Shown here: one piece after another, positions 1 to 24,000 of the stretch | Layout: each line of letters begins with the position of its first letter | Numbering within the stretch: the stretch's first letter is position 1 | Source: Deltaproteobacteria bacterium | GTDB taxonomy: Bacteria; Desulfobacterota; Dissulfuribacteria; Dissulfuribacterales; QOAL01 | Length of the DNA: 24,000 nucleotides | NCBI GenBank assembly: GCA_015489365.1 | Contig: WFZW01000237.1 | Span: 2,211 to 26,210 of the forward strand | Direction of reading: 5' to 3' | Position numbers and translations under genes: made by a program | Notes under the pieces: generated by a model | What the model was told of the DNA's origin: nothing | Databases searched by the model: none | Seen by the model: the letters and a program-made list of their open reading frames with translations, nothing else

Positions 1-1
1 C

Positions 2-673
2 ATGAGCGAATTCATGGAGAAACATGCCGTTGCCAGGCTAATCGGTGCTCCTCCAGGATACGTTGGGTATGAAGAGGGGGGATACCTTACCGAAGCGGTT
101 AGGAGAAAACCCTACTCGGTGATCCTCTTCGACGAAATCGAAAAGGCCCATCCGGATGTCTTCAACATATTGCTACAAATACTGGATGACGGAAGGCTTA
201 CCGATGGAAAGGGCCGGACGGTGGACTTCAGGAACACCATAATAATCATGACCTCCAACATTGGCAGTGACCTGATCCAGGAAATCCACGAGTACGAGGA
301 GATGGAACGCAGGGTCATGGATGCCCTGAGGAGACACTTCAAGCCTGAGTTCCTGAACCGGGTAGATGACATCATAATCTTCCACTCCCTGTCCAGGGAA
401 CAACTGACCAAGATCGTGGAGATACAGCTTGGCTACCTGAAAAACCGCCTCGCCGAACACAACTTCGAGATTGAGGTAACCGAAAAGGCGAAGAAATGGA
501 TAGCAGACGTGGGTTATGATCCCACATACGGTGCCAGGCCTCTTAAGAGGGCCATACAAAAATATATAGAAGATCCACTGGCACTGGAGATCCTGGAAGG
601 GACCTTTTCCGAAGGCGACAAGATCCTGGTCGACGTGGACGAAAATGGCCACGTATTCTTTGAAAAGGGTTAA
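2..673 (+). CDS. clpB: ClpB-type AAA+ disaggregase, C-terminal part (5' end outside the window)
   Basis: The ORF is open from the window edge. The translation carries ClpB/Hsp104 second-AAA module signatures ([74 protein letters not shown]; ..[11 protein letters not shown]..). Stop TAA at 671-673. Confidence 0.93.
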
Positions 674-727
674 TAACAGCTTCCCGTCTGGGAACCTATG
701 CCAACCTTAATCACAGATCATGTAGCT

Positions 728-768
728 AAGGCCCTGCCTATTGACGGGTAGGGCCTTTTGCTATTTGG
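728..768 (+). terminator. Rho-independent terminator between convergent clpB and fdhA
   Basis: AAGGCCCTGCC (728-738) pairs with GGGTAGGGCCTT (747-758), giving about 11 bp with one G-U. It is followed by a T-rich run, TTTTGCTATTT. It sits 55 nt after the clpB stop and immediately before the fdhA stop (769-771). Confidence 0.7.
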
Positions 769-3700
769 TCATTTCTCAAGCCTTACCGCGCACACCTTGT
801 ATTCAGGGGTCATGGTCTTCGTATCCATGCCGGGGCTGGTAAGGAAATTCGTAAGGGTCTTCTGGTAATGGAAGGACATGAACACGGTCCCAGGCCTGCT
901 GCGCCTGGTCACCCTTGCACGGACCTTTACCACGGCCCTCCGTGAGACCACCTTCACCATGTCACCATCCATGATACCAAGTGCTTCGCAATCAACAGGG
1001 TGAACCTCTACATGTTCCTCCGGCGAGAGGATGTCAAAACCTTCGCACCTGGTCGTCATGGAGGCATTGTTGTAATGCTCAAGGCGCCTGCCGGTTATGA
1101 GGACCAGGGGAAAGTCCTTGTCTGCATCCTCCTCCGGCAGCATGTAGGACACTGGCACAAAATGCCCCTTGCCCCTTGGGAAGGTCTTGGTATGGAGAAG
1201 CGGCGTACCGTGTCTTTCTGAGGCCGATACCGGCCATACCTGCCCGATTTCATCCAGGTAACGGTAGGAAATGCCGGCATAGGCCGGGACCAACTGGGAT
1301 ATCTCTCCCATTATCTGCTCAGGATGGTTGTAGAACATGGGGTATCCCATGGCCTGGGACAAAAGGCACACTATCTCCCAATCTGCCTTTGAAGCACCAG
1401 GGGCCTCAAGGGCCTTGTTGACACGGCGCACCCGCCGTTCCCCGCTGGTAAAGGTCCCATCCTTTTCGTAAAAACTGGCTGCAGGAAGGATTACGTGGGC
1501 AAACTTCGCGGTCTCGATCATGAACATGTCTTGCAGTACCAAGAAATCAAGGGCCCTTAACGCCTTATGCACATGAGCAATGTTTGCCTGGGTCTGGGCA
1601 GGATCGTATCCCACGCAGTAGAGCCCCTTGAAGGTGCCTTCTATGGCCTTGGTATACATCTGGGGTTCCAGCAGGCCCTCGGTGGTCGGCAGGCTATCAA
1701 CCCCCCAGGCCCTTGCAAAGCTCTCCAGCACCTTCTCGTCATCGGTGGCCTGATACCCTGGATAGGTATATGGAAGGGTACCCATATCACATGCACCCTG
1801 AACGTTATTCTGCCCCCTTAAGGGATCGATACCATTATGAGGCCTACCTACATGACCGGTGGCAAGCACCAGATTCGCAAGGGCCATGACACCGGCTGTC
1901 CCACCCTTGTGCTCTGCAACGCCCAGGCCATAAAGTATAAGGGCATTGTTCGCCTGGGCATATTTTCTTGCCGCCTTTACTATATCCTCCGCTGGCACCC
2001 CGGTGATCTCAGCGGTCTTATCCGGCGTACAATCTGCGATATGTTTCCTGAGCGCATCGATATTTTCGGTTCGTGCGGAGATAAAGGCATCATCCTGCAA
2101 TCCTTCCTTGAAGATCACGTGGAGCATCCCGTTTAACAATGGGATGTTGGTACCTGGTTTGAGTCTGAGCCATATGCCTTCTGGTTGGGCCTCGGCAATG
2201 GCTGCCACATCGGTACGCCTGGGATCTATCACTATCAGGTCTGTTCCCTGCCTTACCGCCTCCTTTACCTTGAGCCCAACGATAGGGTGCGCCTCTGTTG
2301 TGTTCGAACCACATATGAGGAGGCAATCGGTACCGATGATCTGTTCAAATGGGGTGGTGGCTGCCCCGCTTCCCAGTGTGGCCAGCAGACCGCTGACCGA
2401 TGGAGCGTGTCAGACCCGGGCACAATTATCTATGTTATTGGTCCCCCATACCCCCCTTGCAAGCTTCTGTAGGAGATAATTCTCCTCATTGGTGCATCTA
2501 GATGATGCAAGTATGCCAAGGCTGTCCGCCCCATAGGCCTCCTTTATCCGCATGAAACGGGCTGCTGTGAAACGAAGGGCCTCGTCCCAATCCACCTCCC
2601 TGAAGGGTTCCTCTATGCTATCCCTGATGAGCGGCCTTGTAAGCCTATCCTTATGACGGTAAAAGGTATAGCCAAACCTGCCCTTTACGCACAGATTCCC
2701 CCAGTTTGGCGGACGTTTCCTGTCTGCCCTCACCTCTATCAAGGATCCATAGTTTACCAGCAGGTCCAGGCTGCAACCGGTTCCGCAATAGGTGCACACG
2801 CTCTTTACGGGCTTGACCTGGGAAGGAAGAAGCGGCACGATCACGGCCTTCTTGGAAAGTGCCCCGGTAGGACAGGCATCCACACATGCACCACACGATA
2901 CGCACTTTTCGTTCAAGCCTATGGAGACATCCTGCATGGTACCCGTCTTTGGATCCTCCTTTATCTCAAGAACCAGTGCCCCGTACCTGCAACTACGTTC
3001 ACACCTGGTGCACCCTATACACTTGTTGGGATCTACCTGAATGAAGGGATGGGAAGAGTCGATCTTGTATCTCATCCTTGAAGGCGCCTTGTTGGTCTTC
3101 ACCTTGTAATCTATGGAAAGCTCCCTATAGGTACATTTCGAAAGACCTGAGCAGCCGCATCTAAGGCACCTCTTCGCCTCCCTGACCGCCATCTCCTCGG
3201 AGAATCCAAGGGCGACCTCGTCAAAATCCTGGGTCCTTCTCTCAGGGGGGCGGCTTGGCATGATTTCGTTCAACCTGATGGAATAACCATCGAAGTTGTG
3301 CATGTCCACGTCTTCGAATCTCTTGCCCTTGGTAAAATTAAACCTGGGTTCGATCAGGCCCACCTTTTCCTTTTCCAGGAATTCATGGATAGATTCTGCG
3401 GCCCTGCGGCCTGCCGCAACCGCCTGTATAACCGTTCTGGAACCACTTACCGCATCCCCACCGGCAAAGATGCCAGACACGCTGGTCTTCATGGTACTTG
3501 GGTGGGCCTTAATGGTCTTTCTAGGGGTCACGGCAATGGAGGCCTCAAGCTCACCAAAACTCTGGAAGGTGATGTCGCCCTCCTGACCAAGGGCAGAGAT
3601 GACCGTATCCCCATCCCAAAACAATCTCGACCCTGGCATGGGTACAGGCAGCCTTATTCCCCGCTCATTGGGCTCGCCCAATATGGTCCTTGCCATCTCC

Positions 3701-4884
3701 ACCTTGATGCCGTTTTCGACCTCAAAGAGTCTCATGGGCATAGCCATGAGGAAAAATTGTACCCCTTCCTTTTCTGCCTCACCTATATCCCGTTGGTGTG
3801 CCGGAAGCTCCACCCTGGACCTGGGATAGATAACGGTTACATCCTCAGCTCCAAGACGCTTAGCACTCCTTGCGGCATCGACCGCTATGTCGCCACCGCC
3901 TATAATAAGGACCTTCTTCCCTATCCTGGGTGCTGATCCCGTATTGATGCGCCTTAGAAACTTCAACCCATCTATTGCAAGCTGTCCACCCTCAACCTCC
4001 AGTGGTTTCTGCCTGGAAAGGCCGGTGGCTAGAAAGATGGATTCGAACCCATCATCTCTTAGATCCTGGAGGGTAAAATCCTCTCCCCAACTCTTTCCCG
4101 TCTTGACATGGATACCCAATTCGAGGATGGAACGTATCTCCTTGTCCAGTGCCTTGTCCGGAAGCTTGAAGTTTGGGATACCGTAGCGAAGCAGGCCGCC
4201 TAATTTCTCTGCGGCCTCGAATATCCACACCTCATGGCCCAATTTCCTAAGATAGTAGGCACAGGAAAGGCCTGCTGGCCCACCACCTACGATGGCTACC
4301 TTGTGACCTGTAGCTGGAGCAATATCCCTTTCCCTGTAACCGTGTTCAAGGGCATAGTCCGCAACGAATCGCTTCAGGTGATTGATGGCTATTGCCTCGT
4401 CCAGGAGTACACGCCGACAGCGGGTTTCGCAAAAACGCGGGCACACCCTACCCACTGATACAGGCAATGGATTCTTTTCCTTTATCAACCTAAGGGCGGC
4501 CTCGTATTCCCCCTTGGCCACCAGATTCACGTAACCCTGGACATTGATCCCCCCTGGACAGGTCAGATTACACGGGGCTCGGCAATCTCCATAGTGATTA
4601 TCGGCAAGGGCCTGTAGCCTTTCCTTCCTGAATGCCTCCAGCTCCTTTGTCCGGGTTTCTATCTGCATCCCTGGTGCAACCTCGGTGCTGCATGCACGTA
4701 CCCTGCCACTGCCAGCAACCTCCACCATGCACAGGAGACACGGCCGCCTCGAATCCTCTCCTTCCGGGAGATAGCACAGGGTTGGGATGTATATTCCTGC
4801 CTGTTGCGCCGCCTTGAGTATAGTAATCCCCTGGGATACCTGTATTTCCTTACCGTCTATTATTATCGTATATAATTCGCCCAT
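769..4884 (-). CDS. fdhA: Selenocysteine formate dehydrogenase catalytic subunit, 1371 aa read through the TGA at 2410-2412. It is fused N-terminally to a 2Fe-2S ferredoxin domain and a GltD/NfnB-like FAD-NAD(P)H oxidoreductase module.
   Basis: ORFs 2410..4884 and 769..2232 share one frame; the only stop between them is the TGA at 2410-2412. Readthrough gives ..NNIDNCARV-U-HAPSVSGLLATLGSGAATTPFEQIIGTDCLLICGSNTTEAHPIVGLK..IDPRRTD.., the CARV[C/U]H Mo/W-bisPGD formate dehydrogenase active-site box. The N-terminus has a 2Fe-2S fold (CYLPEGEDSRRPCLLCMVEV), GltD-type Fe-S motifs (GRVCPRFCETRCRR), two Rossmann GxGxxG motifs (VAIVGGGPAGL, VLIIGGGDIAVD), then 4Fe-4S motifs (CIGCTRCERSC, CVSCGACVDACP, CTYCGTGC). 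Confidence 0.93.
2380..2398 (-). promoter_or_regulatory. Candidate bacterial SECIS hairpin for the fdhA UGA
   Basis: RNA: UGA CAC GCU CCA UC-GGUCAGC-GGUCU-GCUGGCC. This is a 7-bp stem (one G-U) with loop GGUCU, starting 11 nt after the UGA. It resembles the E. coli fdhF SECIS apical region (..GCAGGUCUGC..) as I recall it. Confidence 0.6.
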
Positions 4885-4914
4885 AGGTCTCGAATCGGTT
4901 GCCTCTGACGACTG

Positions 4915-5805
4915 CTAAAGTTCCAGCCAGGATTCCGAAAAGACGGTCTTGCCGGTCAACACCCTGGCGGTCTTATAGTATTCCAGTTCCTTCGGAGACA
5001 GCTTTGAAGGATCAGGATCGTTTCCATCCATGATATCATGGACGATCTTTACCAGCTCAGGTCTCTTCCCATGGGCCAATTCCACCAGCTCATGATCGTA
5101 GGTATCGACGATGGCAGACCATATGCCATATTTCATAAGCATGGCCAAATATGCCCTGTTCAGATAGGGCCTTTTATCACTGGAGACCCCGTTTGATACA
5201 TTTGAAAGCCCAACCGTAGACTTGACACCGGGTGCTATCTCGTTGAGCATTCCCATGAATTCAACGCCGCTCATGACCTGATCAGAGCCCAGGGTAATGG
5301 GTGTACCTATGGGGTCCACCAGGATCTTTTCATTGGGGATGCCGGCCTCGTTCATGGCCATGGTGATATCCACGGTCATGGCAGCCCTTTCGTTAGAATC
5401 CCTTGGCATACCGTCCACACCCCATAGCAGTCCTACTACGTAACAGCCGGTCTCTGCGGCAACGGGGATAAGCTTCTTCATCCGCTCAGGCTGAAGGGAT
5501 ATGGAGTTCATTATATGCCTTTCAGGATGTTTGGCGGCCTTGATACCGGCTATAAGTGCATCGGCATTGGTGGTATCAAGGGACAAGGGACAATCGGTCA
5601 CCTCCTCCACCACCCGTACGATCCATGGCATCAACTCCGGCCCATCCTTCCTGGCAGGACCTATGTTTAAGTCCAGAAAATCACCGCCATCTGCAACCTC
5701 TTCATGGGCCATCTCCACTATGGGCAAGGGATCTCGCTGCCTCATGGCCTCCCCGGTGCGCTTGCCCATGATGTTTATACTCTCGGCTATACATTGCACA
5801 TACAT
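4915..5805 (-). CDS. acsE: Methyltetrahydrofolate:corrinoid/iron-sulfur protein Co-methyltransferase (pterin-binding domain)
   Basis: 296 aa, collinear with AcsE/MeTr: ..DFLDLNIGPA.., ..CPLSLDTTN.., ..MNSISLQPER.., ..VGLSNVSNG... GAGG sits 9 nt upstream of the ATG at 5805. Confidence 0.92.
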   Translation of the reverse strand: MYVQCIAESINIMGKRTGEAMRQRDPLPIVEMAHEEVADGGDFLDLNIGPARKDGPELMPWIVRVVEEVTDCPLSLDTTNADALIAGIKAAKHPERHIMNSISLQPERMKKLIPVAAETGCYVVGLLWGVDGMPRDSNERAAMTVDITMAMNEAGIPNEKILVDPIGTPITLGSDQVMSGVEFMGMLNEIAPGVKSTVGLSNVSNGVSSDKRPYLNRAYLAMLMKYGIWSAIVDTYDHELVELAHGKRPELVKIVHDIMDGNDPDPSKLSPKELEYYKTARVLTGKTVFSESWLEL

Positions 5806-5839
5806 TTCGATAAACCTCGTTTCCGTTGCTATTTAGCGT

Positions 5840-7192
5840 CTACTCAGGTTTCCAATTTTTCAGGAACGGGGCCAGATGACTTGCCTCCCTGGGGCCTATT
5901 TGTATCTTCCAATCTGGTAGTTCTTCCTCGAGTTCCCCTTTAATGGAGGCCAGATAGCCTGGTATTATCAGGGTGCGATGTTTCACCTTGTCCTCTATAC
6001 CGCTCTTCTTTACAAAGGCTGCTATAAGATCGGCACTAAACTTTCCAGCGGCCCATGCCGTAAGTACCGACAGGCCTTCGGTATCCTTTATGAGCAGCCA
6101 CGAAGGTACCTTACTACCTTCTATCTCGCCTGAGACTATGAAATAGGTCAAGGAGAAATTGCAGGTAATGAGCACTGGTGAATTTTCATCAGGCCCGTTA
6201 ATAGGATAAATATCTTCCTTGACCACCATGGGCCTCTGGGGATCGGTAAATAGGTTCAAGCGCTCGAGTAAAAGCGGAAATAGTGTATCCCCGTGTATAT
6301 CCGAAAGGATTATTATGCCAGCATACTTGGCAATGAGGACCGAAGAAACTATGGATTCAAGCAAGGGATCGTCGGTTATCTCGCAGGGCAAAGCAATGGT
6401 TGGAAAACCAAGTGGCTTGTACTTGTGTTTGATGGAGGCCCGCCTTATGGCCACGTTGTCCTCTAAGACCGCCCTGATGGTACGTGCACCAGTATCGAGC
6501 ACCAGGTCCCTTATGCCCTTACCCTGAAGTTTTTCGGACAGTTCAGCGGTTTCCCCTATATCCTTTCCCTTGACCACCATGGGACAGCCTGTATCCTTGG
6601 CCACATCGGCCATCTGCTCCAGGTTTTCACCGGTAGCACAATAGAGTAGGGGTTTGAAAGTACCACATGTCTTGGCCCCGGCAACCAGGTTTTCTGGTTT
6701 TTCACTCATCAGGATCAAAAAGGCATCGGGACATTTTTCCCTCACCTTGCCAACGAGCCCGGTAAATCCTGCCTCATCGCCGGATTCATCTTGTATGGCC
6801 ACCATGTCTGCCTTGAGTTCCAGGCCTACCCTGTCATAGCGAAGGCCGTTGAATCTCTCGAGCCTTCCCTCTATCTCGGCATCATCCATGCCTGTAGTGA
6901 CCTGAACAGCTATTCCCGTGGGGTGCTCGAACCTCTTTTCATGCCTGTATAGACAGGTCTCCCCCCCTACCTGGAACTTGTGCTTGTCATCCCCCAGGGT
7001 TATTGTCCTGACCGGAGGGGCCGATGCCTCTCGGACCTTCTCCTTGACCTCCTCGGCCACATAGGGGCACTTGCCTATATCCTCCTGACCAGCCGCTACC
7101 TTCATGGCAAACGCAAGACAGGTGGGCACGCCACACTCCCCACAATTCTTCTTGGGGAGCATCTTCAGGATATCTATTCCTGTAAGAGCCAT
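5840..7192 (-). CDS. acsC: Corrinoid iron-sulfur protein large subunit (CFeSP gamma)
   Basis: 450 aa. The N-terminal 4Fe-4S motif LPKKNCGECGVPTCLAFAMKVA..GKCPY is typical of AcsC/CdhE, and the rest is collinear with the TIM-barrel and corrinoid-binding domains. RBS AGAGGAGAG lies upstream of the ATG at 7192. Confidence 0.92.
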   Translation of the reverse strand: MALTGIDILKMLPKKNCGECGVPTCLAFAMKVAAGQEDIGKCPYVAEEVKEKVREASAPPVRTITLGDDKHKFQVGGETCLYRHEKRFEHPTGIAVQVTTGMDDAEIEGRLERFNGLRYDRVGLELKADMVAIQDESGDEAGFTGLVGKVREKCPDAFLILMSEKPENLVAGAKTCGTFKPLLYCATGENLEQMADVAKDTGCPMVVKGKDIGETAELSEKLQGKGIRDLVLDTGARTIRAVLEDNVAIRRASIKHKYKPLGFPTIALPCEITDDPLLESIVSSVLIAKYAGIIILSDIHGDTLFPLLLERLNLFTDPQRPMVVKEDIYPINGPDENSPVLITCNFSLTYFIVSGEIEGSKVPSWLLIKDTEGLSVLTAWAAGKFSADLIAAFVKKSGIEDKVKHRTLIIPGYLASIKGELEEELPDWKIQIGPREASHLAPFLKNWKPE

Positions 7193-7207
7193 GATCTATC
7201 TCTCCTC

Positions 7208-9415
7208 TTAAACAACGCTCTCCATGGAAAGCGCCGGGTGTCCTTTTTCCTGGAGGTACTTCAACACCTCATCTTCCGATATGCCCACTTCCTCGTCAGC
7301 TATCATGTCCAGGAGATCCGGCACGCCTTCCTCCTTGGCCCTGGCCTCGAGACGCTCCCGAAGCTCTTCCTTGAGCATTTTGGGCATCCATACGACCCTC
7401 TTGATCCCTCCTTCCGCCTTCATGAATTTGCGGCTGCATATGTAATGCTTGGACACACCGAGGAAACCAGGATTCACCTGTCCGCCGCCAACCATGCCGG
7501 CAAGGGTGGTAAACTTCATACCACTGGGCGTCATACCAAGGTAATCCCTGTTCACTATCATGATACCATTGCACATGGGGAGCATGGTGGCTATAGCCTC
7601 GAAGCATCCACACGCGGTCATTGGGTCTATCATAAGGCTGTAGGCGCTGACCCTCTCGACCTTGCCTCTAGATGCCTTGCTGACGAATTCGTTGATACCC
7701 TTCCACTGCCCAAGGTTTGGATCTATGCATTCACCCTTCTCAATGGGCTGATTGGGACCAGTGGGATTGATCTCATAGGAGGCCTTGCCGTCCAACCAGT
7801 TGTAGGCCCCGCACATGCCCACTCTCTCTGGTGTAATGACACATACGTGGCTCGGGGCAAATGACTGGCACAAGGTACACGAATAAAAGGTCTCCTCGCT
7901 TTCATCGGTCATGGAACCAAGGCGTTCATCCCTTGCGGCATATACCTTTTTGGCCAGCTCCAGCACCTCCTTGACCTTGTCTTCCTCGGTATAGATCTTT
8001 ACCTGCACCTTATCCAGAATGGCACCAAAGTCTTGGTGGAGCTTGCCGTGCAGGATACGACCAATATGTTCGAACTTAAAACCCTTCTCTATGGCTGTCT
8101 TACCCACCCGGAGCCACATTATGTTCCTTTGCCCTATGTGCATGATGCCCTGGGCATAGTTGATCAGGTGGTGGAATTGACGTTCAAGGATCGGCTCGAA
8201 ATCCGACTGCATCTGCCTGCCTGCCACCTCTACCAGAATCGCCAAGGGAAGCTTGTCACCCTCCTTGGCATCGGTCATCTCTGGCCCCTCTACAGTGACC
8301 TTGCCATCTTCTATCTCGTCCATGTCCCTTGAGATGAGCAATTCCACACCAAGGGTCCTGCCTCCACCGCATTCAAGATAAAGATCATCCTTCCTGATGC
8401 GTTCACCTTCGAAGGCTGGACCATATGCCACTGGTATGTCGATCTTGGAAACCGTGACCTTAAGTCCCCTTACCTCTATGGCCTTCTGGACTATCTCATC
8501 GTGTGGGACATTGCTGACCACGTGCTCATAGGTACATATACCGGTTGGAAGGACCTGTGGTATATCCCAGTCAGAGATAGTGGGGAAACCCCAGTTGATT
8601 GCACCGGCTGCGTTTGCATACCATTCATCGGATACAGGGCCGAAGGCCATGACAAAGGCAAAGGTCCTGTCCTTGTTGTAGATCAGGTTCCCCTTGTAGT
8701 CTCCAGGTTCTATACCTCCAAAGGCCAAGGCCACCCTGCATGCAAAGCCTATGGCAAAGACCGCAGAGGTATACGTTGGCCCAAAGGGAACCAACCTGGT
8801 TGACCAACCAATCTGAATCTTCCTCTTGAGCAATTGATCTGGCATGCTGATGCCGTTGGTCTTATCGTGCATGAAGATGTAGAGGTTCTTTTCCTGGAGC
8901 TCCAGGGCTATCTTCTCTGCCTCTTTCTCGTCAGGAGGGGTCCCTAGGATTGCAGCGAATCCAGGGGCCGTACCATCCACGAACTCTACCCCCCTCTTAC
9001 GGAAGATTATGTCATCGGCAGCCCCCAGCCAAAATCGGTCCCCGCCTGGTGGATCTTCTGTCTTTGTATAGAAATCCGGATCCTCAATGTACCTTATGGC
9101 CTCGAACATCTCCTCGGCAAAAAATGTTGCCATGCCGGCATCCAGGGCCGGTGCCAAATATGGAAGCCATACCTTGTCGCTAACCGGTGGGGGAAGCAGC
9201 TTCCTGCATTCCTGGAAGATTTCCTTCATATCCCCAAGTTGTTTGACCGGAGCCCCTAACATGCTGTAGATAATGGGCAGATAATAGGCCGTATTCGGAA
9301 AGGCCACCTCGTGTTCAGGGCCGTATTTCTTCAAGGCCTCTTCGTATTTCTCCTCTGCCATATCAACGATCTTATGGGCACCTCGGATAGCGGCTGAACA
9401 AATTATCTTAGACAT
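7208..9415 (-). CDS. acsB: Acetyl-CoA synthase (A-cluster subunit of CODH/ACS), 735 aa
   Basis: The translation from MSKIICSAAIRGAHKIVDMAEEKYEEALKKYGPEHEVAFPNTAYYLPIIY.. is bacterial AcsB-like, including ..CTLCQSFAPSHVCVITPERVGMCGA.. and ..ACGCFE.. (A-cluster ligands). I chose the ATG at 9415 (AGAGAGGATCAAG-ATG) over the ORF-track start at 9472, which has no RBS and overlaps the leader element. Confidence 0.93.
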   Translation of the reverse strand: MSKIICSAAIRGAHKIVDMAEEKYEEALKKYGPEHEVAFPNTAYYLPIIYSMLGAPVKQLGDMKEIFQECRKLLPPPVSDKVWLPYLAPALDAGMATFFAEEMFEAIRYIEDPDFYTKTEDPPGGDRFWLGAADDIIFRKRGVEFVDGTAPGFAAILGTPPDEKEAEKIALELQEKNLYIFMHDKTNGISMPDQLLKRKIQIGWSTRLVPFGPTYTSAVFAIGFACRVALAFGGIEPGDYKGNLIYNKDRTFAFVMAFGPVSDEWYANAAGAINWGFPTISDWDIPQVLPTGICTYEHVVSNVPHDEIVQKAIEVRGLKVTVSKIDIPVAYGPAFEGERIRKDDLYLECGGGRTLGVELLISRDMDEIEDGKVTVEGPEMTDAKEGDKLPLAILVEVAGRQMQSDFEPILERQFHHLINYAQGIMHIGQRNIMWLRVGKTAIEKGFKFEHIGRILHGKLHQDFGAILDKVQVKIYTEEDKVKEVLELAKKVYAARDERLGSMTDESEETFYSCTLCQSFAPSHVCVITPERVGMCGAYNWLDGKASYEINPTGPNQPIEKGECIDPNLGQWKGINEFVSKASRGKVERVSAYSLMIDPMTACGCFEAIATMLPMCNGIMIVNRDYLGMTPSGMKFTTLAGMVGGGQVNPGFLGVSKHYICSRKFMKAEGGIKRVVWMPKMLKEELRERLEARAKEEGVPDLLDMIADEEVGISEDEVLKYLQEKGHPALSMESVV

Positions 9416-9440
9416 CTTGATCCTCTCTGAGAAATATTTC

Positions 9441-9480
9441 TGTAAATTTTCACGCGGCCTGTATACCAACACCGCGCATC
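9441..9480 (-). promoter_or_regulatory. Degenerate fifth copy of the recurrent leader element, upstream of acsB
   Basis: Transcribed strand: GATGCGCGGTGTTGGTATACAGGCCGCGTGAAAATTTACA. It retains the inner stem (CGCGG / CCGCG) and the ..GGCCGCRTGAAA.TTT block seen in the four strong copies. It ends 25 nt before the acsB ATG. Confidence 0.35.
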
Positions 9481-9534
9481 TCTTTATATGGAAGGTAAAT
9501 ATACTTCCTTACCACAAAGTGACTAGCCTCCCGG

Positions 9535-12500
9535 TCACATCAGCCCTTCTATCAACGCCTCGGTTAGGGCTACTGCCTTTGGATGCCTCATGATCATGAT
9601 TTCTCCGCCGGCCAACAGGAGCGTGGAGGCGGTGACCGCTTCCATTATTACGCCCCTTCGTTCCTGATCACCCAAGAGGACATCACTGGGAAGCCTGCAT
9701 TCCTTTGCCTTCCAGACCTCGCGTCCCAGATTTGCCACTATGGGTGCAGAAAGCTTTTCATCCTGCTGCGTCAGGGCGGCAAGCCTGATCCGTTCCATGA
9801 CCGAATAGGTATATTCAAGTCCATAACCCACTGCACCTATGGAGGGATCCATCAGGATATGATTCAGCGATACCCCCAGGTTTTCAAGCAGGATATTGAG
9901 TTGCTTTGCAAGGTTCACATCTATAGGGGTCGATGCGACCACTGGTAACTGAAAGGCCATGGCAGTGGCCCCAAGAGTCCTGTAGTTTGCATCGCTAAGC
10001 GGCCCTACACAAACCTTCTTATTGCCTATAAGGCTTGTAACTTCCCTCAGGGTCTCGGTGTCCTTGTCGGCATTGCCGCATCCCCATAGGATTACCGGGA
10101 CATCAACACCTTCCACGACCTCCTTGGCGATCTTTGCCGCATCGGATGCAGGGGCATCGGCCCCGTTCGGGTCCGTACTGATGAGGGACAGACATACAGC
10201 CTTTGCGTTGAATTCATCTACACATTTCCTTGCCCATTTAACAGGGTCATCAAGGCAATCGTCAAAATACCTGGTCAGCACATCAGGCCATTCCTCTGGT
10301 CTGCTATCCAGAACCTCAAAGGCCACGCGTGGCGGATTGGGCATATCGCCCTCGAAAAGATAAAATGGAAGTGTTGTCTCGCCACCAACGGCTATCGCCT
10401 TTTCTCCGTCTCCTATTATTACATCCTTGATCGATCCACTGCATGGCTCCTTGTAAAGATCCTCAGAGATGGACCCTGCCCTTTCTGCAAGGCTCCTGGT
10501 CTCCTTTTCAAGCCCTGGGACCTCCAGTGAGCCGACCCCCTCATGTTCCGGCGCACCGCTAAGCTTTGCCCTTGGAGCGGGCCTAGGTGCCTCCTCGGCC
10601 TCCTTCTTCTCCTCCTTGGGGGCAGCTTCCTCTACTTCTGGGGCCTTTTCCTCCACAACCTTTACCTCGGTTGGAGGGGCTTCTTTTTTCTCCTCTGGAG
10701 CAGGTTCCTTCACCTCGGCAGCAGCCTTTTCCGCACTGACCTCAGGAACATGAATTCCCTTGCCTGTCTTGGCCCTTTCAAGGCCTTCCTTTGCCTTTTC
10801 ATCCCCAGGATCCAGCTCCAATGCCTTTTTAAAGGCCTCTATGGCGCCATCGTTGTCCCCCTTCATCAAGCGGACATTTCCCATGGCCACATAACGTACT
10901 ACCCATTTCCTTGACCACTCTTCAGGGGTAAACTCCTCGGGACACGGCGGCAGGCCCTCTGCAGGTGGGATGGCTTCCTCCTTTGCCTCCGCTGGCCCTG
11001 CCTCCTTTTCGGCCAGCAGTGCCTTTGCCTTGTTCAGCCCTTCAAGGGCCTTTTCGTCCTCAGGGGCAATCTCAAGGGCCTCCTTAAAGGCATTCAATGC
11101 CTCTTCCACCTTATTCTTGTGGAGCAGCACGTTGGCCTTGGCCACCAGATTGACCACCTCTTTCTGACGACGGACCGCTGTCTCTCTCGTCTCTGCTTCC
11201 CTTGCCTCCTCCGAGGCTTCAGCCACAGGTACCTCTACCGGAGGCGGTGTCACAGCCGCCGTTGTAACCGGCTGGGCCACCTGTCCGAGCTGCAATAGAA
11301 ATTCTGCCTCTAGAAAACGCCTGAGGGCCTCGAACTGATCCTCGTTCAGGCCGAGCACCCTTTGCAACGCCTTGAGACCGAGATTCAATGAGCTTAAGGC
11401 CTCTTGTTCCCTGGGACTCAGTTTTCCCGATGATATACCTTCTGTCATAGTACCCTGATCGAATCCTGTATGAGAGGTTGATGCAGGCCTGCCCACGGCC
11501 TCTCCTACGGCGGCCTCAAGGGGGCCTGCCTGCTGCAATTTTTCCTTTGTCTCTTCCAATTCAGCGGTGAGCCTCTTGACCTCAGCCGCATGCCTTGCCG
11601 CCGAATCCTTCATCTCCTCCAGTTCCTTGCGCAATCCGGCGATCTCTGATGAGGCCTTCTCCTTTTCCTTGATCAAAAGTCCCCTGGATGCCTCTGCCTC
11701 TGATCTGGCCTTTTTAAGTTCCTTTTCGATCTCATCCCTCACCTCATGTCTTGCCCGCTCCACGGCCTCTTCTATGGCAGCGGTCGAAACAAGCCTTGGC
11801 TCAATACCCTGAGGCTCGGGTCTTGGACCCAGGCCGGCACGTTTTACGATCTCCGGCACGGCCTCTTCCCATTCTATGGCCATTATGTGAACGCCAGAGA
11901 CCCCTTCGATCTCCTTCACCCGATTGACTATGTCCACACAGATGTTGATTCCCTCTTCCCTTTGATCCTTTGCATCGGAAAGACGATCGATCACCTCGTC
12001 CGTAACATCCAGGCCTGGCACGAACCTTTTCATGTACCTGGCCATCCCCAGGGACTTGGGAGGTGTTACACCGGCTAGTATGAAGACCTTTTCATGAAGA
12101 CCCAGATCCCTTACCATCTCCATGAATTTCGCAAACTTCTCCACATTATAAATGATCTGGGTCTGGATAAAGTTTGCACCGGCTGCCACCTTCTTGCCAA
12201 GCCTTATGGGCCGATACTCAAAGGGATCTGCAAAGGGATTGGCCGCTGCCCCAAGGAAGAGCTCTGGTTCGTTTGACTTAATCTCCTCGCCGCATTGGAA
12301 TCTCTTTTCATCCCGCATCTGCTTGACCATGCCAAGGAGCTGGATGGAATCCATGTCGAACACGCCCTTTGCCTGTGGATGGTTGCCAAACTTCTGATGG
12401 TCCCCGGTAAGGCAAAGAAGATTCTTGATGCCCAGGGCACTGGCCCCAAGGATATCGGCCTGGATACCGATCCGGTTCCTGTCGCGGCAGGTCATCTGCA

Positions 12501-12729
12501 TCACCGGTTCCACGCCCTCTGACAAGGCCAGGAGACCGGCTGCAAAACTGGACATCCTGACAATGGCTGTCTGACAATCCGTTATGTTAACAGCATCCAC
12601 ATGCCCTTTTAATATCCGGGCCTTCTTGCGGACAACCTCAAAGTCGCCACTTTTAGGCGGTCCAAGTTCTCCGGTAACGGCAAAGTTACCCGATCTCAGG
12701 ACCTGTTCTAGATTGCTTCCTGCTATCAC
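9535..12729 (-). CDS. metF/acsD: Fusion protein: methylenetetrahydrofolate reductase (MetF, aa 1-~300), a ~450-aa low-complexity/coiled-coil/TPR-like linker, and the corrinoid iron-sulfur protein small subunit (AcsD, aa ~765-1064)
   Basis: One uninterrupted 1064-codon ORF. The N-terminal part matches MetF (..VTGELGPPKS.., ..VNITDCQTA.., ..MTCRDRNRIGIQADILGA.., ..LLCLTGDHQ.., ..FIQTQIIYN..). The C-terminal part is collinear with AcsD/CdhD (..IAVGGETTLPFYLFEG.., ..WPDVL.., ..VPVILWGCGN.., ..LAKQLNILLENLGVSLNHILMDPSIGAVGYGLEYTYSVMERIRLAAL.., ..IMIMRHPKAV..). The start is GTG at 12729, 9 nt after GGGAGGA, and overlaps the metV stop (GTGA). Confidence 0.9.
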   Translation of the reverse strand: MIAGSNLEQVLRSGNFAVTGELGPPKSGDFEVVRKKARILKGHVDAVNITDCQTAIVRMSSFAAGLLALSEGVEPVMQMTCRDRNRIGIQADILGASALGIKNLLCLTGDHQKFGNHPQAKGVFDMDSIQLLGMVKQMRDEKRFQCGEEIKSNEPELFLGAAANPFADPFEYRPIRLGKKVAAGANFIQTQIIYNVEKFAKFMEMVRDLGLHEKVFILAGVTPPKSLGMARYMKRFVPGLDVTDEVIDRLSDAKDQREEGINICVDIVNRVKEIEGVSGVHIMAIEWEEAVPEIVKRAGLGPRPEPQGIEPRLVSTAAIEEAVERARHEVRDEIEKELKKARSEAEASRGLLIKEKEKASSEIAGLRKELEEMKDSAARHAAEVKRLTAELEETKEKLQQAGPLEAAVGEAVGRPASTSHTGFDQGTMTEGISSGKLSPREQEALSSLNLGLKALQRVLGLNEDQFEALRRFLEAEFLLQLGQVAQPVTTAAVTPPPVEVPVAEASEEAREAETRETAVRRQKEVVNLVAKANVLLHKNKVEEALNAFKEALEIAPEDEKALEGLNKAKALLAEKEAGPAEAKEEAIPPAEGLPPCPEEFTPEEWSRKWVVRYVAMGNVRLMKGDNDGAIEAFKKALELDPGDEKAKEGLERAKTGKGIHVPEVSAEKAAAEVKEPAPEEKKEAPPTEVKVVEEKAPEVEEAAPKEEKKEAEEAPRPAPRAKLSGAPEHEGVGSLEVPGLEKETRSLAERAGSISEDLYKEPCSGSIKDVIIGDGEKAIAVGGETTLPFYLFEGDMPNPPRVAFEVLDSRPEEWPDVLTRYFDDCLDDPVKWARKCVDEFNAKAVCLSLISTDPNGADAPASDAAKIAKEVVEGVDVPVILWGCGNADKDTETLREVTSLIGNKKVCVGPLSDANYRTLGATAMAFQLPVVASTPIDVNLAKQLNILLENLGVSLNHILMDPSIGAVGYGLEYTYSVMERIRLAALTQQDEKLSAPIVANLGREVWKAKECRLPSDVLLGDQERRGVIMEAVTASTLLLAGGEIMIMRHPKAVALTEALIEGLM

Positions 12730-13394
12730 GGTAGCAAGTCCTCCCTGATTCTTCGGCGCGGCCCGCCGTGACCGGCTGTAGTCCAGTCCCGAATGGGCGT
12801 TATATCCTTCAAAAGTTTATCCTGCTTCTGCTCCATCAACCTGTCGTGGATCCGGTGCCACACGCATGGGACATTCGGGTCGATTTCACATCTACCGCCA
12901 ACAGATCCGCCACAGGGACCATTTGACAACCTCTTGGCACACCTGGCAACAGGACATAACCCACCTGTAAGATGAAGTACACAGGAACCACAGCCTGCAC
13001 ACAATTCTATCCATTCCCCACTGCTCAAGTTGGCACCGTAGAAGGTGGTATTGAGGGCAGGCAATACCCGCACCCCTGGACAACGATCCGCGATGAAGTT
13101 GACGCCCACGCCACATGCAGTGGACAAGACGGCGTCAAACTGTTTCCCTCTCTCCTTTAAAGGCTCCAGGTACTCTGGATCGCACTGCCTGACCAGGGTA
13201 TCTGTATCGATCTCTATCTGCTGACCGGCCTTTTTTCGCCCAAGACGGAGGGCGGAGGCGATTATATCCACTTCCTTGTCGCCCCCGGCTGAGCACACAG
13301 CCACACAGCCCCTGCAACCAAGGACCAGCAGCCGGTTGATCCCGGAAATCATGTCCAGGATCTCGTTCATAGGTTTTCTCTCTGCGATGATCAT
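12726..13394 (-). CDS. metV: MetV, Cys-rich small subunit accompanying MetF (methylene-THF reductase C-terminal-domain family)
   Basis: 222 aa with clustered Cys motifs (LGCRGCVAVC, CAGCGSCVL..GGLCPVARCAKRLSNGPCGG..GRCE). It lies directly upstream of metF and is translationally coupled to it, as in acetogen metVF loci. Confidence 0.85.
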   Translation of the reverse strand: MIIAERKPMNEILDMISGINRLLVLGCRGCVAVCSAGGDKEVDIIASALRLGRKKAGQQIEIDTDTLVRQCDPEYLEPLKERGKQFDAVLSTACGVGVNFIADRCPGVRVLPALNTTFYGANLSSGEWIELCAGCGSCVLHLTGGLCPVARCAKRLSNGPCGGSVGGRCEIDPNVPCVWHRIHDRLMEQKQDKLLKDITPIRDWTTAGHGGPRRRIREDLLP

Positions 13395-13412
13395 GACAGG
13401 TACTCCATGGAA

Positions 13413-13805
13413 CTAACGGTGAATGGACTCAGCGTCGCTGAGTACAGAGGACATGTGCCTGGCTGCCTCCACTATTGGTTCGGTCTCGCCCCTGGATGCA
13501 AAGAACATCTCCAGCCGGGCAGGATCTATGCCCAACTCATCGAGTATCTTCTTGGCATAGCCAACCCTCTTGGCTGCCCTCTGGCTTCCAGACAGATTGT
13601 GGCATTTGTCAATCTGGCATCCGGCCACAAAGACTGCCTCTGCCCCCTGCTCAAAGGCGTCAAGCAGGGTATTGATCTCTAGCTTTCCGGTACACGGCAA
13701 CCTTTTTATCCTGAGCCCCTCAGGGACCAGGCCGGCCTTTTTCAAGGTATCCACATCGACACTTGAGGTATAATTACAACAAAAACCAAGAATTACATCG
13801 CTCAT
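13413..13805 (-). CDS. mvhD: MvhD/FlpD-family iron-sulfur protein (all-Cys paralogue)
   Basis: 130 aa with ..ILGFCCNYTS.., ..RLPCTGKLE.., ..GAEAVFVAGCQIDKCHNLSG.. (MvhD signature). The ATG overlaps the upstream stop (ATGA at 13802-13805). Confidence 0.88.
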   Translation of the reverse strand: MSDVILGFCCNYTSSVDVDTLKKAGLVPEGLRIKRLPCTGKLEINTLLDAFEQGAEAVFVAGCQIDKCHNLSGSQRAAKRVGYAKKILDELGIDPARLEMFFASRGETEPIVEAARHMSSVLSDAESIHR

Positions 13806-14353
13806 ACCATTGTCCCCTTCTCCTCAAGGGACGGTGCCAGAGAGATGGCCTCGGCAGGACATTCCAGCACACAAATACCACATCCCTTGCAAAGTTCTGG
13901 CTCTATATATGCGTAGCCCTCATCGGCAATATGGGGCGCACCGAAGGGACACAGCCTGACACAGGTTAGGCAGGCAACGCACTTGCCCGCATCTACCCTG
14001 GCAAACTGTCCAAGTGCAGCAAGCATCTCGGTGGTTACCTTGCCCCTTGCTACTGCTTCCTGCCTGAGGGCCTTGATCACGTCGCTGCAGCGTACTTGCT
14101 GGGGACAGACGGGAACACAGCTCTGGCACTGGGAACATGCCCATATCACATCCGTACCCAGAAGCTGGTCTGTAAGCCCGAGCGCTACCATGTGAACGAT
14201 CTTTCTAGGATCAAATTCCGGCACCACCTTTTCTACAGGGCACACACCACTGCATGCCCCGCAGGCAAAGCAGCGCGCTACTGTCTCACATCCTGATTGG
14301 GTGGAAATCTCCCTCTCCAACCCATGGTCCAATTTAGCTGCCTGAATAGTCAT
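13802..14353 (-). CDS. HdrC-like 2x[4Fe-4S] domain fused to a 2x[4Fe-4S] ferredoxin domain
   Basis: 183 aa with four CxxCxxCxxxCP motifs. CFACGACSGVCP and CSQCQSCVPVCP are separated by a helical spacer of about 40 aa, the HdrC-type arrangement. CVACLTCVRLCP and CKGCGICVLECP follow. Confidence 0.8.
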   Translation of the reverse strand: MTIQAAKLDHGLEREISTQSGCETVARCFACGACSGVCPVEKVVPEFDPRKIVHMVALGLTDQLLGTDVIWACSQCQSCVPVCPQQVRCSDVIKALRQEAVARGKVTTEMLAALGQFARVDAGKCVACLTCVRLCPFGAPHIADEGYAYIEPELCKGCGICVLECPAEAISLAPSLEEKGTMV

Positions 14354-14361
14354 TTTATATT

Positions 14362-14446
14362 CCCAAAACTTTCATGCGGCCCTTATCCCTGGTGCCGCAC
14401 CCTTGGTCATGAAAATACAGCCCTTACCCGAGATGTATTTTCACGG
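14362..14446 (-). promoter_or_regulatory. Recurrent leader element, copy 1 (upstream of the hdrC-like gene)
   Basis: Transcribed strand: CCGTGAAAATACATCTCGGGTAAGGGCTGTATTTTCATGACCAAGGGTGCGGCACCAGGGATAAGGGCCGCATGAAAGTTTTGGG. It fills most of the 112-nt gap between the mvhD(Sec) stop and the hdrC-like ATG. Confidence 0.6.
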
Positions 14447-14465
14447 TAAATAAACCGGACATGCC

Positions 14466-15272
14466 CTATGCCGTCATCAAGACCCAGCCGGCTTCATCCT
14501 GGCTGATCTTCTTCCTCCTGGAAAGGCCCTCCAGGATCTTTTGAATCTCGTCTCCGGATGCCCCGGTTGCCTCGGCAAGGTGACCTTCGTCCATGGCCCC
14601 CTCCTCCTTCAGCAGAATAAGCACCTCTTCGGTTATCCTCTGCTGTCTTATCGCGGGCAAAACCTTCTTTGCCACCCCTGCCTCTATAGCTTCTGGGGTG
14701 TAATCACCACCCTTGTGAAGGCCCTTTGACAGGGTGCCCAGTGAGGTGCGGGGCTTCCTGGCCGATGCAGCCCTGACTGCGGCCTTAAGACGCCTGTCGA
14801 TAACTGGCTTGGCCTCTTCGCCCTCACCGGTTCCAAGGGCACCCATCCCCTTGATTCTCTTTACATATCCCGTGATCAACTCGACAAATCGCGGGGCCTC
14901 GGCTGCAGACGCCCAGTCGAGAGACAGCCTCTCTGGCTCCACCCCTATATCCTTCAGGGTCTGACGGCAGGTCTCTGCAACTACCATGGCTTCGTAATTA
15001 CCAGACTGGTAATGACATTCACCCAAGTGTCACCCGCCTGTAAACACCCCGTCGGCACCACATCGGAAGGCCTCGAGAACAAACCGCACGTCTATGCGGC
15101 CGGTACACATCACCCTTATGACCCTGACGTTAGGTGGATACTGATACCTGGATACTCCTGCCGAATCAGCCGCTGCATAACAGCACCAGTGACAAAAAAA
15201 CCCCAATATATGTGGATCGAAGCCCTCCCGGGTCATTTCATTCTCCTTCAAGTTCGCTTTTTCTTGACTCAT
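14466..15272 (-). CDS. mvhD: MvhD/FlpD-family protein with selenocysteine (TGA at 15030-15032) and a ~125-aa C-terminal extension; 268 aa
   Basis: ORFs 15030..15272 and 14466..15026 are in frame, separated only by TGA-CAC. Readthrough gives ..[47 protein letters not shown].., the MvhD/VhuD G[C/U]HxGxCHY box. The start ATG lies 3 nt after the hdrA stop. Confidence 0.85.
14997..15013 (-). promoter_or_regulatory. Candidate SECIS hairpin for the mvhD UGA
   Basis: RNA: UGA CAC UUG GGU GAA UGU C-AUUACC-AGUCU-GGUAAU. This is a 6-7 bp stem with a GUC-containing loop, starting 16 nt after the UGA. Confidence 0.5.
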
Positions 15273-15275
15273 GGA

Positions 15276-18200
15276 CTATGCCTCGTCTTCACACTTCCCA
15301 CCAGAAAATGCATGGATCTGGGCAAGGATTTCCTGATCTGTAAAGCCCCCCATGGAAATCGCAAGGGTTGGACAGTGGGAGGCGCATATACCGCATCCCT
15401 TACATGAAGCGGTAATGGTTTGGGCCTTACGCCTCTTATTCACCTTGACCAGCCTTATGGCGTTAAACGGACATAGGCTTTCACAGATACCACAGCCTAT
15501 ACATGTTTTCTGATCCACCTGGGAGACTATGGGGGCCACTGCCACCTTGCCCTTGGCGAGGGGAATCACTGCCTTTGCTGCCGCGGCCTTGGCCTGTGCA
15601 ATGGACTCGTCCAGAGACTTTGGCCCGTGTGCGAGTCCACAAAGATAGAACCCATCCACTGCGACCTCCACCGGCCTGAGCTTCGCATGGGCCTCCAGGA
15701 AGAAGCCATCGGAGGTCAAGGGGGCCTTGATAACCTTGGCCAGTTCGACATTGTCCCCTGGGGCTATCCCGGTCGAAAGTACAACGAGGCTTGCCGGGAT
15801 CTCTATATCCTCGCCCATCAGGCGGTCAAAGCCCTTTACCGCTATCCCCCTGCCACGTCTTACGACCTCTGGCCGCCTATCAGGCATATAACGAAGGAAT
15901 ACGATACCCTTCTCTCTAGCCTCCCTGTAGAGGTCTTCGTGAAAACCATACGTGCGTATGTCTCGGAAAAATATGTATATATTGGTATCAGGGCTGTGTT
16001 CCTTGATCATCAAGGCATTTTTTATGGCCTGGGAGCAACAAAGCCTGCTGCAATGCTTGAGATCCTCCCCACGACTGCCCACGCACTGGATCATGACCAC
16101 GTTCCTGGCATTCTTGAGGAACGCCTTGCCACGTTTGAGCTTTTCTTCCAGTTCAAGCTGGGTCATGACCCGGTTGTTCTCACCATAGAGATATCCCGAA
16201 GGCTTATATTCCCTGGCCCCGGTTGCAAGGACTGCCACACCGTGATTTATCACCTTGGTCTTGCCCTTGGAGTTGATAGTAGTTGTAAAATTCCCAACGT
16301 AACCGGAGATGGATTCCACCTGGGACTCAAGCTGGACATGTATATTTGGATGATCCTTGACCTTCTTCTTCAAGCTATCCAACACGGATGACGCATCCTG
16401 CCCGTCCAGGGTCCATGCAAGCCTACTGAGATTTCCGCCAAGTTTCCTGCCCTTTTCCACGAGTACGCACCTGTACCCCTGGTCAGCAATACTTATGGCC
16501 GCTGTCATCCCCGCGGCCCCTCCACCTATAACCAGTGCATTGGGGGTGACATCCACGGTTGGCTGGGCAAGGGGCTCAAGGAGCCTTGCCTTGGCAACTG
16601 CCATGCGAACCAGGTCCTTCGATTTCTCGGTAGCGGCCTCAGGCTCCTGGGAATGTACCCAGGCACATTGATCCCTGATGTTCGCCATCTCTATGAGGGC
16701 AGGGTTCAACCCAATGGAACGCAAGGTCTCCTGGAACAGGGGTTCGTGGGTCCTGGGGGAACAGGCCGCGATAACTACCCTGTTGAGCCTGTTTTCCTTT
16801 ATCTTCTCCGCAATGCTCTTTAGGGCATCCTGTGAACAGGAATAGAGGGTATCTTCGTATAAGACCACCCCTGGAAGGGAACCGGCATAGTCCCTTACTG
16901 CCTTTACATCCACGGTGCCGGCTATGTTTACGCCACAGTGACAGACAAAGACCCCGATCCTGGGCTCTTCTGCCTCGATAGCCTTGTCCTCTTCGGGGTA
17001 TGTCACGCTTATGGTACAGGTATTGCGACTCTCGGCAAGAAGCTCACTGGCCATTGCCGCAACGCCTGAGGCCTGGGTAACACTTTCCGGGATATCCTTT
17101 GGCCCCTGGAATGCCCCTGCCACGTAAATACCCTCTCTTGTAGTGGCAAGTGGGGCACCTGCGGTGGTCTTACAGAAATCGTAATGATTAAGCTTGATGT
17201 CTGCCAATTCAGCAATCGACTGGGCATCCTCAGGTGAATCCAGCCCCACTGATAGGACTACCATGTCAAAAAGATCGGAGTGTGACTTGCCGTCATCTGT
17301 AGTCCAGGTCAGGGCCAGCATCCCGTCTACTTGTTCAACCCTTGGGACCCTTGCCCTGATTACGTGCAAACCATATTTTTCCTGGGCCCGCTGGCGTGCC
17401 TCGTCAAAGCCCTTTCCCTGGGTCCTGACGTCCATGAAGAAAAGCGAGATGTCCAGATCCGGTTCATGTTCCTTGGCAACCGAGGCCTCCTTGATGGCAT
17501 ACATACAACATACGGTGGAACAGTAGCCATTCCCGCATGTCTCATCCCTTGAGCCGATACATTGGAGAAAGGCAATTTTCCTGGGTGTCTTGTTATCAGA
17601 GGGACGTACTATGTGGCCCTCGGTTGGACCGGAGGCACAGGTCAGGCGCTCGAACTCGTAGCTGGTCACCACATCGGGATAGCGACCATAGCCGAATCTT
17701 TCAAGGACAGAGCTATCCACCCTGCCAAACCCGGGTGCAAGCACTACTGCCCCTACCTCGAGTGCATGCTCCTTAGGTTTTTGTGAAAAATCTATTGCCT
17801 TGGCCGTACAGGTCTGGGCACACAGGTTGCATGTTTCGTAGTTTACCCGCAAGCAGGCCTTGGCATCTATATAATAGCTCGATGGGATTGCCTGGGCATA
17901 ATCTATATGGGGTGCCCTCGTAACCTCCAGTCTTTCATTGTAGGTATCCACTACCGGCCTTGGACAATACATGGTGCACATACCGCAGGCAGTACACTTG
18001 TCTTCATCAATAAACCTTGGCTCCTGATGCACCCTTGCCACAAATTGTCCGGGTTTACCCTCAAGGGCCTCAAGCCTTGCGTTACTGAGTATTTCGATAT
18101 TTGGAGACCGACCGGCCTCAACCAACTTTGGCGCAAGGATTCACAAGGAACAATCGTTGGTAGGGAAGGTCTTATCCAACTGGGCCATGACCCCGCCCAC

Positions 18201-18314
18201 CGAGGCCTTCTTCTCCACCAGATAAACATAGTAGCCGAGTTCGGAGAGATCCAGGGCCGTCTGGACCCCTGCAACCCCTCCACCAAGCACCAATATCGCA
18301 CCGTACTGGCTCAT
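15276..18314 (-). CDS. hdrA: HdrA-like flavoprotein with two tandem HdrA-type modules and selenocysteine at codon 58 (TGA 18141-18143); 1012 aa
   Basis: The ATG at 18314 (GGAG 8 nt upstream) opens [74 protein letters not shown].., in frame with ORF 15276..18125. There are HdrA hallmarks in module 1 ([18 protein letters not shown]) and in module 2 ([13 protein letters not shown].., [18 protein letters not shown]), plus 4Fe-4S motifs [24 protein letters not shown] and [12 protein letters not shown]. Confidence 0.88.
18104..18119 (-). promoter_or_regulatory. Candidate SECIS hairpin for the hdrA UGA
   Basis: RNA: GAGGCC-GGUC-GGUCUC. This is a 6-bp stem (one G-U) with loop GGUC, starting 21 nt after the UGA. 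Confidence 0.5.
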
Positions 18315-18409
18315 TATCTAACTCCAATTGTTGACTAGCATCCATTGAGCAGATGCTGGCAGATGTTTTCTTACCCTTTAAAATAGTTTCCTGGCCAGGC
18401 CTTACTCTA

Positions 18410-20407
18410 TTATCCTACGCCCCCAGGCTTACAGCCAACGCCGGGGATACCAGAACCTAGTTCGCGCCTCATGGCCATATCGAACAACACACGCTCCTTC
18501 TTCTTGTCGAGCCCCAGGGCAGCCCGCTTGGCATTTATTCTGTCAATCATCTTGTTGGCAAAATCATTTGATGTCTGAGCAAGATCCCACATGCCACCAT
18601 ATAGATTCTGCATCTCCTTGAAGCAAAAATCAGTAACCACCTTGGACCCGGTAGTAGGGAAGCTTGGTCCAAAGACCACATAGGCACCGCTTGACACAAA
18701 GTACTGGCCAATGGAAACCGCCTTCTCACTCATCCACTGTGGGGCACAACCGGCCATGGGAAGATCACTGATATCTTCACCCAGCCCGCCGGTATGTACC
18801 ATCTCTGTAGCGGCTATGAGCAGGCGGCTGTTGTCTACGCAGGACCCCATATGGAGCACTGGTGGACACCCTACGGCTTCGAGCACCTCCTTCAGGCCGT
18901 CACCTGCCATCTCCATGGCCTCAGGTGAAAGGAGACCTGCCCTTCCCATGCCGGTGGCTGCACAACCCGTTACAAGGACGAGCACATCGTTGGCTATGAG
19001 CTCCTTGGCCAGGTCTATGTGGACCTCCTCCATGACCTTGTAGTTGTCGCAGCCCACTATAGCGGCCACACCCCTTATCCTGCCGTTTGCAATGTTGTCG
19101 TTCAAGGGCTTGTAGGAGGCCCTGAACCTTCCTCCAAGGATATAATTGATGGTTTCATGGCTGAAACCAGCGACTACATCCATCTGATGCACAGGAATGA
19201 AGTGCTTTCCACGCTCCGGGTACTTGGAAATGGCCCTTTTAGTAATCTCCTTTGCTACGTCCAGGGCCCGTCCCTCTTCGAACTGGATATGGGTAGCACC
19301 TGGTATTTTTGCCTTGGAGGACGTAGTGATAAGCTCCGTGTGGTAATGATTGGCCACTGGGGACAAACCCTGCATAACACACTGGACGTCCACCACCATG
19401 GCCTCTACGGCACCGGTTGCCAGGACTACTTCCTGCTGGACGAAACTTCCCGAGATCGGGATACCCCGTCTCATCAGTATCTCGTTTCCCGTACAACACA
19501 CACCCGTTAGATTTATCCCCTTGGCACCTGCTTTCTTGGCAGCGGCCACCATTTCAGGATCATTGGCCACCATAGCCAGGGCCTCGGCCAATACCGGTTC
19601 ATGTCCGTGAACAGTGATATTGACCTCATCCTCCTTGAGCACCCCTATGTTGACCTTCGTGCGCAGGGGAACCGGGGTACCAAACATGATATCGGAAAGC
19701 TCGGTGGCTATCATCGAGGCACCCCATCCATCGGCAAGGGCACACCTGGCGGCCTGAAAAAGGAGGTTCTCGTAATGCTGATCCACCCCCATATGGGTAC
19801 GGTGCATTATCTCCACCACCTCCCGGTCGATCCCGCGGGGAATAATACCCGTATTCTTCCAGATCTCCTGCCTGGGAGCCGGAGCACGCTTTACAAAGGA
19901 AAGGACTCCCTGCTGCTGGCCGAACTCGCTTATAAGGAACTCCCCAACCTCTATGGCAAGATCCGTCTTGTCCTTCTCGGCCGGATCGATGCCCAATCTC
20001 AAGGCAGTTTCCCTGAGCTTTATGCCATCCTTTATCTCATAGGGTGTCTCCCCCTTGGCGGTCTCAAGGAAAGCAAAGGCTACCCCGCGGCCATGGTCCA
20101 TGTGGGCCGCAGCCCCGCCAGCCACTATCCTGGCGAAATTCCTGGCAGCAACCGTAGATGCGTCTGCTCCGCAGACACCTACCATGGTCTCCACCCCTTC
20201 TATGATCTGGCATGGCCCCATGTTGCAGTTCTTACAACACGTTCCACCCTTTCCAAACAAACAGGGCTCTATCCCTCTACTTTCCACCCTATGGGCCGCA
20301 GTAACAACCCCCTCTGCACAGGAGTTACATAAAACCTCACGATTGGCCTCGCACTGAATGCCGGGGCATCCCCCGTTTCCTTTTTCAAAGCGTCTGCTGG
20401 TATCCAT
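18410..20407 (-). CDS. acsA: Ni-Fe carbon monoxide dehydrogenase catalytic subunit (CODH component of CODH/ACS), 665 aa
   Basis: CooS/AcsA-type sequence: ..CLFGKGGTCCKNCNMGPCQI.. (B/D-cluster region), ..HGHEP.., ..TGVCCTGNE.., ..GCDN.., ..HMGSCVDNSR... I chose the ATG at 20407 (AAGGAGAAGTTTGGTT-ATG). The ORF-track start at 20467 has no RBS and would run through the leader element. Confidence 0.92.
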   Translation of the reverse strand: MDTSRRFEKGNGGCPGIQCEANREVLCNSCAEGVVTAAHRVESRGIEPCLFGKGGTCCKNCNMGPCQIIEGVETMVGVCGADASTVAARNFARIVAGGAAAHMDHGRGVAFAFLETAKGETPYEIKDGIKLRETALRLGIDPAEKDKTDLAIEVGEFLISEFGQQQGVLSFVKRAPAPRQEIWKNTGIIPRGIDREVVEIMHRTHMGVDQHYENLLFQAARCALADGWGASMIATELSDIMFGTPVPLRTKVNIGVLKEDEVNITVHGHEPVLAEALAMVANDPEMVAAAKKAGAKGINLTGVCCTGNEILMRRGIPISGSFVQQEVVLATGAVEAMVVDVQCVMQGLSPVANHYHTELITTSSKAKIPGATHIQFEEGRALDVAKEITKRAISKYPERGKHFIPVHQMDVVAGFSHETINYILGGRFRASYKPLNDNIANGRIRGVAAIVGCDNYKVMEEVHIDLAKELIANDVLVLVTGCAATGMGRAGLLSPEAMEMAGDGLKEVLEAVGCPPVLHMGSCVDNSRLLIAATEMVHTGGLGEDISDLPMAGCAPQWMSEKAVSIGQYFVSSGAYVVFGPSFPTTGSKVVTDFCFKEMQNLYGGMWDLAQTSNDFANKMIDRINAKRAALGLDKKKERVLFDMAMRRELGSGIPGVGCKPGGVG

Positions 20408-20423
20408 AACCAAACTTCTCCTT

Positions 20424-20504
20424 AAACTTTCATGCAGCCCGCATACCTGTGCCGCACCCCTGGACATGGAAACATCCCCGCTGAAGTGGTTGTTTCTTCA
20501 GGGG
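20424..20504 (-). promoter_or_regulatory. Recurrent leader element, copy 2 (upstream of CODH)
   Basis: Transcribed strand: CCCCTGAAGAAACAACCACTTCAGCGGGGATGTTTCCATGTCCAGGGGTGCGGCACAGGTATGCGGGCTGCATGAAAGTTT. It is followed directly by the AAGGAG RBS. Confidence 0.6.
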
Positions 20505-20536
20505 TTCCTTTTGATGAACAAGGTATAACAGAGTTC

Positions 20537-21424
20537 CTATTCGATCCCGGCGAACTGTTTTGCAGCCTGTACAGTATTTTTCATAAGCATTGTTATGGTC
20601 ATAGGGCCTACGCCACCCGGGACCGGGGTAATGGCGGCGGCCTTTTCCTTTATGGCCTCAAAATCCACATCTCCACAGAGTATGGCCTTGCCCTCAGGGG
20701 TCTTGCCTATCCGGTTAACCCCTACGTCAATGACTACGACCCCCTCCTTTACCATATCCGCGGTGATGACCTTTGGTCTTCCTGCAGCCACTATCAAGAT
20801 ATCCGCCCTCCTGGTATGAAAAGCGGTATCCCTAGTCCTGGTATGGCATACAGTAACCGTGGCGTTTCCACCTTCCCTTTTTTGAAGCATCAAATTGGCA
20901 ATCGGCTTCCCAACTATGTTGCTGCGGCCGACCACAACCACCTCTGCGCCGCTGGTTTCCACACCGCTGCGAACGAGCATCTCCAGTATCCCGTGTGGAG
21001 TACAAGGCAGAAAGCACTTCTCTCCGATTACCATCTTGCCCACATTTACAGGATGGAAACCATCAACGTCCTTGTCCGGTGAGATTGCATACAGGACCTT
21101 GCTTTCATCTATATGCTTGGGCAGGGGAAGCTGGACAAGGATGCCATGGATGGAGTCATCATTGTTATATTTCTCTATCAGGCTCAATAGTTCATCTTCC
21201 TTGATATCATCCGGTTGATTGTCCTGGATAGAATGAAATCCAAGGTCGTGGGCAGTGCGCTGCTTTGCTGTAACATACGAGATAGAGGCTGGATTTTCGC
21301 CTACGAGGATGGTTACAAGACCGGGCACAACACCGTGCTTTTCTTTGATTTCAGCCACCTCGGCCTTGAGCTCCTCCCTGATCTGTTTGGCGATCTCGGT
21401 TCCACTGATAATCTTTGCCGACAT
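20537..21424 (-). CDS. folD: Bifunctional 5,10-methylene-THF dehydrogenase / 5,10-methenyl-THF cyclohydrolase
   Basis: 295 aa, FolD throughout (..PGLVTILVGENPAS..YV..K.., ..GILVQLPLP.., ..DKDVDGFHP.N.G.., ..VVVGRSNIVGKP.., ..TPVPGGVGPMT..). RBS AGGAGGAATT-ATG. Confidence 0.95.
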   Translation of the reverse strand: MSAKIISGTEIAKQIREELKAEVAEIKEKHGVVPGLVTILVGENPASISYVTAKQRTAHDLGFHSIQDNQPDDIKEDELLSLIEKYNNDDSIHGILVQLPLPKHIDESKVLYAISPDKDVDGFHPVNVGKMVIGEKCFLPCTPHGILEMLVRSGVETSGAEVVVVGRSNIVGKPIANLMLQKREGGNATVTVCHTRTRDTAFHTRRADILIVAAGRPKVITADMVKEGVVVIDVGVNRIGKTPEGKAILCGDVDFEAIKEKAAAITPVPGGVGPMTITMLMKNTVQAAKQFAGIE

Positions 21425-21444
21425 AATTCCTCCTGCTCATTGGG

Positions 21445-21537
21445 TTCCAAACCTTCATGCGGCCCTAGGCCTGGTGCCGCACCCTGGGCAAGGGATGGTA
21501 CATGGTTTCCTTGCAGGGATCGGTCGAACCGCCAAGG
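21445..21537 (-). promoter_or_regulatory. Recurrent leader element, copy 3 (upstream of folD)
   Basis: Transcribed strand: CCTTGGCGGTTCGACCGATCCCTGCAAGGAAACCATGTACCATCCCTTGCCCAGGGTGCGGCACCAGGCCTAGGGCCGCATGAAGGTTTGGAA. It ends 20 nt before the folD ATG. Confidence 0.6.
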
Positions 21538-21701
21538 ATCTTATATTCAAATTTGTAAAGCCAGTCCTTTTTTTGCAAACCCCAGGCCACCTAGGACCCG
21601 ATCCATGTTATACGTAACCTACATAAAACCCCTTGTAATCATTAAGCATTTATCGAGAAAACGATAATACTAATTTCACAAGCGTGCTACGCACAATTTG
21701 T

Positions 21702-21737
21702 GGGGAAAAAAACCCCGGCCCTGGTGTCTTTTTCCCC
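21702..21737 (-). terminator. Stem-loop with an embedded U7 tract just after the fhs stop (possible terminator or stability element)
   Basis: RNA: GGGGAAAAAGACACCAGGGCCGGGGUUUUUUUCCCC. GGGGAAAAA pairs with UUUUUCCCC. It starts 16 nt after the fhs stop. This is not a canonical GC-stem plus U-tail design, hence the low confidence. Confidence 0.35.
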
Positions 21738-21753
21738 AATCCTCATATTATTC

Positions 21754-23517
21754 CTAAAACAGGCCCTTAACCTTTCCGGTCGCTGTATCTACATCTATCC
21801 GCCTGTAGGCAGGATCGGAACCGGTCCCGGGCATGAGGCTTATAGCACCGGCCACAGGCACGACAAAACCGGCCCCCTTATACGTCAGGATGTCGCGTAC
21901 ATGGAGCTTCCAGCCCTTTGGAACCCCCTTCAAGTTAGGATTATCAGATAGGCTGAGGTGGGTCTTGACCATGCAGGTGCCAAGTTTTGAAAGTTCTGGA
22001 TCCTTCTCCATTGCCTCTGCCTTCTTTTCGGCCTCAGGGGTATAGACTACCCCGTCGCCACCATATACCTCCTTGGTTATAAGCTCGATACGCTGCCTGA
22101 GAGGCATGTCCAGATCATACAGGAACTTGAAGTTGTTTTCCTCGTTGCAGGCATCTACGACTGCATCGGCGAACTCGAGCGCTCCGTCACCACCCTTGAG
22201 CCAGTGCTCGGAAACGGCCACCCTGGCACCAGCATCCTCACATAGCCTTCTTACGGCCTCGATTTCGTTCTTGGTGTCGGTATAGAATGCATTGATACAA
22301 ACCACGGGGTTTATGCCTGCCTTTTTCACGGTCTCTATATGATGCAGCAGGTTTACAGTCCCCTTCTCGACCCACTCCACGTTTTCGCTGTTATATTCCT
22401 CAGGCATCGGGCGTCCTGGCCTTGGTATGGGCGCTCCGCCATGGCACTTGAGGGCCCTTATGGTGGCCACAACCACGGCACAGTTTGGTTTGAGCCCACT
22501 GAAGCGGCACTTAAGATTCCAGAATTTTTCAAACCCGATATCCGCCCCGAAGCCACTCTCGGTAACCAGGTAATCACCAAGCTTTAGCCCTATCTTGTCC
22601 GCGATCACAGAGGATTGGCCAATGGCGATATTTGCGAAGGGGCCTGCATGTATGAGACATGGCTGCCCCTCTATCGTCTGCATCAGGTTTGGATTTACCG
22701 CCTCTACCATCCAGGCGGTCATGGCGCCAGCTACCTCCAAGTCCTCCGTGGTGATCGGTTTACCCGTCCTGTCGTATGCTACTACGATCCTTCCTATACG
22801 CTCTCGCAAGTCTTTGAGATCATTTGCAATAGCTAAGATCGCCATTATCTCTGAGCTTACCGCTATATTGAAACCGCTCTGCATGGTAAGGCCATCCATG
22901 CGTCCACCGAGACCAATGGTAATATTTCTCAATGCCTGGGCACAAAAATCTATAATCCATTTGAATTCCACGCTCTTGGGATGGACGTTGAGCCTTTTGA
23001 GACCCCTTTGGGCAAGCTGTTCATCCGTATAGTTGGACTCGTGCTGCATCCTGGCGGTCAGGGCCACCATTCCCAAGTTATGGGCATTCATGATGGAGTT
23101 GATGTCGCCGGTGAGCCCAAGGGAAAATTTGGACAATGGAATCACCTGGGCCAACCCCCCGCCGGCAGCGCTACCCTTTATGTTAAACGTCGGCCCACCA
23201 GAAGGCTGGCGAAGGGCACCGATCACCTTTTTCCCCCTCTTGCCAAGGCCCTCCATGAGTCCAACGGCGCATGTGCTCTTTCCTTCCCCGAGCGGGGTTG
23301 GTGTAATGGCAGTGACGTCTATGTACTTGCCATTGGGCCTATCCTTTAGCCTTTCCAAGGCCTTGGCATAATCGATCTTCGCCACGTAATGGCCATAGGG
23401 CAGAAGCTCCTCCTTTTCCAGGGCAAGTTCTTCGCCGAGTTGATAAACGGTCTTCATATGCTGCTCTGCAGCCTCGGCTATCTCCCAGTCTTTCATTTTG
23501 GTTGGATCCAGGTTCAT
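21754..23517 (-). CDS. fhs: Formate--tetrahydrofolate ligase (formyl-THF synthetase)
   Basis: 587 aa, FTHFS throughout (..[12 protein letters not shown].., ..[15 protein letters not shown].., ..[13 protein letters not shown].., ..[13 protein letters not shown]..). RBS GAAGGAGGATTTGATCG-ATG. Confidence 0.96.
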
Positions 23518-23592
23518 CGATCAAATCCTCCTTCAAAATATTCTGGACGTACAGTGACGCCGGATTAAAATACCATTTCTAGGGGGTAGCTT

Positions 23593-23674
23593 CCAAACCT
23601 TCATGCAGCCCGTATCCCCGTGGCTGTCCCCTGAGCATGAAGATACCGCCTTTGCCCAGGGTGTATTTTCACGC
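23593..23674 (-). promoter_or_regulatory. Recurrent leader element, copy 4 (upstream of fhs)
   Basis: Transcribed strand: GCGTGAAAATACACCCTGGGCAAAGGCGGTATCTTCATGCTCAGGGGACAGCCACGGGGATACGGGCTGCATGAAGGTTTGG. It is bracketed by a perfect 9-bp inverted repeat (23579-23587 / 23706-23714). Confidence 0.6.
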
Positions 23675-23806
23675 TAAATTGTGCAACCCCATGGCATGAG
23701 ATACAACCCCCTAGAGAGAATGTATTTTCGAAACATACACCTTTGCCTATGCATCGGATGCACCGAAAGATGAAAAGAGCCCGGGCATGGCGGAATCTTC
23801 CGCCAA

Positions 23807-23820
23807 TGAATTCGAATTCA
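23807..23820. repeat. Perfect 14-bp palindrome TGAATTCGAATTCA in the fhs/tsaC divergent intergenic region
   Basis: Read directly from the sequence. GGCGGAATCTTCCGCC (23789-23804) and GCCCGGGC (23779-23786) palindromes lie just beside it. Confidence 0.6.
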
Positions 23821-23869
23821 GCATAGGTACCTGAACAACGCAGAACTTGTCAATCCCTGGAGGATCAAA

Positions 23870-24000
23870 TTGATAATAGAAATAGACCCGCGTCGGCCAA
23901 GGCCCCATCAGATACAAAGGATAATCGATGCAGTAAAAAGGGGAGAGATAATCGTCTACCCCACTGATACCTGCTACGGGATAGGAGCAGACATCTTCAA
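23870..24000 (+). CDS. tsaC: Sua5/YrdC/TsaC-family L-threonylcarbamoyladenylate synthase, N-terminal part (continues beyond the window)
   Basis: The frame is open from 23810. A TTG at 23870 lies 6 nt after GGAGGA. The translation (M)IIEIDPRRPRPHQIQRIIDAVKRGEIIVYPTDTCYGIGADIF contains the YPTDT.YG.G motif of the YrdC fold. It is not in the ORF track because under 60 codons lie inside the window. Confidence 0.7.
   Translation, partial: MIIEIDPRRPRPHQIQRIIDAVKRGEIIVYPTDTCYGIGADIF

What the first reader, a model, noticed from the sequence alone, without database searches (positions are those of the whole stretch)
14362..23674. Conserved leader element repeated upstream of four Wood-Ljungdahl transcription units: candidate new cis-regulatory RNA or operator
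Four intergenic regions on the transcribed (minus) strand carry the same block just 5' of a start codon: hdrC-like (14362-14446), CODH (20424-20504), folD (21445-21537) and fhs (23593-23674). Core alignment: M1 CATGACCAAGGGTGCGGCACCAGGGATAAGGGCCGCATGAAAGTTTT. M2 CATGTCCAGGGGTGCGGCACAGGTATGCGGGCTGCATGAAAGTTTA. M3 TTGCCCAGGGTGCGGCACCAGGCCTAGGGCCGCATGAAGGTTTG. M4 CATGCTCAGGGGACAGCCACGGGGATACGGGCTGCATGAAGGTTTG. An outer helix is possible in every copy (UUCAUG.../...CAUGAA; 8 bp in M4, 7-8 bp in M1 and M2). An inner helix is kept despite sequence change: GCGGC/GCCGC in M1 and M3, GCGGC/GCUGC with a G-U in M2, and CAGCC/GGCUG in M4. The inner loop is G-rich and 11-13 nt long. The block links methyl-branch genes (fhs, folD, metVF module) and carbonyl-branch genes (CODH, and weakly acsB), so it could be a shared sensor for the whole pathway. 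I cannot match it to any riboswitch class I remember. The folate-linked ZTP/pfl class, which is the one known upstream of fhs and folD, has different conserved boxes.
Basis: partly seen in the sequence, partly recalled or inferred. Interest (0 to 1): 0.85.

Follow-up and report, generated by a model that had tools for sequence, protein, structure and literature searches.

The report
Lineage-specific repeat placed before start codons
The block repeated in front of four Wood-Ljungdahl genes is real, but it is one family of a roughly 88-base, two-hairpin repeat that also sits in front of unrelated genes and occurs only in this organism and one close relative, so it is not a sensor for the carbon-fixation pathway.

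Summary
The four copies exist at the stated coordinates and are far beyond chance. Each is the 3' half of a longer unit of about 88 nt: hairpin A, hairpin B and an invariant tail GCAUGAARGUUU. No Rfam family matches.

The pathway-sensor reading fails.
- The same contig, just outside the window, carries four more copies: 5' of clpB, 5' of an HD-domain hydrolase gene, and two antisense. There are also degenerate copies before acsB and near an HU gene.
- The element occurs only in this MAG and one relative (FolD 96% identical). It is absent from 80 related genomes.
- In relatives with the same gene order, the folD-cooS and mvhD-hdrC spacers are 16 and 29 nt, so M1 and M2 are recent insertions.
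- Covariation is not statistically usable.

Two findings argue against plain junk.
- Six of ten copies end 8-24 nt before a same-strand start codon (P about 1e-4).
- Hairpin B plus tail is 82-92% identical between the two species, against 66-70% at third codon positions.

Best reading: a lineage-specific interspersed repeat of mobile or duplicative origin that survives as a co-transcribed leader next to the ribosome-binding site. Its function is inferred, not shown.

The parts
14362..14451 (-). Copy M1, an intact unit (hairpin A, hairpin B, tail GCATGAAAGTTT at 14366-14377). It ends 8 nt before the ATG of the hdrC-like gene.
   Evidence: Model R1 scores 96.5 bits (L001 16974-17063). The fold is two hairpins, -36.3 kcal/mol, z -4.8. 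The orthologous spacer in relatives with FolD 93% identical is only 29 nt.
20420..20508 (-). Copy M2. Hairpin A is degenerate (GAAACA/UGUUUC). Hairpin B and the tail are intact. It ends 12 nt before the cooS ATG.
   Evidence: R1 scores 72.1 bits. The ortholog M2' in L082 scores 71.9 bits. In relatives with FolD 93% identical the folD-cooS spacer is 16 nt.
21445..21523 (-). Copy M3. Hairpin A is replaced by an unrelated small hairpin (GCAAGG/CCUUGC). Hairpin B and the tail are intact. It ends 20 nt before the folD ATG.
   Evidence: R1 scores 58.3 bits. Hairpin B plus tail is 82% identical to the L082 ortholog, against 60% for the segment just upstream.
23591..23679 (-). Copy M4, an intact unit, 73 nt before the fhs ATG.
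   Evidence: R1 scores 77.9 bits. It is absent as a separate unit in L082, which has a single hybrid unit at this site.
23680..23735 (-). Partial unit directly upstream of M4 (hairpin A plus the 5' half of the core). Together with M4 it forms a tandem.
   Evidence: Read directly from the sequence. It aligns to the single unit M4' of L082.
9440..9519 (-). Degenerate copy in the metF-acsB spacer (GCGCGGT...GCCGCGTGAAAATTT). It ends 24 nt before the acsB ATG called at 9415.
   Evidence: R1 scores 22.6 bits, E 0.002. Sequence. The acsB start comes from the gene call.
13802..14353 (-). hdrC-like 4Fe-4S protein gene, downstream of M1.
   Evidence: Pfam Fer4 families.
18410..20407 (-). cooS (Ni-CO dehydrogenase) gene, downstream of M2.
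   Evidence: Pfam Prismane, E 2e-167. Start taken from the gene call.
20537..21424 (-). folD gene, downstream of M3.
   Evidence: Pfam THF_DHG_CYH and THF_DHG_CYH_C.
21754..23517 (-). fhs gene, downstream of M4.
   Evidence: Pfam FTHFS, E 4e-233.

Best explanation
The block is a member of a lineage-restricted family of short interspersed repeats.

Anatomy. One unit is about 88 nt:
- an A/T-rich 5' flank (TTTAC-like);
- hairpin A (CGUGAAAAUAYAYCCU-GGGUA-AGGGCURUAUUUUCAUG);
- hairpin B (GYGUGCGGCRCC, a 6-13 nt loop, GGCCGCAU);
- an invariant single-stranded tail, GCAUGAARGUUU.

Origin. The family arose and spread, by transposition in trans or by recombination and duplication, in the ancestor of this MAG and one sister species. 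It inserted into spacers that are only 16-30 nt long in other relatives.

Placement. Copies persist preferentially where the tail abuts the Shine-Dalgarno region of the next gene in the sense orientation. The genes concerned are unrelated: fhs, folD, cooS, the hdrC-like gene, acsB, clpB and an HD-domain hydrolase gene.

Mechanism (inferred, not shown). The unit is transcribed as part of the mRNA. Its two stable hairpins insulate the downstream ribosome-binding site from upstream structure and can protect the 3' end of the upstream RNA segment. The A/U-rich tail (GAARG|UUU) acts as a ribosome standby or S1-binding site, or as an RNase E-type processing site. Either way the downstream cistron stays expressed despite the insertion.

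It does not sense a Wood-Ljungdahl metabolite.
For: Shown by tool results:
- There are eight strong copies (58-98 bits), one degenerate copy and one remnant in 36.5 kb of the window's contig. Four of the strong copies lie outside the Wood-Ljungdahl cluster, and copies occur on both strands.
- Model R1 and nhmmer find the family only in this contig and in L082 (FolD 96% identical). The search covered 1.27 Mb from 87 loci, including six species with FolD 89-93% identical.
- Other collections gave nothing real: JGI metagenomes returned one chance hit in coding DNA, viral contigs none, plasmids and phages none.
- Relatives with the same gene order have 16-nt and 29-nt spacers where M2 and M1 sit, so these copies are insertions.
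- Copy number differs between the two sister genomes. M4 is a tandem in the window contig and a single unit in L082. The HU remnant is present only in the window contig.
- Intact copies fold as two consecutive hairpins.
- Six of ten copies end 8-24 nt before a same-strand start codon. The expected fraction under uniform insertion into non-coding DNA is 0.094, giving a binomial P of about 1e-4.
- Hairpin B plus tail is 82-92% identical between orthologous copies. Third codon positions of the flanking genes are 66-70% identical and the rest of the spacers 70-78%.
- No Rfam family matches at E <= 10.
Against: - Only 36.5 kb of this genome and 12 kb of the sister genome could be read. Genome-wide copy number and the gene set served are therefore unknown.
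- No transposase, terminal inverted repeats or target-site duplication were found, so mobility is inferred only from presence/absence and copy-number differences.
- The strong sense-strand bias next to ribosome-binding sites, and conservation above the neutral proxy, would also fit a true regulatory element bound by a trans-acting factor.
- The conservation could instead reflect gene conversion among copies. L082 copies M2' and M3' share a C where the window's M1-M3 share a T.
- No transcript data exist. Transcription through the units, and any processing at the tail, are unproven.
Confidence: 0.55

Rival explanations
1. The element is a new riboswitch-like leader RNA, or an operator, that senses a Wood-Ljungdahl metabolite or cofactor. 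It would co-ordinate the methyl and carbonyl branches.
For: Four strong copies and one degenerate copy sit 5' of fhs, folD, cooS, the hdrC-like gene and acsB within one cluster. No known Rfam family explains them. The 5' arm UUUUCAUG can pair either with the upstream GUGAAAA or with the downstream CAUGAAAG, a switch-like layout.
Against: Equally good copies precede clpB and an HD-domain hydrolase gene, and others are antisense. The element is absent from the same cluster in all 80 related genomes and from strains with FolD 93% identical and the same gene order. There M1 and M2 are plainly insertions. Covariation does not exceed the shuffles. M3 lacks the outer helix.
Confidence: 0.03
2. The element is the binding site of a trans-acting post-transcriptional regulator, either an RNA-binding protein or a small RNA. 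The regulator would recognise hairpin B plus the invariant tail. The repeat would define a young, lineage-specific regulon assembled by dispersal of the repeat, covering C1 and energy metabolism, a chaperone and nucleotide metabolism.
For: The 12-nt tail is invariant apart from one A/G position. Placement is next to the ribosome-binding site on the sense strand. Hairpin B plus tail is conserved above the neutral proxy between species, whereas the hairpin A equivalents of M2 and M3 drift.
Against: No candidate regulator is known or visible. The downstream genes have no obvious common theme. Three of ten copies are antisense or not next to a gene start. Gene conversion could explain the conservation.
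Confidence: 0.15
3. The element is a purely selfish or neutral repeat. Its position next to ribosome-binding sites would reflect an insertion-target preference, or that site being the only tolerated one in a compact genome. It would have no role in expression.
For: The family is lineage-restricted, and copy number varies between sister genomes. Decayed copies exist (C7 lacks the 5' arm of hairpin A; the HU and acsB copies are remnants). The 5' flanks are similar (TTTAC, TTTAG, TTTGC), as expected for a target motif.
Against: In three long spacers (about 330 nt and 324 nt) the units still sit at the extreme gene-proximal end. Hairpin B plus tail is more conserved than synonymous sites.
Confidence: 0.15
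4. The element is a translational-coupling cassette like the mycobacterial MIRU. A mini-ORF would start at the invariant AUG (AUG-AAR-GUU...) and deliver ribosomes to the downstream start codon.
For: The invariant tail reads ATG AAR GTT, and its only variable base is a synonymous Lys position. Four copies have a stop at codon 4, using all three stop codons (TGA, TAG, TAA). In M1 the mini-ORF stops 1 nt before the hdrC ATG. MIRUs are described as inserting at start codons with an internal ORF coupled to the gene (PMC12548453).
Against: Mini-ORF length ranges from 3 to 35 codons. The distance from its stop to the gene start ranges from -74 to +47 nt, and differs between orthologs. The AUG is base-paired at the foot of hairpin B and has no well-spaced Shine-Dalgarno sequence.
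Confidence: 0.07
5. The element acts at the DNA level, as a portable promoter or operator module bound by a transcription factor or an alternative sigma factor.
For: The sense orientation directly upstream of genes, including a back-to-back pair in the divergent clpB/HD spacer, is what promoters would show. The nested palindromes could be operator half-sites.
Against: There is no sigma-70 match in the units (and direct reading). The GGCAC...GC spacing is wrong for sigma-54 in most copies (direct reading). Palindrome arms are 13-31 nt apart, which is atypical for operators. M1 and M2 lie inside what is a tightly packed operon in relatives. A conserved TTGACA lies about 250 nt upstream of M4, which places M4 inside the 5' UTR.
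Confidence: 0.05

Closest known systems
REP/BIME-type repetitive extragenic palindromes (enterobacteria, pseudomonads)
   Same: Short, non-coding, hairpin-forming, multi-copy and extragenic. They are transcribed within operons, are specific to a narrow lineage, and are known to act on mRNA segment stability (general knowledge; reviews PMC2229807 and PMC3184786).
   Different: This unit has two different hairpins plus an invariant single-stranded tail. Copies sit mainly 5' of the next gene's ribosome-binding site in the sense orientation, rather than 3' of genes. No REP-associated transposase (RAYT) was seen, and genome-wide copy number is unknown.
MIRU (mycobacterial interspersed repetitive units)
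   Same: Small repeats found between genes of operons, oriented with transcription and located at the start of the downstream gene. They are thought to be tolerated because expression of that gene is preserved (PMC12548453).
   Different: MIRUs carry an ORF coupled to the gene with a -4 nt overlap. Here the units end 8-24 nt upstream of the start codon, and the internal mini-ORF is inconsistent in length and coupling. There is no sequence similarity.
Bacterial MITEs such as Correia/NEMIS and ERIC
   Same: Non-autonomous elements shorter than 200 bp. They are co-transcribed with neighbouring genes, and their RNA hairpins influence the processing and stability of adjacent transcripts (PMC2229807).
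   Different: No terminal inverted repeats, no TA ends and no target-site duplication could be identified here.
ZTP (pfl) and THF riboswitches
   Same: Leader position upstream of folate and C1 genes such as fhs and folD.
   Different: There is no covariance-model match even at E <= 10. The element is not conserved outside two sister genomes, and it also precedes clpB and an HD-domain hydrolase gene.

Membership tests
Any described RNA family (Rfam 15, including ZTP/pfl, THF-I, THF-II and flpD) | Covariance-model match at or near the family's gathering score | tested here: not met
   cmscan at E <= 10 over the whole window and over L090 17600-20700 reported no hit on any copy, apart from a meaningless miRNA hit of 17.7 bits at E 8.
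Riboswitch or metabolite-sensing leader (generic) | Conserved across species in front of genes of one pathway | tested here: not met
   The element is absent from 80 related genome loci and from relatives with FolD 93% identical and the same cluster. It is present in front of clpB and an HD-domain hydrolase gene.
Riboswitch or metabolite-sensing leader (generic) | Statistically supported covariation in the proposed helices | tested here: inconclusive
Eleven copies were compared. For the two-hairpin model, 78.8% of cells are paired against 76.6% in shuffles, and 6 pairs show double changes. The sequences are too few and too similar.
REP/BIME | Short imperfect palindrome(s), extragenic, in many dispersed copies and in both orientations | tested here: met
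   Two hairpins per unit. Ten copies lie in 36.5 kb, seven on one strand and three on the other, and all lie outside real coding sequence. Genome-wide number is not testable here.
REP/BIME | Associated REP-specific (RAYT, IS200/IS605-like) transposase in the genome | not testable with these tools
   Only about 36.5 kb of the MAG could be reached, and no transposase gene lies in it.
MITE (Correia, ERIC and similar) | Terminal inverted repeats and target-site duplication | tested here: not met
   The unit ends (TTTACCGTGAAAAT... and ...GCATGAAAGTTTGG) are not reverse complements of each other. The flanks show no duplicated target.
MIRU-like coupling repeat | Intercistronic position, oriented with transcription, at the start of the downstream gene | tested here: met
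   M1, M2, M3, the acsB copy, C5 and C6 end 8-24 nt before a same-strand start codon. P is about 1e-4 against uniform insertion.
MIRU-like coupling repeat | Internal ORF overlapping the stop and start codons of the flanking genes | tested here: not met
   The mini-ORF from the invariant ATG is 3-35 codons long, and its stop lies from -74 to +47 nt relative to the gene start. The upstream ATG frame is not kept between M2 and M2'.

The most novel reading that the evidence does not exclude
The repeat is a self-propagating 'portable leader'. It would be a mobile cassette of two insulating hairpins plus an invariant A/U-rich standby or processing site. It would install itself directly upstream of ribosome-binding sites. 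In one thermophilic Thermodesulfobacteriota lineage it would have rewired post-transcriptional control of central C1 metabolism (fhs, folD, cooS, hdr/mvh, acsB) together with stress genes (clpB), possibly through one trans-acting factor that reads the tail.
Probability: 0.2. Interest if true: 0.55.

Novelty: new member of a known kind. Interest (0 to 1): 0.3.

Why it matters
It removes a tempting false lead. What looked like a pathway-wide Wood-Ljungdahl riboswitch is a young repeat family, and searching for a ligand would be wasted effort.

It also documents how a small repeat can colonise the tightly packed junctions of an essential operon, turning 16-nt and 29-nt spacers into 112-130-nt ones, without destroying it.

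The strong bias towards a sense-strand position next to ribosome-binding sites, and the conservation of hairpin B plus tail, are unusual for REP-like repeats. If transcript data confirmed an effect, this would be a natural example of gene-expression signals spread by a mobile repeat in an uncultured hydrothermal lineage.

The repeat also causes annotation errors, for example an ORF start called inside a copy.

Tried and rejected
**Ideas tested and rejected**
- Leader peptide from the ATG in UUUUCAUGNCC. The frames and lengths differ among M1, M2 and M4, and a 1-nt indel shifts the frame between the orthologs M2 and M2'.
- Sigma-54 promoter (GGCAC-N5-TTGC). The spacing is wrong in M1, M3 and M4 on direct reading.
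- Sigma-70 promoter. There is no hit in the units.
- CsrA-type GGA loops, a G-quadruplex and an integron attC site (GTTRRRY). The required motifs are not consistent among copies on direct reading.
- IS200/IS605-like strand-specific insertion. Copies lie on both strands.

**Searches that gave nothing useful**
- A metagenome-contig scan with AGGGN{16,18}GGGCYGCATGAARGTTT found one chance hit in coding DNA.
- Two viral-contig scans found 0 and 2 chance hits.
- blastn of one unit against plasmids and phages found nothing relevant.
- A protein search with the ClpB fragment, meant to extend the contig, returned only unrelated fragments.
- A protein search with concatenated six-frame translations of the repeat, meant to catch spurious ORFs through other copies, found nothing.
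- A look-up of the fdh N-terminal ORF found no record.
- A look-up of the 80-aa MvhD fragment, meant to reach the sister genome's M1 ortholog, returned only the same genome.
- A search for analogous repeats in the Wood-Ljungdahl loci of relatives found only coding or chance repeats.
- Weak R1 hits in L021, L008 and L012 are a terminator and coding DNA, not copies.
Full report
**Observation**

The window's minus strand carries a Wood-Ljungdahl cluster. In order, the genes are:
- fhs (23517..21754)
- folD (21424..20537)
- cooS (20407..18410)
- a selenocysteine hdrA, and a selenocysteine mvhD
- an hdrC-like Fe-S gene (14353..13802)
- a second mvhD
- metV
- a metF-TPR-acsD fusion
- acsB, acsC and acsE
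- a selenocysteine formate dehydrogenase

With three mismatches allowed there are 7 matches against 0.21 expected, and no shuffle out of 100 reached 7. The repeated block is therefore real and lies just 5' of start codons, as described.

**Anatomy**

An intact unit is about 88 nt and contains:
- a TTTAC-like 5' flank;
- hairpin A (CGUGAAAAUACAUCCU-GGGUA-AGGGCUGUAUUUUCAUG, 12 + 4 bp);
- hairpin B (GYGUGCGGCRCC, loop, GGCCGCAU, 6-10 bp, with a G/A-rich loop);
- an invariant tail, GCAUGAARGUUU.

Intact copies fold as two consecutive hairpins. M1 gives -36.3 kcal/mol, z -4.8.

M2 and M3 keep hairpin B and the tail but have degenerate or unrelated hairpins in place of A.

A partial extra unit lies directly upstream of M4. 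A degenerate copy lies before acsB (22.6 bits).

**Known families**

cmscan against all 4227 Rfam families at E <= 10 gives nothing on any copy, in the window or in the more canonical copies outside it.

**Distribution across organisms**

The window comes from a metagenome contig: ENA ERZ23495249 scaffold_327, 56.8 kb, also held as GCA_027043695.1.

FolD-anchored loci were fetched from 80 species representatives. The nearest are Thermodesulfobacteriota MAGs with FolD 89-93% identical and Thermosulfurimonas dismutans at 84%.

Two searches found the element only in the window's contig and in one sister MAG (L082, GCA_024275145.1, FolD 96% identical). These were nhmmer profiles and a calibrated two-hairpin covariance model run over 1.27 Mb from 87 loci. 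L082 has orthologous copies before fhs, folD and cooS.

Weak model hits in other genomes are a terminator or coding DNA. Other collections gave nothing real:
- an exact-pattern scan of JGI metagenomes found only a chance match inside a gene;
- viral contigs gave 0 and 2 chance hits;
- plasmids and phages gave nothing relevant.

Relatives with FolD 93% identical keep the same gene order. Their folD-cooS spacer is 16 nt and their mvhD-hdrC spacer is 29 nt, against 130 and 112 nt here. M2 and M1 are therefore insertions specific to this lineage. No analogous repeat exists in the relatives' loci.

**Distribution within the genome**

Extending the contig 5 kb beyond window position 1 (L090) revealed four more copies:

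| Copy | Score (bits) | Position |
|---|---|---|
| C6 | 89 | ends 18 nt before the clpB start, in the clpB orientation |
| C5 | 98 | ends 20 nt before the start of an HD-domain hydrolase gene; forms a back-to-back pair with C6 in the divergent spacer |
| C7 | 63 | antisense across the 3' end of the HD-domain gene; lacks the 5' arm of hairpin A |
| C8 | 85 | antisense upstream of bamA, inside a probably mis-called bamA start |

A palindromic remnant lies between the S49 peptidase and HU genes. It is absent from the sister genome.

In total there are ten copies in 36.5 kb, on both strands, next to genes with no common pathway. It rules out a Wood-Ljungdahl-specific sensor.

**Is it only junk? 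Two results say probably not**

First, placement. Six of ten copies end 8-24 nt before a start codon on the same strand, and the fhs copy ends 73 nt before. This includes three copies in long spacers of about 330 and 324 nt, where position is not forced. Under uniform insertion into the 2310 non-coding bases, the chance per copy is 0.094, which gives P of about 1e-4.

Second, conservation between orthologous copies in the two sister genomes:

| Segment | Identity |
|---|---|
| Hairpin B plus tail | 82-92% |
| Third codon positions of folD and fhs | 66-70% |
| Remaining spacer | 70-78% |
| Hairpin A equivalents of M2 and M3 | 60-74% |

This fits purifying selection on hairpin B plus tail. Gene conversion is an alternative: both L082 copies share a C where the window's M1-M3 share a T.

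**Structure statistics**

On the 11-copy alignment the two-hairpin model has 78.8% of cells paired and six pairs with changes on both sides. One example is C-G to U-A in hairpin A, in three to four copies. Another is G-C to A-U in hairpin B, in C7. Column shuffles already give 76.6%.

The palindromes are real, but the data cannot separate an RNA structure from a DNA-level palindrome. They offer no statistical covariation.

**Mechanism**

Shown:
- a lineage-restricted multi-copy family;
- insertion into previously short spacers;
- copy-number change between sister genomes (a tandem at fhs here, a single hybrid unit in L082);
- sense-strand bias next to ribosome-binding sites;
- conservation of hairpin B plus tail above the neutral proxy.

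Inferred:
- The units are transcribed. A conserved TTGACA lies about 250 nt upstream of M4 in three genomes. M1 and M2 lie inside an operon.
- The two hairpins insulate the downstream ribosome-binding site and can protect the 3' end of the upstream RNA.
- The single-stranded A/U-rich tail serves as a standby or S1-binding site, or as an RNase E-type cleavage site. GAARG|UUU fits the RN|WUU preference known from the literature (my own knowledge).

The means of spread is unknown. No terminal inverted repeats, target duplication or transposase were seen in the DNA that could be reached.

**Rejected or weaker alternatives**
- A leader peptide is excluded by frame shifts between copies and between orthologs.
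- A MIRU-like coupling ORF from the invariant AUG is attractive. The tail reads AUG-AAR-GUU, with stops at codon 4 in four copies. But ORF length and coupling distance are inconsistent (the MIRU description is from PMC12548453).
- Sigma-70 and sigma-54 promoter readings fail on hexamer match or spacing (and direct reading).
- A trans-factor regulon remains possible and cannot be tested here.

**Verdict**

The leader placement is real and non-random. The element is not a pathway sensor and not a new riboswitch class. It is a new family within the known kind of small bacterial interspersed repeats. Functionally it is closest to REP, MITE and MIRU elements (PMC2229807, PMC3184786), with an unusual preference for a sense-strand position next to ribosome-binding sites.

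The main limit of this analysis is that only about 36.5 kb of the host genome and 12 kb of its sister could be read.

Noticed in passing
window 769-4884 (-), 2357-2415 (-): The formate dehydrogenase gene is split by an in-frame TGA (ORFs 4884..2410 and 2232..769). A SECIS_3-like hairpin follows directly after the TGA (29.7 bits, E 0.0055, below the gathering score of 63). The enzyme probably contains selenocysteine.
   Followed up: partly
window about 18141 (-) and 15027-15029 (-): Two more in-frame TGA codons occur in conserved positions. In HdrA the motif reads [17 protein letters not shown], where homologues have Cys. In MvhD, Pfam FlpD positions 1-59 and 63-123 fall on two adjacent ORFs. 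These are probably selenoproteins. No SECIS search was done for them.
   Followed up: no
window 9535-12729 (-): A single 1064-aa ORF fuses MetF (MTHFR), TPR repeats and a CdhD/AcsD-like domain. The same fusion (1071 aa) is present in relatives with FolD 93% identical (L084).
   Followed up: no
window about 23860-23880 (-); L001 7572, L082, L084: GGATTGACAAG upstream of fhs is conserved in three genomes, although the rest of the spacer differs. It is probably the -35 box of the fhs promoter, which would imply a 5' UTR of 190-340 nt.
   Followed up: partly
window about 21700-21745 (-); also L004, L006, L010: fhs is followed by a GGGGAAAAAG...UUUUUUUCCCC hairpin. Relatives have similar G4A5/U5C4-type hairpins. 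This is probably the fhs terminator, so folD starts a separate transcription unit.
   Followed up: no
L084 10888-10905 and 16808-16838: In relatives that lack the repeat, both junctions that carry M2 and M1 in the window contain the 10-mer GATTCATGAC. The repeat itself contains TTCATGAC in M1. This could be coincidence, or microhomology used for insertion. It is unexplained.
   Followed up: no
L090 20416-20580 (same contig, beyond window position 1): The called BamA ORF starts inside the antisense repeat copy C8, so its first 50 or so codons are a translation of the repeat. The start codon is probably mis-called.
   Followed up: no
L045 5197-19140, L050 4279-20358, L072 6423-13227: Other Desulfobacterota carry a different kind of repeat in spacers around their folD loci. 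These are inverted arrays of tandem heptamers and octamers, for example CACCTTT, TGGAGTAA and AATTGGA. They are unrelated in sequence to the element studied here.
   Followed up: no

What the first reader, a model, noticed from the sequence alone, without database searches (positions are those of the whole stretch)
14362..14446. Copy 1 has mutually exclusive helices, a switch-like architecture
Segment B (UGUAUUUUCAUG, 14408-14419) can pair upstream with segment A (GUGAAAAUACA, 14434-14444), giving 11 bp including one G-U and a 14-nt loop. Alternatively it can pair downstream with segment C (CAUGAAAG, 14369-14376), giving 8 bp that close the conserved G-rich core. It cannot do both. The same A/B/C arrangement, with the same 16-nt spacing between GAAAATAC and GTATYTTC, recurs in the fhs copy (A 23663-23672, B 23635-23646, C 23598-23606). 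Segment C ends only about 15 nt before the hdrC-like start codon, which has a weak purine RBS (GGGAA).
Basis: seen in the sequence. Interest (0 to 1): 0.7.

Follow-up and report, generated by a model that had tools for sequence, protein, structure and literature searches.

The report
Mobile hairpin repeat, not a riboswitch
The "switch-like" RNA in front of the hdrC-like gene is one copy of a roughly 90-base hairpin-forming repeat that is scattered across related genomes, so it is most likely a small mobile element and not a dedicated regulator of this carbon-fixation operon.

Summary
On the minus strand, B (14408-14419) can pair with A (14434-14444) or with C (14369-14376). The fhs leader has the same layout.

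The interpretation does not hold.
- No Rfam family matches.
- The core (CCAGGGGUGCGGCAC…GGGCYGCAUGAARGUUU) occurs five times in the window, upstream of fhs, folD, cooS, hdrC-like and acsB.
- Orthologous Wood-Ljungdahl clusters in three related genomes have no copy. A sister genome (86-89% DNA identity) lacks the hdrC copy.
- One Desulfobacterales MAG carries the whole element on at least 12 contigs. Six full copies are 99.3% identical, with unrelated flanks and unrelated neighbouring genes.
- Four of those copies are antisense or lie 3' of genes. One sits behind a terminator between convergent genes. Six contigs break inside the element.
- It has no terminal inverted repeats and no target duplication. 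Its 5' flank is a conserved TTTA followed by C.
- Covariation does not exceed shuffled controls.
- Copy 1 strongly favours the A:B state (-36.3 against -20.3 kcal/mol).

Best reading: a MITE-like or PATE-like dispersed repeat whose helices belong to the element itself. Secondary domestication as an mRNA element in this operon is not excluded (about 0.15-0.2).

The parts
14360..14450 (-). Copy 1: full-length element between the mvhD-like stop (14466) and the hdrC-like start (14353). It runs from the 5' junction TTTA|CCGUG to the 3' end GCAUGAAAGUUUUGG.
   Evidence: nhmmer hit 14453-14357, E 5.7e-28. CM R1 hit 14360-14421, 67.4 bits. Sequence read.
14434..14444 (-). Arm A (GUGAAAAUACA), the 5' arm of the left-end hairpin.
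   Evidence: Sequence identical in all CAZUIH01 copies.
14408..14419 (-). Arm B (UGUAUUUUCAUG). It pairs with A (11 bp including one G-U) or with C (8 bp including one G-U).
   Evidence: Constrained folds.
14376..14398 (-). Inner GC hairpin P2: GCGGC (14394-14398) paired with GCCGC (14376-14380), with a 13-nt G-rich loop.
   Evidence: Present in all five window cores.
14369..14376 (-). Arm C (CAUGAAAG). It ends 15 nt upstream of the hdrC-like ATG.
23589..23679 (-). fhs-leader copy, full length: A 23662-23672, B 23636-23647, P2 CAGC/GCUG, C 23598-23605.
   Evidence: nhmmer E 8.4e-28. CM 59.2 bits. About 60 nt of this unit is missing from the sister genome.
23695..23730 (-). Second, partial left-end-type hairpin (CGAAAAUACA…UGUAUCUCAUG) immediately upstream of the fhs copy. 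This looks like a nested or tandem older copy.
   Evidence: (E 0.49).
21443..21503 (-). Core-only copy 27 nt upstream of the folD start (21424).
   Evidence: (family D1), (55.2 bits). An orthologous copy is present in the sister genome.
20418..20499 (-). Diverged full-length copy upstream of cooS (true start 20407). Its A-like arm is CUGAAGAAACA.
   Evidence: 20499-20423, E 2.6e-8; 69.1 bits.
9438..9498 (-). Degenerate core upstream of acsB (true start 9415).
   Evidence: (49.3 bits).
13802..14353 (-). hdrC-like 4Fe-4S protein gene, immediately downstream of copy 1.
   Evidence: Pfam Fer4 families. Orthologues.
14466..15272 (-). mvhD-like gene upstream of copy 1. It is one ORF with an in-frame TGA at 15032-15030.

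Best explanation
Copy 1 is one insertion of a small non-coding dispersed repeat, about 81-95 nt long. The repeat is mobile or was formerly mobile, and it occurs in Thermodesulfobacteriota/Desulfobacterales genomes.

Anatomy of the element:
- a GC-rich right-end hairpin, P2
- a conserved 3' tail, GCAUGAARGUUUGG, whose first part (C) is complementary to B

The alternative helices are therefore built into the element. They did not evolve as an expression platform for hdrC or fhs.

The element has no terminal inverted repeats and makes no target duplication. It sits 3' of a conserved TTTA followed by C. The most likely way it moves (inferred, not shown) is in trans, as single-stranded DNA, by a hairpin-recognising transposase of the IS200/IS605 (HUH/Y1) type. 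That would make it a PATE-type ends-only element.

In this lineage, copies accumulated in the spacers of the Wood-Ljungdahl operon and are co-transcribed with it. As RNA, copy 1 should sit almost entirely in the two-hairpin state (A:B plus the P2 hairpin). Any effect on hdrC-like expression would then be a constitutive structural one, such as mRNA processing or stability or partial occlusion of the weak RBS. It would not be ligand-controlled switching.
For: Shown:
- No Rfam family matches at the gathering or at permissive thresholds.
- There are five cores in the 24-kb window, all on the minus strand.
- A CM search with filters off finds no core in the orthologous clusters L003, L004 and L005. 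Their mvhD-hdrC spacers are 19-30 nt and two of their fhs leaders lack the element.
- The sister genome GCA_024275145.1 (86-89% DNA identity) lacks the hdrC copy, lacks about 60 nt of the fhs unit, and has an extra ~63 nt at the acsB site.
- The genome scan recovered the element on 12 contigs of one MAG, CAZUIH01. Six of those contigs end about 55 nt inside it, the size of a typical assembler k-mer overlap at a repeat (inference).
- Six full copies there are 99.3% identical over 81 nt, while their flanks are 26-35% identical.
- The neighbouring genes there are unrelated: FBPase, hisH/F, a radical-SAM methyltransferase, a ClC channel, PrmA, a T2SS ATPase and a RimK-like protein.
- Four of the 12 copies are antisense or lie 3' of genes. 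One lies after a rho-independent terminator between convergent genes. The relative in L056 is antisense between an aminotransferase gene and a histidine kinase gene.
- There is no TIR and no consistent TSD. The 5' flank is WWTTTA|CCGTG in 6 of 6 copies.
- Between lineages the stems are sequence-identical and the loops differ.
- Copy 1 folds at -36.3 kcal/mol for A:B against -20.3 for B:C. The MFE of the whole spacer is the A:B state.

From the literature: IS200/IS605 elements lack TIRs and TSDs, insert 3' of a fixed tetra- or pentanucleotide, need a hairpin at each end, can have dissimilar left and right hairpins and competing hairpins, and give rise to ends-only PATEs (PMC7290912).
Against: - No transposase or autonomous parent element was found. 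The only IS that surfaced (IS481-like, L068) resembles the left hairpin alone, and its ends do not match.
- In IS608 the cleavage site lies well upstream of the left hairpin. Here TTAC abuts the hairpin. The TTTA could also simply be part of the element.
- In the sister MAG, the strict core pattern hit only the Wood-Ljungdahl cluster.
- All five window copies are sense and lie 15-72 nt upstream of start codons.
- Three cores (folD, cooS, acsB) are retained orthologously across about 13% DNA divergence. The stretch from core to ATG is 93-95% identical. Local function is therefore possible.
- The total copy number in the window organism's own genome is unknown.
Confidence: 0.7

Rival explanations
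1. Domesticated repeat. Copies that landed in the operon have been co-opted as intercistronic mRNA elements. These could be 5' stabiliser hairpins, RNase processing sites, or binding sites for a trans-acting protein or sRNA. They would set or coordinate the output of fhs, folD, cooS, hdrC-like and acsB. The A:B/B:C alternative might contribute by exposing or hiding the GCAUGAARGUUU tail or the weak RBS.
For: - There are five copies in one 24-kb operon, all sense, with the core ending 15-31 nt before four start codons and 72 nt before fhs.
- The folD, cooS and acsB cores are orthologously retained in a genome with only 86-89% DNA identity. The core-to-ATG stretches are 93-95% identical.
- In old copies the left hairpin has decayed while the core is kept.
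- In the sister MAG the strict core pattern hit only this cluster.
- In copy 1 the MFE stem CCAAGG/UUUUGG overlaps the putative SD.
Against: - Within the core itself, identity between the two genomes (about 90%, 8 differences in 81 nt) is close to the genome average.
- The hdrC copy is dispensable, because the sister genome keeps the same RBS and start without it.
- Relatives at about 70% protein identity run the same operon with no copy.
- There is no covariation signal.
- The basal stem that touches the RBS is specific to copy 1.
- The sense orientation could also come from strand-specific insertion or from selection against antisense copies.
Confidence: 0.2
2. Metabolite-sensing riboswitch (for example for a folate or C1 intermediate). 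Its aptamer would be the G-rich core closed by B:C, and its expression platform would be the competing A:B helix.
For: - The downstream genes in the window are all C1/folate-pathway genes.
- The helices are mutually exclusive.
- The fhs copy has U-A to C-G in B:C and G-C to A-U in P2 relative to copy 1 (read directly from the sequences).
Against: - No Rfam match.
- Absent from orthologous leaders.
- In another genome it has 12 or more near-identical copies next to unrelated genes, including antisense and post-terminator positions.
- The loops vary while the stems are fixed.
- Covariation equals the shuffled controls.
- The proposed aptamer-closing state is 16 kcal/mol less stable than the competitor in copy 1.
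Confidence: 0.03
3. DNA-level operator. The inverted repeat TGAAAATACA-N14-TGTATTTTCA, or the palindrome GTGCGGCAC, would be a binding site for a transcription factor controlling internal promoters of the cluster.
For: - The 10-bp inverted repeat is perfect.
- GAAAATACA is over-represented in the window: 12 matches at one mismatch or fewer against 3.8 expected.
- The stems are conserved in sequence, not by covariation.
Against: - Promoter-like sites are not enriched and none sits at the copies.
- Three of the five window copies lack or have degraded the AU-rich inverted repeat.
- The same sequence is scattered next to unrelated genes, and between convergent genes, in CAZUIH01.
- The conserved unit is about 85 nt, far larger than an operator.
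Confidence: 0.05

Closest known systems
PATEs: ends-only derivatives of IS200/IS605-family insertion sequences (mobilised by TnpA, an HUH/Y1 transposase)
   Same: - Short and non-coding.
- No terminal inverted repeats and no target-site duplication.
- A hairpin near each end.
- A fixed short sequence (TTAC-like) immediately 5' of the left end.
- Left and right hairpins may differ, and competing hairpins occur in this family (PMC7290912).
- Near-identical multi-copy spread in one genome.
   Different: - No TnpA, TnpB or parent IS was found.
- The left hairpin starts 1-2 nt after TTAC, not some distance away as in IS608 (from memory).
- At about 85 nt it is smaller than most described PATEs.
- Membership is unproven.
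REP/BIME, ERIC, Correia (CREE/NEMIS), BOX and RUP: intergenic hairpin repeats of bacteria (from general knowledge)
   Same: - Small dispersed intergenic repeats.
- Often co-transcribed inside operons, where they fold into stable hairpins.
- Variable presence between close strains.
- Occasionally affect mRNA stability, processing or translation of neighbouring genes.
   Different: - No sequence relationship.
- Correia, ERIC and RUP have terminal inverted repeats and TA or other duplications, which are absent here.
- REPs are single 20-40-nt palindromes with a GTAG-type head and are linked to RAYT genes, which was not examined here.
Riboswitch expression platforms (for example THF-I RF01831, THF-II, ZTP/pfl) upstream of folate and C1 genes
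   Same: - Sits in 5' leaders or intercistronic spacers of folate/C1 genes in this window.
- Two mutually exclusive helices share one strand.
   Different: - No match to any Rfam model.
- Not conserved in orthologous leaders.
- Multi-copy, with unrelated neighbours elsewhere.
- Loops are variable and stems are fixed.
- No covariation.
- The energetics are strongly one-sided.
Start-codon-sequestering hairpins at the left ends of insertion sequences (IS10/IS50/IS200-type translational control). Here, an IS481-like family found in L068, L078 and L083.
   Same: The L068 IS has TTACC-CGAAAATACAC-loop-GTGTATTTTCATG, with the transposase ATG inside the 3' arm. This is 78% identical over 45 nt to the element's left end.
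   Different: - 21 of those nucleotides were imposed by the search pattern.
- The hairpin sequence varies within that IS family.
- Its 25-bp terminal inverted repeats and its right end have no counterpart in the element.
- No such transposase is present in the fetched loci.

Membership tests
Riboswitch / cis-regulatory leader RNA | Match to a curated RNA family | tested here: not met
   Rfam 15 gave no hits at gathering thresholds over the whole window. Only noise (E > 1) appeared at permissive thresholds on both copies.
Riboswitch / cis-regulatory leader RNA | Conserved in orthologous leaders of related species | tested here: not met
   L003, L004 and L005 have 19-30-nt mvhD-hdrC spacers, and the L003 and L004 fhs leaders lack the element. 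A CM search with filters off finds nothing in them. The sister genome lacks the hdrC copy.
Riboswitch / cis-regulatory leader RNA | Consistent sense position upstream of a functionally coherent gene set | tested here: not met
   Met inside the window (five C1 genes). In CAZUIH01 the neighbours are unrelated and 4 of 12 copies are antisense or 3' of genes. L056 is antisense.
Riboswitch / cis-regulatory leader RNA | Structure supported by covariation, with conserved loops and junctions | tested here: not met
   On alignment A11, 89.7% of cells are paired against 89.6% in shuffles, and one double change is seen against 0.9 expected. Stems are identical and loops differ between lineages.
Riboswitch / cis-regulatory leader RNA | Ligand binding with a structural switch | not testable with these tools
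   Energetics only: A:B -36.3 against B:C -20.3 kcal/mol for copy 1.
MITE (classical, DDE-transposase derived) | Small, non-coding, multi-copy, near-identical copies with unrelated flanks | tested here: met
   81-nt body at 99.3% identity in 6 full copies, on at least 12 contigs. Flanks are 26-35% identical.
MITE (classical, DDE-transposase derived) | Terminal inverted repeats | tested here: not met
   The best local alignment of the first 35 nt against the reverse complement of the last 35 nt is a 6-nt internal match.
MITE (classical, DDE-transposase derived) | Target-site duplication | tested here: not met
   No consistent direct repeat flanks the six full copies.
MITE (classical, DDE-transposase derived) | Presence/absence polymorphism between related genomes | tested here: met
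   The hdrC, fhs and acsB sites differ between the window and GCA_024275145.1. No clean empty site was recovered.
IS200/IS605-derived PATE | No TIR, no TSD, and a hairpin near each end | tested here: met
   Family features taken from PMC7290912.
IS200/IS605-derived PATE | Insertion 3' of a fixed tetra- or pentanucleotide | tested here: inconclusive
   TTTA|C precedes 6 of 6 CAZUIH01 copies and copy 1 (TTTAG in the fhs copy), with conservation decaying further upstream. Without an empty site, this cannot be told apart from element sequence.
IS200/IS605-derived PATE | Cognate TnpA (Y1 HUH) transposase or full-length parent in the same genomes | not tested
   Only 8-kb stretches around the copies were available and collection scans were exhausted. 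No transposase lies in the window.
REP/BIME with RAYT | 20-40-nt palindromic units with a conserved tetranucleotide head, hundreds of copies, and a linked RAYT gene | not tested
   The unit here is about 85 nt with two different hairpins. Genome-wide copy number and RAYT presence could not be assessed.

The most novel reading that the evidence does not exclude
A mobile hairpin repeat has been domesticated in one Thermodesulfobacteriota lineage as a shared intercistronic RNA module. It sits in front of five Wood-Ljungdahl cistrons (fhs, folD, cooS, hdrC-like, acsB). A single trans-acting factor, or the element's own bistable A/B/C fold, would coordinate translation or segmental mRNA stability across the whole acetyl-CoA pathway operon.
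Probability: 0.15. Interest if true: 0.6.

Novelty: new member of a known kind. Interest (0 to 1): 0.3.

Why it matters
It removes a false riboswitch lead. A two-copy motif upstream of folate/C1 genes with mutually exclusive helices looks like a new metabolite sensor. Comparative data show it is instead a dispersed repeat.

The repeat family itself appears to be undescribed. It gave no Rfam, plasmid-database or full-text sequence match.

It is a compact example of a repeat without TIRs or TSDs that has colonised the spacers of a central carbon-fixation operon. It breaks metagenome assemblies at these sites.

If the copies turn out to be co-opted, they would offer a tractable case of mobile-element-derived post-transcriptional wiring in uncultivated anaerobes. 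That remains a minority possibility.

Tried and rejected
- **Rfam:** searched at gathering and permissive thresholds, nothing found.
- **Sigma-54 or sigma-70 promoter, or a terminator, inside the element:** consensus scans are at chance level and none coincides with a copy. The GG-N-GC spacing does not fit sigma-54 (by eye).
- **CsrA-type GGA loop:** not conserved among the copies (by eye).
- **Small ORF in the element:** a 12-codon ORF exists only in copy 1, and the CAZUIH01 version stops after 2 codons.
- **Parent IS:** the metagenome scan for the left hairpin surfaced an abundant IS481-like IS (L068) with a similar start-codon hairpin. Its TIRs and right end do not match, and tblastn finds no such transposase near any copy. 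I kept it only as a weak lead.
- **TIR and TSD tests:** negative.
- **Covariation test on a CM-based alignment:** no signal.
- **Empty-site recovery through the T2SS ATPase next to the L032 copy:** the closest other genome is only 79% identical in protein, and the one 100% hit carries the element too.
- **Plasmid database and full-text sequence searches:** no hit.
- **The other 32 genome-scan loci outside CAZUIH01 and JAJRZR01:** these match about the 28 hits I expected by chance for the pattern, and they show no similarity beyond the pattern itself.

Full report
**Context.** All genes in the window lie on the minus strand and form a Wood-Ljungdahl cluster (Pfam). In transcription order they are:
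- fhs (23517-21754)
- folD (21424-20537)
- cooS/CODH (true start 20407)
- hdrA-like
- mvhD-like (15272-14466)
- the finding (14362-14446)
- hdrC-like (14353-13802)
- mvhD, metV
- a MetF-TPR-CdhD fusion
- acsB, acsC, acsE
- a formate dehydrogenase

The sequence comes from a metagenome scaffold (ENA ERZ23495249, 56.8 kb).

**Observation.** I read the minus strand.
- A is GUGAAAAUACA (14434-14444), B is UGUAUUUUCAUG (14408-14419) and C is CAUGAAAG (14369-14376).
- The repeat finder reports A:B as a perfect 10-nt inverted repeat with a 14-nt gap, and B:C as a perfect 7-nt one. One G-U pair extends each helix.
- B is shared, so the helices exclude each other.
- C ends 15 nt before the ATG.
- The fhs leader has the same arrangement with the same 16-nt spacing.

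**First surprise: five copies, not two.** A repeat search found the core (CCAGGGGUGCGGCAC…GGGCYGCAUGAARGUUU) upstream of folD and cooS as well (family D1). I built a covariance model of the core and ran it with filters off. It finds exactly five cores in the window:

| Site | Coordinates |
|---|---|
| fhs | 23589-23649 |
| folD | 21443-21503 |
| cooS | 20418-20478 |
| hdrC-like | 14360-14421 |
| acsB (degenerate) | 9438-9498 |

- Only the hdrC and fhs copies keep a good A arm.
- The cooS copy has a decayed one, and the folD and acsB copies have none.
- The fhs leader also carries a second, partial left-type hairpin at 23695-23730.

**Second surprise: orthologous leaders lack it.**
- I fetched clusters with the same gene order from three relatives at about 70% HdrC-like identity. 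These are L003 (GCA_054007995), L004 (Dissulfurirhabdus thermomarina) and L005.
- Their mvhD-hdrC spacers are 19-30 nt. The L003 and L004 fhs leaders show no element. The model finds no core anywhere in these loci.
- A sister genome, GCA_024275145.1 (L006 and L012), is 86-89% identical in DNA. It keeps the folD, cooS and acsB cores.
- At the hdrC site it has a different, shorter sequence. In the fhs leader it lacks about 60 nt that correspond to one element unit. At the acsB site it has an extra ~63 nt.
- A conserved promoter-like GGGATTGACAAG precedes fhs in all four genomes. The leader is 116-190 nt in the distant relatives and about 300 nt here, and the element copies account for the difference.

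**Third and decisive: the element is a dispersed repeat elsewhere.**
- A pattern scan of 185,579 species-representative genomes returned 45 loci. About 28 hits are expected by chance for that pattern. The loci outside two genomes show no similarity beyond the pattern itself.
- Twelve loci are different contigs of a single MAG, CAZUIH01 (an uncultured Desulfobacterales bacterium).
- There the whole element is TTTA|CCGTGAAAATACACACTGCGGCGCTGTATTTTCATGCCTTAGGGGTGCGGCACGGATGTACGGGCCGCATGAARGTTTGGG. It is 99.3% identical among six full copies, while flanks are 26-35% identical.
- Six contigs end 53-56 nt inside it, which is what a de Bruijn assembler does at a repeat longer than k.
- The neighbouring genes are unrelated to each other: FBPase, hisH/F, a radical-SAM methyltransferase, a ClC channel, PrmA, a T2SS ATPase and a RimK-like protein.
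- Eight copies are sense-upstream of a gene. Four are antisense or 3' of genes. One lies just after a rho-independent terminator between convergent genes, and it is seen in two independent assemblies.
- A metagenome scan for the left hairpin gave two more diverged relatives, L056 and L064. They keep the A/B/C layout with a different inner hairpin. L056 is antisense between an aminotransferase gene and a histidine kinase gene.

**Anatomy of the element.**
- It has no terminal inverted repeats and no consistent target duplication.
- Its 5' flank reads WWTTTA immediately before CCGTG in 6 of 6 copies, with conservation decaying outward.
- Between the window lineage and CAZUIH01, arms A and B, the P2 strands and the GCAUGAA tail are identical in sequence, whereas both hairpin loops differ. 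This pattern is expected for hairpins recognised as sequence. It is the reverse of a ligand-binding aptamer.
- On a model-based alignment of 12 distinct copies, pairing (89.7%) and double changes (1) equal the shuffled controls. So there is no covariation support. The two compensatory-looking changes in the fhs copy are anecdotal.

**Energetics.**

| Copy | A:B state (kcal/mol) | B:C state (kcal/mol) |
|---|---|---|
| Copy 1 (hdrC) | -36.3 | -20.3 |
| fhs | -29.5 | -24.1 |
| CAZUIH01 | -30.6 | -20.3 |
| L056 | -29.3 | -27.1 |
| L064 | -23.4 | -24.5 |

- The MFE of the whole 112-nt spacer is the A:B state, with a shuffle z-score of -2.6.
- In that state the 3' half forms a second hairpin. In copy 1 its basal stem (CCAAGG/UUUUGG) touches the weak GGGAA RBS. 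That stem uses flank sequence specific to this copy.
- The sister genome keeps the same RBS and start without the element.

**Interpretation.** I conclude that copy 1 is an insertion of a small dispersed repeat, and that the A:B, P2 and B:C helices are intrinsic to that element.
- What is shown: it is multi-copy, its copies are near-identical, its flanks are unrelated, its presence varies between close genomes, and it lacks TIRs and TSDs.
- What is inferred: that it moves as single-stranded DNA through an IS200/IS605-type transposase acting in trans, as a PATE.
- The inference rests on three features: the missing TIRs and TSDs, a hairpin near each end, and the fixed TTAC-like 5' neighbour. These match that family as described in PMC7290912, which also reports dissimilar left and right hairpins and mutually exclusive hairpins at element ends.
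- No transposase or parent element was found, so I put that sub-claim at about 0.25.
- An IS481-like IS (L068) has a similar hairpin around its start codon, but its ends do not match.

**Residual case for function.**
- All five window copies are sense and sit close to start codons.
- Three are retained across about 13% DNA divergence. The stretch from core to ATG is 93-95% identical.
- In the sister MAG the strict pattern hit only this cluster.
- This keeps open a secondary role as an intercistronic mRNA element, at about 0.15-0.2.
- Against it, the core itself is only about 90% identical, which is near the genome average. The hdrC copy is dispensable in the sister genome.
- A metabolite riboswitch (about 0.03) and a DNA operator (about 0.05) are poorly supported.

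**Verdict.**
- The element is a new member of a known kind, the bacterial intergenic hairpin repeats (MITE/PATE/REP-like).
- Its interest is modest.

Noticed in passing
window 15032-15030, 2412-2410, 18143-18141 (minus strand): Three genes of the cluster have in-frame TGA codons at classic selenocysteine positions: mvhD-like (GVFTGG*HLGECH), fdhA-like (CARV*HAPS) and hdrA-like (NDCSL*ILAPK). Mechanical ORF calls therefore split these genes. The real hdrA-like start is near 18314, which shrinks the cooS-hdrA spacer.
   Followed up: partly
window 12729-9535 (minus strand): A 1064-aa fusion protein combines MTHFR (MetF), TPR repeats and a CdhD-type corrinoid Fe-S subunit domain. It is conserved in L003, L005 and L006. 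L004 has a 959-aa version in which no TPR domain was reported.
   Followed up: no
window 23856-23845; L003 ~921-933; L004 ~921-933; L012 ~4618-4606: A promoter-like GGGATTGACAAG (with a TTGACA -35) upstream of fhs is conserved across four genomes. The distance to the fhs ATG grows from 116-190 nt in the distant relatives to about 300 nt in the window lineage. Element copies account for the difference.
   Followed up: partly
L068 1-1409; L078, L080, L081, L083-L085: A very abundant IS481-like insertion sequence, with more than 8000 homologues that sit mostly on ~1.4-kb contigs. It has ~25-bp terminal inverted repeats (TGCCTCAT…AAATGTTACCC), an internal repeat of GTTACCC, and the transposase start codon buried in a hairpin whose sequence covaries between members.
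   Followed up: partly
L064 1-240 (minus strand); L052 2240-2420: L064 carries two tandem units related to the element: CCGAAAAUAC…UUUUCAUG…GCAUGAAAG, followed by a second CCGAAAAUACC… unit. L052 has a tandem array of ~50-nt units containing GTATTTTCATGG.
   Followed up: no
L032 6230-6290 / L086 4280-4345: About 30 nt upstream of one CAZUIH01 copy, the flank contains TCCCAAACTT. This is the reverse complement of the element's 3' end AAGTTTGGGA. It is seen in one copy only, so it may be chance or the remnant of a longer form with inverted ends.
   Followed up: no
3' flanks of CAZUIH01 copies (L036, L051, L033, L035): Several copies are followed within 0-4 nt by ATGAAR or TGAAA, which resembles arms A and C of the element. 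This may be a target-site preference.
   Followed up: no
window 21700-21735 (minus strand): Just after the fhs stop there is a GC stem followed by a U-run (GGCCGGGGUUUUUUUCCCC), conserved in the sister genome. It looks like a terminator or attenuator between fhs and folD, although the simple scan did not list it.
   Followed up: no

What the first reader, a model, noticed from the sequence alone, without database searches (positions are those of the whole stretch)
23579..23739. fhs leader: copy 4 is enclosed by a perfect 9-bp long-range inverted repeat and preceded by an extra TGTATTTTC box
CTAGGGGGT (23579-23587) and ACCCCCTAG (23706-23714) are exact reverse complements 118 nt apart and bracket copy 4. 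In the RNA this gives a closing helix, 5' CUAGGGGGU...ACCCCCUAG 3'. The plus-strand 9-mer TGTATTTTC occurs at 14434, 23662 and 23721, and its complement occurs at 14411. All four lie in leader regions, which is unexpected for a single 9-mer in 24 kb. The 23721 copy sits in an imperfect palindrome, TGTATTTTCGAAACATACA. The repeated box could be a protein half-site or part of an extended RNA fold. The inverted repeat could alternatively be the ends of a small inserted repeat element.
Basis: seen in the sequence. Interest (0 to 1): 0.65.

Follow-up and report, generated by a model that had tools for sequence, protein, structure and literature searches.

The report
Dispersed hairpin repeat piled in fhs leader
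The repeated box and "copy 4" upstream of the formate-tetrahydrofolate ligase gene belong to a roughly 90-base hairpin-forming repeat that is scattered between many unrelated genes of this bacterium, so they are not a switch specific to carbon-fixation genes; the 10-bp inverted repeat around copy 4 is a plausible extra RNA helix that clamps the stacked repeats.

Summary
The inverted repeat is exact and is 10 bp, not 9: TCTAGGGGGT at 23578-23587 and ACCCCCTAGA at 23706-23715. TGTATTTTC occurs 4 times against 0.14 expected.

The interpretation changes. All genes are on the minus strand. "Copy 4" and the boxes belong to a ~92-nt structured repeat: TTTAC|CGTGAAAATACA-loop-TGTATTTTCATG-CCAGGGG-GCGGC-loop-GCCGC-ATGAAAGTTTGG.

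A covariance model built from the Wood-Ljungdahl (WL) copies found six more copies on the same contig, in both orientations. They sit next to clpB, a dGTPase-like gene, bamA and lpxD.

- Every exact TGTATTTTC/GAAAATACA lies in an arm of the repeat's 12-bp hairpin.
- The family was seen in only two sister MAGs. Copy 4, copy 1 and five non-WL copies are missing from the sister.
- More distant relatives have short, empty spacers at these sites.
- There is no Rfam match.

The fhs leader holds a pile-up: an older truncated copy, which owns the "extra" box at 23721, with the intact copy 4 nested after TTTAG.

The 10-bp inverted repeat is not the repeat's terminus, and repeats of this size are common by chance here. 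However, the sister MAG keeps the pairing through two double compensatory changes without having copy 4. It is probably a real leader RNA helix.

The finding is ordinary in kind: a new member of the REP/ERIC/MITE-like repeats. Old core-only copies next to WL ribosome-binding sites look constrained.

The parts
23706..23715 (-). 5' arm (in RNA sense) of the long-range helix, UCUAGGGGGU. It lies in the loop of the older copy's hairpin.
   Evidence: Exact 10-bp complement of 23578-23587. Pair probabilities 0.88-1.0 in the full-leader fold. The sister MAG has UCCCGGGG at the same place.
23578..23587 (-). 3' arm (in RNA sense) of the long-range helix, ACCCCCUAGA. It starts 5 nt after the 3' end (GUUUGG) of copy 4.
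   Evidence: The sister MAG has UUCCGGGA here, which keeps the pairing.
23589..23682 (-). Copy 4, a full-length repeat.
- 5' flank TTTAG.
- Hairpin H 5' arm CGUGAAAAUACA at 23673..23662 (this is the box at 23662).
- H 3' arm GGUAUCUUCAUG at 23647..23636.
- P2 CAGCC/GGCUG at 23626..23622 and 23610..23606.
- P1 3' strand CAUGAAGGU at 23605..23597.
- 3' end GUUUGG at 23598..23593.
   Evidence: Model R2 hit at L001 9836-9929, 85 bits, E 1.8e-21. Alignment A2. About 59-66 nt of it are absent from the sister MAG's fhs leader.
23675..23733 (-). Older, truncated copy 'a'.
- H 5' arm GAAAAUACA at 23729..23721.
- Decayed H 3' arm UGUAUCUC at 23705..23698.
- Core 5' half AUGCCAUGGGGUUGCACAA.
- Then UUUAG, after which copy 4 begins.
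   Evidence: Local alignment to the repeat consensus: score 41 against 15.6 +/- 3 in shuffles, 0 of 2000 reach it. Orthologous to the single complete copy in the sister leader, L004 9837-9930 (R2, 62 bits).
23721..23739 (.). Imperfect palindrome TGTATTTTCGAAACATACA. It is the 5' arm of copy a's hairpin abutting an upstream UGUAUGUUUC that resembles a hairpin 3' arm.
   Evidence: Kept in the sister MAG as GUAUAUUUCGAAAAUACA.
23562..23575 (-). UGGUAUUUUAAUCC. It can pair with the box at 23729..23721 as an outer helix around the 10-bp helix. It may be the hairpin 3' arm of a decayed third copy ('o', about 23523-23597) that ends at the fhs ribosome-binding site.
   Evidence: The outer helix appears in the MFE and centroid folds. 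The alignment of 'o' to the consensus is weak: 63 of 2000 shuffles reach it in L001 and 117 of 2000 in L004. This part is tentative.
14360..14454 (-). Copy 1, a full-length repeat in the mvhD-Fer4 spacer. Its hairpin arms are the boxes at 14434-14442 and 14411-14419.
   Evidence: R2 hit, 101 bits, E 6e-26. Fold z-score -2.9. Absent from the sister MAG at the orthologous site, with shared flanks.
20414..20475 (-). Copy 2, core only (P1 3' strand and P2). It ends directly at the native AAGGAGAAG ribosome-binding site of cooS.
   Evidence: R1 hit, 74 bits. About 93% identical to its orthologue in the sister MAG, while the upstream spacer is roughly 60-65% identical by eye. Relatives have 15-30-nt spacers here.
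21439..21500 (-). Copy 3, core only, upstream of folD.
   Evidence: R1 hit, 64 bits. An orthologue is present in the sister MAG. Absent in L005 and L006.
9438..9527 (-). Degenerate fifth copy (core) upstream of acsB.
   Evidence: Weak R2 hit at L017 2706-2795, E 0.056. Sequence. The sister orthologue L119 5063-5154 scores E 4e-5 and keeps P2 with a U-A to C-G compensation.
23807..23853 (-). Putative fhs promoter. The -35 TTGACA is at 23853..23848 and the -10 TACCTA at about 23829..23824. A perfect palindrome TGAATTCGAATTCA follows at 23820..23807. This places the transcription start near 23817, upstream of both inverted-repeat arms.
   Evidence: GGATTGACAA is conserved upstream of fhs in L001, L002, L003, L004 and L006. 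The start site is inferred, not measured.

Best explanation
The features in the fhs leader are pieces of a lineage-specific, structured, dispersed intergenic repeat of about 92 nt.

**Anatomy of the repeat (RNA sense)**
- 5' flank TTTAC.
- Hairpin H: CGUGAAAAUACA and UGUAUUUUCAUG, 12 bp, capped by a 3-bp stem and a GGGUAA loop.
- Spacer CCAGGGG.
- Hairpin P2: GCGGC, a 13-nt loop, GCCGC.
- AUGAAAGUUUGG. This can pair back onto the 3' arm of H to form helix P1, so H and P1 exclude each other.

**How the finding maps onto it**
- The TGTATTTTC/GAAAATACA boxes are the arms of H.
- The leader carries a pile-up of copies. An older truncated copy 'a' owns the box at 23721. An intact copy 4 sits inside it, right after a TTTAG.
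- There may also be a decayed copy 'o' next to the ribosome-binding site.

**The 10-bp inverted repeat**
- It is not part of the repeat consensus.
- It pairs the hairpin loop of copy 'a' with the sequence just after the 3' end of copy 4.
- In the roughly 300-nt fhs mRNA leader it most likely forms a helix. Together with P1 and P2, that helix zips the stacked repeats into one closed rod. It competes with hairpin H.
- The likely role is to hold the inserted repeats in a fixed fold and keep them from interfering with the ribosome-binding region. It is unlikely to sense a ligand.

**Shown and inferred**
- Shown: the repeat family, its dispersal, its presence and absence between genomes, hairpin covariation, and retention of the inverted-repeat complementarity in the sister MAG.
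- Inferred: transcription through the region, formation of the helix in vivo, any effect on fhs expression, and the way the repeat spreads.
For: **Dispersal**
- Model R1, built only from WL copies, finds six further copies on the same contig at E 1e-5 to 5e-9. They lie beside clpB, a dGTPase-like gene, bamA and lpxD, on both strands.
- The full-length model R2 scores nine copies at 58-102 bits.

**The boxes are hairpin arms**
- This is visible in alignment A2 and the flank listing.
- All 9 exact 9-mers in L001 + L017 + L004 lie inside repeat copies.

**Structure**
- H is 88% paired, with C-G to U-A changes in three copies. No shuffle out of 500 reaches the observed covariation score.
- P1 is 98% paired. 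Its U-A to C-G changes occur at a column that mismatches in H.
- G.U pairs occur only on this strand.

**Gain and loss**
- The sister MAG (coding DNA 86-88% identical) lacks copy 1, the extra part of copy 4, and five of the six non-WL copies.
- L002, L003, L005 and L006 have none. Their spacers are 15-30 nt where this genome has 112-129 nt.
- Strict pattern scans of the GTDB genome set and of JGI metagenomes found only the sister MAG plus chance hits.

**Long-range helix**
- It is in the MFE and centroid folds of both leaders.
- Pair probabilities are 0.88-1.0, and forbidding the helix costs about 10 kcal/mol here.
- Two pairs changed on both sides between the two MAGs, and two more changed between G-C and G.U.

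**Transcription**
- A conserved -35 block upstream places both arms inside the transcript.
- No Rfam family matches, even at E up to 10.
Against: - A 9-10-bp inverted repeat within 150 nt is not unusual in this window: 25 observed against 16 +/- 5 in shuffles.
- Only two genomes are available, so the compensatory changes rest on a single comparison.
- In the sister's full leader the helix has only about 0.2 probability, because a third CCCGGG motif upstream competes for it.
- The loop motif of the repeat (CCUGGG) is nearly self-complementary. Some loop-to-loop pairing between tandem copies therefore comes for free.
- Covariation in the core over 14 copies is modest: 52 of 500 shuffles reach the observed score.
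- No terminal inverted repeats, no target-site duplication and no transposase were found, so the mode of spread is unknown.
- Ten of about fourteen copies face the start of the next gene. The old core-only copies are as conserved as coding DNA. Both points leave room for a function beyond that of a selfish repeat.
Confidence: 0.72

Rival explanations
1. Exapted regulatory module. The repeat is, or has become, a cis-acting RNA regulator. The two exclusive folds (hairpin H or helix P1) and the P2 hairpin, placed 10-40 nt before start codons, would control translation or mRNA stability of WL genes and some others. The trigger could be an RNA-binding protein, a small RNA or temperature. In this reading the long-range helix is the fhs-specific version that locks the P1 state.
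For: - The old core-only copies before cooS and folD are about 93% and 88-90% identical between the two MAGs. That is at or above the coding level (86-88%), while the adjacent spacer looks roughly 50-65% identical by eye.
- The acsB copy keeps P2 through a U-A to C-G change between orthologues.
- The one shared copy in antisense orientation has decayed in the sister MAG.
- About 10 of 14 copies point toward the next start codon.
- The H/P1 overlap is kept across copies.
Against: - Four copies are antisense to, or 3' of, their neighbouring genes.
- The flanked genes share no pathway.
- Copies come and go between sister genomes.
- The ribosome-binding site is never inside the conserved pairings.
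- The family exists in only two MAGs.
- Conservation next to start codons is expected anyway, and gene conversion among copies could mimic constraint.
Confidence: 0.18
2. A riboswitch-like or C1-specific leader RNA, as the first reader leaned toward. Four copies of a ligand-sensing element would coordinate fhs, folD, cooS and the met/acs operon, with the 9-bp helix as its closing stem.
For: - Four to five copies lie in sense orientation upstream of WL genes.
- Copies 1 and 4 fold better than shuffles, with z-scores of -2.9 and -3.5.
Against: - The same element flanks clpB, a dGTPase-like gene, bamA and lpxD, in both orientations.
- Copies 1 and 4 are missing from the sister MAG.
- Relatives with the same WL cluster lack it entirely.
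- No Rfam match, including the ZTP and THF families.
- The closing helix exists only at fhs.
Confidence: 0.03
3. DNA-level reading. TGTATTTTC would be a transcription-factor half-site, and the 10-bp inverted repeat a protein-binding palindrome or a cruciform.
For: - The 9-mer is strongly over-represented.
- It occurs as inverted pairs 14-16 bp apart.
Against: - Every occurrence is inside a repeat copy.
- The arms covary (GAAAAUAC/GUAUUUUC to GAAAAUAU/AUAUUUUC), which keeps pairing rather than sequence.
- G.U pairs make the structure specific to one strand.
- The boxes have no fixed position relative to promoters, and some lie inside operons.
- A better operator candidate, TGAATTCGAATTCA, sits at the promoter itself.
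Confidence: 0.04
4. The 10-bp inverted repeat is a chance or by-product complementarity with no role. It would arise from decay of two near-palindromic CCUGGG loop motifs in tandem copies.
For: - Inverted repeats of this size are at chance frequency in the window.
- The consensus loop CCUGGG can pair with itself.
- The sister arms are both CCCGGG-like, and a third such motif competes for them there.
Against: - In this genome the arms have diverged into CUAGGGGG and CCCCCUAG. These are no longer self-complementary, yet they match each other perfectly over 10 bp. That requires about six coordinated differences from the sister's arms.
Confidence: 0.25

Closest known systems
REP/BIME and ERIC (IRU) elements of enterobacteria
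   Same: These are short (about 35-130 nt), multi-copy repeats that fold into imperfect hairpins. They lie in intergenic and intercistronic spacers in either orientation and are co-transcribed with flanking genes. Their presence varies between close relatives. (My own knowledge; reviewed in PMC10969869 and PMC2229807.)
   Different: There is no sequence similarity. The GTAG head typical of REPs is absent. This element has two different hairpins plus a third segment that competes for one arm, rather than a single long palindrome. No RAYT transposase could be looked for.
Bacterial MITEs, for example Chunjie of Geobacter uraniireducens, Correia elements and RUP
   Same: These are small non-coding repeats, mostly intergenic. 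[quoted passage not shown] Truncated copies that resemble REPs are common.
   Different: The defining terminal inverted repeats and target-site duplications were looked for and not found. The element is shorter than most MITEs.
Non-autonomous derivatives of IS200/IS605-type elements (palindrome-associated transposable elements)
   Same: - No terminal inverted repeats and no duplication.
- Strand-specific hairpins containing G.T pairs.
- A conserved short sequence (TTAC or TTTAC) only at the 5' junction. It also appears at the two 'empty' sites in the sister MAG.

The TTAC target preference of IS608 is recalled from memory. It is a lead, not a test.
   Different: The two hairpins are unlike each other, whereas such elements usually carry similar left-end and right-end hairpins. 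The hairpin is not at the expected distance from the 5' junction. No TnpA gene was seen in 43 kb.
ZTP (pfl) and THF riboswitches, the known RNA regulators upstream of fhs and folD
   Same: Location in the 5' leaders of fhs and folD, and a structured RNA.
   Different: No Rfam hit, even at E up to 10. The element also lies next to unrelated genes and in antisense orientation. It is confined to two MAGs.

Membership tests
Dispersed structured intergenic repeat (REP/ERIC-like, broad sense) | Many copies per genome, at unrelated loci and in both orientations | tested here: met
   There are 8 full-length copies, 2 core-only copies and 2-4 partial or degenerate copies in about 43 kb of one contig, on both strands.
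Dispersed structured intergenic repeat (REP/ERIC-like, broad sense) | Confined to intergenic or intercistronic DNA, with conserved hairpin potential | tested here: met
   All copies lie in spacers or at gene boundaries. H is 88% paired, P1 98% and P2 80%, each with compensatory changes.
Dispersed structured intergenic repeat (REP/ERIC-like, broad sense) | Presence or absence differs between close relatives | tested here: met
   The sister MAG lacks copy 1, the extra part of copy 4 and 5 of 6 non-WL copies. More distant relatives have none.
REP/REPIN mobilised by a RAYT transposase | Conserved GTAG-type head 5' of the palindrome, and a RAYT gene in the genome | not testable with these tools
   No GTAG head is visible in consensus A2. 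The rest of the MAG could not be searched for a RAYT gene. None lies in the 43 kb seen.
MITE | Terminal inverted repeats | tested here: not met
   The 5' end TTTACCGTGAAAATAC and the reverse complement of the 3' end, CCAAACTTTCATGCGG, do not match.
MITE | Target-site duplication flanking each copy | tested here: not met
   No consistent direct repeat of 4 nt or more at the boundaries of nine copies. Only TTT is found at both ends, and it cannot be told apart from element sequence.
IS200/IS605-derived non-autonomous element | Insertion 3' of a fixed tetra- or pentanucleotide, without duplication; subterminal hairpins; TnpA supplied in trans | tested here: inconclusive
   The 5' flank is TTAC in 4 of 6 intact copies and TTGC or TTAG in the other two. 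TAC and TTTAAC are present at two sister 'empty' sites, but the spacers there are otherwise replaced. TnpA could not be searched for.
Riboswitch (ZTP, THF-I, THF-II or a new class) | Match to a curated model, or conserved association with one functional gene set across taxa | tested here: not met
   No Rfam hit. The flanked genes are unrelated. The element is found in only two MAGs.
Transcription-factor operator | A sequence-conserved site at a fixed position relative to promoters of a regulon | tested here: not met
   The boxes covary rather than stay fixed. They occur only inside the repeat, some of them inside operons and 3' of genes.

The most novel reading that the evidence does not exclude
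A mobile, two-state RNA module has been captured as a shared post-transcriptional control element of the Wood-Ljungdahl cluster.

- The module has a hairpin H that competes with helix P1, plus the P2 hairpin.
- Core copies directly before the ribosome-binding sites of fhs, folD, cooS and acsB are held under selection in two species, while other copies decay.
- In the fhs leader, two tandem copies have co-evolved a 10-bp loop-to-flank helix that fixes one of the two states.

This would be an observed case of a regulon being wired by a spreading repeat.
Probability: 0.15. Interest if true: 0.6.

Novelty: new member of a known kind. Interest (0 to 1): 0.3.

Why it matters
- It removes a tempting false lead. 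A four-copy "C1 leader motif" with a closing helix and a repeated box looks like a new riboswitch or regulon signal. It is in fact a lineage-specific dispersed repeat.
- It shows that a repeat family can fake both regulon-like enrichment and covariation inside a single window. A look 10-20 kb further along the contig and at one sister genome resolves it.
- If the conserved core copies next to the WL ribosome-binding sites prove functional, the locus would be a small, tractable example of a repeat recruited into the control of carbon-fixation genes in an uncultured vent Desulfobacterota lineage.

Tried and rejected
- **Rfam.** Gathering mode on the whole window, and E up to 10 on all four leaders, gave only noise such as miRNA, snoRNA and CRISPR models.
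- **Leader peptide.** Some copies hold 7-19-codon ORFs starting at the CAUG. One-nucleotide indels between copies break the frame, and the L004 folD copy has no start codon (reading). Rejected.
- **Sigma-54 promoter** (GGCAC-N5-TTGC) in the core. The spacing and the -12 element do not fit in most copies (reading). Rejected.
- **11-bp DNA palindrome GGTGCGGCACC** in the core. It is not kept in copy 4 or in the sister copies. Rejected.
- **Strict core pattern** in GTDB genomes and JGI metagenomes. It returned only the sister MAG plus chance hits. The pattern was too strict to find the non-WL copies, so it gave the wrong impression that the element is specific to WL genes.
- **Hairpin pattern in viral contigs.** It gave 100 AT-rich chance hits, and none scored as a true match with R2.
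- **Terminal inverted repeats and target-site duplications.** None found.
- **Core covariation over the first 7 copies.** Not significant.
- **Exact insertion boundaries from 'empty' sites.** The spacers are too diverged or have been replaced.
- **Decayed copies 'o' and 'z'** in the leader. Their support is only weak.

Full report
**Setting**

The window is a Wood-Ljungdahl (WL) cluster, and every gene is on the minus strand. The order is:
- fhs (23517..21754), folD and cooS;
- hdrA-like and mvhD genes;
- a ferredoxin gene, a second mvhD, and metV;
- a metF-acsD fusion, acsB, acsC and acsE;
- a formate dehydrogenase.

RNA sense is therefore the reverse complement of the window. The window's own contig was recovered as two loci. 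L001 follows window = 33518 - x, and L017 follows window = 12233 - x. Upstream of fhs lies a divergent yciO-like gene, so the fhs leader region is 23518-23869.

**Checking the observation**

- The inverted repeat is exact and is 10 bp long: TCTAGGGGGT at 23578-23587 and ACCCCCTAGA at 23706-23715.
- TGTATTTTC occurs four times against 0.14 expected.
- The palindrome-like 19-mer is at 23721.
- Taken alone, the inverted repeat is not remarkable. Perfect 9-mer inverted repeats within 150 nt number 25 in the window and 16 +/- 5 in shuffles.

**What the four copies are**

The repeat finder confirms four related segments upstream of the ferredoxin gene, cooS, folD and fhs. No Rfam family matches at the curated thresholds or at E up to 10.

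I first treated these copies as a WL-specific leader RNA. Relatives were fetched through Fhs homologues.
- A sister MAG, GCA_024275145.1 (Fhs 97% identical, coding DNA 86-88% identical), has copies before fhs, folD and cooS.
- Relatives whose Fhs is 91-95% identical (L002, L003, L005, L006) have none. Their spacers are 15-30 nt where this genome has 112-129 nt.
- Strict pattern scans of the GTDB genome set and of JGI metagenomes returned only the sister MAG plus chance hits.

**The turning point**

A covariance model built from the seven WL copies (A1, R1) was run without filters over the rest of the contig. It found six more copies at E 1e-5 to 5e-9:
- immediately upstream of clpB;
- immediately upstream of a dGTPase-like HD gene;
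- at the 3' end of that HD gene;
- near the 5' end of bamA;
- just after the bamA stop codon;
- upstream of lpxD.

Three of these are antisense to their neighbouring genes.

With flanks added, the family consensus is TTTAC|CGTGAAAATACAtcctGGGTAAgggcTGTATTTTCATGtCCAGGGGTGCGGCACCAAGGTACGGGCCGCATGAAAGTTTGG. A full-length model (R2) scores nine copies at 58-102 bits and the core-only copies at 36-41 bits. It also picks up degenerate copies before acsB (window 9527..9438) and elsewhere.

The "WL motif" is therefore a dispersed repeat. The strict search pattern had hidden this, because the WL copies resemble each other more than they resemble the other copies.

**The boxes**

GAAAAUACA and UGUAUUUUC are the two arms of the repeat's hairpin H, a 12-bp stem formed by CGUGAAAAUACA and UGUAUUUUCAUG.
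- The boxes at 14434 and 14411 are the arms of copy 1.
- The box at 23662 is the 5' arm of copy 4. Its 3' arm is GGUAUCUUC.
- The box at 23721 is the 5' arm of an older copy.
- All nine exact 9-mers in L001 + L017 + L004 lie inside repeat copies.
- The arms covary. The clpB and HD copies read GAAAAUAU/AUAUUUUC.

Pair counts on the nine full-length copies (alignment A2):

| Helix | Cells paired | Compensatory changes |
|---|---|---|
| H | 88% | C-G to U-A in three copies |
| P1 (UAUUUUCAU with AUGAAAG) | 98% | U-A to C-G, at a column that mismatches in H |
| P2 | 80% | G-C to A-U |

For the structure containing H and P2, none of 500 shuffles reaches the observed covariation score.

P1 uses the 3' arm of H, so H and P1 exclude each other. 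Over 14 core copies the pairing is 90%, but covariation is only modest: 52 of 500 shuffles reach the observed score. G.U pairs occur on this strand only.

**The fhs leader**

The sister leader has one complete copy: GAAAATACA-tctctCCCGGGGc-TGTATTTTCATGCC...GGCATGAAAGTTTGGAAG-agacTTCCGGGaatGGTATTCT.

The window has the 5' two-thirds of that copy ('a', 23733..23675). Its alignment to the consensus is reached by 0 of 2000 shuffles. Then comes UUUAG, followed by the intact copy 4 (23682..23589). About 59-66 nt here have no counterpart in the sister. Whether this reflects an insertion here or a deletion in the sister cannot be decided without an outgroup.

The segment between copy 4 and the ribosome-binding site aligns weakly and co-linearly to the consensus: 63 of 2000 shuffles reach the score in L001 and 117 of 2000 in L004. 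It may be a third, decayed copy ('o').

The partner arm of copy 'a' has decayed to UGUAUCUC.

**The 10-bp inverted repeat**

- Its 5' arm lies in the hairpin loop of copy 'a'.
- Its 3' arm starts 5 nt after the GUUUGG end of copy 4.
- No other copy has such arms, so it is not the terminus of the repeat.
- The sister has UCCCGGGG and UUCCGGGA at the same two places and no copy 4.
- Relative to the window, two pairs changed on both sides (U-A and A-U here, C-G and C-G there), and two more changed between G-C and G.U.
- The helix is in the MFE and centroid folds of both leaders.
- In the full leader of this genome its pair probabilities are 0.88-1.0, and forbidding it costs about 10 kcal/mol.
- In the sister's full leader the probability is only about 0.2, because another CCCGGG upstream competes.
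- The consensus loop CCUGGG is nearly self-complementary, so tandem copies start with some complementarity between their loops. Here the arms have diverged into sequences that match only each other.

A conserved GGATTGACAA block in five lineages marks the likely -35 at 23853..23848. This puts the start near 23817 and both arms inside the transcript. The start site is inferred.

**Gain, loss and constraint**

- In the sister MAG the clpB-to-lpxD region has no intact copy. It has only a decayed remnant of the copy at the 3' end of the HD gene.
- The bamA-lpxD spacer is 34 nt there and 328 nt here.
- One copy sits in the bamA leader, where the sister has 14 unrelated nt.
- Copy 1 is absent from the sister, and the flanks are shared.
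- Pairwise identity among copies is 42-88%.
- The old core-only copies before cooS and folD are about 93% and 88-90% identical between the MAGs, while the adjacent spacer looks roughly 50-65% identical by eye.
- The acsB copy keeps P2 through a compensatory change.

This leaves open that some copies have acquired a role.

**Classification**

- No terminal inverted repeats and no target-site duplications were found, so this is not a canonical MITE.
- The general behaviour matches REP/ERIC-type structured repeats and MITE-like elements that sit inside operons (reviews PMC10969869 and PMC2229807).
- The recurrent TTAC/TTTAC at the 5' junction, the absence of duplications and the strand-specific hairpins recall IS200/IS605-type elements. 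That comparison rests on memory and could not be tested.
- No copy was found in viral contigs.

**Verdict**

The boxes and copy 4 are explained by a dispersed repeat. The inverted repeat is a plausible leader-specific RNA helix, supported by one comparative data point. It is neither a riboswitch stem nor a transposon end.

Noticed in passing
window 23807-23820 (minus strand 23820..23807): A perfect 14-bp palindrome, TGAATTCGAATTCA, lies right after the putative fhs promoter (-35 TTGACA at 23853..23848). It is identical in the sister MAG. L002 has TGAATC-CC-GATTCA and L006 has TTGAA-N6-TTCAA at the same position. It is a better candidate for a protein operator of fhs than the TGTATTTTC boxes.
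   Followed up: partly
window 2410-2412, 15030-15032, about 18140: There are in-frame TGA codons inside the formate dehydrogenase gene (..RV-TGA-HAPS), mvhD, and the N-terminal part of the hdrA-like gene (CSL-TGA-ILAPK). These are probably selenocysteine codons, which would explain why each gene appears split into two ORFs.
   Followed up: partly
window 9438-9527 (minus strand): A degenerate fifth copy of the repeat core lies upstream of acsB. The sister MAG (L119 4997-5176) has two tandem degenerate copies there. The P2 hairpin is kept between orthologues through a U-A to C-G change.
   Followed up: partly
L017 14162-14255 (-) and 14358-14451 (+); L017 19674-19766 (-) and 19867-19957 (+); L017 15643-15735 (-) and about 15881-15935 (+): Three times, two copies sit back to back (5' ends facing each other) about 100-170 nt apart. 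The clpB and HD pair has identical cores. The spacer between that pair is native DNA shared with the sister MAG, so these are not simply one larger element. The recurring arrangement is unexplained.
   Followed up: no
L119 1-159 and L004 contig end; sister MAG GCA_024275145.1: In the sister MAG the WL cluster is split over at least two contigs (JAJRZR010000095 ends inside cooS, and JAJRZR010000094 starts 159 nt before the ferredoxin gene). The hdrA-mvhD part between them was not seen.
   Followed up: no
window 23690-23713 (minus strand), L004 9880-9905: Both fhs leaders contain a 7-codon ORF starting at the CAUG of the old copy (MPWGCTI* here, MPMGLHK* in the sister), read in different frames over the same nucleotides. 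This is probably coincidence.
   Followed up: no
window 21701-21738: A terminator-like hairpin, GGGGAAAAA...UUUUUCCCC, follows the fhs stop codon and is conserved in the sister MAG. fhs and folD are therefore probably separate transcription units, with a conserved promoter-like block (GGGGTTTGCAAA...TTTACAAA) before copy 3.
   Followed up: no
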